From an uncultured Acidobacteriota bacterium (GTDB lineage: Bacteria > Acidobacteriota > Vicinamibacteria > Fen-336), in assembly GCA_964442185.1 (NCBI GenBank), contig CAYTWT010000331.1:156-64155 (forward strand): a stretch of 64,000 bases of DNA, read 5' to 3'. The first letter of the stretch is position 1, and every line of letters begins with the position of its first letter. A program made the position numbers and the translations under genes. Shown here piece by piece: positions 1 through 64,000 of this stretch. The notes below the pieces were generated by a model. The model was not told where the DNA came from. It was given only the letters and a program-made list of their open reading frames with translations, and ran no database searches.

Positions 1-1
1 C

Positions 2-304
2 GACGGCCGCCTGCTCTGTCTATGGGCGCAGGACAAGCAGTTCGGGATCGACGTTCTCGATGCCGACGGCAAGAACCGCGAGACACTCTCCGTGGGCACG
101 ACCTGCTACCGTAACCTGACGCCTTCACCCGACGGGCGCTACTTCGCCGCCACCTTCAGCTTCGATCTGGGCTTCCATCCAATCGACGCACTGCGCCCGC
201 GTCACGTCGAGGCGATCCACCTGCTCGACGCGCGTGGCAACTTCCTGGCACCCCTGGTTCAGGCCTTTGGCGACTCGAATCACTCGCCCGCATGGGCGCG
301 TTGA
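2..304 (+). CDS. TolB-like/PD40 beta-propeller protein, 3' part (truncated by window edge)
   Basis: Frame is open from base 2 (DGRLLCLWAQDKQFGIDVLDADGKNRETLSVGTTCYRNLTPSPDGRYF...HSPAWAR); SPDG and PAW motifs are typical of PD40/TolB repeats. Confidence 0.55.
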   Translation, partial: DGRLLCLWAQDKQFGIDVLDADGKNRETLSVGTTCYRNLTPSPDGRYFAATFSFDLGFHPIDALRPRHVEAIHLLDARGNFLAPLVQAFGDSNHSPAWAR

Positions 305-328
305 CGGCGCTGACCTTGCGGGTATGAT
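301..328 (+). promoter_or_regulatory. sigma70-type promoter of lysW-like/larE
   Basis: TTGACG (301-306), 16-nt spacer, TATGAT (323-328); SD AGGAGG at 341-346. Confidence 0.6.
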
Positions 329-356
329 CCAGACGATTTCAGGAGGCCTTGCCAGC

Positions 357-524
357 ATGGCCGTGTGTCCCGAGTGCGACGCTGCCGTCGAGATCGACGA
401 ATACGATGTCGACAAGGGCGAGGTCATCTCGTGCCCGGAGTGCGGCGTCGACCTCGAGGTCATCGGGCTGGCGCCGCTGGAACTCGACCTGGCGCCCGAG
501 GACGAGGATGATTGGGAGGCATGA
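357..524 (+). CDS. lysW: LysW-like small Zn-ribbon carrier protein (55 aa) with non-canonical C-terminus
   Basis: MAVCPECDAAVEIDEYDVDKGEVISCPECGVDLEVIGLAPLELDLAPEDEDDWEA: two CPEC knuckles and acidic tail as in LysW, but ends DWEA rather than EDWGE; ATG 357 follows AGGAGG. Confidence 0.8.
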   Translation: MAVCPECDAAVEIDEYDVDKGEVISCPECGVDLEVIGLAPLELDLAPEDEDDWEA

Positions 525-1360
525 GCGCGCACCAGCGTGAAGCGGCCCTGGACCGAAGCCTCGACACGATGGGATCGGTCGTGGTCGCTTACAGCGGCGG
601 AGTTGACAGCGCCTACCTGGCCGCTCGCGCGTACCGCCGGCTCGGGGCACGGGCGCTGGCGGTGACGGCCGACTCGGAATCCCTGGCCGAGGCGCAGCGG
701 GAGCGGGCGGCGCAGTTGGCGGCCCATGTCGGGTTCGCGCATCGGGTGATCCGCACCCGAGAGCTCGAGAACCCGCTCTACGTCCGCAACGACGCGGATC
801 GCTGCTACCACTGCAAGTCAGAGTTGTTCCGCCAACTGCTGCCGCTGGCCGCGGCCGAAGGCTTTGCCTACGTCGCCTACGGCTTGATCGTCGACGACCT
901 GGCCGATTTCCGCCCCGGGCATCGCGCTGCCGCGGGGGCGGGCGTGCGCAGCCCGCTGGCAGAGGCGGGCATGACCAAGGCCGACGTCCGCGCTCTCTCC
1001 CGCGAGATGGGACTCTCCAGCTGGGACCTGCCGGCGTCGCCCTGCCTGTCTTCGCGCCTGCCCTACGGCACGCCGGTGACCCCGGAGGCGCTGCGGCGCG
1101 TCGATCGCGCCGAAGCGGCCGTCGCGGCGCTCGGCTTCCGCGAGTTCCGTGTGCGTCATCTCGGCGACCGGGCGCGGGTGGAGATCGCACCGGCCGAGAT
1201 GCCGCGGCTGGCGGAGCCCGGCCTTCGGGAAGCGCTGGCGACCGGGGTCCAGGCCGCTGGCTACCGCGAGGTCGTGCTCGACCCCGAGGGCTATCGCCGC
1301 GGTCGCCTGAACGAGACGCTCCCTGGCCCCCCCGGCACGAGTCTGGGGTATCATTCCTGA
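521..1360 (+). CDS. larE: ATP-dependent sulfur transferase LarE family (PP-loop)
   Basis: AYSGGVDS PP-loop, RCYHCK and PCLSSR cysteines, FRPG...SPL, RVRH; ATG 521 overlaps upstream stop (ATGA). Confidence 0.88.
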   Translation: MSAHQREAALDRSLDTMGSVVVAYSGGVDSAYLAARAYRRLGARALAVTADSESLAEAQRERAAQLAAHVGFAHRVIRTRELENPLYVRNDADRCYHCKSELFRQLLPLAAAEGFAYVAYGLIVDDLADFRPGHRAAAGAGVRSPLAEAGMTKADVRALSREMGLSSWDLPASPCLSSRLPYGTPVTPEALRRVDRAEAAVAALGFREFRVRHLGDRARVEIAPAEMPRLAEPGLREALATGVQAAGYREVVLDPEGYRRGRLNETLPGPPGTSLGYHS

Positions 1361-1390
1361 GGCGCGCGCAGCGCCGCCATGGAGGCGTCC

Positions 1391-1549
1391 ATGTTTGGTC
1401 TCGGTTTTCCCGAGCTTCTCCTCATCCTCTTCATCGTTGTCGTGATCTTCGGAACGAGCCGAATCCCGGAGTTGGGCAAGGGTCTCGGCGAGGGCATCCG
1501 CAACTTCAAGAAGGCGATCAAGGACGAAGAGAAGCCGAAGCAGCCCTGA
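1391..1549 (+). CDS. tatA: Sec-independent translocase subunit TatA (52 aa, not in ORF track)
   Basis: Read from sequence: [52 protein letters not shown]; FG hinge plus amphipathic helix; SD GGAGG. Confidence 0.92.
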
Positions 1550-1574
1550 AACATCTTACGAGAGAGGTGATGGA

Positions 1575-2129
1575 ATGAGACAACTGGTCCTCGTCGCTGT
1601 GGTCGGCCTCGCCGTCGGCCTGGCCGGCTGCGGCGGCAACCCGAAACCCGCCGCGCAGCCCAGCCGGCCGGTCGTCCCCGCGACGCCGCCGCCGGCTCCG
1701 CCGCCGACCGCCCCACGGGACCTGGCTTCTCAGCAGGACGACTACGCGATGCTGCGGCAGAAGTCGGCCGACGAGATCGATCGGATGAGCCTGCTCGCCG
1801 ACGTGCGCTTCGATTTCGACAGCGCCGAGATCCGCCAGGCGGACCGCCCCGTGCTCGGAAAGAATGCCGAGGTGTTGAAGAAGTTCGACTTCCTCAAGGT
1901 CACGCTCGAGGGCCACTGCGACGAGCGCGGCACGGTCGAGTACAACCTGGCGCTGGGCGATCGCCGAGCCAAGGCGGCCTACGACTACCTGGCCTCGCTG
2001 GGCGTCCCGGCGGAACGGATGAAGAGCGTCTCCTATGGCAAGGAAGTTCCGGTCTGCCAGGAGAGCTCCGAGGAGTGCTGGGGGCGCAACCGTCGAGCCA
2101 AGTCCACTGTCACGGGGAAGACCAAGTAG
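1575..2129 (+). CDS. pal: Peptidoglycan-associated lipoprotein, OmpA-like domain
   Basis: Lipobox LAGC; FDFDS, EGHCDERGTVEYNLALGDRRA, SYGKE, NRR motifs. Confidence 0.9.
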   Translation: MRQLVLVAVVGLAVGLAGCGGNPKPAAQPSRPVVPATPPPAPPPTAPRDLASQQDDYAMLRQKSADEIDRMSLLADVRFDFDSAEIRQADRPVLGKNAEVLKKFDFLKVTLEGHCDERGTVEYNLALGDRRAKAAYDYLASLGVPAERMKSVSYGKEVPVCQESSEECWGRNRRAKSTVTGKTK

Positions 2130-2183
2130 TCGCAATTCTCAGCGTGGGCTTTTGCGGGTAGAATTCGCCCGCGACCACGCCCG

Positions 2184-4592
2184 ATGAGCGATTCCGATCC
2201 CAAATCCGATCCTGCGGCTCCGGCTTCTCTGATCAAGGAGATCACCGGCCGGATCGGCAAGTACGAGATCCAGAGGCCCCTCGGAAAGGGCGCCATGGGC
2301 ATGGTCTACCTCGCCCACGACACGGTCCTCGAACGCGACGTCGCGCTCAAGGTCATGGTCGCCTCGATCGCCGACGATCCCGAGTTGAAGCAGCGCTTCG
2401 AGCGCGAGGCCAAGGCCGTCGCGAAGATGACCCACCCCAACGTGGTGAACGTCTTCGATCTCGGCAACCACACCGACGGCTCGCCCTTCATCGCGATGGA
2501 GCTCCTGAAGGGTATGGATCTCCAGAAGGCGATCCGCACGCCGCCGCCGATGTCGCTCGACCGCAAGCTGGCGATCATCGTGCAGGTGCTCGCGGGCCTC
2601 GCCCACGCCCACCAGGCTGGGATCGTACACCGCGACATCAAGCCCGCGAACATCTTCATCAACCACGATGGCACGGTCAAGATCATGGATTTCGGCGTCG
2701 CGCGGCTGACCTCCGCGTCGATGACCGGCACGGGGAACATCGTCGGCACCGCCGACTACATGTCGCCCGAGCAGGTGAAGGGCGCCAAGGTCGACGGCCG
2801 CAGCGACCTGTTCAGCGTCGGCTGCATGCTCTACGAGCTGTTGGCCGGCCGGCGGCCCTTCCACTCCGAAAACCTGATGGCGATCTTCTACAAGATCACC
2901 CACGAGGAGCCGAACTTCGATCTCATCCCGCAGGGCCTCGATTACGACGCGCTGCTGCCGATCCTCAGGAAGTCGCTCGCGAAGAGCCTCGAAGAGCGCC
3001 ATCAGACGGCCTACGAGTTCGCCGTCGACCTGCGCGAGTACCTGAAGAGCCACGCCAGCTCCGAGACCGGCGCGCACGCGCTCGAGGGCCTGATCGACAT
3101 CGAGCCGCCGTCGTCGAGGCCGCCCCAGTCGCTCAGCGACGCCCTGGGTCCGACCCTGGTGGGAGCCGACGAGCTCGGCGGCGGCGGTGGCACCATGGGC
3201 CTGGGCGCCGCAGCCACCGCACGCGGCTCCGCGGTGACCACGCCCGGCAAGCAGGGCACGCAGCGCGGCAAGACGATGGCCGGCGCCGGCGCCCGACACA
3301 GCAGCGTGGCGGCGGCGCCGACCGTGGTGCGGCCGACACCCGTCGCCGCCCCGCGCCACGCCCCGCCCCCGCCCGCGAGCAACATGCCGCTCTACCTGAT
3401 CCTGGGTGTGATGGGCATCGGGATCCTCGGCATCGGCGGTTATCTGGCCTTCAAGCCAGAGAAGCAGCAGACCGTCTACATGCCCGGGCCAGCGACCTCC
3501 GCGCCGGCGACCACCACGCCGCCGCCCAGCACCGTGCCGCCGACCACAGCACCTCCTCCGACGTTCGGCGAGGTCGTGGGCAAGGCGGCGGCTTCGCTCA
3601 AGGGCGCCCAGGCGGCGTTCTCTCAGAGCGACTACGACCGGGCCCTGAGCCTCGCCCAGTCGGCGCTGCGCGAGGATCTTGGCAACGAAACAGCGAAGCG
3701 CATCGTCGAGAACTCTATGAACGGGCAGCGCGCGGTGGGGCACTTCCGTGCCGCCGACTCGGCGATCGGGGCGGGGGACTTCGCCCGCGCCTCGGCCGAG
3801 GCCGAGCAAGGTCGCCTGGCGGCGCCTTGGGACTCGCGCGGACCGAGCTTCGCGACTCGCATCCAGGAAGCGAAACGACGGGCCGAGCAACAGACCGCGC
3901 AACTGGCCGAGCAACAGCAGGCGCAGCAGGCCTCGGCTGTGAAGGCGGCCCAGCTCGCCGAGCTTCTGAACAAGGCCGATGGCGCTCTCTCGGAGCAGAA
4001 GTACGACGCCTCCATCTCGCTGTTCGATTCGGTGCTGGGGCTCGATCCGGCGAACCAGCGCGCGATCCTCGGGAAGTCGAGCGCCGTGCAGGCACGGGCC
4101 GTGTCCCAGGCCGTTGCGGCCGGTGCAAGCGGGAGCCGGGGGGGCGGCGCCGGCAGGGCCTTCGTGATCGGCAAGACCGCCGCCAGCGCCGCCGATGCCG
4201 CCAGCGGCAACGTGCCGCCGGGCTTCGAGGAATCGGCCGGAGTGGGGGTGAAGAAGGGCTCCCAGGCTGCCGAGCTGCCGGGCAAGGTGAGCTTCGAGGT
4301 CGAGCCCGAGAGCGTCAAGCCGGGCGACAGCTATGCCGTCAAGATCTCGCTGCAGAACGAGGGCGGGGCGCCCATCTCGATCAAGGACATGACGCTCACC
4401 ACGACCATCAACGGCCGGAAGATCACCGGTCCGGTTCAGCCCCAGACCAAGGACGTGGCGCCGCAGCAGAAGGCGCTCGTTTACAACCTGGCCGGAAACA
4501 TCTGGAAAGAAGACACGTCTTCCTGGACAATGGAGGTGGTGATCCGCACGGCCCGCGGTGAGACCTACAAGAACCAGGTGACGTGGAGGTAG
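2184..4592 (+). CDS. Hanks-type membrane Ser/Thr protein kinase with extracytoplasmic TPR-like and beta-sandwich region
   Basis: GKGAMG, VALK, HRDIKPAN, DFG, YMSPE; TM helix LYLILGVMGIGILGIGGYLAF; Pro/Thr linker, helical repeats, beta-rich C-terminus. Confidence 0.9.
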   Translation: MSDSDPKSDPAAPASLIKEITGRIGKYEIQRPLGKGAMGMVYLAHDTVLERDVALKVMVASIADDPELKQRFEREAKAVAKMTHPNVVNVFDLGNHTDGSPFIAMELLKGMDLQKAIRTPPPMSLDRKLAIIVQVLAGLAHAHQAGIVHRDIKPANIFINHDGTVKIMDFGVARLTSASMTGTGNIVGTADYMSPEQVKGAKVDGRSDLFSVGCMLYELLAGRRPFHSENLMAIFYKITHEEPNFDLIPQGLDYDALLPILRKSLAKSLEERHQTAYEFAVDLREYLKSHASSETGAHALEGLIDIEPPSSRPPQSLSDALGPTLVGADELGGGGGTMGLGAAATARGSAVTTPGKQGTQRGKTMAGAGARHSSVAAAPTVVRPTPVAAPRHAPPPPASNMPLYLILGVMGIGILGIGGYLAFKPEKQQTVYMPGPATSAPATTTPPPSTVPPTTAPPPTFGEVVGKAAASLKGAQAAFSQSDYDRALSLAQSALREDLGNETAKRIVENSMNGQRAVGHFRAADSAIGAGDFARASAEAEQGRLAAPWDSRGPSFATRIQEAKRRAEQQTAQLAEQQQAQQASAVKAAQLAELLNKADGALSEQKYDASISLFDSVLGLDPANQRAILGKSSAVQARAVSQAVAAGASGSRGGGAGRAFVIGKTAASAADAASGNVPPGFEESAGVGVKKGSQAAELPGKVSFEVEPESVKPGDSYAVKISLQNEGGAPISIKDMTLTTTINGRKITGPVQPQTKDVAPQQKALVYNLAGNIWKEDTSSWTMEVVIRTARGETYKNQVTWR

Positions 4593-4597
4593 CCGCA

Positions 4598-5101
4598 GTG
4601 CGCGTCTTTGGCCTTGCCGTGCTGATCGCCCTGGCCCCGAGCTTGGCGCTTGGCGACGATCCGCCGGTCGTCGAGCATCAGCCCGCTCCCTGCACCGTCG
4701 CCGGCAAGGCGATCTCGCTGTGCGCGACGATCAGCGACGACAATCAGGTCGCCAAGGCCCGGCTCTACTTCCGACGGACTGGCGAGGATTTCTACAACTT
4801 CGTCGACATGCTCTTCATGGGACTCAGCTACTGTGGCACGATCCCTGGCGTGGTCGAGGGCAAGGCCAAGTCCATCGACTACTACCTGCAGGCCGTGGAC
4901 GACCAGTACCAGCCCCAAAGGACCAGCACCTTCTTGATGAACGTGCAGCCCGAAGGCGTTTGCGAGTTTCCGCCGCTCGAGAAGGATGCCGCACGCGCCG
5001 CCTCGATCAAGATCTATGCGACCAGCAAGAAGCAGGGCAAGAAGCTCGACGCCGCCTTCAACCTGAGCGGCGTGAATTTTGTCCCGGTCGTCGCGAAGTA
5101 G
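4598..5101 (+). CDS. Secreted hypothetical protein (Ig-like beta-sandwich predicted)
   Basis: GTG 4598 after GGAGG; signal peptide (VFGLAVLIALAPSLALG); four Cys; alternating beta pattern. Confidence 0.65.
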   Translation: MRVFGLAVLIALAPSLALGDDPPVVEHQPAPCTVAGKAISLCATISDDNQVAKARLYFRRTGEDFYNFVDMLFMGLSYCGTIPGVVEGKAKSIDYYLQAVDDQYQPQRTSTFLMNVQPEGVCEFPPLEKDAARAASIKIYATSKKQGKKLDAAFNLSGVNFVPVVAK

Positions 5102-5912
5102 CTCGCAGGCCTGCCTCGCCGCGCTGCTGAGTCTGTTCGCTGCGCAGGCACGGGCCGAAGTCCGTCTCGAGATCGCCGGCTCGGTGGGCGCGATCACGGC
5201 ACACACGATCGAGGTTCGGGTCGACCTCACGAATCGTGGAACCGAGTCGGCGCAGCAAGTCTCGGTCGCCGGAGAGCTTCTCGAGCACGAGGCGCAGAGC
5301 CGCTTGCCCTTGGATATCGCGGCGGGAGAAAGCCGCGGGCTCACACTCGACTTTCCAGTGGACGGCATGGCGCCCGGCGTCCACGCCACGACGCTGATGA
5401 TCGAGTATCGCACGGGTCCGGAGGCGACCGCGGCGCGTTACTCGCAGCCAGCCTGGGTGCTGATCGCGATCGGCGAGCAGGCCGGGCCTTCCGTGAAGCT
5501 TCGCTTGACGGACGCGAGCGTCGACGTCACTGGACGCCTCGACATCGTCCTCGAGAGCGCCGATGGCGCCGCCCATCGGGTGCTTCTCGCCGTGAAGACG
5601 CCGCACACGCTGCGGGCGCACCCGGTCGAGAGTGTGGTCGACGTGCCGGCTCGGGGGACTCTCACGACCCCAGTCCAGCTGTTCCGGGTGGACGCGCCCT
5701 GGAACTCGCGCCAGGGCCTGCTCGTGATCGCGCGCGACGACACGGGGCCGCTGGTCCGCAGCGCGGTCGCGGCGGGTGCGGCCCAGATCGGCGGCGATCC
5801 CGCGCGCCTGCCGCGGCTGCGGCGTCCGCTCATCGCCCTGGCGCTCCTGCTGCTGGCGCTCGCCGTCGGGGCTGAGATCTGGAGCCGCCGTCAGCTGCAA
5901 AGGGCGGCTTGA
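5079..5912 (+). CDS. Hypothetical exported protein with C-terminal membrane anchor
   Basis: Signal-like AALLSLFAAQARA, beta-rich core (VDLTNRG), C-terminal TM LIALALLLLALAVGA; start codon uncertain. Confidence 0.55.
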   Translation: MSRSSRSSSQACLAALLSLFAAQARAEVRLEIAGSVGAITAHTIEVRVDLTNRGTESAQQVSVAGELLEHEAQSRLPLDIAAGESRGLTLDFPVDGMAPGVHATTLMIEYRTGPEATAARYSQPAWVLIAIGEQAGPSVKLRLTDASVDVTGRLDIVLESADGAAHRVLLAVKTPHTLRAHPVESVVDVPARGTLTTPVQLFRVDAPWNSRQGLLVIARDDTGPLVRSAVAAGAAQIGGDPARLPRLRRPLIALALLLLALAVGAEIWSRRQLQRAA

Positions 5913-5976
5913 ACGCCCCCGGCTGTGCTATGTTTCGCGCCAGCAGTCTCGCTGGCCAATTAGGGAGGATAAAGCC

Positions 5977-6753
5977 GTGGAACTCCTGAACGCACTCTTC
6001 CGCTGGTTGCACATCCTGGCGGGGGTGATCTGGATCGGAATGCTGTATTTCTTCAATTTCGTCAACGGCCCCTTCACTGGCACGCTGGACGCGGAGACCA
6101 AGAAGAAGGTCGTGCCGGAGTTGATGCCCCGGGCCCTGTTCTGGTTCCGTTGGGGCGCGGCTTGGACCTGGCTGACCGGCGTCCTGCTGCTGCTCCTCGT
6201 CTTCTACCACGGCGGCATCATGTTCGAGGCGGATGGCCGGTGGACCGCGGGCGCCGGCGTGATGCTGGCGCTCGTGTTCATCGCACCCTTCGTCTACGAC
6301 GCGCTGCACAAGAGCGCCCTGGGCAAGGACCCGAGGACGTTCGGGGCTGTTTGCTTCACCCTGGCGGCGCTCGTGGCCGGACTGATGGCGCTGTGGGGCG
6401 GTTTCGGCTACCGCGCTTACAACGTCCACATGGCCTCGCTGTTCGGGACGATCATGGCCTTCAACGTGTGGTTCCGAATCTGGCCGGCACAGCAGCAGAT
6501 CATCACGGCGGTCAAGGGCGGCACGGCTCCCGACGGCGCGCTCGTCGCGCTTGCCGGCGCTCGTTCGCGGCACAACGTCTACATGTCCGTGCCGCTGCTC
6601 TGGGGCATGATGAACCAGCACACCGTGACGGTGGGATCGAGCGTCGGGATCCCGTCGCGGTACGGGTTCGTGCTGTTCCTCGTCGTGACCCTGCTCGCCT
6701 GGCACATCGTCTGGCAGCTTTACAAGAAAGCGCCCAAGGTCAAGGGGTTCTAA
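5977..6753 (+). CDS. Urate hydroxylase PuuD-like membrane protein (Urate_ox_N-type), no cytochrome c domain
   Basis: RWLHILAGVIWIGMLYFFNFVN, ALFWFRWGAAWTWLTG, MAFNVWFRIWPAQ, RSRHNVYMSVP motifs; GTG 5977 after GGAGG. Confidence 0.75.
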   Translation: MELLNALFRWLHILAGVIWIGMLYFFNFVNGPFTGTLDAETKKKVVPELMPRALFWFRWGAAWTWLTGVLLLLLVFYHGGIMFEADGRWTAGAGVMLALVFIAPFVYDALHKSALGKDPRTFGAVCFTLAALVAGLMALWGGFGYRAYNVHMASLFGTIMAFNVWFRIWPAQQQIITAVKGGTAPDGALVALAGARSRHNVYMSVPLLWGMMNQHTVTVGSSVGIPSRYGFVLFLVVTLLAWHIVWQLYKKAPKVKGF

Positions 6754-6843
6754 TCGGGAGATCGGGGGGGTACGGAGCCAGGCACCCCGCCAGCGCTTTC
6801 TTCCTTGACAAGCCGTGAAGCCACAACTTATGGTGTGGCGGGA

Positions 6844-7419
6844 ATGGACAAGCCCAAGGACTTCTACCGCGTGCTCGGTGTGGCGCGGAACGCTTCGACG
6901 GCCGCGATCAAGCGCGCCTACCGCCGCCTCGCGAAGCAGCACCATCCCGATTCCGCCCCGAGTCCCTCGGTCGAGGCTTTTCGGCAACTGCAGGTCGCTT
7001 ACGAGACGCTGACCGACGCCGAGCGTCGTCAACGCTACGACGAGACCCTGGTGAGCCAGCCGAACCACTTCGAGTCCCTGTCCTGGTCCTTCGTCCGCAG
7101 CCCCACCGCAGGGGATCTGCGCCGGCCGATCCGTCGCGGCAGCCTTTCAGCAGAGATCCTGTTGACCGCCACGGAGGCGGCGATGGGAGGTGTGCTTCCT
7201 CTCGATCTGCCCCTGCGCGGCCTTTGTCCCGCCTGCCAAGGGACGGGCGGGCCGATCTTCGACTGCTACCGTTGCGCTGGCGAGGGCAGCGTCGAGCGGC
7301 GGCTTCCAGTCCCGCTGAAGATCCCCGCAGGCGTGCGCGACGGGGCCGTTTTCCAGGTCACACTCGACGAGCCGGGCGTCGTCTCCGTGTTGCTCACCGT
7401 GCACCTTCGGCCCGTGTAG
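6844..7419 (+). CDS. DnaJ-domain protein with partial zinc finger
   Basis: DFYRVLGV...HHPD J-domain; two CxxCxGxG repeats (CPACQGTG, CYRCAGEG); IPAGVRDG. Confidence 0.8.
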   Translation: MDKPKDFYRVLGVARNASTAAIKRAYRRLAKQHHPDSAPSPSVEAFRQLQVAYETLTDAERRQRYDETLVSQPNHFESLSWSFVRSPTAGDLRRPIRRGSLSAEILLTATEAAMGGVLPLDLPLRGLCPACQGTGGPIFDCYRCAGEGSVERRLPVPLKIPAGVRDGAVFQVTLDEPGVVSVLLTVHLRPV

Positions 7420-7505
7420 CAAGCGCCCCCCCATCGCCCGCCGCCAATCTTCCTCCCCTCCTCCCGCTTTGCGGCCTGCGCCTCGTGGAACGATAATCAG
7501 CGCGC

Positions 7506-8078
7506 ATGGACGAAGCAGGCATACGTCAGATCGTGGCGGTGAGCAGCGCCGTGAAGCAGCGCTTCTTCGACGAGAACGCGCGGCTCCTGCTCGAGGTCGG
7601 GCAGCGCATCACCGAATGCCTGCGTTCGGGGGGCAAGGTGCTGACCTTCGGCAACGGCGGGTCCGCCGCCGACGCGCAGCACTTCGCGGGAGAGCTGGTC
7701 GGACGCTTCCTGCGCGAGCGGCCGGGTTTCCCCGCGCTCGCCCTCACCACCGATTCGTCGGTCATCACTGCGATCGGGAACGACATGGGGTTCGACGCCG
7801 TTTTCCGGCGCCAGCTCGAGGCGCACGGCCGTCCCGGCGACGTGGCGGTGGGCATCAGCACGTCGGGTCGCTCGCCGAACGTGGTCGAAGGGCTGCGCCT
7901 CGCCCGCAACCGCGGCCTGCTCACGGTGGGTCTCAGCGGCGGTGGAGGTGGACGCCTGGGGGGGCTCGTCCACTATCTGATCGACGTGCCGAGCGACGAT
8001 ACGCCGCGCATTCAAGAGGTGCATGGGATGGTCGTCCACATCCTCTGCCAGCTCGTCGAAGAGGCGATGACACGTTGA
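7506..8078 (+). CDS. gmhA: Phosphoheptose (sedoheptulose-7-P) isomerase
   Basis: FGNGGSAADAQHFAGEL, ALTTDSS, ISTSGRSPNV, PRIQEVH. Confidence 0.93.
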   Translation: MDEAGIRQIVAVSSAVKQRFFDENARLLLEVGQRITECLRSGGKVLTFGNGGSAADAQHFAGELVGRFLRERPGFPALALTTDSSVITAIGNDMGFDAVFRRQLEAHGRPGDVAVGISTSGRSPNVVEGLRLARNRGLLTVGLSGGGGGRLGGLVHYLIDVPSDDTPRIQEVHGMVVHILCQLVEEAMTR

Positions 8079-8104
8079 GGACCGGCCGCCGGCGTCCCGG
8101 CCGC

Positions 8105-9058
8105 GTGTCGCCTCTCGAACTCGACGGCATCCGCACCTATCCGCTCGCCGAGCGCAACAGCAAGGTGACACTCAAGGACTTCGCCCGCCCGCATCGGCCC
8201 GGGGCTCGCATGGCGGAGTTCCTCGACTCGCTGCCGCGCATCCTCGGGGCCGAGACGCTCCGGGCGCTCTGCGCGGACGTGCGGCGCGGGCGGACGCGGC
8301 ACAAGCCGCTGCTGTGGGGCCTGGGCGCCCACGTTTTGAAGGTCGGCCTGTCGCCGATCGTCATCGACCTGATGGAGCGAGGCTTCGTGACCGGCATCGC
8401 ACTGAATGGCGCCGGCATCGTCCACGACTTCGAGCTGACGGTGGCGGGACAGACGTCGGAGGAAGTGGCTGAGGGACTCGGCTCGGGCGCGTTCGGGATG
8501 GCGCGCGAAACCGGGGCCGAGATCAACCGCGCGATGCTCGAGGGCGATCGCGATGGCCTCGGCCTCGGCGCCGCGATCGGCCGTTATCTCACCGAGCGTC
8601 GGCCGAAGCATCTGGGCGCGAGCCTGTTTGCGGCCGCCTGGCGGCTCGGGCTGCCGGCGACCGTGCACGTCGCCATCGGCACCGACATCGTTCACATGCA
8701 CCCGGCCTGTGACCCGGCCGCGCTGGGTCGCACCAGCCACCTCGATTTCCGCACCTTTGCGGCGCACGTCGCGCGCCTCGGCGGCGGCGGCGTCTATCTG
8801 AACGTGGGCTCGGCCGTGCTGCTGCCCGAAGTGTTCCTGAAGGCTGTGACGCTCGCGCGCAACCTGGGTCACGAACTCAGCGATTTCACCACCGCCAACC
8901 TCGATTTCATCCAGTCCTATCGACCGAACGCAAACGTGGTGTCGCGCCCGACCCAGGGTGTGGGTCGCGGCTACAGCCTCACCGGCCACCACGAGATCCT
9001 GATCCCGCTGCTGGCCGCATCGCTTCTCGAGAGCGCTGCACGCCGGCCGCGCCGCTAG
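8105..9058 (+). CDS. Conserved uncharacterised protein, deoxyhypusine-synthase-like fold
   Basis: GAHVLKVG, NGAGIVHDFE, HVAIGTDIVHMHP, NVGSAVLLPEVFLKA, GHHE; GTG 8105 inside ORF 7469-9058. Confidence 0.65.
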   Translation: MSPLELDGIRTYPLAERNSKVTLKDFARPHRPGARMAEFLDSLPRILGAETLRALCADVRRGRTRHKPLLWGLGAHVLKVGLSPIVIDLMERGFVTGIALNGAGIVHDFELTVAGQTSEEVAEGLGSGAFGMARETGAEINRAMLEGDRDGLGLGAAIGRYLTERRPKHLGASLFAAAWRLGLPATVHVAIGTDIVHMHPACDPAALGRTSHLDFRTFAAHVARLGGGGVYLNVGSAVLLPEVFLKAVTLARNLGHELSDFTTANLDFIQSYRPNANVVSRPTQGVGRGYSLTGHHEILIPLLAASLLESAARRPRR

Positions 9059-9066
9059 CCCGACGC

Positions 9067-9711
9067 TTGACGCGCGCCGTCGCCAGGCTGGGCGGGGCCG
9101 CGATACTGGCCTTTGGGTTTGGTCACGCGTGTGGGATCACGTGGCTCGTGCTGGCGACGAAGCCGCTTCCGGCGCTGTGTCTCGCGGCCTGGGTGGCGCT
9201 CCAACCCGGGGCTGTGGGCAAGAACGCGCTCGCCGGCGGTCTCGTGCTCTCGGCGCTCGGCGACGTGCTTCTCGAGGGCCAAGGCACGCGCCTGTTTCTC
9301 GCGGGCATGATCGCGTTCGCCCTGGCGCACGCCGCCTATAGCCTCGGCTTCCTCGCGCGCTCGCGCGAGCTACGCCTGCTGGCCCTTGTGCCGTTCGCCA
9401 GCTGGGGTGTCGCGATGTTCGCAGCGATCCGCCCGGGCCTCGGCGATCTGCATGTTCCGGTGGGGCTTTACGCGCTGCTGCTGACGGTGATGATGTGGCG
9501 CGCGAGCGCCGTTTCGCTGGCCAGTGGCGCGTGGGCGGCCGCGATCGGCGCGATGCTGTTCGGCGCCTCGGACACCTTGATCGCGCTCGATCGCTTCCAC
9601 GCCGAGATCCCCGGTGCGCCTTGGCTCATCATGGCGCTCTACTGGGCCGGCCAGTTTGGAATCGCTGCCTCGACGCGCTCCCGTTCGATCAGCGCCCAAG
9701 CGCCTCGCTGA
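9067..9711 (+). CDS. Lysoplasmalogenase / YhhN family membrane protein
   Basis: KPLP, SALGDVLL, FALAHAAY, LFGASDTLIA, LYWAGQ. Confidence 0.85.
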   Translation: MTRAVARLGGAAILAFGFGHACGITWLVLATKPLPALCLAAWVALQPGAVGKNALAGGLVLSALGDVLLEGQGTRLFLAGMIAFALAHAAYSLGFLARSRELRLLALVPFASWGVAMFAAIRPGLGDLHVPVGLYALLLTVMMWRASAVSLASGAWAAAIGAMLFGASDTLIALDRFHAEIPGAPWLIMALYWAGQFGIAASTRSRSISAQAPR

Positions 9712-11341
9712 GCACGCGTTGGCCGCTCGCCAGCGGATACGGGAGGCCGAGCAGGGCGCTGAGAGTCGGGGCGATGTCCTCGGGCCCGCAGGCTTGCGCG
9801 TAACGGCCGGCCCGGATCCCGGGACCCAGGAACACCACCGGCACATGGCGGTCGTGGTCGGCAACCGTGCCGTGTCCCGTCCCGCCGGGGTAGTTGTCCA
9901 TATAGATGTAGGGCTTCAGCCGGGCGATCAGGTGCGGGCTGCGCGGCTCGAAGAACGAGTTGCGGAAGAAGACGAAGTCCGGATCGTCGGTCGGCGGATC
10001 GCCGAGCAGCCGCGCATGGGTGTAGACGCGCTCCACCAGCCCCGAGGCGAGCAGGGCGGCTTCGATCGTCGACTCGACGTCGGCCCGCTTCAACCCCTGG
10101 CTAGCGAGCGCCTCGAGATCCAGATAGAAGTTCGGGACGTCGGCCTCGGCGATCACGCCCGCTACTCCTGGAAAGCGCAGCTCGAGCGCCTTGCGGACGC
10201 TGGCTTCGAGGTCGGCGGGTCGCTCGCGATGCGCGGCCTTGCCCTGCTGCTGGAGAACCTCGACGAGCGGCATGACGCCATGGTCGGCGGAGAGTCCAAA
10301 GAGCATGCGCCCCGCTCCCACGCGCTTGTCGACCTCGGTGAGCAGTTGTCCCAGGCTTCTGTCGAGGCGCAGCATCTGGTCCATCAACTCCTGGCTGTCG
10401 GGCCCATAGGTGTGGCCGATGTAGTCGGTCGCGGAGAAGCCGACCGCCAGGACGTCGGTGGCCTGGTCCTGCCCGAGGCCGTGTTCCGCCAGCGCCCGCA
10501 GCGCCACGCCCAAGACCAGCTCGTCCGCCGAGGGCGTACTGCGCAGCGCGCCGTAGAACTGTTTCGTCTTGGCAGCGCCGTGGAGGCTGTGGGGAAAGGT
10601 CGTGTCGATGCGATCGGACTCGCCCAGGGCGGCGTCGGGTCCGGCGTACTTGTCGTAGAGCGTGGGGTCTGAAAGCAGCCGCGTCCAAGGCTCTCCGAAG
10701 AGCGCGTCCACGTGGCCTTCAGCGTTCCAGGCAAGCAGCCAGGCCGGCGCCTCACGCGCGTAGTAGCTGCTCGTGATGAAGCGACCCTGGGCCGCTTCGT
10801 ACCAGTAGGCGGCGTCGGCCCTGCGCCCGGTCATCAAGATGGCCGCCCGGTCCTTGAGCGAAACACCCACCACCTTCGACTCCGGCGAGGCCTTCTTGAG
10901 CAGGTCGCCAAGCGTGACGCCGATGAAGCTTGCAGGTGACGCGCCGCGACCCGCGCCCCCGACAGGGGAGTGGGCGATGTCTTCGACGACATTGACCTCT
11001 CGCTTCAGCAGCGAGTCGTACCACGCGTTGGCTACGACCCCGTTGTCGCGGGCGTGGCGTCCCGACAAGAGCACGGCGTGTCCGGGTCCCGTCTCGGTGT
11101 TCGAGTGGCGGTAGCGTGCATTCGAGAAGACAGCGCCCCGCTCCAGTAGTGTCTTGAAGCCGTCCTTGAACAGCGGCGCGAAGCGCGTGAGGTAGTCGAA
11201 GCGCATCTGGTCCACGGAGACGAACAGCAGCAAGCGAGGCCGCGTTGTCAGCGGCCCAATCGCCAGTTCCTTGGCGCCGCACGGCGCAAGGACAAAGGCG
11301 AGTGTCGCGAGGAGCAAGACGGATTTCAATACTCGGGGCAC
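9689..11341 (-). CDS. Exported alkaline phosphatase family protein (PafA-like)
   Basis: VSVDQMRFDYL, TETGPGHA (Thr nucleophile), DYIGHTYGP, SADHG, HG...DRHVP; GTG 11341 after GGAG. Confidence 0.85.
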   Translation of the reverse strand: MPRVLKSVLLLATLAFVLAPCGAKELAIGPLTTRPRLLLFVSVDQMRFDYLTRFAPLFKDGFKTLLERGAVFSNARYRHSNTETGPGHAVLLSGRHARDNGVVANAWYDSLLKREVNVVEDIAHSPVGGAGRGASPASFIGVTLGDLLKKASPESKVVGVSLKDRAAILMTGRRADAAYWYEAAQGRFITSSYYAREAPAWLLAWNAEGHVDALFGEPWTRLLSDPTLYDKYAGPDAALGESDRIDTTFPHSLHGAAKTKQFYGALRSTPSADELVLGVALRALAEHGLGQDQATDVLAVGFSATDYIGHTYGPDSQELMDQMLRLDRSLGQLLTEVDKRVGAGRMLFGLSADHGVMPLVEVLQQQGKAAHRERPADLEASVRKALELRFPGVAGVIAEADVPNFYLDLEALASQGLKRADVESTIEAALLASGLVERVYTHARLLGDPPTDDPDFVFFRNSFFEPRSPHLIARLKPYIYMDNYPGGTGHGTVADHDRHVPVVFLGPGIRAGRYAQACGPEDIAPTLSALLGLPYPLASGQRVLSEALGR

Positions 11342-11402
11342 TTGATCTCCTGCTGCGCTGTCGCAAAGTCTAGCGCACGGCGCGCCGCGGCGCCTTTTTT
11401 GG

Positions 11403-14255
11403 TCAGCGCGCTGCGGCGCGCCTGGCGCCCGCCTTCGGCAGCAGCTCCGCGAGGAACTGGCCCGTGTAGGAGTTGCGCACGGCGGCCAGCTCCTCGGGCG
11501 TGCCCGTGGCCACCACGGCGCCACCGCCGCTGCCGCCTTCGGGCCCGATGTCGATGACGTAGTCGGCCGTCTTGATGACGTCCAGGTTGTGTTCGATCAC
11601 CACGACGGTGTTGCCGCCCTCGACGAGCCGGTCGAGCACGCGCAGCAGCTTCTTGATGTCGTCGAAATGCAGGCCGGTGGTGGGTTCGTCGAGGATGTAG
11701 AGCGTGCGCCCCGTGGAGCGTTTCGACAGCTCGCGCGAGAGCTTCACGCGCTGCGCCTCGCCGCCCGAGAGTGTGGGCGAGGACTGGCCGAGTGCGATGT
11801 AGCCGAGGCCCACGTCGGCCAGCGTTTCCAGGACCCGGCGGATCTGCGGGTGGTTCTTGAAGGTCACCAGCGCCTCGTCGACGGTGAGGTCGAGGACGTC
11901 GGCGATCGAGAGAGCGTTCAGTTTCACCTGCAGTGTCGCCTCATTGAAGCGCTTGCCCAGGCAGGTTTCGCAGGGCACGTACACGTCAGCGAGGAAATGC
12001 ATCTCGACGCGCTTGACGCCGTCGCCCTCGCACGCCTCGCAGCGCCCACCCTTCACGTTGAAGCTGAAGCGCCCGGGGGTGTAGCCGTGCATGCGGGCCT
12101 CCGGGAGCAGCGCGAAGAAGTCGCGGATCAAGTCGAACAGCTTGGTGTAGGTCGCGGGGTTGGAGCGCGGCGTCCGCCCGATCGGGCTCTGGTCGATGTC
12201 GATGACCTTGTCGATCTCGTGCAGCCCGACGATTCCGGCATGGGCCCCGACGACGACCTCGCTGCCGTGGAGCGCTCGGGCCACGGCCGGATACAGGATC
12301 TGGTTGACGAGCGTGCTCTTGCCCGCGCCCGAGACGCCGGTCACGCACACGAAGGCGCCCAGCGGGAACTCGACGTCCACGTTCTTCAGGTTGTTCTCGC
12401 GAGCGCCCTTCACCACGATCTTGCGGCCGTCGCCCCGGCGCCGCACGGCCGGGATCTCGATCCGCAGCTCGCCGCTCATGTAGCGGCCGGTCAGGCTGCG
12501 TTTCGATTTCAGGATCTGTGCGGGCGTGCCGGCCGCCACCACCTCGCCGCCGTGGCGTCCGGCCCCCGGCCCGAAGTCGATGATCCAGTCGGCCTCTTGC
12601 ATCGCCTCGTGGTCGTGTTCGACGACCACGACGCTGTTGCCGATGTCGCGCAGATGCTTGAGGGCCGCCAGCAACTTCTTGTTGTCGCGCTGGTGCAGGC
12701 CGATCGACGGCTCGTCGAGGACGTAGATGACGCCGGTCAGCTCGGAGCCGATCTGCGACGCGAGGCGGATCCGCTGGCCTTCCCCACCGGACAGCGACGG
12801 CGCCGGCCGATCGAGCGTCAGGTAGCTGAGGCCGACGTCGAGCAGGAAGCGCAACCGCGAGCGGATCTCCTTCAGCAGCTCGATGGCGATCTTGGCCTCG
12901 GCGCCCTTGAGCTCGAGGCCCTGGAAGAAGGCAAAGGCGTCCGCGACGGAATAGCCGGTGACCTCGGCGATGTTCTTGCCGGCGATCTTCACGCCCAGGG
13001 CTTCCGGGCGCACTCGTTTCCCGCCGCAGGCGGAGCAGGGCCGGGTCGAGAGGAACTTCTGGTAGTACTGGCGCATGTCCTCGGAATGCGTCTCGCGCAT
13101 GCGACGCAGCATCGAGTTGATGGCGCCCTCGTAGCGCATCTTGAAGGCGCCCGTGCCCCAGGAGCCCTTGACCTGGATCTTCACGCGCTCGTCGCCCGTG
13201 CCGTGCAGGATCACCTTGCGATGCGCGGCGCTCAGCAGCTTCCAGGGCCTGTTGAGGTCGATGCCGCGTTCGCGGGCCACGGCGCGCACGATGTCGGTGC
13301 CCCACGAGGTGCCCTCGCCGACGGCGCCCAGCGGCTTCACGGCGCCTTCGTTGACCGAGAGCTCCGGGTTCGGCACCACCAGCTCAGGGTCCATCTCCAT
13401 GCGCGTGCCGAGGCCCGAACACTCCGGGCACATGCCTTGTGGGGAGTTGAAGGAGAACAGCTGCGGCGACGGCTCCGGGAAGGAGATCCCGCAGTGATGG
13501 CAGGCGCGATGCTGCGACATCACCTTCTCGGGCTGACCCTCGGGGGCGATCAGCACCATCCCGCCGCCGAAGCGGAGCGCCGTCTCCACCGAATCGTGCA
13601 GGCGTTGCTTGATGCCGGGCTTGGCGACGAGCCGATCCACGACCGCGTCGATCGTGTGTTTCTTCTTCTTGTCGAGGCGGATTTCGTCCTCGAGGCCGAG
13701 CACGATGCCGTCGACGCGGACGCGGACGAAGCCGGCCTTCTGGACCTGCTCGAGGACGTCGCGGTGCTCGCCCTTGCGCTCTTTCACGAGCGGCGCCAGG
13801 ACCAGGAACCGGGTGCCCTCGGTCAGCTCGGCGATCTCGCTCACGATCTGCTGCGAGGATTGCTGTGAAACCGGGCGGTCGCAGTTGTAGCAGGCGAGCC
13901 GGCCCACGCGTGCCCAAAGCACGCGCAGGTAGTCGTGTATCTCGGTCACCGTGCCGACGGTGGAGCGCGGGTTGCCCGAGGCCGCCTTCTGCTCGATCGA
14001 GATGGTGGGGGCGAGGCCGCGAATCGAGTCGTAGACCGGCTTTTCCATCTGGCCCAGGAACTGGCGCGCGTAGGCATTCAGGCTCTCGATGTAGCGGCGC
14101 TGGCCCTCGGCGTAGAGCGTGTCGAAGGCGAGGCTCGACTTGCCCGAGCCCGACGGACCCGTGATCACCACGAGCTGCTTCTTCGGGATCTCGACGGTGA
14201 CGTTCTTGAGATTGTGCTGGCGCGCGCCGGTGATGACGATGCGGTCGAGTTCCAT
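11403..14255 (-). CDS. uvrA: Excinuclease ABC subunit A
   Basis: Two ABC ATPase halves ([17 protein letters not shown]; [17 protein letters not shown]), zinc fingers, GARQHNLKN start. Confidence 0.98.
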
Positions 14256-14459
14256 GGAACGCCTAACCTCGGTTGCGGCCTTCGTGAGCGCTCACGTCGG
14301 CCGAACCTTCGATGATAGTCGGGAAGCGGCGTCGGGTCGAGCCCTAAAGCAGGGCAGCGTCACGGAGAATGAGCCGGGCTGACCAAAGGGCGCGTGCGCA
14401 CGCGGAGCGCGCAGTGGCTCGGCACGCGGAATCATAGCCCGTGCGCTATCATCCCAAGG

Positions 14460-15536
14460 GTGTCGACGAACCTCTTTGGCCTCGAGCTTGCCGCTCTCGA
14501 GGCCCTCCTCGAAAACTCTGGTGAGCCGCGCTTCAGGGCCAGGCAGATCTACGCCTGGCTCTACCAGAAGCGTGCCCGGAGCCTCGCCGCGATGACGAAT
14601 CTCGGCAAGCCGCTGCGCGCAAGGCTCGCCCAGAGCCTCACGCTGCGTTGGCCCGACGTCGCCGAGCGCCAGCACTCGACGGACGGCACGGTGAAATTCC
14701 TGTTTCGCCTCGACGACGGCGCCACGATCGAGAGCGTCTACATTCCCGAAACCCGGCGCCGAACGATCTGCATCTCGACGCAGGCCGGCTGTCCGCTGAA
14801 GTGCGCCTTCTGTCTCACGGGCATCGCCGGCTACCAGCGTAATCTCAAGACCTGGGAGATCCTCGGCCAGGTGGCGACGGTGATGGCCGAGGTCCGCGAG
14901 ATCGACCCGGAGGGCGCGGAGGCGCGCGCGTGGAACATCGTGGTGATGGGGATGGGCGAGCCGCTTCTCAACTACGACGCCACCGTCTCCGCGCTGCGCA
15001 TCCTGATGGACCCCGAGGGCTTCGCGATCACGCCCAAGCGGCTCACGCTCTCCACGGTCGGGATTCTGCCCGCTCTCGAGAAGCTGATGGCCGAACCCGT
15101 GCGTCCCAACCTCGCGATCAGCCTGCACGCGCCGAGCGCCGCGCTGCGCCGCGAGCTGATGCCGATCGAGGAGAGGTATCCGATGCAGGACGTGATCGCG
15201 GCGGCCCGCCGCTATCCCATCCCGCGCGGGGGCCTCGTCACCTACGAGTACGTGATGCTGCGCGACGTCAACGATGGCGCTTCCCACGCGCGCGCGCTGG
15301 CGCGCCTGCTCAAGGGGAGTCGCTCCAAGGTGAACCTGATCCCGCTCAACCCGGCTCCGGAGATTCCGTTCGGCGCTCCGACGAGCGCTTCGGTCGATGC
15401 ATTCTGCCGCATCCTGGCCGCGGCCGACGTGAGCGTCTCCGTGAGGCGCCCGCGCGGCCAGGATATTCTCGCGGCCTGCGGCCAGCTTCACCTCAAGAAG
15501 GCGCCAGCTGGGCGCGCCCTGGCGGCCACGCCCTGA
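14460..15536 (+). CDS. rlmN: 23S rRNA (A2503)/tRNA (A37) C2-methyltransferase, radical SAM
   Basis: CISTQAGCPLKCAFC, MGMGEPLLN, SLHAP, RGQDILAACGQL; GTG 14460. Confidence 0.96.
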   Translation: MSTNLFGLELAALEALLENSGEPRFRARQIYAWLYQKRARSLAAMTNLGKPLRARLAQSLTLRWPDVAERQHSTDGTVKFLFRLDDGATIESVYIPETRRRTICISTQAGCPLKCAFCLTGIAGYQRNLKTWEILGQVATVMAEVREIDPEGAEARAWNIVVMGMGEPLLNYDATVSALRILMDPEGFAITPKRLTLSTVGILPALEKLMAEPVRPNLAISLHAPSAALRRELMPIEERYPMQDVIAAARRYPIPRGGLVTYEYVMLRDVNDGASHARALARLLKGSRSKVNLIPLNPAPEIPFGAPTSASVDAFCRILAAADVSVSVRRPRGQDILAACGQLHLKKAPAGRALAATP

Positions 15537-17257
15537 GGCTGCGGCTCGCGTTTCGCCTGAAGCTCGCGCTGGTCCTGCTGGGTGCGGCCTTCATCCTGTT
15601 CCCGGCCCTGGGCGGCGCTTCACTCGAGCGGGCCGAAATCTACTTTCTCGACGGCGCGCGCGCCATGCTCGAGACGGGAGACTGGCTCATCCCGCGCTAC
15701 CAGGCTCGAGCGTTCTTCGACAAGCCCCCGCTCACGTACTGGCTGATAGCGCTCTGCTTCGAGCTTCTCGGTGTGAGCAAGGGCGCCGGGCGCCTCGCGC
15801 CGGCCGTGGCCGCACTGCTCCTGTTGCTCGCCACCTTCTGGCTGGGCCGCCTTCTGCTCGATCGTCGCGCCGGCCTCGCCGCCATGATCATCCTGGCCAC
15901 GTCGGTGGGATTCATGAGCGTCGGACGCCTTGCGATGTCCGACATGCTGCTGGCGCTCCTCTCGACGCTGGCGGTGGCGCTGGGTGTGAAGCTTCGCGAG
16001 GCCTCGGCCGCGTGGGCGCTGCCGGCCTTGGGCGCCGTGCTGGGGCTGGGCTTCTTGAACAAGGGCCCGATCGCCGTGTTGCTGCCCGGCCTGGGCCTCG
16101 CGCTGCTCGCCTGGCAGCGCCGGCGAGAGGCGCCCCCGAAGCCGCGAGCTTTAGCGCTTGCCTCGGCCATCTTCGCCGTGCTGGGCTTCGGCTGGTTCGT
16201 GGCGATCTACGCGCGGCTGGGCGCCGAACCGCTGGTGCACTTCTTCCTGCGCGAAAACCTGGAGCGCTTCGCCGCCTCGACCTACGACTCGGGCCAGCCC
16301 CTCTTCTTCTACGTCGGGGCCTACCTGAGCGTGGGGGCGCCCTGGTCCGCGCTCTTCGCGCTGGCCGCCGCCCGCGCCTTGCGGCCTCCCGACGTCGTCG
16401 TGCCCGGCGTTGCGGCCGCTCGCTTCCTGCTGCTCTGGATTGCACTCATGCTCCTGCCGCTCAGCCTCTCGCGCGGCAAGATCGACTACTACCTGCTGCC
16501 GCTCTTGCCCGCCTTCTCGCTCGTGCTCGGACGGCACTTCGCCCAAGTTGGCTGGGGCCGCCTCGACCGCCTCTGGGCAGCCGTGTCGCTGGCCCTGGGC
16601 GCAGCAGCACTGGCACTCGTGCCGCTGGCGCTGCGGCAGATCCCGGACGCCTGGATCTCGCCCGGGCGGCGCCTTTGTCTCGTCGCGGTGGCGGCCCTGG
16701 GCGCCTTGCTGCTTCTGGCCACGGCCCGCCGACCCTCTCCACACCGCACCCTGTCCGCCCTCGCGGCGGTCTCCGGCGCGGTTGCGATCGCCGTCGTCAC
16801 GCTTCTGGTGCCCAGCTTCGTCGCAGCTCAGCCCAACCGCGGCGTAGTGGAGAGAGTCGAGCGCGAGTTTGCCCGCAGGCGCGAGGTCGGGATCGTCTCG
16901 TGCCAGGATCCCGCGCGGGTCCAGAGAGACATCCTGTTCTTCACGCGCCAGGCGGTCGTCGAGCGTTGCGATTTGTGGCAGGTCGTGTCAGGGCGCCGCC
17001 GCATGCTGTTACTCCTCCAGGAGAGCGAGTACCAGTCGCTCCGGCGCGTGCCCAGATTGCGGCTCGTGTCGGTCCACGACTACGTCCCGTCAGCCTCGTT
17101 GTCGCTCGACAAGCTGGACCGCGCGCAGGCGGCTCGACTTTTCCTCGTCGCCAACTATCCCGGACCGCGGTACCGAGAGCACGAGCCAGGCCCGTCCCCG
17201 AGACACAAGGAGCGCATGAAGCTGCTTCGCCAGAGACGGCGAACCCTGAAAGGCTAG
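15533..17257 (+). CDS. ArnT/PMT family (GT39/GT83) membrane glycosyltransferase
   Basis: E-x-YF...AML...DWLIPRY...FFDKPPLTYW, RL-A-A, LNKGP, YYLLP; many TMs; no in-frame ATG/GTG/TTG before TM1, so start placed at CTG overlapping rlmN TGA. Confidence 0.8.
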   Translation: MRLRLAFRLKLALVLLGAAFILFPALGGASLERAEIYFLDGARAMLETGDWLIPRYQARAFFDKPPLTYWLIALCFELLGVSKGAGRLAPAVAALLLLLATFWLGRLLLDRRAGLAAMIILATSVGFMSVGRLAMSDMLLALLSTLAVALGVKLREASAAWALPALGAVLGLGFLNKGPIAVLLPGLGLALLAWQRRREAPPKPRALALASAIFAVLGFGWFVAIYARLGAEPLVHFFLRENLERFAASTYDSGQPLFFYVGAYLSVGAPWSALFALAAARALRPPDVVVPGVAAARFLLLWIALMLLPLSLSRGKIDYYLLPLLPAFSLVLGRHFAQVGWGRLDRLWAAVSLALGAAALALVPLALRQIPDAWISPGRRLCLVAVAALGALLLLATARRPSPHRTLSALAAVSGAVAIAVVTLLVPSFVAAQPNRGVVERVEREFARRREVGIVSCQDPARVQRDILFFTRQAVVERCDLWQVVSGRRRMLLLLQESEYQSLRRVPRLRLVSVHDYVPSASLSLDKLDRAQAARLFLVANYPGPRYREHEPGPSPRHKERMKLLRQRRRTLKG

Positions 17258-17443
17258 CCGCGAGCGCCCGATTACTGCGCGGCTCCGCGCCATGCGCAAA
17301 CCCGCGCCAGAGCGACCTCGCTGACGCTCGGGCGTCACTCGGGCGACTCGTCGTGGGTCATGCCCGGCAAGAAGAACAAGCCGCGCTTCCAGCGCACTGG
17401 GGTGTCGGGCTCGCGCGTGAGCAAGAGATCGAAGCGCAGTTCT

Positions 17444-17530
17444 CCCCCGCACGACCTCCGGCACACGGTGGCAACGATACTGGGAGAGATGGGCGTCGAG
17501 CCGCATGTGATCGACGCGCTTCAAAACCAT
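17444..17530 (+). pseudogene. Tyrosine integrase C-terminal fragment
   Basis: PHDLRHTVATILGEMGVEPHVIDALQNH = H-x-x-R box II and L-(G/N)-H-like box of phage integrases; no upstream catalytic domain. Confidence 0.7.
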
Positions 17531-17550
17531 AGGCTCCCTCGGCGCCTTTT

Positions 17551-17582
17551 GTATTGACAACGTGTATACAATACGCCACGAT
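17551..17582 (+). promoter_or_regulatory. tacAT promoter with overlapping inverted-repeat operator
   Basis: TTGACA 17554-59, 17-nt spacer, CACGAT 17577-82; inverted repeat GTATTG-N12-CAATAC 17551-17574. Confidence 0.7.
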
Positions 17583-17625
17583 GGATCGCACGGGCGGCGG
17601 ACGCTCGCCGTCACAAGAGGCAAGC

Positions 17626-17904
17626 ATGGCAGCCACCGCAACGCGAACCAGGGTCATCAATCTCCGCACCGACGAAGCGCGGCGCGCGCTGATCGACCGC
17701 GCCGCCGCGGCCCTGGGCAAGGACCGCACGGAGTTCATGCTGGATGCGGCCACTCGTGAAGCCCAGTCCGTCCTCCTGGACCGCCGCTTCTTCGAGCTCA
17801 GTGAGTCGGCGTTCCGGCGCTTCGTCCAAGCCCTGGATGCTCCACCCGCGGAGAATCCCCGGTTGCGCAAGCTCATGGCTCGGCGCGCCCCCTGGGATCG
17901 ATGA
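17626..17904 (+). CDS. tacA: DUF1778 ribbon-helix-helix antitoxin (TacA/AtaR family)
   Basis: INLRTDEARRALIDRAAAALGKDRTEFMLDAA...F...LDAPP..NPRL..L; ATG 17626. Confidence 0.92.
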   Translation: MAATATRTRVINLRTDEARRALIDRAAAALGKDRTEFMLDAATREAQSVLLDRRFFELSESAFRRFVQALDAPPAENPRLRKLMARRAPWDR

Positions 17905-18398
17905 CGGTCGAAGCGCCACGCCACATCACCAGCGACCACGACGTTTCGCAGTTCGATTGCGGCGTTCCCGAGCTCGACGACTGGCTGAAGCGACGCGCGC
18001 TCCAGAACGAAACCTCGCGCGCCTCGCGGACCTACGTGGTGACCGCCGGCGGACGAGTCGTGGGCTACTACGCCCTGGCCACCGGCGCCATCGCGCAGGC
18101 CGCCGCCACTGGCCGCGTGCGGCGAAACATGCCGGAGCCGATCCCGGTGATGGTCCTGGGTCGGCTCGCCGTCGACCGCGCTTTCCAGGGAGCCGGCCTC
18201 GGCTCGACGCTCCTGAGGGACGCGTTGCTGCGAACCCTGGGCGCCGCCGAGGTTGCCGGCTGCCGCGCCATCCTGCTGCACGCGATCTCGGAAGACGCCA
18301 AGCGTTTCTACCTCGGGCACGGCTTCGCGGAGTCGCCGCTCGACCCAATGACGTTGATGATTTCGCTGGCTGACGTCGAGAAGGCCGTCGGGCTCTGA
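17901..18398 (+). CDS. tacT: GNAT acetyltransferase toxin (TacT/AtaT family)
   Basis: FDCGVPELDDWL, VVGYYAL, PIPVMVLGRLAVD..FQGAGLG, AKRFY..HGF; ATGA overlap with antitoxin. Confidence 0.92.
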   Translation: MTVEAPRHITSDHDVSQFDCGVPELDDWLKRRALQNETSRASRTYVVTAGGRVVGYYALATGAIAQAAATGRVRRNMPEPIPVMVLGRLAVDRAFQGAGLGSTLLRDALLRTLGAAEVAGCRAILLHAISEDAKRFYLGHGFAESPLDPMTLMISLADVEKAVGL

Positions 18399-18590
18399 CT
18401 CGAGCGCGGGGGTGACTTCCTCCTGCGCCAAGGGCGATTCGCGGATGTCGGTCCTGTCGCCGACCAGCTGGCCGCGATCGACCCCTCACGCCCGGAGGCA
18501 GGCCAACTCAGGAGTCTCGCCGTCGGCCGGAGCGCTCAGGGCTCTCGCCGCGCGCCAAGCGTCCGATAGACCATGGCGCTGCGGGTATGC

Positions 18591-18614
18591 CAACGCGGTA
18601 CCACAACGGTACCA
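18591..18614. repeat. Direct repeat pair GGTACCA (11-nt period), candidate integrase arm-type sites
   Basis: CAACGCGGTACCA CAACGGTACCA, 45 nt from tRNA 3' end. Confidence 0.5.
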
Positions 18615-18659
18615 CGCGCTGGCCGTCTCGCGGTTCGTCCCTGTAAGTTGTTGATTGGC

Positions 18660-18738
18660 TGGTACGCCCGATAAGGCTCGAACCTATGTGACCTTCAGCT
18701 CCGGAGGCTGACGTTCTATCCAATTGAGCTACGGGCGC
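18660..18738 (-). tRNA. tRNA-Arg(CCG), slightly atypical (79 nt)
   Basis: GCGCCCG acceptor, TCAGC-CTCCGGA-GCTGA anticodon arm, GGTTCGA T-loop, encoded CCA; 2 extra nt before T-stem and one D-stem mismatch. Confidence 0.88.
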
Positions 18739-18792
18739 ACGACGACGGCAACTCCGCCAGAACTATAGGACGGCCGTTTCGTACCGCTAGAT

Positions 18793-20073
18793 TTAGGCCA
18801 ATTCAGCGAGCGCCTCGGCCGCGGCCGCGACCGTCTCGTCGATGTCCTGCTCGGTGTGAGCCAGCGAGACGAACGCCGCTTCGTATTGCGCCGGGGGGAA
18901 GTAGATGCCGCGTTCCAGGAGCGCGTGGAAGAAACGCGCGAAGCGCTTCGTGTCGGAGCTCTTGGCCGAGGCGAAGTCGGTCACCGGCCCGCGGCAGAAG
19001 AAGCCGGTCAGCATCGAGCCGACGCGATTGACGGTGAGCATCACCCCGGCGGCCTGCGCCGCGCGGGCCAGCCCCACCTGCAAACGCACGGACAGGGCGT
19101 CGAGGTGTTCATAGGCGCCAGGTCGCAGCAGCGCATCGAGGGCCGCGCAGCCTGCCGCCATCGCGAGCGGGTTCCCCGAGAGCGTGCCGGCCTGGTAGAT
19201 CGGACCAAGCGGCGCCACGTGATCCATGAGCTCGGCGCTACCGCCGTAGGCGGCGACGGGGAGCCCACCGCCGATGATCTTGCCCAGGCACGTCAGGTCC
19301 GGCGCGATCCCGTAGAGTTGCTGCGCACCGCCGAGTGCGACGCGAAAGCCGGTCATCACTTCGTCGAAGATGAGCAGCGCACGGCAGCGCTTCGTGATCT
19401 CCCGCAGCCCTTGCAGGTAGCCGTCGTGGGGACCGACGCAACCCATGTTCCCGGCGACGGGCTCGACGATCACCGCGGCCAGGTCGTCGGCGTGCGCGGC
19501 CACGACGCGTTCCACCGCGGCGATGTCGTTGAAGGGCGCCGTGAGCGTGTCGGCCGCCGTGCCCTCGGTGACGCCTGGCGAGCCCGGAATCCCCAGCGTC
19601 GCGACTCCGGAGCCCGCCGCCACCAGCAGGCTGTCGGCGTGCCCGTGATAGCAGCCCTCGAACTTGAGGATCTTGCGCCGGCCCGTGACGCCGCGCGCGA
19701 GGCGCAACGCGCTCATCGTGGCCTCCGTGCCCGAGCAGACGAAGCGCACCTTCTGGATGCTGGGGACCAGACGCACGACGCGGTCTGCCAGCTCCACTTC
19801 AGCGGCGCAGGGCGCGCCGAAGGACGTGCCGCGATCCGCAGCCTCCTTGATCGCCTCGAGGATCGGCGGGTAGGCGTGGCCGTGGATCATCGGGCCCCAG
19901 GAGCCCACGTAGTCGATGTAGGCCTTGCCGTCCGCGTCCCAGATCCGGCAGCCCTCGGCCTTGCGGATGAAGAGCGGCGTGCCACCGACCGCCTTGAAGG
20001 CGCGGACCGGGGAGTTGACGCCGCCGGGGATGACCCGCTGCGCGCGCTCGAACAGGGCTTCGGACTGGGTCAT
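18793..20073 (-). CDS. hemL: Glutamate-1-semialdehyde 2,1-aminomutase
   Basis: [47 protein letters not shown]. Confidence 0.97.
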
Positions 20074-20110
20074 GCACAGGAGCCTAGCAGATCGGCGCTC
20101 TGGCGGAGGC

Positions 20111-21082
20111 TCACGACGTCCAGCGTGCGAAGTCCTTCGCGTGGTAGGTCAGGATGATGTCGGCGCCGGCCCGGCGGATCGAGGTGAGCGTCTCGAGGAC
20201 GATACGCTTCTCGTCGATCCAGCCTTTCTGGGCTGCGGCTTTCACCATCGCGTACTCGCCCGAGACGTTGTAGGCCGCGACGGGCAAATCGACGCTCTCG
20301 CGCACGGCGCGGATCACGTCGAGGTAGGGGAGCGCCGGCTTCACCATCACGATGTCCGCGCCTTCAGCGATGTCGAGGCGGACTTCCTTCAGCGCCTCGC
20401 GCACGTTGGCCGGGTCCATCTGATAGCCGCGGCGGTCGCCGAACTGCGGGGCCGAGTCGGCGGCCTCGCGGAACGGCCCGTAGAAGGCAGATGCGTACTT
20501 CGCGGCGTAAGAAAGAATGGCGGTGTCCGCAAAGCCGGCCCCATCGAGAGCCCGCCGGATCGCGCCGACCCGGCCGTCCATCATGTCCGACGGAGCCACG
20601 ATCTGAGCCCCTGCCCGGACATGCGACAAGGCCATGCTCGCGAGCAGCTCCAGCGTCGGATCGTTCCGGACCTGATCGCCCTCGACGACGCCGCAGTGGC
20701 CGTGGGAGGTGTACTCGCACAGGCAGACGTCCGTGATGACGAGCAGTTCGCGGCAAGCGGCGCGGATCGCCCGCGTCGCCTCCTGCACGACACCGTCGTC
20801 GGCGTAGCCCTCGCTGCCGAGCGGGTCCTTGCTTTTCGGCAGGCCGAACAGGATGACACCGGCGATGCCGAGTGCCTCCACCGCATGGGCTTCGCGCGCG
20901 GCTTCGTCGGCAGAGAGCTGGAAGCAGCCGGGCAGCGACGGGATCTCGCGGCGGTAGCCCGAACCCGGGGCGACAAAAAGCGGATAGATGAGCTGCGCAG
21001 GCGACAGCCGTGTCTCCCGGACCAGGGCGCGCAGGCGCTCGCCGCGGCGCAACCGCCGCGGCCGTTCAGCAGGAAAGGGCAT
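20111..21082 (-). CDS. hemB: Porphobilinogen synthase
   Basis: [21 protein letters not shown] (Zn Cys), [27 protein letters not shown]; ATG 21082. Confidence 0.97.
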
Positions 21083-21134
21083 TGTTACAGAGTCGCTCCC
21101 CCCAGCTCGCGACGACGAGTGTCTTCCAGGGACG

Positions 21135-21299
21135 TCACTCGTCGTCGTCGCCAAAGAAGAACTGGTGAGAGCACCTCTTGGAACAGAAGTTCCTGCCGAA
21201 GTCTCGGATGGTGCAGTTGTCGCAGGCCCACTTGAAGCAGATCGGGCACTTGTGGAACCGGATCTCCTCGTCGCTGACCCTGCAATTCACGCATTCCAT
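21135..21299 (-). CDS. Small 8-Cys zinc-finger-like protein (54 aa, not in ORF track)
   Basis: Read from sequence: [54 protein letters not shown]; extended -10 TGCTATACT upstream. Confidence 0.75.
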
Positions 21300-21330
21300 G
21301 GCATTTCCCGGGGGGGCTTCGACTTCCGAG

Positions 21331-21339
21331 AGTATAGCA
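21331..21339 (-). promoter_or_regulatory. Extended -10 promoter for small Cys protein (and possibly hemB-hemL)
   Basis: TGCTATACT on minus strand, 31 nt upstream of ATG 21299. Confidence 0.55.
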
Positions 21340-21402
21340 TCCGTAGTAGACTGCTCTCGGGTCAGTCGTCCCCGCGAGGGGCCCCCAAGCCGTCTTGGTC
21401 GT

Positions 21403-21479
21403 GGCGGTGTAGCTCAGCTGGTTAGAGCACGCGGCTCATATCCGCGGAGTCCGGGGTTCGAGTCCCTGCACCGCCACCA
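21403..21479 (+). tRNA. tRNA-Met(CAT), elongator-type
   Basis: GGCGGTG...CGCGG-CTCATAT-CCGCG...GGTTCGAGTCC...CACCGCC-A-CCA; G1:C72 pair excludes initiator. Confidence 0.93.
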
Positions 21480-21511
21480 TTTTTTCCCTCGGAGGCGTTT
21501 CGAGAGAGTCG

Positions 21512-22540
21512 ATGCGAATGACGCCACTCCAGGCAGCACTTCGGCGGTCCTTGCGGGATCTCGGTACGCCGCGCGCCGGGGAAACGCTGCTTTGCGCGCT
21601 CTCCGGCGGGGCGGACTCCGTGGCGCTCGTCCACGCCCTCGCCCTCGCCGCGCCCCGCATGGGTTTTTGCGTGATCGCGGCGCACCTCGACCACGGCCTG
21701 CGGCCGGACTCCGGCCAGGACGCGGAGTTCTGTGTTGAACTTTGCGAGCGCCTCGGCGTCTCCCTTCATGTGGGGAGCGCCGACGTCCGGCTGCGTGCGT
21801 GTCGCGACGGCCAGGGCCTCGAAAGCGCCGCTCGTGAGGAGCGCTACGCCTTCCTGCGGGGCGTGGCGCGTAGCCAGGGCGCCGTGGCGATCGCCGTGGC
21901 CCACACTCGCGATGACCAGGCCGAGACGCTGCTGCTGCGGCTGCTGCGCGGGTCGGGAAGCGTCGGGCTCGGCGCGATGCGCGCTCGGCGCGGCCGGCTG
22001 ATCCGCCCGCTGCTCGGCGTCTCCCGGGCCGAGGTGCTCTCGCATCTGGGGAGCCACGGCCTGAGCTGGCGAGAAGACCCGAGCAACTTCGATCTGGGAC
22101 TGCTTCGCAACCGCGTCCGCCACGAACTGCTGCCACAACTCGAGGCTCGTTTCAACCCGAAGCTGCGCCGCACGCTCGCCCGCACGGCCGCCATTCTGGC
22201 CGACGACGCTGCCTTCCTGGCGGCGCAGGCCAGGCTGCTCTACCGGTCGTCCGTGCACCGCACTCCCGCAGGCATTTCGCTCGAGCTCGCAGGCTTGCGC
22301 AGCGCTCCGCCCGCACTCGCGCGCCACGTGCTGCGGCGGGCGCTGAAGCATCTCGGCGGGCTGCGCGGCGTCGCGGCGGTCCACATCGAACGGCTGCTCG
22401 CGTTGGCGCGCTCCAGGACACCCTCCGGCCGCTGCGTGCCGCTGCCCGGTGGCCGCGAGGTCCGCTTCCGGACGAAGCAGATGACGATCGTCTGCGCGGC
22501 GTTGCCCAGGCCGGTGGTCGCCGCCGGGGTCCCCGCATGA
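21512..22540 (+). CDS. tilS: tRNA(Ile)-lysidine synthase (short form)
   Basis: ALSGGADS, HLDHGLR, ESAAREERY, AHTRDDQAET, RPLL, EDPSN, RNRVR. Confidence 0.93.
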   Translation: MRMTPLQAALRRSLRDLGTPRAGETLLCALSGGADSVALVHALALAAPRMGFCVIAAHLDHGLRPDSGQDAEFCVELCERLGVSLHVGSADVRLRACRDGQGLESAAREERYAFLRGVARSQGAVAIAVAHTRDDQAETLLLRLLRGSGSVGLGAMRARRGRLIRPLLGVSRAEVLSHLGSHGLSWREDPSNFDLGLLRNRVRHELLPQLEARFNPKLRRTLARTAAILADDAAFLAAQARLLYRSSVHRTPAGISLELAGLRSAPPALARHVLRRALKHLGGLRGVAAVHIERLLALARSRTPSGRCVPLPGGREVRFRTKQMTIVCAALPRPVVAAGVPA

Positions 22541-23109
22541 GCCTGCCACGTCCCGACGTCCTGCACAGCGAAGCAGACGTGCGAAGGCGGATCGCCGAGA
22601 TCGGCGCCGAGATCACGCAGCAGTTCGTGGGCGAGGAGCTGTGCGTGGTCGCCATGATGAAGAGCTGCATGGTGTTCATGGCGGACCTGATCCGCGTCGT
22701 GCCACTCGACATGACGTGTCACTTCCTGCGCGTCGCGTCGCTGCGTGACGAGGGCGCCGTCCGGACCGACATCGTGTACTCGACCGAGATCCCCTACGAG
22801 GGCCGCAACATCCTGCTGCTCGAGGACATCGTCGACACCGGCATCACGCTCAGCTTCCTGGTCGACCAGATTCGCGAGCGCCGGCCCAGGAGCCTCAAGG
22901 TCGCGGCGCTGATCGACAAGCCGGGGGAGCGCAAGATCGACGTGCACCCCGACTGGGCGGCGTTCACGGTTTCCGAACCGAGCGAGCGCTTCATCGTCGG
23001 CTACGGTCTCGATTTCGCCGAGAGCTATCGGGGCCTGCCCTATCTCGGCACCATCCCCCGTCCGGCACCCGCGGACGCGAGGATGCAGAACTCTTCCGGG
23101 GGCGAGTAG
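22537..23109 (+). CDS. hpt: Hypoxanthine phosphoribosyltransferase-like protein with divergent loops
   Basis: LLLEDIVDTGITL PRPP motif, FIVGYGLD, YRGLPY; position between tilS and ftsH. Confidence 0.8.
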   Translation: MSLPRPDVLHSEADVRRRIAEIGAEITQQFVGEELCVVAMMKSCMVFMADLIRVVPLDMTCHFLRVASLRDEGAVRTDIVYSTEIPYEGRNILLLEDIVDTGITLSFLVDQIRERRPRSLKVAALIDKPGERKIDVHPDWAAFTVSEPSERFIVGYGLDFAESYRGLPYLGTIPRPAPADARMQNSSGGE

Positions 23110-23112
23110 ACA

Positions 23113-25020
<1,908 letters not shown>

Positions 25021-25088
25021 GGGCGGACTTCTTCCCCCCGGGGCCTCACCTCGGCGAGCGTGCCGCTTCGCGGATACTTGGGGGGACA

Positions 25089-25967
25089 TTGACGACGACC
25101 GGCGCAATCACCAGCGCGAGGCCCCGACACTCACTCAGGGTGCGCGGCGAATCCCGCCAGCTCGGCGACCGCACCTGGCTGATGGGCATCCTGAACGTCA
25201 CGCCCGACTCGTTTTCCGACGGCGGATGCCACGCCGACGCGAGCCGAGCGGTGGAATACGCCCTGTCGCTGTTTGCGCTCGGGGCCGACGTCGTCGACGT
25301 CGGCGGCGAGTCGACCCGCCCCGGCTCCGTCCGGGTCGAGGCCGCCGAGGAGATGAGGCGCGTCGTACCGGTGCTCCGGAGCCTGCGCGACCAGGGCGCC
25401 GGCCTGCTCTCGATCGACACGACCCGGGCTGAAGTCGCTCGCGCCGCCCTCGACGCCGGGGCCGACATCGTCAACGACGTTTCGGGATTCCGCTTCGAGC
25501 CAGCGCTCGCGCGCGTGGTGGCCGCCGCCGGGGCGCCCGCCGTGCTGATGCACCTGCGCGGCGATTTCGCGACGATGCACGAAGCACCGCGCTACCGCGA
25601 CGTGCTGGGCGAGATCACGGCCGAGCTGCGCGAGTCCCTGGCTGTGGGTCGCGAGGCCGGCATCGAGCCGAGTCAGCTGATTCTCGATCCGGGCATCGGC
25701 TTTGCGAAGAACGCCGCCCACAGCCTCGAGACGCTGCGGCGCCTCCACGAGCTTCACGGGCTGGGCCGGGCCATCCTGGTCGGCCCTTCGCGCAAGAGCT
25801 TCATCGGCAAGGCGCTCGAGGGCCCCGCTCACGAGCGCCAGTTCGGCACCGCCGCGGCCGTGGCGGCGTGCGTCCTGTCCGGCGCGCACATCGTGCGCGT
25901 CCACGACGTGCGGGAGATGGCGCAGGTGGCACGCGTCTGTGATGCGATCCTCGGGAGCTGCGTGTGA
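25089..25967 (+). CDS. folP: Dihydropteroate synthase
   Basis: MGILNVTPDSFSDGG, DVGGESTRPG, SIDT, DPGIGFAK, GPSRKSF, VRVHDV; TTG 25089. Confidence 0.95.
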   Translation: MTTTGAITSARPRHSLRVRGESRQLGDRTWLMGILNVTPDSFSDGGCHADASRAVEYALSLFALGADVVDVGGESTRPGSVRVEAAEEMRRVVPVLRSLRDQGAGLLSIDTTRAEVARAALDAGADIVNDVSGFRFEPALARVVAAAGAPAVLMHLRGDFATMHEAPRYRDVLGEITAELRESLAVGREAGIEPSQLILDPGIGFAKNAAHSLETLRRLHELHGLGRAILVGPSRKSFIGKALEGPAHERQFGTAAAVAACVLSGAHIVRVHDVREMAQVARVCDAILGSCV

Positions 25968-26803
25968 TTTCCCGCCTCACCGGCTTCTTCAGCGCCACCG
26001 ACTTCTCGTGGTGGGACGTGCTCGACATCCTGATCGTGGCCTTCGTGATCTACGAGCTGTTGCAGTTCATCCGCGGCACGCACGCCGTGCAGATGGCGCT
26101 GGGCGGCCTGGTGCTCGTCACCTTCTATTGGACCTCGCGCTGGGCCGATCTCGAGACGCTCAACTGGCTGCTGCGAACCTTCATGCCCTACGTCGTATTC
26201 GGGATCATCGTGGTGTTCCAATCGGAGATCCGCAAGGTGTTGGCACATCTGGGCAAGAAACTGCCGTGGGCGTTCTCGCCCGAGAAGAAGGAGGAGACCA
26301 TCGACGAGGTGGTGCTGGCGGTTACCACGCTTGCCTCGCAGAAGACCGGCGCGCTGATCGTGATCGAGCGCGAGATGGGACTGCGCAGCTTCATCGAGAC
26401 CGGCATCAGCCTCGACGCGGTGCTCACCTACGACCTGCTGATCAGCATCTTCAACCCGGGCACGCCGCTCCACGACGGCGCCGTCGTGATCCAGGGTGAT
26501 CGTGTCGCGGCGGCCGCGTGCTTCCTGCCGCTCACGGTAAACCCCGAGTTGTCGCGAACGCTCGGCAGCCGGCACCGCGCTGCGATTGGCGTCACCGAGG
26601 ACACCGACGCTCTGGCCGTGGTCGTTTCCGAGGAGACGAGCCAGGTGTCGCTCGTGGCCGGCGGCGAGATCCGCCGCGCGCTCGACGCGCGGGCGCTGAA
26701 ACAGGCGCTGCTCGAAGCCCTCGAGGTCGGAGCAGGCGAGCCGCGTCCCAGCTCGGCCGCGCGATCGGCCGAGGACAAGGCCGCGCTGGCGCGCGAGAAG
26801 TAG
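25964..26803 (+). CDS. cdaA: Membrane diadenylate cyclase CdaA/DacA
   Basis: Three N-terminal TMs, VFQSEIR, LHDGAVV (DGA), GSRHRAAIG (RHR), VSEET. Confidence 0.93.
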   Translation: MISRLTGFFSATDFSWWDVLDILIVAFVIYELLQFIRGTHAVQMALGGLVLVTFYWTSRWADLETLNWLLRTFMPYVVFGIIVVFQSEIRKVLAHLGKKLPWAFSPEKKEETIDEVVLAVTTLASQKTGALIVIEREMGLRSFIETGISLDAVLTYDLLISIFNPGTPLHDGAVVIQGDRVAAAACFLPLTVNPELSRTLGSRHRAAIGVTEDTDALAVVVSEETSQVSLVAGGEIRRALDARALKQALLEALEVGAGEPRPSSAARSAEDKAALAREK

Positions 26804-27457
26804 ATGCGCTTCCTCTTCGACAACCTCGGACTCAAGGCGCTGAGCCTCGGCCTCGCGACCTTCCTGTGGTTCGTGATCGCCGGTGAGACCACGTCGGAGG
26901 TCGGGCTCCAGGTCCCGCTCGAGTTGCAGAACTTTCCTCGCGACATGGAGCTGACCGGCGACGCGGTGAACGCCGTCGAGGTGCGCCTGCGCGCCTCCCC
27001 GGGCATCCTGCACGGGCTGAACCCGGGCGACGTGTCAGCGCGGATCGACCTGCGCGGGGTGACCGAGGGCGAGCGCATCGTGCACCTGACGGCCGAGGCG
27101 ATCCGGGTGCCTTTCGGCGTCAAGGTGGCGAAGATCAGCCCCGCCATCCTGACCATCAATCTCGAACAGACCCTGCAGAAGATCGTGCCCGTCCGGCCGC
27201 GTCTGCTCGGGCGTCCGGCCCGCGGCTACGAAGTCGGCGAGATTCACAGCGCGCCCGCCCAGGTCCGGATCGCGGGTCCCAGGAGCCGCGTCCTCGAGAT
27301 CGAGAGCGCCTTCACGGAGCCCATCTCCCTCGATGCAGCGCACGGGCCGGTGACCAAACTGGTGAGCGTCGGCCTCGAGGATCCGCTGCTGCGCCTGCAG
27401 GGGGATCCACGGGTCCGGGTGACGGCCGTCGTGAAGGAGATCGGCAAGGAAAGATGA
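26804..27457 (+). CDS. cdaR: YbbR-domain CdaA regulator
   Basis: NLGLKALSLGLATFLWF anchor followed by YbbR-like beta repeats (V.V.GP); between cdaA and glmM. Confidence 0.85.
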   Translation: MRFLFDNLGLKALSLGLATFLWFVIAGETTSEVGLQVPLELQNFPRDMELTGDAVNAVEVRLRASPGILHGLNPGDVSARIDLRGVTEGERIVHLTAEAIRVPFGVKVAKISPAILTINLEQTLQKIVPVRPRLLGRPARGYEVGEIHSAPAQVRIAGPRSRVLEIESAFTEPISLDAAHGPVTKLVSVGLEDPLLRLQGDPRVRVTAVVKEIGKER

Positions 27458-28815
27458 GACAACTCTTCGGGACCGACGGGATCCGCGGCGTGGCGAACGT
27501 GCCGCCCATGACGCCCGAGCTAGCGCTCAAGCTCGGCCGCGCCGTGACGTTCGTGGCGGGCCGCGGCAAGCGCCACCTCCCGCGCATCGTCGTAGGCAAG
27601 GACACGCGGCTGTCCGGCTACATGCTCGAGACCGCGCTCGCCTCGGGAATCTGTTCGATGGGCGGGCGAGTGATCCTGTGCGGCCCGGTTCCGACGCCCG
27701 CGGTCGCGCATCTCACGCTCAGCATGCGGGCCGACGCGGGCATCGTGATCAGCGCCAGCCACAATCCTTACGACGACAACGGCATCAAGGTCTTCGGCGG
27801 CGACGGCTTCAAGCTCGCCGACGAGGCCGAGGCCGAGATCGAGGCGCTGCTCGAAGAGGGCGCTTTGCCGGAGCGCAAGACCGGCAAGGCGATCGGCCGC
27901 GCCGAGAAGCTCGAGGACGCGCGGGGCCGCTACGTGGCCTTCGCCAAGGCCACCTTCCCGCGGGATCTCTCGCTCGACGGCGTCAAGGTAGTGATCGACG
28001 CGGCTCACGGCGCGGCCTACCGTGTCGCCCCGCTCGTCTTCGAGGAGCTGGGAGCCCGCGTGACCGCGATCGGCGTCCGCCCGAACGGGACCAACATCAA
28101 CCGCGATGCGGGGGCCATGCATCCGGAGAACGCGTGTGCGGAGGTGAAGAAGCGCGAGGCCGCGATCGGCATCGCCCTGGATGGCGACGCCGACCGCGTG
28201 ATCGTGATCGACGAAAAGGGCGCGGTCGTGGACGGCGACGCCGTAATGGCGATGTGCGCGTTGCGCATGATTCGCGCCGGCGAGCTGCGCAAGGCCACCG
28301 TGGTCGCGACCGTGATGAGCAATCTCGGCCTCGAGCGCGCGTTGCGGGCCCAGGGCGTCTCGCTCGTCAGGACGCCGGTGGGCGACCGCTACGTCGTCGA
28401 GGCCATGCGCAGCGGAGGCTACAACCTCGGCGGCGAGCAATCGGGCCACCTGGTGTTTCTCGACCACGCGGCCACTGGCGATGGTGTGATCGGCGCCTTG
28501 CAGGTCCTGGCTCTGATGATGCGCACCGGACGGCCCCTCTCGGAACTGGCGCGCGAGTCAATGGAGCGCGTGCCCCAGGTGCTCGAGAACGTCACGCTGA
28601 TCGAACGGCGACCGGTGGAAGGGATGGCGAACCTGGCGCGCTTGTCGAAAGAGATCGAGGCATGCTTGGGTGATTCGGGACGCCTGCTGATCCGCTGGAG
28701 CGGCACCGAGCCGAAGCTGCGGATCATGATCGAAGGCCCGGACGAGGCGAAGCTCCGGGCCTGGGCCAGGCAGCTGGCCGAGGCCGCCCGCCGCGACGTG
28801 CTGGCGCCGGCCTGA
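27454..28815 (+). CDS. glmM: Phosphoglucosamine mutase
   Basis: [41 protein letters not shown]. Confidence 0.96.
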
Positions 28816-28891
28816 ACGGGCGCCAGCAGCGTTCAGGGCCCCAGCCGCGGCCGTCGGGACACCTGCGCGGCCGACAGCTATACTTCCTGCA

Positions 28892-29611
28892 ATGCTTCGC
28901 CTGGGCGTCAACCTGGATCACGTGGCCACCGTGCGGCAGGCGCGCAAGGTCGCAGAGCCGGATCCCGTGCACGCAGCCGTGCTCGCGGAGCTGGCGGGGG
29001 CGCATGGGATCACCGTGCATCTGCGCGCGGACCGGCGGCATATCCAGGACCGGGACGTGGAGATCCTGCGGCAGACCGTGAGGACGCAGCTCAATCTCGA
29101 GATGGCTGCGACCCAGGAGATGGTGCGGATCGCGCTGACGGTGAAGCCCAATCAAGTGACGCTCGTGCCCGAGCGGCGCGAGGAGGTCACGACCGAGGGC
29201 GGGCTCGACGTGGTGCTCAACAGCGTCCAGCTCAAGCCGGTGGTGAGGACGCTCCAGGACGGCGGGATCGGCGTCAGCCTGTTCGTGGATCCGGACCTTG
29301 AGCAGGTGAAGGAATCGCACAAGCTCGACGCTGAGGCGATTGAGATCAACACGGCGTCCTACGCTGACGCCCGCGAGGACACGGCGCTCGAGGCCGCGCT
29401 ACGAAAGATCATCGACGCTGCCCGCCTCGCGAAACGCCTCGGGCTTTCGGTCCACGCGGGCCATGGGCTCACGTATCAGAACGTCCGGGCCCTGACCGCG
29501 ATCTCGGAGATTTCCGAACTCAACATCGGCCACAGCATCGTGTCGCGGGCGCTGCTCGTGGGTATGGAGCGGGCGGTCCGCGAGATGTTGGACGCCATGG
29601 GGGCGCGGTAG
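28892..29611 (+). CDS. pdxJ: Pyridoxine 5'-phosphate synthase
   Basis: [57 protein letters not shown]. Confidence 0.96.
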
Positions 29612-29644
29612 TACCATTCCTCACCGACTCCCGGGAGAGAGCCA

Positions 29645-30406
29645 ATGATCGAGGCCTTCGGGCAGACCGACGTCGGGCGCCGTCGCAAGCTCAACGAGGA
29701 CATTTTCCTCGTCGACAACGAGGCGGGGCTCTACGCCGTCTGCGACGGCATGGGCGGCCACAACGCAGGCGAGGTGGCCTCGAAGATCGCGATCGAGACG
29801 CTTGGCGTCTTCATCCGGAAGAGCCACAAGGAGAAGGAGATCACCTGGCCGTACGGCCTCGACGTGAACCTGTCTTTCGACGGCAACCGCATCAAGACCG
29901 CCCTCAAGCTCGCGAACAAGAAGGTCTTCAAGGCGGCCGACAACCGCGAGGATTACACCGGCATGGGCACGACCGCGGTAGCGGCGGTCGTGAGCGGCAA
30001 CCTGATGACCGTCGGCTCGGCGGGAGACAGCCGCTGCTACGTGTTCACGCAAGGCAAGCTCACGCAGCTCACGCGCGACGACTCGTGGGTCTCGGCGGCC
30101 TGGGCGGAGGGGATCCTGACCGCCGACGAGATCGAGCGTCACCCGCTGCGCAACGTGATCACCAAGGCGGTCGGGGCGAAGGAAGACATCGAGATCAACG
30201 TCGTCGAGCACAAGCTCTTGTCGGGCCAAGTGGCCATGGTGTGCTCCGATGGCTTGCACTCGATGCTCAACGACGCGGCGATCCTTGCGGCCGTGACGCC
30301 CTTCCCCCAGGGCCTCGAAGAAGCGGCCGGCAAGCTGATCGCCGCGGCGAACGAAGCCGGAGGCAAGGACAACGTGTCCGTCGTGCTGATGCGCTACAGC
30401 GAGTAA
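29645..30406 (+). CDS. PP2C-family Ser/Thr protein phosphatase (Stp1-like)
   Basis: TDVGRRRKLNED, VCDGMGGH, GMGTT, GDSR, CSDGL, GGKDN. Confidence 0.93.
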   Translation: MIEAFGQTDVGRRRKLNEDIFLVDNEAGLYAVCDGMGGHNAGEVASKIAIETLGVFIRKSHKEKEITWPYGLDVNLSFDGNRIKTALKLANKKVFKAADNREDYTGMGTTAVAAVVSGNLMTVGSAGDSRCYVFTQGKLTQLTRDDSWVSAAWAEGILTADEIERHPLRNVITKAVGAKEDIEINVVEHKLLSGQVAMVCSDGLHSMLNDAAILAAVTPFPQGLEEAAGKLIAAANEAGGKDNVSVVLMRYSE

Positions 30407-30433
30407 GGCCCCCCAGAGAGGGCCCAAGACCCG

Positions 30434-31627
30434 ATGGCCTCCTTCGGCCGCTACGACGTCCTCGAGAAGCTGGGCGAAGGGGCGATGGGCGTCGTCTGGC
30501 GCGCCCGCGACCGGAACCTGAACCGCGTCGTCGCCCTCAAGATGCTCTCGACCGAACTGGGCGACGAGGAAGAGTTGCACCAGCGCTTCCACCGCGAGGC
30601 GGAGGCGATCGGGCGCCTGAGTCATCCGAACATCGTCTCGGTCTACGACCTCGGCGAAGCCGAGGGCCGCGCCTACATGGCGATGGAGCTGCTCGAAGGC
30701 GAGGACCTGCGCTCGCTGATCGAGACCCAGGCGAACATCGCCCTCGCAGAGCGCGTACGGATCCTGCTCGACATCTGCGCCGGGGTCGGCTATGCGCACT
30801 CGCGCGGCGTCACGCATCGCGACATCAAGCCGGCGAACATCATGATCACCACCGACGGACGAGTGAAGCTGCTCGACTTCGGCCTCGCGCGCGTTGCAAC
30901 GCGCGAGACGATCACGCGGCAGGGCGTGATCCTGGGCACGCCCGACTACATGTCGCCCGAGCAAGCGACGGGGAAGCCAGTCGACAACCGCACCGACATC
31001 TTCTCCTCGGGCGCCGTGTTCTACGAGTTCCTGACCCAGCAAAAGCCGTTCAAGGGCAAGACGCTCCACTCGGTGCTGTACCAGATCATCTCGGAAGCGC
31101 CGGATCCGGTGCTGACGCTCAACCCCGAGGTGCCCTCGCGGCTCGCCCTGATCGTGCATCGCATGCTCCAGAAGAACCCCGACACGCGCTATCAGTCGAT
31201 GGACGCCGTGGCTTCCGACCTGCGGGTGCTGCTGCCGGGGCTGCGGCGGCGCGGCGTGACACCGCCCGCAGCGTCGCCGGACGAGGCGCGCGCGCGGGTC
31301 CGGGACGCGCTCAGCCGCGGCCGGGCACATCTCGAGGCCCGCCGCTTCGCGCCGGCACGCGCCGAGATCCGCGAGGTGCTCGTCCTGGAACCCGACAACG
31401 AAGAAGCCGCCGAAATGCTGTGGCGGGCCGAGCGCACGCTTCGACCCAGGGGGGCAGCGCCGCCACGCGACCCCGACAGCGTCGCCCGGGTCGATCTGCT
31501 GCTCGGTCGCCTGGCGCCCGGCAAACCGGAAGACGACGCCCGCCGCGCTGTCGCCGAGCTCGCCCTCATCGCCCCCGACGATCCCCGCCTGGGCGAGCTG
31601 CTTCGGGAGCGAGCGGGGAAGGGCTGA
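30434..31627 (+). CDS. Cytoplasmic Hanks-type Ser/Thr kinase with C-terminal TPR-like region
   Basis: GEGAMG, VALK, HRDIKPAN, DFG, GTPDYMSPE; no TM. Confidence 0.92.
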   Translation: MASFGRYDVLEKLGEGAMGVVWRARDRNLNRVVALKMLSTELGDEEELHQRFHREAEAIGRLSHPNIVSVYDLGEAEGRAYMAMELLEGEDLRSLIETQANIALAERVRILLDICAGVGYAHSRGVTHRDIKPANIMITTDGRVKLLDFGLARVATRETITRQGVILGTPDYMSPEQATGKPVDNRTDIFSSGAVFYEFLTQQKPFKGKTLHSVLYQIISEAPDPVLTLNPEVPSRLALIVHRMLQKNPDTRYQSMDAVASDLRVLLPGLRRRGVTPPAASPDEARARVRDALSRGRAHLEARRFAPARAEIREVLVLEPDNEEAAEMLWRAERTLRPRGAAPPRDPDSVARVDLLLGRLAPGKPEDDARRAVAELALIAPDDPRLGELLRERAGKG

Positions 31628-31648
31628 AGCTGTTATACTCCGCGGGTT

Positions 31649-32395
31649 TTGACGTTGCCAGACCGTCCCATCGACCCGGGGCTCCGCGGCAGGATCGCGG
31701 TGGTCACGGGCGGCGGGCGCGGGCTGGGACGAGCCCTCGTCGAGTCGTTCGCCGCCGCGGGCGCTGACGTCGCCTTCAGCTTTCGAGAGAGTCGCAGCGG
31801 CGCGGAAGACGCCGCCCGTGCCGTCTTGGCCCGGGGCTGTCGAGTCTTCACGCGCCAAGCCGACGCCCGGGTTCCGGGCCAGGTTGCGGCCTTCGTGACG
31901 GCGGCAGGCGAGGCGCTTGGCGGCATCGACGTGCTCGTGAACAATGTCGGGGTGTTCCGGAAGACGTCGCTCGAAGCGCTGACCGAAGACGTCCTCGACG
32001 AGGCGTTCGCGGTCAACGTCAAGGCGGCGGTGCTGGCCTCGCAGGCTGCGGCGCCGTTCCTGAGGCGCCGGGGCGGAGGGGCGATCGTGAACGTGGCGAG
32101 CCTGGGTGGCCGGAGGCCGTGGCGCTCCTATCTCCCGTACTGCGCCACGAAGGCGGGTTTGATCATGGCGACGCAGTGCCTGGCGCTGGCGCTCGGCCCC
32201 GAGATACGGGTCAACGCCGTCGCCCCGGGGATCCTGGATCCTCCGGGAGCCGACGACGCGGTCCGGCAGCGGGTGCCGGCACGGCGTTTCGGCACGCACG
32301 CCGAGGCCGTTGCGGCGGTGCTGTTCCTGGTCACCGGCGCAACCTATACGACGGGCGCCGTCCTCCCCGTGGACGGCGGCCGTGAGTTCGCTTGA
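31649..32395 (+). CDS. Short-chain dehydrogenase/reductase (FabG/pteridine-reductase-like)
   Basis: TGGGRGLG, LVNNVG, YCATK, VNAVAPG, VDGG. Confidence 0.88.
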   Translation: MTLPDRPIDPGLRGRIAVVTGGGRGLGRALVESFAAAGADVAFSFRESRSGAEDAARAVLARGCRVFTRQADARVPGQVAAFVTAAGEALGGIDVLVNNVGVFRKTSLEALTEDVLDEAFAVNVKAAVLASQAAAPFLRRRGGGAIVNVASLGGRRPWRSYLPYCATKAGLIMATQCLALALGPEIRVNAVAPGILDPPGADDAVRQRVPARRFGTHAEAVAAVLFLVTGATYTTGAVLPVDGGREFA

Positions 32396-32432
32396 CTAGT
32401 CGGGAGCCGGAAGGAGCAGAGCCGAGGTGAAC

Positions 32433-32948
32433 ATGGCCGTTGTGCAGGACGAAGACAAGCCCTGGAAGACCGATCTGGCGCGCAAGTCGAAGGAGCGCCG
32501 TGAAAACGTGGTCCAGGAAATCGAAGAGATGATCAAGAAGGCCGCGTCGTTCGAGGAGGCGCTGCGGGTCACGGTCGAGACCCTCAAGAAGAAGTTCTCG
32601 CGCTACTCGTCGGTCACGGCGTACGTGGCCGATGGCGAGGACCTGGCGGTGCACATGGCGCTCGATCGACCGCAGGGCCCCGAGCGCGTGGGTGCGACCG
32701 GTGGAGCTCTGGCCGACGCGGCGCATGCCAGCGCCCCCACGCTCGTGTCGGATCTGGTGGCGAGCCCGGCCTGGAGCGCCGTGGGCCTCACGACGGGCAG
32801 CGCCCTGGTGGCACCGGTTCGCACCGAGGCCGGGCTCTGGGCGATCCTCGAAATCTGGAGCGATTTCCGGGACGCGTTCACGCCGCAGGACGTGAAGCTC
32901 GCGGATCGCCTGAGCGCGGCCCTCGCCAAGAAGACTCCCCAGGCGTAA
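32433..32948 (+). CDS. Stand-alone GAF-domain protein (fRMsr/MsrC-like, Cys-free)
   Basis: S.LVAPV...G.WAILEIWSD...AFTPQD..L pattern of YebR/MsrC-type GAF; ATG 32433 after GAGG. Confidence 0.65.
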   Translation: MAVVQDEDKPWKTDLARKSKERRENVVQEIEEMIKKAASFEEALRVTVETLKKKFSRYSSVTAYVADGEDLAVHMALDRPQGPERVGATGGALADAAHASAPTLVSDLVASPAWSAVGLTTGSALVAPVRTEAGLWAILEIWSDFRDAFTPQDVKLADRLSAALAKKTPQA

Positions 32949-32965
32949 CGGGCAGAGCGGCGCGC

Positions 32966-33850
32966 GTGCAGCTCCGGGGGGTGATCCCGCCGCTCGTCAC
33001 GCCGTTCCACGCGGACGGCGGGCTCGATTTGTCTGCCTTCGAGCGCAACCTCGAGGCCTATGCCGCCGTCGATCTTGGCGGCTATCTCGTGCTCGGTTCG
33101 AACGGCGAGGCCGCGAGTCTCGAGCTCGACGAGAAGACCGCGCTCGTCAAGGCCGCGCGCAAGGGCGCGGGCAGCCGCACGCTGCTCGCGGGCACCGGCC
33201 TCGAATCGACGCGCGCGACCATCGCGCTGACGCGCCGGGCCGCCGATCTGGGCGCGGACGCCGCCCTCGTACTCACGCCGTCCTACTACAAGCCGCAAAT
33301 GACGACCGAGGCCTTGCGGCGCCACTTCGAAGCCGTGGCCGAGGCTTCGCCGATTCCCGTCCTGCTCTACTCGGTGCCGCAGTTCACCGGACTGCCGTTT
33401 CCGCAGGCGCTGGCCGCGTCGATGGCTTCGCACCCCCGTGTCGCCGGCATGAAGGAGTCGAGCGGAGACGTCGGCCTGCTTGGCCGCATTCTGGCCTCGG
33501 TCCCGGCGTCGTTCGCGGTGCTCTGCGGCTCGGCGCCGGTGCTCTACCCGGCGCTCTGCCTCGGCGCCGCCGGCGGGGTCGTCGCCGTCGCCTGTTGCGC
33601 CCCGCGCCCCGCGGCCGCGCTGTTCCGTGCCTTCGAGGCCGGCGACCATGCCCGCGCCCGCCGCATCCAGGAAGCGTTGACCCCGCTCGCCGCGGCGGTG
33701 ACCGCTACCCACGGCGTTGCGGGCCTCAAGGCCGCGATGACCGCGGCAGGGCTCGCTGGCGGCCACGTGCGCTCGCCACTGCTTCCGGCTCCCGCCGAGA
33801 TCGTCATGACGCTCAAGCCGCTGCTAGAAAAAGCCGAGGCCGCCGTCTAG
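32966..33850 (+). CDS. DapA/NanA-family class I aldolase, 4-hydroxy-2-oxoglutarate aldolase-like
   Basis: PPLVTPF, GSNGE (not GTTGE), PSYYK, LYSVP, GMKESS. Confidence 0.8.
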   Translation: MQLRGVIPPLVTPFHADGGLDLSAFERNLEAYAAVDLGGYLVLGSNGEAASLELDEKTALVKAARKGAGSRTLLAGTGLESTRATIALTRRAADLGADAALVLTPSYYKPQMTTEALRRHFEAVAEASPIPVLLYSVPQFTGLPFPQALAASMASHPRVAGMKESSGDVGLLGRILASVPASFAVLCGSAPVLYPALCLGAAGGVVAVACCAPRPAAALFRAFEAGDHARARRIQEALTPLAAAVTATHGVAGLKAAMTAAGLAGGHVRSPLLPAPAEIVMTLKPLLEKAEAAV

Positions 33851-35016
33851 GGTGGCTCGTCGAGGAGCGCCGTGAAGGCCAGGGCGAACAGCCAGAGGTT
33901 GAGGGCAGCCAGGGGAAGGGCGAGGTCGATCCCCAGGACGCGGCTCATGGGCAGGTGCCCGGTCGCCCCGTAGAACACCCACAGGTTCACGTTGAACACC
34001 GAGGCCCAGACGAGGAACGTGCGACCGCCGTCGTCATCGCAGAGAGCGAGAACTGCCCCCAGCATGACGACCACGAACAGGTGGTTCTCGTGCACGCCGG
34101 TGGCGAGCATGAAGTAGCTGAGGAAGCCCACGAGGGCGTGCCGCACGAGGACGGGGAACCGGGGCTGACGCCGCCACAGGGAGACGAGGATGGCGGCGTA
34201 GCCGAGCACGAAGGGCAGCCGGAGGGCGAGCACCTGCAGCCCCAGGGGGCTGTAGATGCGGTGCGCGGTGCCCGCGCGCAGGCCGCCGAAGGCCTCTGGC
34301 CAGGTTGCGCACAGGGCATGGGTCACGAGCCACCACAAGTTCAGCGCGTGTGCGCTCAGCGGCCGGTGGCTGAGCGCGCGGCCGAGGGCACGAAACATCT
34401 CCGGACCGAAGAAGAGGAAGAGGGCGGCTACGGGTATCGCCGCCGCTCCGAGTGCCGTCCACGCGGCTCGCTTCTCGCGCTTCCAGAGGTACACGAGACA
34501 GAAGGGGGCGAGCAACAGCGGCTGCCACTTGACGAGACAGGCCGTGGAGAAGAGGGCCCCGAACCGACCCCACTTGCCCTGCTGGAGGCTACCGAAGGCG
34601 AGCAGGAGCAGCGGCGCGTAGTACACGTCCAGGTAGCCGAGGCCGACCGAGCTCGGGATGAGCACTACCAGAAGCCCAGTGGTCCGAGGCAGGCTTCGCG
34701 AAGCCCGCCCATACACGAACGCGGTGGCGAGGAGGGCTAGCAGCAGCGAAACCTTGAGGCCGAAGACGCCGGCCACCCCGACCGCTTTCGAGACGAGGGC
34801 GACCCCGTAGAGGATGGCGAGGCTGAGCGGCGGATAGTCGATCTTGATGTCGGCGTAGCCGTCCACGAGGCCCAGCCAATGGCAGTGGCGGATCCAGTCC
34901 AGCCAGATGGGGATATCCGGGCTACCTTCCGCCCGCAGGAAGGTGAGCGCGACCAGCATGGCCAGGGCGAGGAGCGACCACTCCTCTACTCGCGGTCGGT
35001 TCACGGGAGGGCGCAT
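33847..35016 (-). CDS. GT-C-fold polytopic membrane glycosyltransferase (DUF2029/GT87-like)
   Basis: DYPPL luminal motif, VKWQP, HENH, about 10 TMs. Confidence 0.6.
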   Translation of the reverse strand: MRPPVNRPRVEEWSLLALAMLVALTFLRAEGSPDIPIWLDWIRHCHWLGLVDGYADIKIDYPPLSLAILYGVALVSKAVGVAGVFGLKVSLLLALLATAFVYGRASRSLPRTTGLLVVLIPSSVGLGYLDVYYAPLLLLAFGSLQQGKWGRFGALFSTACLVKWQPLLLAPFCLVYLWKREKRAAWTALGAAAIPVAALFLFFGPEMFRALGRALSHRPLSAHALNLWWLVTHALCATWPEAFGGLRAGTAHRIYSPLGLQVLALRLPFVLGYAAILVSLWRRQPRFPVLVRHALVGFLSYFMLATGVHENHLFVVVMLGAVLALCDDDGGRTFLVWASVFNVNLWVFYGATGHLPMSRVLGIDLALPLAALNLWLFALAFTALLDEPP

Positions 35017-35019
35017 GGG

Positions 35020-35949
35020 TCAGTGCTCCCCGGAGTCTTCGACGAGTCCGAACGGGCCGGCGGGGTCTTCCGCAGTCTTCTTCGGGACGCGAATGCGGAG
35101 CGCTTTCGGTTCGAGGCGGACGTCCGCAGCTGCGGCAGCCGCGTCGAGCTCGCCGTCGCGATGGCGGAGAAACGCCGGCGGGCCGCTCAGACGCGCTCGC
35201 GCCGCGCGCATGTGGCGATACCGCCGATAGGCGTCGATGCTTCCGAGAAACAGCCGCGGCGCGTTCAGGATCACTTCGGCACGCGGCGCGCCCTCGAACA
35301 CGACCACGTCGAGCAGGCCGTCGTCGAGGCGCGCATGCGGCGCGACGATGGCGCCGCCGCCGTACTGCCGGCCGTTGACGAAGGCCACGATCAGCGCGCG
35401 TCCCTCGAAGCGCTCCGCTCCGGCATCGAGCGTCCAGGCTTCAGCCGGGTAGCAAAGCGCCCGCCTCAGGCTCAGTCGCAGGTAGCTGAAGATGCCGCGC
35501 CGGCCACCGTCTCGGCCGTGCGCGTGGAAGTCGGCGCCCACCAGCGCATCGAGGCCCGCTCCGGCCACGTTCAGGAACGGCCGATCGTCGAGAAAGCCCA
35601 CGTCCATGCGGCGCGTGCGCCCGCTCGCCAGCGCGGCCATCGCAGCGGCCGGACGGAGCGGGATGCGGAGCGTGCGTGCGAGGCCATTCCCCGAGCCCAC
35701 GGGAACGAGTCCAAGCGTTGCCCCCGACCCGAGCAGCCCCCAGGCGACTTCGTTCGCAGTGCCGTCGCCGCCCGCCGCGAGGACCAGCTCGCAACCCGCG
35801 GCCGCGGCTTCCTGGGCCAGCTCGCGTGCATGCCCGGGAGCCCGCGTCTCGATCAGCTCGACCTCGGGCCAGGGGCCATCCAGGATCGCGCGGCGCGCGC
35901 GCTCGGCCGCGACCCCGGCGCGCGGGTTCAGGATGGCGCGCACCTTCAC
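35020..35949 (-). CDS. Diacylglycerol kinase family lipid kinase (YegS/BmrU-like)
   Basis: ILNPRAG, AGGDGTANEV, PVGSGNGLAR, NGRQYGGG, DDGLLDV; GTGA overlap with upstream GT4. Confidence 0.88.
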   Translation of the reverse strand: MKVRAILNPRAGVAAERARRAILDGPWPEVELIETRAPGHARELAQEAAAAGCELVLAAGGDGTANEVAWGLLGSGATLGLVPVGSGNGLARTLRIPLRPAAAMAALASGRTRRMDVGFLDDRPFLNVAGAGLDALVGADFHAHGRDGGRRGIFSYLRLSLRRALCYPAEAWTLDAGAERFEGRALIVAFVNGRQYGGGAIVAPHARLDDGLLDVVVFEGAPRAEVILNAPRLFLGSIDAYRRYRHMRAARARLSGPPAFLRHRDGELDAAAAAADVRLEPKALRIRVPKKTAEDPAGPFGLVEDSGEH

Positions 35950-37001
35950 AGCAGCTCCGCGTAGACGCCCAGCGTCGCGTCGAGCATCCGCTCCACCGAG
36001 AAGCGCTCCAGGAAGCGCTGCCGACCCGAGGCGCCCAGCGTAGCGGCTCGGGTCGAATCGAGCAGGACCTCGCACAGGGCGTTCGCCAAGTGCTCCGGCG
36101 CGCGCGCCGCGACGACTCTACCCGTCACGCCGTCCTCGACGGCTTCGGGGATGCCGCCCGCGTTCGTGACCACGATCGGTCGAGCGAAATTCATGGCGTC
36201 GAGCAGGCTCGTACCAAGCCCTTCATGATGCGAGGTGAGGCAAGAGACGGTGAAGGCGGGAATCAACCGATCGAGATCGGTGCGGAAGCCGCCGAAGACG
36301 ACGCGCCCGGTCAGGCCCAGTTCACGCGCCCGTGTTTCGAGCGACGAGCGCAGCTCGCCTTCGCCGAGGATCAGGAAGCGGGCCTTGGGAACGCGCGCGC
36401 CCACGAGCGCCGCCGCTTCGAGTAACGTCGCGTGGTCCTTGTGATCCGTGAGCGCCGCCACGTTGCCCACGACCGGCGCGTCGGCAGGGATGCCCAGGGC
36501 GGCGAAGACCTCGCGTCCGCCGTCCTGGGCGGGCCGATCCGGAACGCCCTCGTAGACGACGCGCAGGCGTGCCTCAGGCACACCCCCCGCGGCGAGCACC
36601 GCGGCGATCGCGCGGCTGACGGCCACGACTCGTTCGCAACGCCGGTACTTGCCGCTCAGCACCGGAAAGTCCACGCGGCGGGTCGCGATCCGGCGCTGCG
36701 CCGCGCGGCCCGCGAATAGCCCCGCCGCGACAGCGTGTGGATCGTGAAGCTGCACGACGTCGGGTCGAAACTCGCGCACGACGCGGCGCAACGTGAGGAT
36801 CGCAGGCGGCCAGAAATCGCCCCGAAACGGGATCTCGCGGACCGGCAGCCGAGCCTCGTGCAAGCGCGCCGCGAGCCGCCCTCCGCGACGACACGCCACG
36901 AGCACCTCGTGACCGCGGGCGGCCATGCCTTTCGCGGTGAGCCACACCTGGTTCTGGCCCCCGCGCCAGCCCAGGGCGGAATCGACGTGCAGCACCCTCA
37001 T
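35946..37001 (-). CDS. Glycosyltransferase family 4
   Basis: GGQNQV, KDHATLL, EGLGTSLLDAM, GGIPE. Confidence 0.9.
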   Translation of the reverse strand: MRVLHVDSALGWRGGQNQVWLTAKGMAARGHEVLVACRRGGRLAARLHEARLPVREIPFRGDFWPPAILTLRRVVREFRPDVVQLHDPHAVAAGLFAGRAAQRRIATRRVDFPVLSGKYRRCERVVAVSRAIAAVLAAGGVPEARLRVVYEGVPDRPAQDGGREVFAALGIPADAPVVGNVAALTDHKDHATLLEAAALVGARVPKARFLILGEGELRSSLETRARELGLTGRVVFGGFRTDLDRLIPAFTVSCLTSHHEGLGTSLLDAMNFARPIVVTNAGGIPEAVEDGVTGRVVAARAPEHLANALCEVLLDSTRAATLGASGRQRFLERFSVERMLDATLGVYAELL

Positions 37002-37762
37002 CGAGGGAGCTTGGTTTCCCGACGCAGCTCGCCGAGTTTCGCGAGCTTGACGAACGTGTAGTAGGCATTCAGCGTCGAGATCGTGAGGCCCGCGTGGCCG
37101 AGCATGAAGCCGCGCCGTAAGAAGTAGTTCCGCACGAACGTCCAGGCCGGCGCCAGCGTCATGTCGGCAAGCCCGGCGGTGCGTCCCGCCGCATGCGACT
37201 GCCGGGCCCAGAGCGTCGTGTAGCCGTCGATCTTGCGCAGGTGTGCCGAGACATCGTCGTACGGAAAATGGGTCATCGGCGTGCGCAGACGCCCGGACCG
37301 GCCGTCGATGCGTACCGACTCGTGGACGAATGCGCCTTGCCAGCGTCCACGCCGGCGGTCGAAGAGGCGCGTCTGCGGATCGGGGTGCCAGTCGGTGCCA
37401 CGAATCCAGCGTCCCATGTAGAAGGCGACGCGCGGGATCCGGTAGCCGGCCTGCGCGAAGCCGCGCGAACGCAGCGTCTCGATCTCCTCGCGCAGGGCGG
37501 GGGGGATCCGCTCGTCGGCGTCGAGGGCGAGGATCCAGTCGTGGCGTGCCGCGTCCACGGCGAAATTGCGCTGCGTCACGAAGCCCGGCCAGGGCGCGTT
37601 CACGATCACGCGCGCCCCCGCCTGCTCCGCCAGCTCGCGGGTCCGGTCCGTCGAGCCCGAATCCACGACCAGCGTATCGTCGCAGAAGGCGACGCTCTCG
37701 AGGGCGCCAGGCAGCTTTGCCTCTTCGTTCTGCGCGATGATCACGGCGGAGAGCTTGCTCAC
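36998..37762 (-). CDS. Glycosyltransferase family 2 (WaaE/KdtX-like LPS beta-glucosyltransferase)
   Basis: SAVIIAQNEE, VVDSGSTDRT, QRNFA, LDADE, DPQTRLF. Confidence 0.88.
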   Translation of the reverse strand: MSKLSAVIIAQNEEAKLPGALESVAFCDDTLVVDSGSTDRTRELAEQAGARVIVNAPWPGFVTQRNFAVDAARHDWILALDADERIPPALREEIETLRSRGFAQAGYRIPRVAFYMGRWIRGTDWHPDPQTRLFDRRRGRWQGAFVHESVRIDGRSGRLRTPMTHFPYDDVSAHLRKIDGYTTLWARQSHAAGRTAGLADMTLAPAWTFVRNYFLRRGFMLGHAGLTISTLNAYYTFVKLAKLGELRRETKLPR

Positions 37763-37846
37763 CACTCGCAGTATAGCGGCGAGCCCCGACCCGGCCCCAA
37801 GTGCCGGCTTGCCCCGCAAGGCCGCCGGCGCGTAGAGTCAGGCGCC

Positions 37847-38428
37847 ATGAGCGACGCCGTGCTGCAGATCTTCCGCGAGCGGAAGGCCCTTCTCCAGGGA
37901 CACTTTCTGCTTTCCTCGGGACTCCACTCGCCGCGCTATCTGCAGTGCGCCCGCGTGCTGATGGATCCGGCGCTCGCGACCCGGCTATGCGCCGATCTCG
38001 CCGCGGTGCTGCGCCGGGCGCTGCCCGGCCCGCCCGGCGTGGTGGTGGCGCCTGCGCTGGGCGGGATCCTCGTTGCGCACGAGGTGGCCCGGGCCTTTGG
38101 GGTGCGCGGGCTCTTTACCGAGCGCCAGCAAGGTGGCATGACGTTGGGTCGGGGCTTTGCGCTCGAGGCCGAGGAGACCGTGCTCGTGGTCGAGGACGTG
38201 ATCACGACCGGGGGGTCGACGCGCGAGGTGATGGCGGCGGTCGCCGCTGCCGGGGCGAGGGTGGTCGCCGTTGGGAGCCTGGTGGATCGCAGCGGCGGAA
38301 CGGTAGAACTCGGGGTGCCCCGCCGGAGCCTGCTGACCCTCGAGGTCGAGGCGTACGAGGCCGCGGCCTGTCCGCTGTGTGCCGCGGGCAGCCGGCCGGA
38401 GAAGCCGGGCTCGCGCGCCGCGCGCTGA
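37847..38428 (+). CDS. pyrE: Orotate phosphoribosyltransferase
   Basis: GHFLLSSGLHSPRYLQCA, PALGGI, VVEDVITTGGS, VDRS. Confidence 0.93.
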   Translation: MSDAVLQIFRERKALLQGHFLLSSGLHSPRYLQCARVLMDPALATRLCADLAAVLRRALPGPPGVVVAPALGGILVAHEVARAFGVRGLFTERQQGGMTLGRGFALEAEETVLVVEDVITTGGSTREVMAAVAAAGARVVAVGSLVDRSGGTVELGVPRRSLLTLEVEAYEAAACPLCAAGSRPEKPGSRAAR

Positions 38429-38432
38429 AGCG

Positions 38433-39194
38433 TTGCACTACCGCATCACGCTCGCCTACGACGGGACCGACTTCGAGGGCTGGCAGGCCCAGTCGCGGCC
38501 CACAGCGGCGCGGACCGTCCAGGGCGTTGTCGAAGCGGCGCTCGCGCCGCTGGCCGGGGGCGACCGGATCCAGGTTGCTGCCGCGGGTCGCACCGATGCC
38601 GGCGTGCATGCGCTCGGCCAGGTCGGCTGCTTCCGACTGACTCGGGAGCTGGCGCCGGCCGACCTGGCCCGCGCTCTGAACCACAGGCTGCCTGGCGATG
38701 TTCGCGTGCTGGAAGCCTCCGAAGCCTCCGACGACTTCCACGCGCGCAGGAGCGCCGCTTCGAAGCTCTATCGCTACGTCCTCGACACCGAAGCCCTGCA
38801 ACTTCCGACCCGCAGGCGTTATGCCGGCCACACGCCACATCCGCTCGACCACACGGTTGTCGCTGAAGTCGCCGCGCTCTATGCCGGGCGGCACGATTTC
38901 GCCTCACTCCAATCCGCGGGGGGGTCGGTCAAGACCACGCAGCGCACGCTCAGCCGTTCAGACGTCACCTGGGATGGCACGACGCTCGTGTACGAAGTCG
39001 AGGCTGATGGCTTCCTGCGCAAGATGGTCCGGAGCCTCGTGGGCGGTCTGGTGGCCGCCGGCCGCGGTGCAACTACTGTCGAGGGCCTGAGGCGGGCGTT
39101 CGAGGCGCGCGATCGGCGACTTTGGCCCGCGCCGGCCGAGGCGCGCGGCCTCACGCTGGTGCGGGTGGACTACCCGGCCTCAGTGCTAAGATAG
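38433..39194 (+). CDS. truA: tRNA pseudouridine(38-40) synthase
   Basis: AYDGTDFEGWQ, TVQG, GRTDAGVHA, FHAR, FLRKMVR, GLTL; TTG 38433. Confidence 0.93.
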   Translation: MHYRITLAYDGTDFEGWQAQSRPTAARTVQGVVEAALAPLAGGDRIQVAAAGRTDAGVHALGQVGCFRLTRELAPADLARALNHRLPGDVRVLEASEASDDFHARRSAASKLYRYVLDTEALQLPTRRRYAGHTPHPLDHTVVAEVAALYAGRHDFASLQSAGGSVKTTQRTLSRSDVTWDGTTLVYEVEADGFLRKMVRSLVGGLVAAGRGATTVEGLRRAFEARDRRLWPAPAEARGLTLVRVDYPASVLR

Positions 39195-39218
39195 CCGCCT
39201 CGGCCGAAGGCTCTCCCG

Positions 39219-39995
39219 ATGTCCCTTCAGGACCTCCTCGAAGTCGTCCCGTCCGGATCCGACGAGCTGCCGCTCGTGCGCTCGATCGACTTCGAGCGGC
39301 TACCCCGCCACATCGCGATCATCATGGATGGCAACGGGCGCTGGGCGAAGCTGCGCCACAAGCGGCGCGTCGAGGGACACCGCGCGGGTATCGCCTCGGT
39401 TCGCGAAGTGGTCGAGACCTCGGCGCGCCTGGGGCTTCAGGTGCTGACGCTGTACGCCTTCTCATTGGAGAACTGGAAGCGGCCGAAGACAGAAGTCGCT
39501 ACGCTGATGGGCCTGCTCAAGCACTACCTCCGGATGGAGCTCACCACGCTGCTCAGGAACAACATTCGTTTCCAGGTGATCGGCCGCCCGGGCCTGCCTG
39601 GCGACGTTGCGACCGAACTCGACCGCGGCATGCAGCGGACGCGGCACTGCACGGGGCTTCACTTCAACATCGCCCTCAACTACGGCGGGCGCGCCGAGAT
39701 CACCGACGCGGTGCGCCGGCTAGTCGCGGACGCCCTGGCCGGGAAGAACGGCGCTCCGATCGAGGAGGATACGATCAGCGAGTACCTCTACACTGCGGGT
39801 CAGCCCGATCCTGACCTGCTGATCCGTACCAGCGGCGAGATGCGCGTCTCGAACTTTCTGCTGTGGCAGATCGCGTACTCCGAGATCTGGGTGACCGACG
39901 TGCTGTGGCCCGATTTCCGCCGCCGGCATCTGCTCCAGGCGATCGCGGACTACCAGAAGCGCGAAAGGCGCTACGGCGGGATCGCGCCGGCTTGA
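39219..39995 (+). CDS. uppS: Undecaprenyl diphosphate synthase
   Basis: HIAIIMDGNGRWA, YAFSLENWKRP, NYGGR, DLLIRTSGEMRVSNFLLWQ, RRYGG. Confidence 0.96.
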   Translation: MSLQDLLEVVPSGSDELPLVRSIDFERLPRHIAIIMDGNGRWAKLRHKRRVEGHRAGIASVREVVETSARLGLQVLTLYAFSLENWKRPKTEVATLMGLLKHYLRMELTTLLRNNIRFQVIGRPGLPGDVATELDRGMQRTRHCTGLHFNIALNYGGRAEITDAVRRLVADALAGKNGAPIEEDTISEYLYTAGQPDPDLLIRTSGEMRVSNFLLWQIAYSEIWVTDVLWPDFRRRHLLQAIADYQKRERRYGGIAPA

Positions 39996-40825
39996 ACGGG
40001 CTCCCGACCGGCTACGGCGCGAACCTCGCGCGGCGGGCGCTCACCGCGCTCGCCACGCTGCCGCCCATTCTGGCCGCGCTCTTCCTCGGACCAAGACTCC
40101 TCGCGGTAGGCCTCGTGGCCTGCGCGCTGCTCGTGGGACTTCACGAGTTCTTCGCCCTGCTGGCGGCGCGGCAGCTCAAGCCGATGCGCCTCACGGGCTA
40201 CGTGCTGGCCACGTCCATGTTTCTCGAGGTCGCCGATCCTGGCTGGCACCCCACGCCGATCTGGCCGCTCGCTGCATTGCTGCTGCTCTCGGTGACGCTC
40301 CAGCGCAACCAGTCGCTCGAGGACACCGTGCCCTCGGCAGCCGGCACGCTACTCGGGGCCGTCTACATGGGAGGGCTCGGCGGGACGATCGCGGCGCTCT
40401 TGCTCGTCGCTCCCCAGGAGCAGGGAGCCTGGCGCGTGGTGTTGCTGCTGGCCATCAGCATGGCGTCCGACACGCTCGCGTTCTTCGTGGGCCACGCTGT
40501 CGGACGGCATCGACTGGCGCCCGCCGTCTCGCCGGGCAAGACGATCGAGGGCGCCGCCGCGGGCCTTTGCGGCGGCGTCCTGGGCGCGCTCGCGGTGCGG
40601 CGGCTCGGCCTGCCGGAGCTCGCGCTCTTCGACGCCGTGGGCCTGGGCGTTCTCGTTTCGCTGATGGGGATCATGGGCGATCTCGACGAGAGCCTGCTGA
40701 AGCGCTGGGCCGGAGTGAAGGACTCGGGCACGCTATTCCCGGGCCACGGCGGGATGCTCGACCGACTCGACGGCCTGCTCTTCGGCGCCCCGGTCCTCTA
40801 CTACTACTTCATCTATCTTTCTTAG
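39992..40825 (+). CDS. cdsA: Phosphatidate cytidylyltransferase
   Basis: SDTLAFFVG, SPGKTIEG, GDLDESLLKR..GVKDSG..FPGHGG.LDRLD; TTGA overlap with uppS. Confidence 0.93.
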   Translation: MNGLPTGYGANLARRALTALATLPPILAALFLGPRLLAVGLVACALLVGLHEFFALLAARQLKPMRLTGYVLATSMFLEVADPGWHPTPIWPLAALLLLSVTLQRNQSLEDTVPSAAGTLLGAVYMGGLGGTIAALLLVAPQEQGAWRVVLLLAISMASDTLAFFVGHAVGRHRLAPAVSPGKTIEGAAAGLCGGVLGALAVRRLGLPELALFDAVGLGVLVSLMGIMGDLDESLLKRWAGVKDSGTLFPGHGGMLDRLDGLLFGAPVLYYYFIYLS

Positions 40826-40923
40826 GCTCTGCCGCGGCCCGGGGTTGCCCTGCGCCGCGCCCGCCTGTACGATATCCAAGTCGCGTCGGCCCCGAGTTTG
40901 CGGGGCCGTTTTGGTTTAGGGGA

Positions 40924-42099
40924 ATGAAGGGGCTCTCCATCCTCGGTTCCACCGGCTCGGTGGGCACCAACGTCCTGCGCATCGTCGATGCTTTTAGCGG
41001 ACGCTTCCGCGTGGTCGGCCTCGCGGCCGGCGCGAACGTGGAGAGGCTGGCGGAGCAGGTGGCACGCTATCGTCCGAAGCTGGTTTCGGTGGCGACGGCG
41101 CCGGCCCGCGAGTCGCTCGCGCGCCTCGTGGATCTCGCCAACGTGCGGGTGGTCGTCGGCTCTGACGGGATGGCAGACGTCGCGACGCATCCCGATGCCC
41201 GCATCGTCGTGGCTGCGGCGGTCGGAGCCGTGGGCCTTGTGCCCACCTGCCGAGCACTCGAGGCCGGCAAGGACGTGGCCCTCGCGAACAAGGAAACACT
41301 GGTGATGGCGGGCGAGCTGATGGTCGCGCGGGCGAAGGAAACCGGCGCGCGCCTGCTGCCCATCGACAGCGAGCACTGCGCGCTGCACCAGTGTCTCGAC
41401 GGCCGCCGGCCCGAGGAGGTACGACGCCTCGTGCTCACGGCCTCGGGTGGCCCGTTCCGCTCGCGCGCCCGGGAAAGTTTCGCGAGCATCACGCCCGCGG
41501 AGGCGCTCAACCACCCGACCTGGTCGATGGGCCGGAAGATCACGATCGACTCGGCCACGCTCATGAACAAGGGCCTCGAGGTGATCGAGGCGCGCTGGCT
41601 CTTCGGGATCCAGGCGGAGCGCGTCGAGATCCTCGTCCACCCCCAGTCCGTGGTGCACTCGATGGTGGAGTTCGTCGACGGCACCGTGCTCGCCCAACTC
41701 GGCGTGACCGACATGCGGCTTCCCATCCAATACGCGCTGTCGTATCCGGAACGCTGGCCGGCCGCGATTCCGGGCATGGATTTCACGAGGCCGATGCGGC
41801 TCGAATTCGAAGCGCCCGATCACGAGCGCTTCCCCTGCCCGCGTCTCGCATACCGCGCGCTTGGCGCAGGCGGAACCCTGCCGGCGGTCCTGAACGCCGC
41901 CAACGAGGAGGCGGTCGCGGCCTTCCTGGCCGGGAGCATCCCTTTCACCGCCATCGCCGAGACGATCGCCGAGACGATGGACGCCCATCGTCCCGCCCCG
42001 CTCGACTCGATCGACACCGTTCTGGCCGCGGACACGTGGGCTCGCGAGGCCTGTCGCGTCGCGCTCAGCCGTCACGCGGCCGCCAGCGCCGCGTCCTAA
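40924..42099 (+). CDS. dxr: 1-deoxy-D-xylulose-5-phosphate reductoisomerase
   Basis: ILGSTGSVG, LANKE, PIDSEH, LTASGGPF, HPTWSMGRKITIDSA, NAANE. Confidence 0.97.
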   Translation: MKGLSILGSTGSVGTNVLRIVDAFSGRFRVVGLAAGANVERLAEQVARYRPKLVSVATAPARESLARLVDLANVRVVVGSDGMADVATHPDARIVVAAAVGAVGLVPTCRALEAGKDVALANKETLVMAGELMVARAKETGARLLPIDSEHCALHQCLDGRRPEEVRRLVLTASGGPFRSRARESFASITPAEALNHPTWSMGRKITIDSATLMNKGLEVIEARWLFGIQAERVEILVHPQSVVHSMVEFVDGTVLAQLGVTDMRLPIQYALSYPERWPAAIPGMDFTRPMRLEFEAPDHERFPCPRLAYRALGAGGTLPAVLNAANEEAVAAFLAGSIPFTAIAETIAETMDAHRPAPLDSIDTVLAADTWAREACRVALSRHAAASAAS

Positions 42100-42118
42100 G
42101 CAAGGTTCTCAAGAGACC

Positions 42119-43435
42119 ATGAATTTCATGACCAATACAGGCTCGCTGATCATCGTTCTCGGGATCGTGATCTTCTTCCACGAGTTCGGCCACTTCATCA
42201 CCGCCAAGGCCTTCGGGATGCGCGTCTTCATCTTCTCGTTCGGATTCGGGAAGCGGCTGCTCGGTTTCAAGTGGGGCGACACGGACTGCCGGCTGTCTCT
42301 GATCCCACTCGGCGGCTACGTGAAGCTCGAGGGCGAGCCCGACGACAAGCTGAGCGAAGACGTGAGCCGGCAAGGCGACGGCCGCGATTTTACCGCTCGG
42401 CCACGCTGGCAGCGCTTCGTCGTCTATCTCGCCGGGCCGGCCATGAACGTCGTGCTGACGCTGCTGGCCTTCACGGTGCTCTATCAGCTCGGCTGGGGAG
42501 TCGATTCGACGCTCTACGACCCCCCGGTCGTCGGTTTCGTCGAAGCGCTCTCGCCCGCGGCGCGAGCGGGCATCGTGCCCGGTGACGAGATCCTCGCCAT
42601 CGATGGCAAGCCGCAAGCTGCGTGGGAAGCGGCGCTCATGACGATCCTGCTGCGGCCCAGTCAGACGCTGCCGTTTCGAATCCGACGCGGCGGTGAAGAA
42701 CTGACGCTCAGCGTTGCGACCGCGGTTAGCGAGCGCAGCGCGGGTGAGATCGGTGTCGTCCCGCTGGTGCGCGTGGGCCAGGTGATCCCGGGCGCTCCGG
42801 CGAGTGTCGCCGGGATCCAGCCGAACGATGGCATTCTCGCTGTCGGCAGCAAGCCCGTGCGGAGCTTTCCGGAGATCCCAGCGCTCCTGGCCGCAGCGCC
42901 CGACGGGCCGCTCAAGGTCCAGGTGTTTCGCGATGGCTCGCTCTTTGAGCTCGACGTCACGCCGCGCGGGGGCAAGATCGGCATCTCGAGCAAAACCACA
43001 TTCCAGCGGCTGGGCCCCTTCGATGCAGCCGTGCAAGCGTTTCGGGAAACCTGGCGCTACACGGTCCAGACGGCCGAACTGATTCGCCAGATCGTCACCG
43101 CCCAGGCCTCCGCCAAGGCCGCGCTCTCGGGCCCTGTCGGCATCGCGCAAGCCTCCGGCGAAGCGGTGCGCAGCGACTCGCCGGTGCGCGCCCTGCTCTT
43201 CGTGATCGCGCTGATCAGCATCAGCGTGGGCATTCTCAACCTGTTTCCGCTCCCCCCGCTCGACGGAGGGCATCTGGCGATTCTCGCTGGCGAGAGCCTG
43301 ATCCGCCGCGACTTCAGCCTGGAGGTCAAGACCTGGATCATGAACGCGGGGGCGATGGCGATGTTCCTGCTGATCGGTCTCGTGCTCTACTCCGACCTCA
43401 GCAAGGTGAGCTGGATCGGCAAGTACCTGCCGTAG
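42119..43435 (+). CDS. rseP: RIP metalloprotease RseP with two PDZ domains
   Basis: HEFGH, GGYVKL, AGPAMN, NLFPLPPLDGGH. Confidence 0.95.
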   Translation: MNFMTNTGSLIIVLGIVIFFHEFGHFITAKAFGMRVFIFSFGFGKRLLGFKWGDTDCRLSLIPLGGYVKLEGEPDDKLSEDVSRQGDGRDFTARPRWQRFVVYLAGPAMNVVLTLLAFTVLYQLGWGVDSTLYDPPVVGFVEALSPAARAGIVPGDEILAIDGKPQAAWEAALMTILLRPSQTLPFRIRRGGEELTLSVATAVSERSAGEIGVVPLVRVGQVIPGAPASVAGIQPNDGILAVGSKPVRSFPEIPALLAAAPDGPLKVQVFRDGSLFELDVTPRGGKIGISSKTTFQRLGPFDAAVQAFRETWRYTVQTAELIRQIVTAQASAKAALSGPVGIAQASGEAVRSDSPVRALLFVIALISISVGILNLFPLPPLDGGHLAILAGESLIRRDFSLEVKTWIMNAGAMAMFLLIGLVLYSDLSKVSWIGKYLP

Positions 43436-43469
43436 ACGTGCACACCCCGGGTTTGCCTACGTAGACGGC
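43429..43469. terminator. Imperfect hairpin between convergent rseP and xdhC
   Basis: GCCGTAGACGT / ACGTAGACGGC arms (9 of 11 complementary); no clear U-tract. Confidence 0.3.
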
Positions 43470-43478
43470 CGTTAGCTG

Positions 43479-44513
43479 CTAGGTCTTCCCGAGCCGGCCG
43501 TTGCGGGCCGCGACGATCTCCGCCATCACGGCCAGCGCTATCTCCTCCGGAGACCGGCCGCCGAGGTCGAGGCCGATGGGGGCCCGCAGCCGGTCCAGGT
43601 GCTCCTGGCTGAGACCCGCCTCCAGCAACCGCTGCCGGCGGCGCTGCTGCGTCTTCTTGCTGCCGAGCGCGCCCACGTAGAACGCCGGACTTCGCAGCGC
43701 CACGCGCAACGCGGGATCGTCCAGCTTCGGGTCGTGGGTGAGCATGGCCACGGCTGCCGAGGCGTTCAGGCCGAGCGCGGCGAGTGCGTCGTCGGGCCAG
43801 TCGGAGATGAGCCGGTCGGCGTGCGGGAAGCGCGCCTCGTTGCCGAACCCGCGGCGCGGGTCCACGACGATCGTGCGGTAGCCGAGGCTCCGCGCCAGCG
43901 TAGTGAGCGCGACCGCGATGTGCACACCACCCACCATCACGAGCGTCGGCGCGGGGAGCACCACTTCGACGAATATCTCGACGGGCGGCAGCGTGTCGCG
44001 TCGCGAGCTTCCCTCCGCGAGCGCCAGGCGCACGGCGGCCTCGACCGCCGTGTCGAGGGCGCTTCCGAGCGAACCCGCGCGGCTGCCGTCGGCTCCAAGC
44101 ATCAACTTGCGCCCCAGCAGATCGTGCGAGCCCGCGATCACCGTGGCGACCGCAAAGGCTCGGTCCGCGAGAAGCGCCTCATGCTGTGCGGCGTAGACGC
44201 CGGCCTCGAGCGGGGCGACGAAGACGTCGATCGAACCGCCGCAGGCGAGTCCCACCGCCCATGCCGTCTCGTCCGCGACGCCGAAGTGGAGCAGCCGGGG
44301 CGCTCCGGTCCGAAGCGTTTCCAGGGCGGCCGCGACGACTGCGCCTTCGACGCAGCCGCCGCTCACCGAGCCAGCGATGGCGCCCGAAGTGATGACCGCC
44401 ATCTTGGCGCCCGGCAGCCGCGGCGCCGAACCCCAGGTTTCCACGACGGTGGCGAGAGCGACCGACTCGCCGGCGGCCTGCCAGCGGTCGATTTCGGGCA
44501 TCACGTCACGCAT
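43479..44513 (-). CDS. xdhC: XdhC/CoxI molybdenum-hydroxylase accessory factor
   Basis: ATVVETWGSAPR..GAKM, GSVSGGCVE, GLACGG, HDPKLD, YVGALGS, PIGLDLGG..PEEIA. Confidence 0.92.
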   Translation of the reverse strand: MRDVMPEIDRWQAAGESVALATVVETWGSAPRLPGAKMAVITSGAIAGSVSGGCVEGAVVAAALETLRTGAPRLLHFGVADETAWAVGLACGGSIDVFVAPLEAGVYAAQHEALLADRAFAVATVIAGSHDLLGRKLMLGADGSRAGSLGSALDTAVEAAVRLALAEGSSRRDTLPPVEIFVEVVLPAPTLVMVGGVHIAVALTTLARSLGYRTIVVDPRRGFGNEARFPHADRLISDWPDDALAALGLNASAAVAMLTHDPKLDDPALRVALRSPAFYVGALGSKKTQQRRRQRLLEAGLSQEHLDRLRAPIGLDLGGRSPEEIALAVMAEIVAARNGRLGKT

Positions 44514-44526
44514 CGCCGTCCTCCGA

Positions 44527-46929
44527 TCATCGGCCCGCGATCCGGGCCACGGCCTTCGCGGCTTCCCGCCGCACGGCGGGCACGTCGTCGCTGGCGGCCA
44601 CGGTGCGCAGCAAAGCGGCCGAAGAGCCGAGCTGGCCCAGGGCTTCGGCCGCCGCCTTGCGCACGGGCGGCTGCGGGTCGGCCAGGAGCCTTTCGAGCCG
44701 GCTCGCTACTACGGCCTGGCCGCGGCCCAGGGCCGCGAGCGCCTTGATGGCGGCGCCGCGCGTGGCCGGGCTGCGCCCTGGGCCGGTCATCTCGAGGGCA
44801 ACCGGCACGGCCCGTCTGTCGCCCAGTTGGCCGAGGGCCTCGAGAGCGGCGATGCGGATCCGATCCGCATGGGACTCGCGCAGGAGCGCCTGCGACAAGG
44901 CTTCCCAGGCGCCCTGCACGCGCAGCGCGCCGATGCTTCGGAGCGCCGCGGCCTGCGCCAGCTCACTCGGGTCGGCGCGCAGCGCCGCACTGAGGTCACC
45001 CGCCACTTCGGCGGCAGGCGCCGAGGCCATGGCGGCGAAGGCGGCTTCACGAACGCGCGGGTCCTTGTCGGAGGTCCCCAGCCGCAGCGCCGCGACCACC
45101 GGAGCGCCGCCGATCGTGCCCAGGCCCTTGGCCGCCTCGACCCGCACTCCCCAGAAGCGATCCCGCGTCAGGGCGGTGGCAAGTGGCGCGAGTGCCTGCT
45201 CACCGCCGTCGCTCGCGAGAGCCCTGGCTGCCAGCGCTCGATCCGCAGCCGTCGGCCCCGACGCCAGGTCGAAGACCCGTTCCTGGATGGGTTTATCGGC
45301 TCGAAGCTGCTTGAGATGAACCGCTCCCGGGTCGACGAGCACGGAGCGGGGCGCCTCGTCCGCAGGCAGCGAGAACTCCTGTTGCGAACGCTCCAGGAAG
45401 ACGCGCTCGACGCGCCAAGTCGAAGCTGTCGCGATCCGCACGTCGAGAGCCAGTTGGAAGAGCAAAGAGGGGCCGGCCTTGTCTTCGACCTGCTCGAGGC
45501 GAAGCACCACCCGCCGGCTGGTCTCATCCCATCGCCAGGAAGCTCGCAGATCGGGATACCCGGCCTCGAGCACCCACTGGGTGAAGAACCAGCTGAGGTT
45601 GTGGCGTGCCGCCTGCTCCATCGCGGCCTGCAGGTCCGCCGAGGTGGCGCTCTTGAAGGCAAAGCGTCGGATGTAGGTGGCTATTCCATTCTGGAAAGCC
45701 GCGTCCCCGATCGTGTGACGGAGCATGCCGAGCACGAGGGCGCCACGCTCGTAGGTGAGGGCGCCGAGCAACTCGTTCGGATCGTCGCTGTCGAACAGCA
45801 TCGGCCGGCTTCGAACCTCGGCGGGCAGTGCCAGGTACTTGTCGGTATTCTGGACGCGGGCGTAGGCTGCGGCGTCGGGGCCCTCAATGTGCTCACGGAA
45901 CAGATCGGAGTAGTACGTCGCAAAACCCTCGGACAGCCAAACATCGTCCCAGCGTGCGGGTGTCACCGTGTCGCCCCACCATTGATGGGCGATCTCGTGT
46001 GCGATCGTGGCTTCGCCCGGGTTGTCGAGCCGGGAGCGCGCGTCGCGCAGGTAGTCGTCCCCGTAGGTGATGGCGGAGACATTCTCCATCGCCCCGAACA
46101 GGAAATCCGCGACGACGGCCTGGCTCAGCTTCGGATAGGGATACGCGAGGCCCGTCTGCTCGCCGAAGAAGCGCAGGATATCCGGGGTGCTGGCGAAGCT
46201 CTCCCGCGCGTCCTCGGCGCGGCCCCGGTAGACGAGGTAGTCGAGCGGAATACTCGCGCGGCCCGCGGTCGCGGACGTAGCGCTGGCGCGGACAGTCTCG
46301 TACTCGCCGGCGACGAAGGAAAGCAGGTAGATCGGCACCGGCTGCTCGAGTCGCCAGTGCCAGGTTTTCGCTCCGCCGCTCGCTGTCGCGCTGACGAGAG
46401 TTCCGTTGCCCGTGGCCTCCCAGTCCTTGGGGATGGTGAGAAGGAGTTCGGTCGTGGTCTTGTCGCTGAGATCGTCATGGCAGGGGATGAAGTAGCGCGC
46501 GTCTTCGGGCCAGCTGTTGGACCAGACCTGGCGCGGGAGGCGAGGCCGCTCTCGCGAAGGGCCGCCCGCGTACACGCCGCGGCCGGCCACTCCCGTGTAG
46601 TCGATGCTGAGCGTGACGATCGCGCCCGCCGCTGCAGCGGGCTCGAGGTGGACGCGCAGGGTCCGTGGCGTCTTCTCGAAGGCGAGGGCCCGCTCGCCGT
46701 TCCCCCGGACGCTGCGGACGTCGAGGCCCACGGCGTCGAGCTCGAGGGTGCCCGTTGCCTCCCGGAGTTTGACCGTCTCCACGACCCGGGCGGTGTAGCG
46801 CGCCGTGTCGATGAAGGTCAGCTCGAGGCGCAGATGCTCGGTATCGAGCTGCGCGTGGGCGGTCGCCACCGTTCCGCAGGAGCCGAACAGAACTGCGCCC
46901 AACACGGAGCGCCGCCAGCCCGTGATCAT
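44527..46929 (-). CDS. Exported M1-family aminopeptidase with C-terminal HEAT repeats
   Basis: GAMEN, HEIAHQWWG...EGFATY (HEXXH-X18-E), YERGA; HEAT repeats (VRVEAAKGLG, VREAA); start 46929 or 46965. Confidence 0.9.
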   Translation of the reverse strand: MITGWRRSVLGAVLFGSCGTVATAHAQLDTEHLRLELTFIDTARYTARVVETVKLREATGTLELDAVGLDVRSVRGNGERALAFEKTPRTLRVHLEPAAAAGAIVTLSIDYTGVAGRGVYAGGPSRERPRLPRQVWSNSWPEDARYFIPCHDDLSDKTTTELLLTIPKDWEATGNGTLVSATASGGAKTWHWRLEQPVPIYLLSFVAGEYETVRASATSATAGRASIPLDYLVYRGRAEDARESFASTPDILRFFGEQTGLAYPYPKLSQAVVADFLFGAMENVSAITYGDDYLRDARSRLDNPGEATIAHEIAHQWWGDTVTPARWDDVWLSEGFATYYSDLFREHIEGPDAAAYARVQNTDKYLALPAEVRSRPMLFDSDDPNELLGALTYERGALVLGMLRHTIGDAAFQNGIATYIRRFAFKSATSADLQAAMEQAARHNLSWFFTQWVLEAGYPDLRASWRWDETSRRVVLRLEQVEDKAGPSLLFQLALDVRIATASTWRVERVFLERSQQEFSLPADEAPRSVLVDPGAVHLKQLRADKPIQERVFDLASGPTAADRALAARALASDGGEQALAPLATALTRDRFWGVRVEAAKGLGTIGGAPVVAALRLGTSDKDPRVREAAFAAMASAPAAEVAGDLSAALRADPSELAQAAALRSIGALRVQGAWEALSQALLRESHADRIRIAALEALGQLGDRRAVPVALEMTGPGRSPATRGAAIKALAALGRGQAVVASRLERLLADPQPPVRKAAAEALGQLGSSAALLRTVAASDDVPAVRREAAKAVARIAGR

Positions 46930-47016
46930 CCTGGGGATCCTGACACGAGGGCGGGGACGGCACAATCATGCCGCCTTCGCGCGCTGCCGCCAGGGCCTGC
47001 GCCGCGCGATCTTCTC

Positions 47017-47298
47017 CTACGGAAGCGTTCTCGCGAGCGCGGCGGAGGAGACGAGCGCGCTGGCGAGCAGGTGCGCGTCGATCCAGCCAATCCCGCGCCG
47101 CATCAACCGCCGCGGCCGCCGCCGCCGCACCGCCTGGATCCGCGGGCCGTCCCCGAACAACGCCTTGAGGTGCTTACGGGCCCCTCGTTCGAGCAGGGCC
47201 CGCAGGCCCATCTCGATGGCGGCCGTCTTCGACTTGGCCTCGGTCTCCCGGAGCGCCCGCTCGAGCAGCTCGGCGTCGAGGTCCAGCGTCGTCCTCAT
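47017..47298 (-). pseudogene. vapB: VapB-type antitoxin fused in frame to an internal VapC (PIN) fragment
   Basis: MRTTLDLDAELLERA...KTAAIEMGL = VapB; continues directly into LMRRGIGWIDAHLLASA = late PIN motif; PIN N-terminus missing. Confidence 0.7.
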
Positions 47299-47333
47299 GC
47301 ATACATAAGTGCAAGAGACATATGCATTGTCAA
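47297..47333 (-). promoter_or_regulatory. vapB promoter/operator
   Basis: TTGACA (47333-47328, minus); inverted repeat ATGCATA-N17-TATGCAT 47297-47327 overlapping start codon. Confidence 0.6.
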
Positions 47334-47371
47334 GTGCCTTCGCGCCTCGCTCGGGAGAGCCGCCCGTAAAC

Positions 47372-47896
47372 CTATTGCGGGTTCGGATCGTCCACGAAGG
47401 CCTCGCCGTCGGGCTCCTCGCCGGGCGGCAGGCGGCCCAACTCGCTGCGCACCAGCTGCTGGTGAAGAACCTCCTCGTCGCGCAACTCGGCGAAGAGCGC
47501 GCTGACCTTGGCGTCCTTCACGTGGGGCAGGGCCGCGACGAAGAACGCGTGAGCCTTCTCTTCGCAGCATAAGGCGATGCCCAGGGCACGGCGCGCGGTC
47601 ATGAAGGCGCGGGCCTCGTCGTAGTCGGGGGCCTCGACGTCGAAGAGCATCGAGCGGCGCACCTCGCGGGGGGCGTCTCCGAACAGCTCCCGGCGGCGCT
47701 CGGCGATCTCGGCGCCGTGCTTCGCCTCGTTTTCGGCCATGAGGCGGAAGAACCTCGCCGGCTCGGGAGTGCGGTGCTGCTCCATCTGGTCGGCCAGTTC
47801 CAGATAGCGCTCGTGGGCCTCCTCCTCGATGAGCGTCGCAAGGTCGAGGGCATCCTTGAGAGAGAGCCCGGACAGTTCGAGGTTCTGGATCGTCAT
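47372..47896 (-). CDS. Ferritin-like (rubrerythrin-type diiron) protein without rubredoxin domain
   Basis: EEEAHERY...ENEAKH and EEKAHAFF...EEVLH diiron motifs; TGATG overlap with korB. Confidence 0.82.
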   Translation of the reverse strand: MTIQNLELSGLSLKDALDLATLIEEEAHERYLELADQMEQHRTPEPARFFRLMAENEAKHGAEIAERRRELFGDAPREVRRSMLFDVEAPDYDEARAFMTARRALGIALCCEEKAHAFFVAALPHVKDAKVSALFAELRDEEVLHQQLVRSELGRLPPGEEPDGEAFVDDPNPQ

Positions 47897-48795
47897 CACT
47901 GGCCTCCGGCCTTGCTGAACAGCTCGAGGATCCGCTCGCGGGGCAGCGCCTTCGGCCGGAGTTCCGCCTGGCGCTGCCGGACGAGGGCGTCGTAGCTGGG
48001 CGGCGGCTCGGGGTTCCTGTAGAAGACGCCCGTGTAGAGCTCCTTCCCGTAGTCGGACGCCAGCGCCATGGCCTTGAGACGGTCGGCGTCGTCGTGACCG
48101 AGGCTCGCCAGCGACTTCATGTGGCCCCTGTGGGCCTTGAGCTGCTGCTCCTCCTCGCCGAAAGTCACGCAGGGCGACTGGACGTTGACGAAGGCGAAGC
48201 CTGGGAAGCGGATTGCCTCCTCGATCACCGATGCCAACCCCGGCATGTCGGCCGGGGTGCCCTGGGCTACGAAACCGGCGCCGTAGGCCAGCACGTAGAG
48301 CAGCGGATTCACCGGCTCTTCCATCGAGCCGTAGCTCGAGGTGACCGTGTGGAGCCCGCGGGGCGAGGTGGGAGAGAGCTGGCCCTTGGTGAGGCCGTAG
48401 ATCTGGTTGTCCATCACGATGTAGGCGAGGTCCACGTTGCGGCGCACCGCGTGGGGGAGATGGCCGCCGCCGATCGAGAAGCCGTCGCCGTCGCCGCCGG
48501 CCACGACGACCAGTAGCTCGGGGTTTGCGATCTTGATGCCCTGGGCGATGGGCAGCGCGCGGCCGTGGACGCTGTTGAAGCCGTAGGCCGTGGTATAGCC
48601 GGGGATGCGGCTCGAGCAGCCGATGCCCGACACGAACGCGATCTCGTGGGGCGGCCGACCCACCTCCGCCAGCGCGCGGTACAGCGCCTGCAGCACGCCG
48701 AAGTCGCCGCAGCCGGGGCACCAGATCGGCTTGAGATCACTCTTGAACTGCTTGGGCTCCCCGGGCCGGGTCGGCGGCGGCAGCGTCGTGCTCAT
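47896..48795 (-). CDS. korB: 2-oxoacid:ferredoxin oxidoreductase beta subunit
   Basis: WCPGCGDFG, SGIGCSSR, HGRALP, GGDGDGFSIG, DNQIYGLTKGQ.SPT, SPCVTF. Confidence 0.93.
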   Translation of the reverse strand: MSTTLPPPTRPGEPKQFKSDLKPIWCPGCGDFGVLQALYRALAEVGRPPHEIAFVSGIGCSSRIPGYTTAYGFNSVHGRALPIAQGIKIANPELLVVVAGGDGDGFSIGGGHLPHAVRRNVDLAYIVMDNQIYGLTKGQLSPTSPRGLHTVTSSYGSMEEPVNPLLYVLAYGAGFVAQGTPADMPGLASVIEEAIRFPGFAFVNVQSPCVTFGEEEQQLKAHRGHMKSLASLGHDDADRLKAMALASDYGKELYTGVFYRNPEPPPSYDALVRQRQAELRPKALPRERILELFSKAGGQ

Positions 48796-48799
48796 CGCA

Positions 48800-50590
48800 T
48801 CACTCCTGGGGCTCGCGGGCGTCCTGGCTCTCGCCCTGCAGCGCGAGAGCGACCTGGCGCAGGTGCTCCGCCACCTCGGACGGCAGGAACGGGTTGGCGC
48901 CGCTCTTCGGGAACGAGCGCACGGCCTTCGGCAGGTCCAGAAACATGCGCAGCAGCCTGTAGAGCTGACCCTGGTGCGACTGCTCGACGACCAGGCCGGC
49001 GCGCACGGAGGCGAAGAACTCCCGGTACACCTCCTCGGCCACCGGGTACACGAGATAGGGCACGAGCAGCTTGGCTTTGAGGCCCATGGCGCGGGCATGG
49101 CTGAGGGCCTCACGGCATACTCCGGCGCTCGAGCCCCAGCTGACGATGCCCAGAGGCGCCGCCTCGTCGCCGAACACGCGGAACAGGTCGCGCCGGCGCT
49201 TGAGCGGCTCGAGCTTGTGGATGCGCTTCTCGTTCATGCGGGCGTGGATCGCGCCGCTAGCGGTCGGGGCGCCGCGCTCGTTGTGCTCGATGCCCGAGGC
49301 GAGGTAGTTGCCCCCGGGCATCCCCGGCTGGCTCAGCGGGCTGATTCCGGAGGCCGTCATCCGAAAACGCACGTAGTCCTGGAGCTCGCCCGCGCCGGGC
49401 CGCCGCCGCTCCTCGACCTCGATCGCGTCGGTATCGATGGGATCCAGGGTCTCCTTGCGCTGGGCGAGCTCCTGGTCCGAGAGCACGATCACCGGCGTCT
49501 GGTAGTGCTCGGCGATGTTGAAGGCCTGGACCGTGGTCCAGAAGGTATCGGCCACGGTGGTCGGAGCCAGCACCGGCCGCACCGCGTCGCCGTGGGCCGA
49601 AAACGCAGCCTGGTACAGGTCAGCCTGTTCCGGCTTGGTCGGCATGCCGGTCGAGGGCCCGCCGCGCTGCACGTTGACGACCACGAGGGGCAGCTCCGAA
49701 ATCGTGGCGAGGCCCATAATCTCGCTCTTCAGCGACATGCCGGGTCCCGAAGTCGCGGTCATCGCCTTCGCGCCGGCGAAGGACGCGCCCACCGCGGCCC
49801 CGATCCCCGCGATCTCGTCCTCGGCCTGCAGCACCGTGCCGCCGTACTTCCAGATCTCGCGGCTCAGGAACTGCATGATCTCGGTCGAGGGCGTGATCGG
49901 GTAGCCGCCGAAGAAGCGGCAGCCGGCGAAGATCGCCGCGGCCCCGCAGATCTCGTTACCGTCGGTGAGCAGCTTGGCCGGGGCCCGGTCTGCGGGCTTC
50001 GCCAGCGGCATTGGCTCGCGCAGCGGATGAGCGGCGCCCCAGGCCTCGCCCGCCGCGAACGCGCGCTCCGCGGACTCGAGCACCTCGGCGCCCTTCTTGG
50101 CGAGCTTCTTCCGCATCCCGTCGAGCAGGCCCTCGCGGGCCACGCCGAAGAACGCCGCAATCAGGCCGAGGATCACGCTGTTCTTGGCGCGCTCGGTGCC
50201 GGCGCTCTCCCGCGCAAGCTCGGCGATCGGGACCGCCAGCACCTCCTTCGGCGTGACGCCGACGAGCGGCAGCCTGTCTGGGAGCACACCGCTGCGCGCG
50301 TCGTAGAGCACCACCGTCGCGCCGCTGACCGGCAGCTCCGCGCCGAACTTCATGAAGTCGTCCCAGTTGAGCGCTACGGCCACGTCCAGGGCGCCGCCGG
50401 GATTCAGGATCTCGGACGTGGCGATCCGCACGCGGCAGGAGGATTCGCCGCCACGGATCTGCGAGCCGAAGCTCTTGGTCATGATCGCGTGGTAGCCCTC
50501 CGCCGCCGCAGCAGCGATCAACGACTCGCCCGCGGAGAGGATACCGTCGCCGCCCGAGCCGGCCATGCCGAAGACGAGATCAGTTCGCAT
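48800..50590 (-). CDS. korA: 2-oxoacid:ferredoxin oxidoreductase alpha subunit (gamma-alpha fusion)
   Basis: AGSGGDG, QIRGGES, YPITPSTE, EDEIAG, TATSGPG, QRGGPSTGMPT. Confidence 0.93.
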   Translation of the reverse strand: MRTDLVFGMAGSGGDGILSAGESLIAAAAAEGYHAIMTKSFGSQIRGGESSCRVRIATSEILNPGGALDVAVALNWDDFMKFGAELPVSGATVVLYDARSGVLPDRLPLVGVTPKEVLAVPIAELARESAGTERAKNSVILGLIAAFFGVAREGLLDGMRKKLAKKGAEVLESAERAFAAGEAWGAAHPLREPMPLAKPADRAPAKLLTDGNEICGAAAIFAGCRFFGGYPITPSTEIMQFLSREIWKYGGTVLQAEDEIAGIGAAVGASFAGAKAMTATSGPGMSLKSEIMGLATISELPLVVVNVQRGGPSTGMPTKPEQADLYQAAFSAHGDAVRPVLAPTTVADTFWTTVQAFNIAEHYQTPVIVLSDQELAQRKETLDPIDTDAIEVEERRRPGAGELQDYVRFRMTASGISPLSQPGMPGGNYLASGIEHNERGAPTASGAIHARMNEKRIHKLEPLKRRRDLFRVFGDEAAPLGIVSWGSSAGVCREALSHARAMGLKAKLLVPYLVYPVAEEVYREFFASVRAGLVVEQSHQGQLYRLLRMFLDLPKAVRSFPKSGANPFLPSEVAEHLRQVALALQGESQDAREPQE

Positions 50591-50619
50591 CCGCACTCCC
50601 TTGAGTCACTCCGAGCCCT

Positions 50620-50635
50620 AGCACCGTCACTGCCG
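50620..50635 (-). promoter_or_regulatory. Possible sigma54 (-24/-12) promoter of korAB
   Basis: CGGCAGTGACGGTGCT: GG-N10-GC spacing but imperfect flanks versus TGGCAC-N5-TTGCW. Confidence 0.3.
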
Positions 50636-50676
50636 CCTCCCAGGATCCGCGGAGAGTAGGCTAGGAGTTCCTTCGG

Positions 50677-50714
50677 AAAAGACGACGGGCGTCGGGGATC
50701 TCCCCGACGCCCGT
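50677..50714 (-). terminator. Intrinsic terminator downstream of mtrB
   Basis: Perfect inverted repeat ACGGGCGTCGGGGA-TC-TCCCCGACGCCCGT (50685-50714) followed on minus strand by CGTCTTTT. Confidence 0.8.
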
Positions 50715-50732
50715 AGAACGTCCACGAGAGCC

Positions 50733-53069
50733 TTACTGCCAGCTGTAGGTAAGCCGGACGTAGCCGACCCAGGCCTGGTAGTCGCCGTTGTCGGCCTGCA
50801 GGAAGAACGACGCCGGCATGTAGTTCAGGTTGTTCCCGGTCTGCGAGTCGTCGATCTTGTAGTCCTCGTAGCCGAGGCCGGCCGCCGCGGTCCACTGCTT
50901 GGCGAGCTGGTACTTGAGCGAGCCCCAGACCGCGGTCAGCTTGGTGTCGTCGAAGGCGGCGATGGAGCAGGGCGTCGCTCCCGTGGTCGTGCACTGGCGC
51001 AGCAGCGGGTTCGTGCCGTAGATGGTGCTGTACCCTGGTACCAGCGACACGTCGTTGTTGCCGTCGATCTTCTGGTAGCGCCCGAACAGGTTGAGGAACC
51101 ACTTCTCCGGCTGCAAGGTCACGTCGACGCCCCCGCCGAAGGTGCTGCCCTTGTTCGTGATGCTCGCGGTCCACACGTCGTTCGGGTTGAAGTTGAGCGT
51201 CGCGCCGCTCTGGCGGCCGTTCTGCAGGATATCGCCGTCCTCCCAGGTGTAGAAGGCGTACACGGTGGCGCGCTCGCCGGGCGTGTAGTTCGCCTCGACG
51301 GTGAAGGTGTCGTACTGGTCGTCGATCATGCCGAGGGGCGCCTGCTCGCCACCGGGACAAAACACCGCCTGGGTCGGGAAAGCCGCAATGTCCTCGCATT
51401 CCACCGGCTTCTGGTCGTACTCGAACTTGGTGTGGAGGTACGAGGCAAACAAGGTGGCCTTGCCCGAGCCTGGCGACAGCTCGACGGTCCCGCCGAGGCG
51501 GGTCAGGTCGCGCTTCGCCTGGTCGGAGCGGCGGAGCACGGTCTGGTTGGCGGGCAGCCCGGCCTCGAGGAAGGAGTGCTCCTCGGCCTCGACGGCGTGG
51601 TAGTTGCTGTGGTCGCGGTTGCCGAACTCGCCCAGGCCGCGCAGGACGATCCAGTCGCCGCGGTAGTCGGCGGCCACGCGGAACACGTTCTCGCTGGTGT
51701 TTTCAGCTTCGCGGAAGGTTCGCGCCACCTTGTTGTACTTGTAGCCCGCCTCGACGACGAAGGCGCCCTTGCCCAGCGTGGCGTAGGCGTCGAACACGTC
51801 GCTGGTGTATCCATAAGGAACGGTGATGCGCGGGATGTCCTCCCACACGGCGTCGAAGCGGACGTAGCCGACGGGTAGTTCATAGCGCGGCGTCTTGTTG
51901 TCGTGGTCGTAGCGGCGGTAGCGGGCGTTGAGACTCAGCGCGTCGCTGGGCCGCGTGTTGAAGAAGAAGTTCAGGGAGGTGGTGTCGATCTTGCCGTCCA
52001 GCGTCGAGGCCGGCAGCGCCGCCGTGGTGGCGGGCTGGCCGCCGGGCGTGACGATCGCGGTGTTCGTCGTCCAGGCCAGCAGCGGGTCCTCGTTCTGGCG
52101 CAGCTGGCCCAGGGTGAGGTCGGCCGTGAGACGGGTCTTCTTCCCGAACTTCAGCGTGGCGCCCACGGTTTCCATGGTTGCCTTGTTGTCGGGCGGGAGT
52201 GCCATCACGCCGAACCGCGGACCACCCTTCGAGCCGGATCCCGGCGCCGTGTAGGCCGACGGGTCGGTCGCATCCGTCGAACGGAACGGGTTGTCGAAGG
52301 AGTACGTGTCGAAAGCGTTGTGGAAGTCGTTGAACAGGACGGCCGCCCGGGCCACGCCCCACTTGCCCTTGAACGACGCGTTGACCGTGAGATCCTGGGT
52401 GATGTAGCGGACCGGCTCCGGGGTCTCGACCACGTTGCCGAAGCCGAAGGACGTGCCAGCCGCGGCGCGGGTTCCAGAGCGCCGTTCGTGGCCGTAGCTC
52501 ACACCGAGGTCGAAGTTCGAGTCCTTGGGCGTGAGGCTGAAGGCCAGGTTGGTCCGGCCGCGGAGCAGCTTCAGGTCTATGTTCGCCGGAGACGCCGCCA
52601 GACCGGGCGCCACGAGCCTGGCGAGGAAGGGGTACGTGATCGAGGCACTCGGCGCCAGCCCGATGATGCCCTGGTAGTAGGCCTGGGTGCTGTCTGCGAT
52701 CTGCCAGCTGGTGTCGGTGGTGGGGCTCAGGATGCTCTTGCCGCCGTTGCCGAAGTTGTGGGGAATCCCGACGTAACTGGCGTCGAAACGAATCATCCCG
52801 TTGTCGACGAACGCCGCGTGCTGCTGGTCCTTCTGCGTCATGTCACGCGAGCGGATGCCCCAGCGCAGCTCGCCCTTCTTGCCCGAGAAAGTGATGAGGG
52901 GCGCGACGGGGCCCTGCGGAATGTCACGGTACTCGAGGAACTTCGAGGAGTTCGTGTCGAAATCCTTCTGCAGGATCCCGAGGCTGACCTCGCCGACGTT
53001 GAAATCCTCCTGGGCGAGAACGGGCTGTGCGAGTGCGAGGACGGCGCAGGCTGAAAGAATGCGCTTCAT
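50733..53069 (-). CDS. mtrB: MtrB/PioB-family decaheme-associated outer-membrane beta-barrel (778 aa)
   Basis: Signal peptide, KFLEYRD, ETPEPVRY.T, ALPPDN, alternating beta strands, C-terminal YVRLTYSW; directly downstream of decaheme cytochrome. Confidence 0.88.
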   Translation of the reverse strand: MKRILSACAVLALAQPVLAQEDFNVGEVSLGILQKDFDTNSSKFLEYRDIPQGPVAPLITFSGKKGELRWGIRSRDMTQKDQQHAAFVDNGMIRFDASYVGIPHNFGNGGKSILSPTTDTSWQIADSTQAYYQGIIGLAPSASITYPFLARLVAPGLAASPANIDLKLLRGRTNLAFSLTPKDSNFDLGVSYGHERRSGTRAAAGTSFGFGNVVETPEPVRYITQDLTVNASFKGKWGVARAAVLFNDFHNAFDTYSFDNPFRSTDATDPSAYTAPGSGSKGGPRFGVMALPPDNKATMETVGATLKFGKKTRLTADLTLGQLRQNEDPLLAWTTNTAIVTPGGQPATTAALPASTLDGKIDTTSLNFFFNTRPSDALSLNARYRRYDHDNKTPRYELPVGYVRFDAVWEDIPRITVPYGYTSDVFDAYATLGKGAFVVEAGYKYNKVARTFREAENTSENVFRVAADYRGDWIVLRGLGEFGNRDHSNYHAVEAEEHSFLEAGLPANQTVLRRSDQAKRDLTRLGGTVELSPGSGKATLFASYLHTKFEYDQKPVECEDIAAFPTQAVFCPGGEQAPLGMIDDQYDTFTVEANYTPGERATVYAFYTWEDGDILQNGRQSGATLNFNPNDVWTASITNKGSTFGGGVDVTLQPEKWFLNLFGRYQKIDGNNDVSLVPGYSTIYGTNPLLRQCTTTGATPCSIAAFDDTKLTAVWGSLKYQLAKQWTAAAGLGYEDYKIDDSQTGNNLNYMPASFFLQADNGDYQAWVGYVRLTYSWQ

Positions 53070-53077
53070 GGCCCCTC

Positions 53078-53989
53078 CTATCGCCCGAGGTACGGCGCGG
53101 TCGGCGCGTTGCCGCCGTGCACGTTCTGGTGGCAGTTCTTGCACGCGTGCTCGACCGCGCGGTTGCTGGCGGTCGCCGCCGTGCCGGTGGCGTTGATGCC
53201 GGTGTAGAGCGTGCCGGGATGCCGCGTGTTCAGGTGGCAGCGCTGGCAGAGCCAGGGTTGCTGCGAGACGAGCATCTTGTCGTGGTTCGAGCCGTGCGGG
53301 TTGTGGCAGTTCAAGCAGTTCTCCCGTACCGGCGCGTGCTCCCAGAAGAACGGACCGCGCTTCTCGGTGTGGCACTTCAGGCAGAGGTCGTTGTTGACGT
53401 CGGCCTTGATCATCTTCGGCCGGCTGCCGTCGTGGGGGTTGTGGCAGCTGGTGCAGGTCATCAGGCCTTCACGGACCGGATGATGCGAAGTGCGCAGGCT
53501 CTGGGCCCGGATCGCGCTGTGGCAGGTGTAGCAGGTCTCAGGCTCGTTCGCCGTCTTCAGCTGAGCCTTGGGCGACTTGAAGGCGTGAACGGAGTGGCAG
53601 GAGATGCAGCTGACGTCGCGCCGGTCGTGGGCGCTGCCCTTCCAAGTCGGGTGGTTGCCGTCCTCGTGGCAGCTCAGGCAGGTGTTATTCGCCTCCTGCG
53701 GGCTGAGTTTCTTGAAGGAAGGCGCGGGCGCGTCGCTCCGGCCCTCCGCCTGTGCGTCGGCGTGCTCGGCCGCGCCGGCGTGGCAGGCTGCGCACGCCTG
53801 GGCGATCCCGGCGTGTGGGCTGCGCGTGAACGCGTTGGTGAAGGCGTTGTCCTGATGGCAGGCCTGACAGGTCGAGACATCCACCGGTGGTGCGTTTTCC
53901 TGGGCACTCGCCGCGGACGTGCACAGGGCCAGCACACCGAAGGACGCCGCGACGGTCAGGACCATCGCCGCGAGATCCCGGTATCGCAT
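53078..53989 (-). CDS. mtrA: DmsE/MtrA/MtoA-family periplasmic decaheme cytochrome c (303 aa)
   Basis: Ten CxxCH; SHHPVREG.M.C.SCHNPH, CHTEKRGPFFWEHAPV.E.C.NCHNPHGS, NCHQNVHG.N; signal peptide; ATG 53989 after GGAG. Confidence 0.93.
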   Translation of the reverse strand: MRYRDLAAMVLTVAASFGVLALCTSAASAQENAPPVDVSTCQACHQDNAFTNAFTRSPHAGIAQACAACHAGAAEHADAQAEGRSDAPAPSFKKLSPQEANNTCLSCHEDGNHPTWKGSAHDRRDVSCISCHSVHAFKSPKAQLKTANEPETCYTCHSAIRAQSLRTSHHPVREGLMTCTSCHNPHDGSRPKMIKADVNNDLCLKCHTEKRGPFFWEHAPVRENCLNCHNPHGSNHDKMLVSQQPWLCQRCHLNTRHPGTLYTGINATGTAATASNRAVEHACKNCHQNVHGGNAPTAPYLGR

Positions 53990-54451
53990 GCTCACTCCTC
54001 CTTCTTTCCTCGACCGGCCCGCAATTCCTTCGCGGCCGTGCCGCAGGTACTGCAGGCGGGTGTTGTCAAGGCCGACACTGGAACCGAGATGGTATAGGCG
54101 AAGCCCTGTCGGACGAAGGGCTTTCCGACCTCTTTCGGCCTTGGGTTCGGATTGGTTCCCCAGAGCATCGTCGTACTCGGGCAACAGAAGCAAGATTCGG
54201 ACCTGAACGGACGCCAACCATGGATCTTCTCCAAGCTACTGGCGTGAGTCCTCCATATAGGGTTTGTCATGCCTTGCCCCTCCGAGCGCCGGAATGAACG
54301 ATGAACCTTCCGGATCAGGCTAGACGCGTCCCGGTTCCCGAGCAATAGTTCAAATGCGCCAGGCGGACTTGCCCTTCGCTCCCGAGCCTTCGGCGAGCGC
54401 TTCGACAGCTACGGCGAGGCGAGAATGGAATTGTTCGGGTAGGCTTACATC

Positions 54452-55780
54452 GTGATGGCTGCCGACGCGATTGGGCCCGCTCGTTCTCGTAGCGGGCGCC
54501 GTGTCCGGGATCGGCGACGGGATGATTCAGGGCGTCCGGCGCGCGGCGCTCGACCCCGCCCGGGTTCGCTCCAGGGAGGCGGCGTCAGAGGCAGCCTCTT
54601 CTCCATCGCGTTTTCGCTCGTCGGGCTGGGGGCCGGGGCCGCCGGCCCGACGGACGCGGACTGCATGGCCTGCCACGACGGCGTCTCGCTCGGCTCGTCG
54701 ATCCACGCCCAGGCGGGCCTGTCCTGCCTGGATTGCCACTCCGACCTCGCGAGCCTGAAGGAGCTTCCCCACGCCGAGAAACTGGCTCCCGCCAACTGTG
54801 CGGCCTGCCACGAGGACGCGGCGGGCAAGCACGCCATGGGCGTTCACGCCCGGGCTATCGATGCCGGGCGCAAGGGCGCCCGCTGCACCGACTGCCACGG
54901 CGCCGGGCACGGCGTGCTGCCCGCGAGCGACCCGCAGTCGCCGACCAACCACTTCAACGTCCCCCGGACCTGCGCGCAGTGCCACGGCGGCAAGGCGGGC
55001 CCCGCTTCCCGCTTCGAGGACTCGATCCACGGCAAGGCCCTGGCGAAGAGCGGGCTCAAGGTCGCCCCCAACTGCGCGACCTGCCACGCGGCCCACGACG
55101 TCAAGGACCCTCGGGACGAGAGCAGCCCGGCGTACCACGCCAACGTGCCGAAGACCTGCGGCTCGTGCCACGAGGGCATCGTGGCGCGTTACGAAACGAG
55201 CGTCCATGGCAAGGCCGTCGCAGGCGGAAACGCGCGGGCAGCCGTCTGCACCGACTGCCACTCGGCCCACGCGATCCGCGACGTCGGCGTGCCGGCGTGG
55301 AAGCTCGAGGTGCTGAGCGAGTGTGGGACGTGCCACAGCCATTCCCTCAAGACCTACCGCGATGGTTTCCACGGTCAGGCCTCGGCGCTGGGCTTCACGC
55401 GGGTGGCGGCTTGTGCCGACTGCCACGGGTCCCACGACATCCTGCCGGTGTCGGACCCGGGCTCGCGGGTGGCGAAGGCGAACCTGGTCCAGACCTGCGG
55501 CCGTTGTCACGCCGGGGCCAATGAGAGTTACGTGAAGTACGACCCCCACGCCCGGCCCCACGACAAGGACCGCAGCGCACCGGTGTACTACACCACGCTG
55601 TTCATGCAGGTACTGCTGGCCGCCGTGTTCTCCTTCTTCGGCCTGCACGTGGCGCTCTGGTTTCCGAAGGAGATTCGTGTGCGACGCGAGCGAGCCATGG
55701 TGCTGGCCGCCACGAAGCCCGAAGCGCCCGAAGCCCCTGTCCAGGAGGACGAGAAGGATGGCGACGAGCCTCCCCGCTGA
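54452..55780 (+). CDS. Membrane-anchored 11-heme cytochrome c (CbcA / CbcL c-domain-like)
   Basis: Eleven CxxCH; repeated S.HG.A....A.C.DCH..H.I units; C-terminal TM (LFMQVLLAAVFSFFGLH); start uncertain. Confidence 0.88.
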   Translation: MMAADAIGPARSRSGRRVRDRRRDDSGRPARGARPRPGSLQGGGVRGSLFSIAFSLVGLGAGAAGPTDADCMACHDGVSLGSSIHAQAGLSCLDCHSDLASLKELPHAEKLAPANCAACHEDAAGKHAMGVHARAIDAGRKGARCTDCHGAGHGVLPASDPQSPTNHFNVPRTCAQCHGGKAGPASRFEDSIHGKALAKSGLKVAPNCATCHAAHDVKDPRDESSPAYHANVPKTCGSCHEGIVARYETSVHGKAVAGGNARAAVCTDCHSAHAIRDVGVPAWKLEVLSECGTCHSHSLKTYRDGFHGQASALGFTRVAACADCHGSHDILPVSDPGSRVAKANLVQTCGRCHAGANESYVKYDPHARPHDKDRSAPVYYTTLFMQVLLAAVFSFFGLHVALWFPKEIRVRRERAMVLAATKPEAPEAPVQEDEKDGDEPPR

Positions 55781-56609
55781 CCCGGCCCGCAGCCACGTCC
55801 GGCGCTTCGGCCTGGCCGAGCGGCTACTGCATGGCCTGCTCATGTTCAGCTTCCTCGGGCTGGGTCTGACGGGGCTCCCGCTCCTCTTCGCGGAGGCATC
55901 CTGGGCCGCGATCATGGCCGGGCTGGTCGGCGGCTACGGGGTCACGAGCGTCCTGCACCGGATCTTTGCGACGCTGATGATCAGCCTGTTCGCGGCGCAC
56001 CTCGCCCGACTCCTGCACCGGCTCTACGTGAAGAAGGAGCTGGGGATCCTGTGGGGGACCGACTCGCTCGTGCCGCAGCCCCGGGACGTGACCCAGATGG
56101 CCCAGCACTTCCGCTGGTTCGTGGGGCTGGGTCCCCGCCCCGATTTCGGCCGCTTCAGCTACTGGGAGAAGTTCGACTACTGGGCAGTGTTCTGGGGCAT
56201 GGGAGTGATCGGGGGCTCGGGGCTGATGCTCTGGTTCCCGGGGGTCTTCGCCAGGTTTCTGCCTGGCTGGATGTTCAATGTGGCCTTCGTTGTCCACGGC
56301 GAGGAGGCTTTACTCGCGACGATGTTCATCTTCACCGTGCACTTCTTCAACGGGCACCTGCGGCCCGAGAAGTTTCCCATGGACACCGTCATCTTCACGG
56401 GAAGCACGAGCCTCGAGGAATTCCGCCACGAGCGCCCAGCCGAGTACGCGGCTCTGATTACCTCGGGCAAGCTGGACGCGGTCCTGGTGCCACCGCCCGC
56501 ACCGCTGGTCCTGCTCGCGGGCCGAATCGTGGGCAGCATCGCGGTCCTGCTGGGGCTGCTGATGGTCTTCCTGACCGTGCGCGCTGTTGTTACGCTCTCT
56601 CCGGGCTAG
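55758..56609 (+). CDS. Di-heme cytochrome b (FdnI/HydC-type; CbcB / CbcL b-domain-like)
   Basis: His ligands in RLLHG, LHRIFA, VVHGEEALLA, FTVHFF; F.YWEKFDYWAVFWG; overlaps upstream cytochrome gene. Confidence 0.88.
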   Translation: MATSLPADPARSHVRRFGLAERLLHGLLMFSFLGLGLTGLPLLFAEASWAAIMAGLVGGYGVTSVLHRIFATLMISLFAAHLARLLHRLYVKKELGILWGTDSLVPQPRDVTQMAQHFRWFVGLGPRPDFGRFSYWEKFDYWAVFWGMGVIGGSGLMLWFPGVFARFLPGWMFNVAFVVHGEEALLATMFIFTVHFFNGHLRPEKFPMDTVIFTGSTSLEEFRHERPAEYAALITSGKLDAVLVPPPAPLVLLAGRIVGSIAVLLGLLMVFLTVRAVVTLSPG

Positions 56610-56615
56610 GCGGGG

Positions 56616-56631
56616 TGGCCCGAAATTTGCT
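56616..56631 (+). promoter_or_regulatory. sigma54 (-24/-12) promoter
   Basis: TGGCCCGAAATTTGCT matches TGGCACG-N4-TTGCW with one mismatch; AAGGAGG SD and ATG 56661 follow. Confidence 0.75.
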
Positions 56632-56660
56632 CTTCCGCACAAAATAAAGGAGGCCGTCCA

Positions 56661-56945
56661 ATGAAGAAGTGGAGAATCATGGGCGTCGCGGTTGGCTTCG
56701 GACTCGGTGCCCTCATCGTCGCGGCGCCACTCGCGCACGCGAGCATGGACATCCAGAAGGCCGCAAAGGCGGCCGGCGTCCAGGTCGCAAACTGCATGCA
56801 CTGCCACGTCGACAAGCTGCCCAAGAAGGGCGCCGCGACGATGAACGACGTCGGCAAGTGGCTGGTCGCCGAGAAGGACACGCGCAAGGTCCAGAAGATC
56901 GACGGCGCCTGGCTCAAGGACTACAAGGTCCCGGAGCAGAAGTAG
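56661..56945 (+). CDS. Small exported monoheme cytochrome c
   Basis: Signal peptide ending PLAHA-S; single CMHCH; Lys-rich mature domain of about 67 aa. Confidence 0.75.
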   Translation: MKKWRIMGVAVGFGLGALIVAAPLAHASMDIQKAAKAAGVQVANCMHCHVDKLPKKGAATMNDVGKWLVAEKDTRKVQKIDGAWLKDYKVPEQK

Positions 56946-57026
56946 CCGGTCGGTCCTCAGCAATTGCCGCCCCGGAGCTCCGGGTAGGAGTGCGCCCGGA
57001 GTTCCGTCGGCGGTCCTGGAGCTTTC

Positions 57027-58457
57027 ATGTCCTTCTTCGAGCGCAGTCTGGGCCGCACGCGGCCCATCCTTTTCCTGCTTCGCAACAACACGAGCCTGGC
57101 CGGGGCGGCGCTCACGACGGCCGCCAGCCTGACCCTGATCCTGTTCTGGGTGCTGTCGCTCGCGCGTGGCGGGCATGCCCACACTTACGGCGGGCTGCTC
57201 TTCATCGTCATCCTGCCGACCCTGTTTCTGCTGGGCCTGGTGCTGATTCCCATCGGCATGTTGCGTCGCTTTCGCGAGTTGCGGCGCACGCGCGAGTTAC
57301 CCGCCGAGTACCCGCCCTTGGACCTGCGGGATCCGCTGCTGGCCCGCGCCGGCTCGCTGTTCTTCGTGCTCACCTTCGCAAACTTCGGGATCCTGGGCGT
57401 GTCGTCCTATCACGGCCTCGAGTACATGGACTCGACGGAGTTCTGCGGCCTGAGCTGCCACACGGTGATGGCCCCCGAATACGCCGCCTACTTGAACTCG
57501 CCCCACTCGCGAGTGGCGTGCGTCGAGTGCCACATCGGGCCGGGCGCTGGGTGGTTCGTGCGCTCCAAGCTCGACGGCACGCGCCAGGTGATCGCCGTCG
57601 CTCTGGGCACGTACTCGCGGCCGATCCCGTCGCCCGTCGAGCACCTGCGGCCCGCGCGCGAGACGTGCGAGCAGTGCCACTGGCCCCAGAAGTTCCACGG
57701 CGACCGGCTGGTGGTGCGGAAGAAGTACGCCGACGACGAGAACAACAGCGAGACCGTGACGGCCCTGGTGCTGAAGGTCGGCGGCCAGGACGCCCGCGGC
57801 AACCGCGGCATCCACGGGCGTCACCTGGACGACGGGTCGCGCATCACCTACCTGGCCGACGCCCGGCGCGAGACCATCCCCTGGGTGAGCTACGTGGACG
57901 ACTCGGGCCAGAGCGTCGAGTACGTCGCGGGCGATGGCAAGCCGCCCGAAGGCGAGCGCCGCCAGATGGACTGCGTCGACTGCCACAACCGGCCGACCCA
58001 CGCGTTCCAGCTGCCGGAGCGCGCGGTCGACGAGGCGCTGGCCGCGGGCCGCATGAGCCCGCGCCTGCCGTGGCTCAAGAAGCAGGCCGTGGCCCTGTTG
58101 CGCGCCGAGTACCCGGATCAGGAGACGGCCCTGAGGCGCATCCCCGAGGGCCTCGACCGTTACTACCGCGAGCAGCACGCCGAGGTGTACGCGAAGGAGC
58201 GCGCCCTCGTCGAGCAGGCGGGGAAGGCCGCGGCGGCGATCTACGGCCGTAACGTGTTCCCGAACATGAAGGTCACCTGGGGCACCCATCCGAACCACAT
58301 CGGCCACCAGGACTTTGCCGGCTGCTTCCGCTGCCACGACGACAATCACAAGAGCCGGGATGGCCGGGTGATCAGCCAGGACTGCAACGCCTGCCACAGC
58401 ATCCTGGCCATGGACGAGAGCGACCCGAAGGTCCTGGCCGACCTCGGGCTCAAGTAG
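57027..58457 (+). CDS. imcH: ImcH-like NapC/NirT-domain inner-membrane multiheme cytochrome (6 heme motifs)
   Basis: Three N-terminal TMs; FCGLSCHTVM.PEY, SPHSRVACVECHIGPGA.WFV.SKL, LRPARETCEQCHWP, CVDCHNRP.H, CFRCH, CNACH. Confidence 0.8.
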   Translation: MSFFERSLGRTRPILFLLRNNTSLAGAALTTAASLTLILFWVLSLARGGHAHTYGGLLFIVILPTLFLLGLVLIPIGMLRRFRELRRTRELPAEYPPLDLRDPLLARAGSLFFVLTFANFGILGVSSYHGLEYMDSTEFCGLSCHTVMAPEYAAYLNSPHSRVACVECHIGPGAGWFVRSKLDGTRQVIAVALGTYSRPIPSPVEHLRPARETCEQCHWPQKFHGDRLVVRKKYADDENNSETVTALVLKVGGQDARGNRGIHGRHLDDGSRITYLADARRETIPWVSYVDDSGQSVEYVAGDGKPPEGERRQMDCVDCHNRPTHAFQLPERAVDEALAAGRMSPRLPWLKKQAVALLRAEYPDQETALRRIPEGLDRYYREQHAEVYAKERALVEQAGKAAAAIYGRNVFPNMKVTWGTHPNHIGHQDFAGCFRCHDDNHKSRDGRVISQDCNACHSILAMDESDPKVLADLGLK

Positions 58458-58479
58458 TCGAAGAGCTGGCGTCGGCCGT

Positions 58480-58518
58480 AGCCGTCGTCGGGGCGCGTCC
58501 GCCGACCCAGGCACGGCT
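58480..58518. terminator. Hairpin between convergent imcH-like and DUF2339-like genes
   Basis: AGCCGT/ACGGCT outer and GTCGG/CCGAC inner arms; no U-tract. Confidence 0.3.
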
Positions 58519-58541
58519 CATCGGCGAAAGGCTATCTCACC

Positions 58542-60290
58542 TCATTCGCTCCGGCGCAGCAGCCGTGGCGCCGCGATCAGCGCGGCGCCGTAGACGACGA
58601 AGCTCAAGAAGAGTGCGGCGGCGCGGCCCGCGGGCAGGTCCTCCGCCAGCAGCTTCAGCCCGCCCAGGGCGAGGAGCGGATAGACGAGCCAGCCCAGCTC
58701 GACGAGGGCGAAGCGGCGACTGGCCGCGGCCAGGCCCACGGCCAGCATCGCGAGCGCGCCGCTGCGGAGCGTCGCGACGGCGGCGGGCCGCCCTGCAACG
58801 CCTAGCAACTGCGCGGCCTCGGCGACGAGGAGCCCCGCGACCAGCCAAGCAGAAAGGGCGGCCGCGACAGCATGGGGGAGGCGCTTCCAGCCGCTGATGG
58901 CGCGATCTGCCGCCAGCACCCGGTAGCACGCCAGGGCAGCTGCCGCGCTGAACCAACCGAAAACCTCTAGGAACTCGACCCGGGGTGCACTGAGGAGGTC
59001 GCGGGTCGCCGTGCCCAAGGCGCCGCTCGAAACGACCGCTGCACAGAGGAAGACGACACCGTGGGCGCGCAGCGTCATGCGATCGAGGCTGCGTCCCAAC
59101 CACACGCCGGCCAGGCCCAGCCCCGACCACACAAGGGCGCGGCCGCCGGCCCCGAGCAGCACGCTGCTCTCGAGCAGGACCAGCACGCCACCCGCGGTCG
59201 AGTAGAAGTAGAAGTTCCTCGCCTGCCCGAGCCGCCGCTCGACGTAGACGAAGGCGACGGCGTAGCCGAGGAGGCCGAGCAGGGAACCTGCGAGGCCGAG
59301 CGCCAGCCCCGAGCCACCGCTGGCCGCCCAGATCCGCTCTGCGCCAAGGAACCCGAGGGCCAGGGCCGCGCTTCCCTGCATCACGTCGAAGGTCCCCACG
59401 GCCCGCTCGAGCCGCAAGGTTCGCGTCGCGATGCTGATGAGGTACACGGCAGGTAGGGCGAGGGCGCCCGCGGCCGCGGCGACGGGGTGGATGGGCGGGT
59501 AACCCTCGGGGAGGCCCGACGGGCGGCCCGCGAGCCAGGCCAGCACGAGTACAGCCACATCCAGGGCCAGCGCCGGCACGAAGCGGAGGCCGGGCCACGG
59601 GCCGTGGAGCGCGACGGCCTCGACCAGCGCGGCGATCGTGAGCAGCGCGAGAATCGCGGGGAGCAGCTCCTGCGTCGCGACCAGCAGCGCCGCGGCCGTC
59701 ACGACGGCCACGCAGGTCCCGGTCCAGAGCAGCAACCACAAACGGTGGCGCGTCGCCACGGCCGCTCCCGCCGCGAACACTCCGACGAGGGCCGCGAGTG
59801 CTCCGGAAGGCGCCAGGATCCCGAGCCGCGTGCTCGTCTCCCACAGAAGCGGATAGGCGATGAGAACGGACGCGAGAGCGTGGAAGTCGGCCCGCAGCGT
59901 CTGGCCGCCAGCCGCCGCCCGGTCGGCCAACAGCGTGAAGAGAAGGGCATAGGCGAGCCCGAGTGCGACGCCGCCTATGGGCGATAGCATCCCGGCGTCG
60001 GTCAGCGCCCGGATCAGATAGGCGCCGGCCAGCGCCAGGACCGTTTGCCCGGACAGCGCGAGCAACCCGGGGCCAGAGTCGGCGGCCGGCAAACCCTCAG
60101 CCGACGTGGCTCGGGCTCTGGCGGGAGCCGCCTCGAGCAGCGCTTCGGCTGTCACCGCTGGCGCGGGGACGGCCGCCGCGGGGGCGAGACTGCTCGCGGC
60201 CTCGATGGCGCCCACACGCGCCGCGACGCGGGCAAGCTCCTGCTCCAGGGCTGCGAGCCGCACCTCGGTCGGGTCGAGCGGGTTCCGCAT
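58542..60290 (-). CDS. Polytopic membrane protein (DUF2339-like)
   Basis: N-terminal coiled coil (RLAALEQELARV), Pro/Ala linker, G..VLALAGAYLIR, YPLLWE, about 17 hydrophobic segments. Confidence 0.6.
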   Translation of the reverse strand: MRNPLDPTEVRLAALEQELARVAARVGAIEAASSLAPAAAVPAPAVTAEALLEAAPARARATSAEGLPAADSGPGLLALSGQTVLALAGAYLIRALTDAGMLSPIGGVALGLAYALLFTLLADRAAAGGQTLRADFHALASVLIAYPLLWETSTRLGILAPSGALAALVGVFAAGAAVATRHRLWLLLWTGTCVAVVTAAALLVATQELLPAILALLTIAALVEAVALHGPWPGLRFVPALALDVAVLVLAWLAGRPSGLPEGYPPIHPVAAAAGALALPAVYLISIATRTLRLERAVGTFDVMQGSAALALGFLGAERIWAASGGSGLALGLAGSLLGLLGYAVAFVYVERRLGQARNFYFYSTAGGVLVLLESSVLLGAGGRALVWSGLGLAGVWLGRSLDRMTLRAHGVVFLCAAVVSSGALGTATRDLLSAPRVEFLEVFGWFSAAAALACYRVLAADRAISGWKRLPHAVAAALSAWLVAGLLVAEAAQLLGVAGRPAAVATLRSGALAMLAVGLAAASRRFALVELGWLVYPLLALGGLKLLAEDLPAGRAAALFLSFVVYGAALIAAPRLLRRSE

Positions 60291-60353
60291 CAGTCATCCT
60301 CCGCGGGGGCGCCGCCTAGATCGCCCCGGCGCACTGGGCGGTCTGGAGGGCCC

Positions 60354-61544
60354 TCAGGCCTCCGCGCTCACGCCACCCTCTGCCGCCTTCGGCCACGGAG
60401 GCAGCAGCTTGACGAGGCCCCACAGGATCACCAGCGGCAGGAGGAGCAGGATCAGCGCCGGCAACAGCCCCTCGCGGGTCGCAAAGGCCATCTTGTACGA
60501 TGTGTACCCAAGGTAGCTCTTCGAGAAGAGCTGTCCGCCGATCACCACGTTCCAGCGCATCGCAAAGATGCCGACCAGGGTCAGGATGCCGGCGAGGCCG
60601 TACAGGTGGACCCGGTCGCGCTCCGCCAGGCGCACCACCTGTACGAAGGCGAGGATCGCGATGGGCGCCAGCGTGCCGAGGACGATCTGCAGGATCACCT
60701 GCGAGCCATAAAGGCGCGTGTGCACCATGAAGTCGAGGGACTTGAAGGACTCGTCGGCCTCGTAGATGCGGTGGAGCAAGTCCAGCATCTCGAGGGAGAA
60801 GTCGATGACGAAGGCGTAGAGCAGGTAGCGGGCGATGGTGTCGACGCACTCCATCTGGATCGCCTCCCGTTTGGCCCACGAGACGAGCATGTACATGAGC
60901 AGGACCAGGGCGATCCCCGAAACGATCGCCGAGAACAGGAACACGATGGGCATGAGGGGCGTCGACCACCACGGGTTCGCCTTGATCGAGCCGAAGATGA
61001 AGCCCACGTATCCGTGGAGCAGGAAGGCCGAGGGGACCCCCACCAGCGTGACGAGCCAGCCGACGCGCTCGTCGACTTTCAGCGCCCCTTCGCTGATGTT
61101 GTCGGAGCCCAGCGTGAGCAGCCGGTAGACGCTCCGCAGCGCTCCGCTGCTGCTGCGCGAGAGCAGCACGATGTCCTTGCGGTAGTCGAGCCAGATCTCC
61201 AGGAGCAGCACGACCATCAGGTACCAGAGATAGACGAAGCCGAACATCGCCATCGCCGACGAGGTGTGCGGCGTCAGGTACATCTCCAGGGAGCGTTCGG
61301 GGTGACCCAGGTGCAGTTGCAGCGGCAGCGGGGCCACCAGCATGAACGCGAGCGCCGTCAGCAGCGAGAGCCGGTAGGTGGGCTTCACGGCCTCTACCTT
61401 GAAGACGCGCTCGAGCGAAGCCAGGATGAACGCCCCGGCCACGAGCCCGGTGATGAAGGGATACAGCACGATCAGGACGCTCCACTGGAGCTCCAGTTCG
61501 TTCGGGTACATGTAGCCGTCGACGCCTGAGATCAGGCCCTGCAT
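60354..61544 (-). CDS. nrfD: NrfD/PsrC-family quinone-interacting membrane subunit (CbcU-like)
   Basis: WSVLIVLYPFITGLVAG, HLGHPER, HGYVGFIF, NPWWSTP, MRWNVVIGGQ. Confidence 0.9.
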   Translation of the reverse strand: MQGLISGVDGYMYPNELELQWSVLIVLYPFITGLVAGAFILASLERVFKVEAVKPTYRLSLLTALAFMLVAPLPLQLHLGHPERSLEMYLTPHTSSAMAMFGFVYLWYLMVVLLLEIWLDYRKDIVLLSRSSSGALRSVYRLLTLGSDNISEGALKVDERVGWLVTLVGVPSAFLLHGYVGFIFGSIKANPWWSTPLMPIVFLFSAIVSGIALVLLMYMLVSWAKREAIQMECVDTIARYLLYAFVIDFSLEMLDLLHRIYEADESFKSLDFMVHTRLYGSQVILQIVLGTLAPIAILAFVQVVRLAERDRVHLYGLAGILTLVGIFAMRWNVVIGGQLFSKSYLGYTSYKMAFATREGLLPALILLLLPLVILWGLVKLLPPWPKAAEGGVSAEA

Positions 61545-61553
61545 CGCTTCACC

Positions 61554-62315
61554 TCACCGCACGGAGCCGTCGAGGCCGTTGTAGTAGACCTTGGCGCCAG
61601 TGGCCATTTGCGGCTTCAGCACCTGGATCATGTGGGTGCGCAGGTACTCGTGGACCGGATCGTTCGGGTCCTTCAGGTCGACCAGGGTGCGGGCAGCTGT
61701 GGGGCAGGTCTCGCAGCAGGCCGTGGTGAGCCCCTTCGTGATGCGGTGGTAGCACAGCGAGCACTTGTCCACCGTCTGGGAGTTGGGATCGATGAAACGG
61801 CAGCCGTACGGGCAGGCATGGACGCAGTAGCGGCAGCCGAGGCAGTACTTCTTGTCCACCAGCACCACGCCGTCGGGGCTCTCGAAGGTGGCGCCCACGG
61901 GGCAGACCTGAACGCAGGGCGAGTGCGCGCAGTGGTTGCATAGCTTGGGCACGAAGAAGTTCTTCGAGCCGTCGCCCGAGCGGTACTTCTCCCGGAAGCC
62001 GTCGTAGCCTCCGTTGGGCGAGTCCACCTCCGGGTGCTCGATGTCGGCGCCGGGGACGTGGTAGCGCTCGACCCAGGTGCGGAAGTAGAAAGGATCCTTC
62101 GGGACGCCGTTCTCCTCCTTGCAGGCCTGCACGCAGTTGCCGCATCCGATGCACGCCTCCACGTCGATGATCATTCCCCACCAATGGTCGGTGGCCGTGT
62201 AATTCGGAGCCGCCGTCGGCTCGCCGGCCAGCACGTGCTCGAGCGCCGCGCTGGCCGCGCCGGTGAGGAGCAGGAACTTGCCACCCTGGATCAGGAACTC
62301 CCTGCGATCGCTCAT
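61554..62315 (-). CDS. Tat-exported 4x[4Fe-4S] protein (NrfC/TtrB/CbcT-like)
   Basis: DRREFL twin-arginine signal; CIGCGNC..AC, CNHC..SPCV.VCP, CLGCRYC..ACPY, KCSLC...CC.TCP. Confidence 0.92.
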   Translation of the reverse strand: MSDRREFLIQGGKFLLLTGAASAALEHVLAGEPTAAPNYTATDHWWGMIIDVEACIGCGNCVQACKEENGVPKDPFYFRTWVERYHVPGADIEHPEVDSPNGGYDGFREKYRSGDGSKNFFVPKLCNHCAHSPCVQVCPVGATFESPDGVVLVDKKYCLGCRYCVHACPYGCRFIDPNSQTVDKCSLCYHRITKGLTTACCETCPTAARTLVDLKDPNDPVHEYLRTHMIQVLKPQMATGAKVYYNGLDGSVR

Positions 62316-62325
62316 CGGCTCTCCC

Positions 62326-62787
62326 TCAGAGCTTCGGCGAATGGGGCTTGTGACATTCGAGGCAGGTCCCCGGCTCCGCGTGGTCCTTCGGGCTCACCTG
62401 CGGGAAGCCTGCGGGCTTTGCCACGTTCGACGCATGACAGGTGAGGCACAGTGCGGCCGTGGGCCGGGCGGGCTTGCCGGCCGACTCGTCACCGGCGGCG
62501 TGACGCGCCAGGGCGCCGTGGCAGGCCTCGCACGAAACCCGCTCGTGCTTGCTCTTCTTGCGGGCCTCTACAACGTCTGCGTGGCAGTCCTCACAGACGG
62601 CATGCCCCGCGAAGGACACCGGCCGTGCGCGGTTCTCCTCCAGGGAGTCGGCCCGATAGTGGCCGTACAGCCCGAAGCTCGCGGGGACGAGGAAGGCCTT
62701 GAGCACCAAGAAGACGACCAGGCCGGCCGCGAACAGGCCCAAGACCCGGAGGAGATGCTCGTAGTCCCCGAAGCGGTCTCCCTTCAT
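62326..62787 (-). CDS. Membrane-anchored tetraheme cytochrome c (CbcS-like)
   Basis: N-terminal TM, P.SFG.YGHYR; CEDCH, CEACH, CLTCH, CLECH; ATG 62787. Confidence 0.85.
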   Translation of the reverse strand: MKGDRFGDYEHLLRVLGLFAAGLVVFLVLKAFLVPASFGLYGHYRADSLEENRARPVSFAGHAVCEDCHADVVEARKKSKHERVSCEACHGALARHAAGDESAGKPARPTAALCLTCHASNVAKPAGFPQVSPKDHAEPGTCLECHKPHSPKL

Positions 62788-63047
62788 GCAGTCCCTCCAG
62801 AACCGACTTGGGTTTCGCGGTGCAAGATCCGTGCGCACCATGAACACGAGCAGCGCGGCTGTAGCGCGCACCCCGCGGAGCAGGAGCTGCGCCCCTCGCA
62901 CTGTGCGGCGCAAGGAGTGCGCGCTCGTCTGTCGCCAGGGCGGGGGGAAATGCAGGGCGTTGCTCGAAGAGCGCTGGGCGGAGCCTGCCGTCGCCGAGCA
63001 GCCGTAGGCCGTAGCCACCCCGTGCCGTCATGCGAGAATGGCGAGCG

Positions 63048-64000
63048 ATGCGGCGCGTCCTCTACGCCACGCTGCTGTGCTTCGCGGCAGCGACGCTTGC
63101 CTGTTCCCGCCCGGCTCGGATCGAGCGCGTCGTGCTGCTCGGCTTCGACGGCGCCGCGCCCAACCTGATCGAGCCGCTCGTGGCGCGGGGCAAGCTGCCG
63201 GCCCTGAACAGACTCATGGCAACGGGCGCCTACGGCCACCTCGGCAGCTTCGCACCGAACAAGAGCGGCATCCTGTGGACCTCGATCGCGACCGGCAAGT
63301 CGATGCTGAAGCACGGCATCGTGGACTGGACCTACGTGAATCGGCAGGGCCTCACGGTGCCGTACGAGGATCGCGGCAGACGCGTGAAGACGTACTGGGA
63401 GATCCTCTCGGAACGAGGCATCACGACGGGTACGATCAACTGGTGGATCTCCTACCCGCCGCCGCCGCTGCGGAACGCTTTCATCGTCAGCAACGCCTTC
63501 AAGCGCGACCAGCGCCCCGACTCGGTGCATCCCGCCTCGCTCTTCGCGGAGCTGAGCGGCCTGCGCGTGCCGTTCCCCTCGGGCGTCGACGCCGAAAGGC
63601 GCCGCGAGGGTTTTCCCGAGTGGCGTGAAGAGGACGCGACCGTGCCGCTGCACGGGGCCCGGGCGATCCTGAGGTCGTACCCGTTCTACATCGCGCAGGA
63701 CCTGACCATCGATCGCGTGAGCGACGCACTCTTCGCGAAGCGCCCCGTCCAGGTGTTCTCGACCTATTTCCGGCTGGTGGACGTGACGAGCCACTTCGCG
63801 ACGCATTTCCTCGATCCGAAGCTGTACGCCGAGGTCGTCGCGAAGGACCAGGCCGGCACGCTCTCGGCCGAGGACGCTGCGCGCCTCGACGCGGACTTCG
63901 CACGCGTCACACTGCCGGTCTACGCGTTCATGGACAGGACGGTCGCCAAGTATCTCGACCGCATCGACGACAAGACGCTGCTGGTGGTGTGTTCCGATCA
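63048..64000 (+). CDS. Alkaline phosphatase / nucleotide pyrophosphatase family lipoprotein, 5' part (runs off window; not in ORF track)
   Basis: Read from sequence: MRRVLYATLLCFAAATLACS lipobox, VVLLGFDGA, GKLPAL..L...G, WTSIATGK...HGI.DW. Confidence 0.8.
   Translation, partial: MRRVLYATLLCFAAATLACSRPARIERVVLLGFDGAAPNLIEPLVARGKLPALNRLMATGAYGHLGSFAPNKSGILWTSIATGKSMLKHGIVDWTYVNRQGLTVPYEDRGRRVKTYWEILSERGITTGTINWWISYPPPPLRNAFIVSNAFKRDQRPDSVHPASLFAELSGLRVPFPSGVDAERRREGFPEWREEDATVPLHGARAILRSYPFYIAQDLTIDRVSDALFAKRPVQVFSTYFRLVDVTSHFATHFLDPKLYAEVVAKDQAGTLSAEDAARLDADFARVTLPVYAFMDRTVAKYLDRIDDKTLLVVCSD

Follow-up and report, generated by a model that had tools for sequence, protein, structure and literature searches.

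The region between positions 50733 and 62787 of the analyzed stretch of DNA, a window of 64 kb (64,000 nucleotides), is made up, mosaic-like, of three transcription units, each with its own history. We consider it probable that the first two units form a pathway of extracellular electron transfer (EET), more likely an outward one, and that the third is an unrelated neighbor. Encoded in the region are a porin, a decaheme cytochrome, an 11-heme cytochrome c, a cytochrome b, a monoheme cytochrome c, an ImcH-type cytochrome and a trio of tetraheme cytochrome, 4x[4Fe-4S] protein and NrfD, with 31 CXXCH motifs and one CX3CH motif (32 in total). This number is far above chance. Only three other open reading frames (ORFs) of at least 60 aa carry even one CXXCH in the six frames of the 64-kb window.

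The genes, coordinates and heme counts given in the original prediction were borne out on re-count. Its six-heme protein indeed has six motifs, but not all of them are CXXCH, as one is the CX3CH that is a hallmark of ImcH. The suspected origin from Acidobacteriota was likewise confirmed by the porin-related loci, which all (14/14) lie in Acidobacteriota MAGs, the best being 90% identical. The host segment is Vicinamibacteria-like Acidobacteriota core chromosome of soil type.

The outer membrane conduit

The MtrB/PioB-family outer membrane beta-barrel porin (50733..53069, minus strand; 778 aa, Sec signal) matches PF11854 (MtrB_PioB, E 5e-62) and scores 161 bits against TIGR03509, which is under the cut-off of 240. 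A sequence search of the PDB returned zero matches for it. Its AF2 model (pLDDT 80.8, 26 long strands) superposes on MtrB of the Shewanella MtrCAB complex, which is the best PDB match in Foldseek (6R2Q_B, E 7e-39, TM 0.71/0.85, the latter normalised by MtrB length; next matches about 0.36). In comparison to the solved MtrB chain of 649 residues, the porin is longer and 19% identical in the structural alignment. Located 8 nt upstream is the gene for the MtrA/MtoA/DmsE-family periplasmic decaheme cytochrome c (53078..53989, minus strand; 303 aa, Sec signal, 10 CXXCH). The best HMM for this protein is the DmsE-family model TIGR03508 (244.9, cut-off 192.2), and its residues 31-301, with all ten CXXCH, align to MtrA (6R2Q_A, E 2.9e-55). 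The PF11854 and TIGR03508 thresholds passed, the MtrA alignment and the MtrB fold match uphold the predicted MtrAB-type conduit. Different from Shewanella, genes for MtrC/OmcA and CymA are absent from the locus. The 64 kb contain no further heme-rich ORF that could encode an MtrC-type surface cytochrome, and the conduit is therefore of the two-component MtoAB/PioAB type.

Directly 3' of the porin stop codon lies an intrinsic-terminator-like hairpin (50685..50714, minus strand) with a stem of about 13-14 bp (11 G-C of 13 scored), arms of 14 nt that are perfectly complementary in one reading, and a T-rich tail. It is read as a strong terminator that ends the two-gene mtrAB-like unit ahead of the genes for 2-oxoacid:ferredoxin oxidoreductase. 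On the other side, the 462-bp intergenic region between the divergent decaheme and 11-heme genes (53990..54451) presumably holds the promoters of both flanking units; on reading of this sequence, neither a sigma-70 consensus match nor an Rfam family was found.

The inner membrane operon and related clusters

The first gene of the second unit encodes an 11-heme cytochrome c (54452..55780, plus strand; 11 CXXCH) whose C-terminus carries a single TM helix. It is followed by an FdnI/HydC-like diheme cytochrome b with five TM helices (55758..56609, plus strand), whose gene overlaps the 11-heme gene by 23 nt in a different frame. The cytochrome b just exceeds the PF01292 cut-off (30.3 versus 30.1) and weakly matches FdnI (1KQF_C); its residues His25, His67, His81, His180 and His195 are kept in at least 98% of 107 homologs. 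Judged by architecture, motif spacing and published tables, which are the basis of CbcL and ImcH membership here, the two proteins appear to be the c-half (CbcA-like) and b-half (CbcB-like) of a split CbcL/MtrH/MtoC-type quinol dehydrogenase. The predicted CbcL/CbcBA-type module is supported by the conserved b-heme histidines, the TM count (1+5 = 6), the fusion of the halves in 33 of 57 acidobacterial relatives or pairs, and the final heme spacings of 25/30/28, which are those of MtoC (Galf_2006). The split is also present in the closest relatives (L015-L017). Like the pair, CbcL (GSU0274) combines a periplasm-facing multiheme c with a HydC/FdnI-like diheme b and has six TM helices, and in CbcBA (GSU0593/0594) a C-terminal helix anchors the c subunit and the b subunit is separate. 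However, the c-half has 11 hemes versus 9 in CbcL and 7 in CbcA, its heme spacing is nearer to MtoC than to CbcL, and the c and b genes are co-transcribed with the ImcH-type gene.

Next in the operon is a small secreted monoheme cytochrome c (56661..56945, plus strand; 94 aa, mature about 66 aa) with one CMHCH motif and no match in Pfam, NCBIfam or the PDB. Its family comprises 137 clusters in 1.84 billion representatives and has 151 genomic relatives, nearly all from Acidobacteriota; this unnamed family is almost exclusive to the phylum. A distal heme ligand was not recognizable, nor was similarity to MtoD found, which follows from the lack of a match to any solved structure if MtoD is in the searched PDB copy. 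From its position, we guess that the protein may be a periplasmic shuttle and a functional analog of MtoD.

The last gene encodes an ImcH-type inner membrane cytochrome c (57027..58457, plus strand; 476 aa, CX3CH + 5 CXXCH), with more than 7,500 homologs and a weak match to NrfH (2J7A). It shares three N-terminal TM helices, the NapC/NirT-like region and CX3CH as the first motif with ImcH of Geobacter sulfurreducens (GSU3259), and its heme spacing of 24/49/102/117/20 resembles the 24/49/106/117/20 of GSU3259 in the published ImcH table. Its ImcH-type identity was therefore retained. Compared to GSU3259, it has six hemes instead of seven, the C-terminal one being absent; this six-heme form is common to the listed Geothrix, Anaeromyxobacter and Solibacter homologs, and Geothrix ImcH has the same total length and last three motif positions. 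While imcH of Geobacter is monocistronic, the imcH-like gene is the last of a four-gene operon here, and in relatives it often lies beside porin-cytochrome genes, an arrangement unseen in the 2018 survey (PMC6295460).

The operon lacks mtrAB in its closest relatives (L015-L017, 77-86%), and the mtrAB-like pair, whose nearest relatives (77-90% identity) stand in unrelated gene contexts, is without the ImcH operon in its own (L002, L180). Their co-function is therefore deduced from more distant genomes. Among 51 ImcH loci flanked by 6 kb or more on each side, the c+b module was found within 10-kb flanks in 30, a decaheme gene in 29 and either of them in 44. Similarly, 46 full-flank monoheme loci have within 10 kb a decaheme gene (37/46), ImcH (27/46) or cytochrome b (26/46), and their typical single-strand order is decaheme, porin, monoheme (one to three copies), c+b and imcH. 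The ImcH operon recurs beside decaheme-porin pairs across Acidobacteriota, often in one co-directional cluster, with MtrB/PioB-type versions of the arrangement in L003, L004, L018, L200, L236 and L250. This recurrent synteny suggests that units 1 and 2 are functionally linked.

The claim that model organisms do not have such parts together in a single locus holds for imcH, but not for mtoAB and mtrAB. In Gallionella, Dechloromonas and Rhodoferax, these cluster with CbcL-family MtoC/MtrH and with MtoD (PMC6295460). In Gallionella capsiferriformans ES-2 and Dechloromonas aromatica RCB, the Mto cluster consists of mtoA, mtoB, mtoD and mtoC, and Rhodoferax ferrireducens has mtrABC with two cymA and mtrH (PMC6295460). 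Like our locus, Mto clusters combine a decaheme cytochrome, an MtrB/PioB-family porin, a small monoheme c and a CbcL-family multiheme-c/diheme-b quinone module, and do not require MtrC; the last four heme motifs of MtoC and of the 11-heme protein are identically spaced. The Rhodoferax mtr cluster also holds more than one quinone-pool enzyme. Unlike in both, two genes encode the c and b halves here (11 hemes versus 9), an ImcH-type protein takes the place of CymA, the monoheme cytochrome is from an acidobacterial family unrelated to theirs, the conduit and the inner membrane operon are transcribed divergently, and the phylum differs.

The original prediction called EET little characterized in this lineage; similar clusters in Acidobacteriota MAGs have already been described (PMC13264449; bioRxiv 10.64898/2026.05.27.727921). 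ImcH homologs have been known in Acidobacteria since 2014, and a report of 2026 on MAGs described clusters of decaheme-porin and ImcH-like genes (PMC13264449). Of its eight group 2 porin-cytochrome clusters (PCCs), six additionally code for inner membrane cytochromes of ImcH- or NapC/NirT-like type. By description, group 2 PCCs (PMC13264449) and Terriglobia EET1/EET2 (bioRxiv 10.64898/2026.05.27.727921) resemble our locus in having a small decaheme gene beside a large porin gene and hosts that include Acidobacteriota. The split CbcL-type pair, the monoheme family and the Vicinamibacteria/Thermoanaerobaculia cluster order are, in contrast, absent from these descriptions. The locus is a recurrent, previously reported kind of acidobacterial cluster.

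The tetraheme/FeS/NrfD unit

The third unit, on the minus strand, begins with a membrane-anchored tetraheme cytochrome c in the CbcS position (62326..62787; 153 aa, 4 CXXCH, N-terminal TM anchor). A Tat-exported ferredoxin-type subunit with four Cys clusters follows in the CbcT/DsrO/PsrB position (61554..62315; PF13247, RREFL), whose TtrB, DsrO and NrfC scores are all under their cut-offs and which matches PsrB (2VPW_B, E 3.6e-40). In the CbcU position is an NrfD/PsrC-family integral membrane quinone-interacting subunit (60354..61544; PF03916, E 1e-37). Profile matches in Pfam and NCBIfam and the gene order (anchored tetraheme c, Tat-exported four-[4Fe-4S] protein, integral membrane subunit) agree with the predicted Cbc4-like architecture (CbcSTU, GSU0068-0070). 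The trio also resembles DsrJOP and HmcABC-type modules, being composed of cytochrome, FeS and NrfD without a catalytic subunit.

Downstream of nrfD lies a gene for a DUF2339-like polytopic membrane protein (58542..60290, minus strand; 582 aa) that the original gene list did not contain. The protein itself has no Pfam match, PF10101 being found in some homologs, and its AF2 model (pLDDT 90.8) has no fold neighbor in the PDB. Such a gene follows nrfD in 49 of 80 NrfD loci, and no other conserved neighbor was found among these 80, in 79 of which the tetraheme, FeS and nrfD genes occur together. The trio is distinguished from Cbc4 by this conserved fourth gene, by its phylum-wide, housekeeping-like conservation, and by the fact that most genomes do not have it linked to EET genes.

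Co-inheritance, role and direction of electron flow

Originally, the whole of about 12 kb was interpreted as a single supercluster, selected and self-contained, whose three inner membrane entry points are each specific for a potential. The three units do adjoin physically in the window, the trio has the architecture of Cbc4, and the adjacency is repeated, if rarely: trio genes are near ImcH or decaheme genes in the distant locus L080 and in NrfD loci L098, L118 and L170, so that unit 3 may yet have some loose tie in function to the others. We nevertheless regard a single supercluster as very unlikely. The units are unlinked in their closest relatives, and the terminator-like hairpin follows the porin. 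NrfD is 72-79% identical over all classes of Acidobacteriota, with ImcH near the trio in 3/80 NrfD loci and a decaheme gene in 1/80, and the trio is absent from all 51 full-flank ImcH loci. In its closest relatives (L178, L179; 89% identical) it is without EET genes and adjoined by unrelated ones, and in the window it and the ImcH operon are convergent. In Geobacter, loss of cbcS does not impair the reduction of Fe or Mn. The "multi-potential" pathway was an extrapolation from Geobacter, and nothing at the locus indicates potential specificity. In our reading, unit 3 is a Cbc4/DsrJOP-like quinone module of its own that occurs throughout the phylum, and no dedicated part of the pathway, placed here by a lineage-specific rearrangement.

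A role apart from minerals was also considered, in which the decaheme-porin pair would serve a reductase for soluble extracellular or periplasm-inaccessible substrates encoded elsewhere, as DmsEF does for DMSO reductase, and the inner membrane cytochromes would feed ordinary periplasmic reductases. The DmsE family name of the best decaheme HMM, the many periplasmic reductases that NapC/NirT-type and FdnI-type modules serve, and TtrB, DsrO and NrfC as top scores of the FeS subunit point in this direction. Yet neither the window nor related loci have a molybdoenzyme or other catalytic subunit beside the pair, the equivalog scores are all far under cut-offs, and cytochromes are the sole conserved partners, so that we hold both parts of this proposal to be extremely improbable. 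Of more weight is an inward flow through the same hardware, which is reversible: Mto/Pio-type oxidation of Fe(II) or Mn(II), or electron uptake. Electrons from extracellular Fe(II) would pass via the decaheme in the porin to the monoheme cytochrome, which would relay them in the manner of MtoD, and on to the CbcL/MtoC-type and ImcH-type enzymes, which would reduce quinone; in a variant, the monoheme protein would feed a terminal oxidase. The two-component conduit without an MtrC-type partner in 64 kb is shared with MtoAB and PioAB and, with the small monoheme protein, is the architecture of known Fe(II) oxidizers, which argues against an outward flow. Moreover, a small secreted monoheme gene lies directly 3' of the porin gene in L001, L004, L013 and L181 as in the order mtoA-mtoB-mtoD, the terminal spacing of the c-half is that of MtoC from Gallionella ES-2 and not of CbcL from Geobacter, and PioAB homologs have been reported from Acidobacteria. 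On the other hand, ImcH homologs have hitherto been linked only with quinol oxidation in reducers (PMC6295460), carbon-fixation or oxidase genes were not found within the 64-kb window, the monoheme protein resembles no solved structure in the PDB search, and PCC-bearing MAGs are mostly heterotrophs in a comparable survey (PMC13264449). Inward flow, by either route, is thus a serious rival that we consider possible, if rather doubtful.

We posit that an outward flow is more likely. At the inner membrane, two quinol dehydrogenases, the ImcH-type protein and the split CbcL/MtoC-type bc enzyme, would exchange electrons with menaquinol, the small monoheme cytochrome would ferry them over the periplasm, and the MtrA-like decaheme inside the 26-strand MtrB-like barrel would move them across the outer membrane. 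The heme-gene set is real and could wire the quinone pool to the cell surface, which may allow a heterotroph to respire Fe(III), Mn(IV) or humic acceptors.

Gene content of the haem-rich region

Ten genes were counted within positions 50733-62787, where a codon-position filter was applied to sort real genes from spurious ORFs because of the high G+C content of the window (67-72%). The original prediction had described this region as one supercluster for extracellular electron transfer (EET), joining an MtrAB conduit to three Geobacter-type inner-membrane modules. Its coordinates and haem counts were right and the genes that it named are present, while a gene for a polytopic, DUF2339-like membrane protein of 582 aa (58542-60290, minus strand) had been overlooked. 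The recount gave 32 haem motifs: ten in a decahaem, eleven in an 11-haem cytochrome c, one in a monohaem cytochrome c, six (5 CXXCH and 1 CX3CH) in an ImcH-type protein and four in a tetrahaem protein. Only three other ORFs of at least 60 aa carry one or more CXXCH motifs in the six frames of the 64 kb, and the concentration of haem motifs is therefore not due to chance. The observation was thus confirmed and its interpretation supported in part, as the region is made up of three units rather than one cluster: a decahaem-porin pair (unit 1), the 11-haem cytochrome c, cytochrome b, monohaem and ImcH-type genes (unit 2), and a tetrahaem/4Fe-4S/NrfD trio with the DUF2339-like gene (unit 3).

The remainder of the window represents core chromosome (UvrA, RlmN, TilS, FtsH, CdaA, PdxJ, UppS, RseP, peptidase M1, XdhC), and a 2-oxoacid:ferredoxin oxidoreductase (OFOR; 47899-50596, minus strand) lies directly 3' of the porin gene. 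An ORF with a VapB-antitoxin domain (47020-47517, minus strand) separates the gene for peptidase M1 from that for the oxidoreductase beta subunit; in L179, a closely related locus from another genome, a VapB-PIN pair adjoins the tetrahaem gene. Rfam and sigma-70 scans of the region returned no matches.

Components of the putative electron transfer pathway

The porin of unit 1 (50733-53069, minus strand) belongs to the MtrB/PioB family according to PF11854 (210.8 bits against a gathering score of 23, E 5e-62), a domain present in 120 of 120 porin homologues among the matches listed, and stays under the cut-off of the stricter TIGR03509 (161 versus 240). Its sequence had no match in the PDB. Its AF2 model, built with 46 homologues (pLDDT 80.8, pTM 0.74), shows 26 strands of at least 8 residues, and the best Foldseek match was MtrB of the Shewanella Mtr complex (6R2Q_B, E 7.3e-39, TMq 0.71, TMt 0.85), followed by TonB-dependent receptors with a TM score of about 0.36. 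The decahaem (53078-53989, minus strand), of the MtrA/MtoA/PioA/DmsE family, has a signal peptide and 10 CXXCH motifs in 303 aa, scores 244.9 against TIGR03508 (cut-off 192.2) and aligns to the solved MtrA (6R2Q_A, E 2.9e-55) over a stretch that covers all ten haem motifs. PioA carries a long N-terminal extension, which is absent from this protein. The decahaem gene stops at 53078 and the porin gene starts at 53069 on the same strand, the pair is kept in all 14 of 14 related loci, and unit 1 ends in a strong terminator hairpin 3' of the porin gene. There is no adjacent extracellular decahaem lipoprotein of the MtrC/OmcA type, such as the three-component MtrCAB of Shewanella would include, as no further multihaem ORF occurs in any frame of the 64-kb window. 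Lacking an MtrC-type partner in the 64 kb, the pair would therefore be a two-component conduit like MtoAB/PioAB.

Unit 2 lies on the plus strand and begins with the 11-haem cytochrome c (54452-55780; 11 CXXCH and one TM helix) and the cytochrome b (55758-56609), whose genes overlap by 23 nt in different frames. Three segments of the cytochrome b are strongly hydrophobic (residues 27-45, 62-80 and 261-279) and two weaker ones were read from the sequence (about 140-160 and 170-197), giving five TM helices and six for both proteins together. The cytochrome b is barely over the threshold of PF01292, and at least 98% of 107 homologues retain its His25, His67, His180 and His195. Taken together, the two proteins are built like the CbcL/MtrH/MtoC family, in which an N-terminal multihaem c domain precedes a C-terminal HydC/FdnI-like dihaem b domain. 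The last four haem motifs of the 11-haem protein are spaced 25/30/28 as in MtoC of Gallionella ES-2, compared with 28/43/28 in CbcL. CbcL, MtrH and MtoC are single polypeptides, whereas the window encodes two. Among 57 acidobacterial c/b pairs adjoining ImcH-type genes, 33 form a single ORF, among them the Holophagales orthologues L048 and L052, and 24 are split; since most of the homologous pairs are fused, the pair in the window is best read as a split form of the fused protein. A gene broken by a sequencing frameshift was rejected as an explanation, as the three closest relatives (L015-L017, 72-84% identity) show the same split. With its C-terminally anchored cytochrome c and separate cytochrome b, the pair also resembles CbcA and CbcB of CbcBA in architecture, from which it differs in having eleven haems instead of the seven of CbcA.

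Ahead of its hydrophobic segment, the 11-haem protein starts with some 45 residues that form an unusual, Arg-rich N-terminus (54452-54590, plus strand); no ATG, GTG or TTG start lies nearer to this segment, and the N-termini are annotated shorter in relatives. Many acidobacterial ImcH loci have two different c+b modules side by side (among them L028, L038, L040, L041, L044, L045, L061, L089, L093 and L094), of which one, in most cases split, is of the type found in the window and the other is a CbcL-like paralogue that is fused and more distant, its cytochrome b being about 30-36% identical.

The 6-haem NapC/NirT-domain protein (57027-58457) fits the published ImcH definition (PMC4251993; PMC6295460), as judged from its motif layout. 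Three N-terminal TM helices (residues 22-40, 56-74 and 108-126) are followed by NapC/NirT homology (PF03264, E 9.6e-13, residues 112-197). The first haem motif is a CX3CH (C140-x3-C144-H145), and CXXCH motifs are found at 165, 214, 316, 433 and 453. Published motif tables were used for this comparison because the best 80 loci of an ImcH profile scan of 185,579 genomes, all from Acidobacteriota, held no Geobacter sequence. The motif spacing (24/49/102/117/20) is close to that of GSU3259 (24/49/106/117/20), and the Geothrix ImcH (476 aa) has the same length and the same last three motif positions (316/433/453). While the ImcH of Geobacter binds seven haems, the protein of the window has six and is without the C-terminal seventh. 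The published family list admits 6-10 motifs, and proteins with six are listed from Geothrix, Anaeromyxobacter, Solibacter and Acidobacterium (PMC6295460). Identity to Holophagaceae/Holophagales proteins is 50-56%, and Geothrix, a member of the Holophagaceae, is a listed ImcH host.

The monohaem cytochrome c (56661-56945, plus strand, 94 aa) had no match in Pfam, NCBIfam or the PDB: no cytochrome c family was recovered, and PDB searches up to E 10 gave nothing relevant. The structure of MtoD, a class I monohaem cytochrome c from Sideroxydans, is solved and available in the PDB; no sequence likeness to it was found, and what the two share is the position 3' of the porin, which the monohaem gene occupies in relatives. 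This narrow, so far unnamed family comprises only 137 clusters in 1.84 billion representatives. Its 151 genomic relatives (including those in L001, L002, L004, L013, L015-L022 and L181-L259) were found almost only in Acidobacteriota, with one Gemmatimonadota MAG, often as 2-3 tandem copies. Invariant residues include Lys55, Trp84, Lys86 and Tyr88, and there is no conserved Met or second His that could act as distal haem ligand. Among 46 monohaem loci with full flanks, a decahaem lies some 3 kb upstream in 37, while an ImcH gene is present in 27 and a b-type module in 26. The family is lineage-specific and makes a good marker.

Genomic context of the three units

All loci found to be related to the porin, the ImcH-type protein and NrfD come from MAGs. 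Almost all of these carry the label Acidobacteriota, and incorrect binning probably accounts for the few exceptions; among the nearest loci, the labels are Acidobacteriota or Vicinamibacteria. The best porin match is 90% identical. The proposal of one supercluster was not borne out by these relatives, in which the three units have separate contexts. In the closest relatives of unit 1, L002 (porin 90%, decahaem 94%) and L180 (77%), the decahaem-porin pair has unrelated neighbours, and no ImcH operon lies in range. Unit 2 is intact in its own closest relatives (L015-L017, ImcH 77-86%), where neither the decahaem-porin pair nor the NrfD trio occurs within 10 kb.

At greater distance, recurrent synteny does speak for a functional link between units 1 and 2. 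Of 51 ImcH loci flanked on either side by 6 kb or more, 30 have a CbcL-type module within the 10-kb flanks, 29 a decahaem and 44 at least one of the two. The commonest layout, on one strand, is decahaem, porin, monohaem (1-3 copies), one or two c+b modules and imcH (for example L019, L022, L185, L191, L196 and L201). Versions with an MtrB/PioB-type porin are L003, L004, L018, L200, L236, L250 and L253, and in many other loci the place of the porin is taken by a large ORF without a Pfam assignment to this family. From its gene order, we read the window as a rearranged version of this recurrent acidobacterial set in which unit 1 is inverted. A search for insertion scars or repeats flanking the mtrAB pair turned up only haem-motif codons and the terminator hairpin as repeats, and an insertion deduced from OFOR synteny with L015-L017 was rejected, as the OFORs are different paralogues of only about 30% identity. 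OFOR genes adjoin EET-type cytochrome genes in several non-syntenic arrangements (the window, L204, L015-L017, L003 and L246); in L204 (6876-9600), korAB genes 66-69% identical to those of the window follow a monohaem gene.

The large ORFs 3' of the decahaems in Terriglobia-type loci were not MtrB/PioB according to Pfam (three had no match and that of L019 a weak one to Porin_4), and Terriglobia-type clusters therefore seem to use another porin family. In the Terriglobia-type loci L066, L069 and L090 (about 6200-9900), a decahaem, an ORF of 680-870 aa without Pfam match, 1-2 class I monohaem cytochromes c (PF13442) and imcH follow each other on the same strand, an order that looks like a second acidobacterial porin-cytochrome type with a porin that Pfam does not place in MtrB/PioB.

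Unit 3 is encoded on the minus strand and consists of an N-terminally anchored tetrahaem protein (62326-62787; 4 CXXCH), a 4Fe-4S protein with a Tat motif and four Cys clusters (61554-62315), an NrfD-family protein (60354-61544) and the DUF2339-like protein. Component types and gene order of the trio are like those of Cbc4 (CbcSTU, GSU0068-0070) of Geobacter, a likeness in architecture. All equivalog scores of the trio (TtrB, DsrO, NrfC, NrfD, DsrP) were under their cut-offs. The NrfD sequence had no match in the PDB, and an exact look-up of it in the assembly index gave no record. NrfD identity across all acidobacterial classes is 72-79%. The full trio is present in 79 of 80 NrfD loci and is followed by the DUF2339-like gene in 49; beyond that gene no neighbour is conserved, and the genes that come next in the nearest relatives (L178 and L179, 89% identity) are unrelated ones. 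Of the 80 loci, 3 have EET genes in the vicinity of the trio (ImcH-type in three, decahaem in one), and none of the 51 full-flank ImcH loci contains the trio. This synteny argues against a dedicated EET link. Because the trio is conserved phylum-wide, has EET neighbours in so few loci and is absent from the ImcH loci, we consider unit 3 a separate module, apparently a housekeeping-like quinone module that simply abuts unit 2 tail to tail here. In Geobacter, a cbcS mutant reduces Fe and Mn normally. The AF2 model of the DUF2339-like protein (pLDDT 90.8) shows an N-terminal cytoplasmic helix, a disordered linker and about 19 helices; despite this confident model, a fold search of the PDB found no structural neighbour. 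The protein may be a fourth subunit of the tetrahaem/FeS/NrfD complex.

Relation to known systems and direction of electron flow

The closest described arrangement is not the hybrid of Shewanella and Geobacter parts that had been proposed. Nearest are the Mto cluster of Gallionella ES-2 and Dechloromonas (mtoA, mtoB, mtoD, mtoC) and the mtr cluster of Rhodoferax, which has two cymA genes and mtrH (PMC6295460). A survey from 2018 found neither mtrAB nor mtoAB adjoining imcH (PMC6295460), and such neighbourhoods do occur in the larger sets of MAGs covered by our analysis. Acidobacterial homologues of ImcH have been on record since 2014 (PMC4251993). A 2026 study of cave and groundwater described clusters of a small decahaem and a porin that also encode ImcH/NapC-like cytochromes (PMC13264449), and a 2026 preprint reported conserved, expressed EET clusters in Terriglobia (bioRxiv 10.64898/2026.05.27.727921). 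The component families are thus already known, and clusters of this general type in MAGs have already been described. We found no description in the literature of the coupling of ImcH-type and CbcL-type genes in an operon, of the split CbcL-type form or of the monohaem family.

In the proposed mechanism, the ImcH-type and split CbcL/MtoC-type enzymes would oxidise menaquinol or reduce quinone, the secreted monohaem of about 66 residues would relay electrons across the periplasm, and the decahaem within its 26-strand barrel would cross the outer membrane. The direction of electron flow is not settled by sequence. Taken as an overall statement, outward transfer is favoured and appears rather probable, because ImcH has so far been linked to quinol oxidation alone and the neighbourhood has nothing lithoautotrophic. 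Inward flow, that is Fe(II) oxidation or electron uptake, competes seriously with this view; an architecture like that of Mto and a haem spacing like that of MtoC speak for it, and we judge it the distinctly less likely direction. It is possible, if on balance doubtful, that Acidobacteriota, especially Thermoanaerobaculia and Vicinamibacteria, own a conserved EET set of decahaem, porin, monohaem (1-3), CbcL-type bc module and ImcH, in which the ImcH-type and CbcL-type genes are co-transcribed and the 66-residue monohaem without conserved Met or second His serves as dedicated periplasmic link.

The gain from this particular window is modest. Useful results are that the NrfD trio could be corrected to a housekeeping-like unit of its own, whose conserved partner is without a structural neighbour, that the c+b pair was recognised as a split MtoC/CbcL, and that the small monohaem family offers a lineage-specific marker. 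Members of the Acidobacteriota rank among the most abundant bacteria in soil, and to our knowledge metal respiration or oxidation has been shown in very few of them. In Geobacter, ImcH and CbcL belong to separately encoded, potential-specific branches, whereas here the ImcH-type and CbcL-type genes appear in one operon. If true, the acidobacterial EET set would follow a different wiring logic in a phylum that dominates soils. An MtrAB-type conduit with an ImcH/CbcL-type set would supply concrete markers for the cycling of iron, manganese and humic substances in soil, and would also offer a testable pathway in an under-studied phylum.
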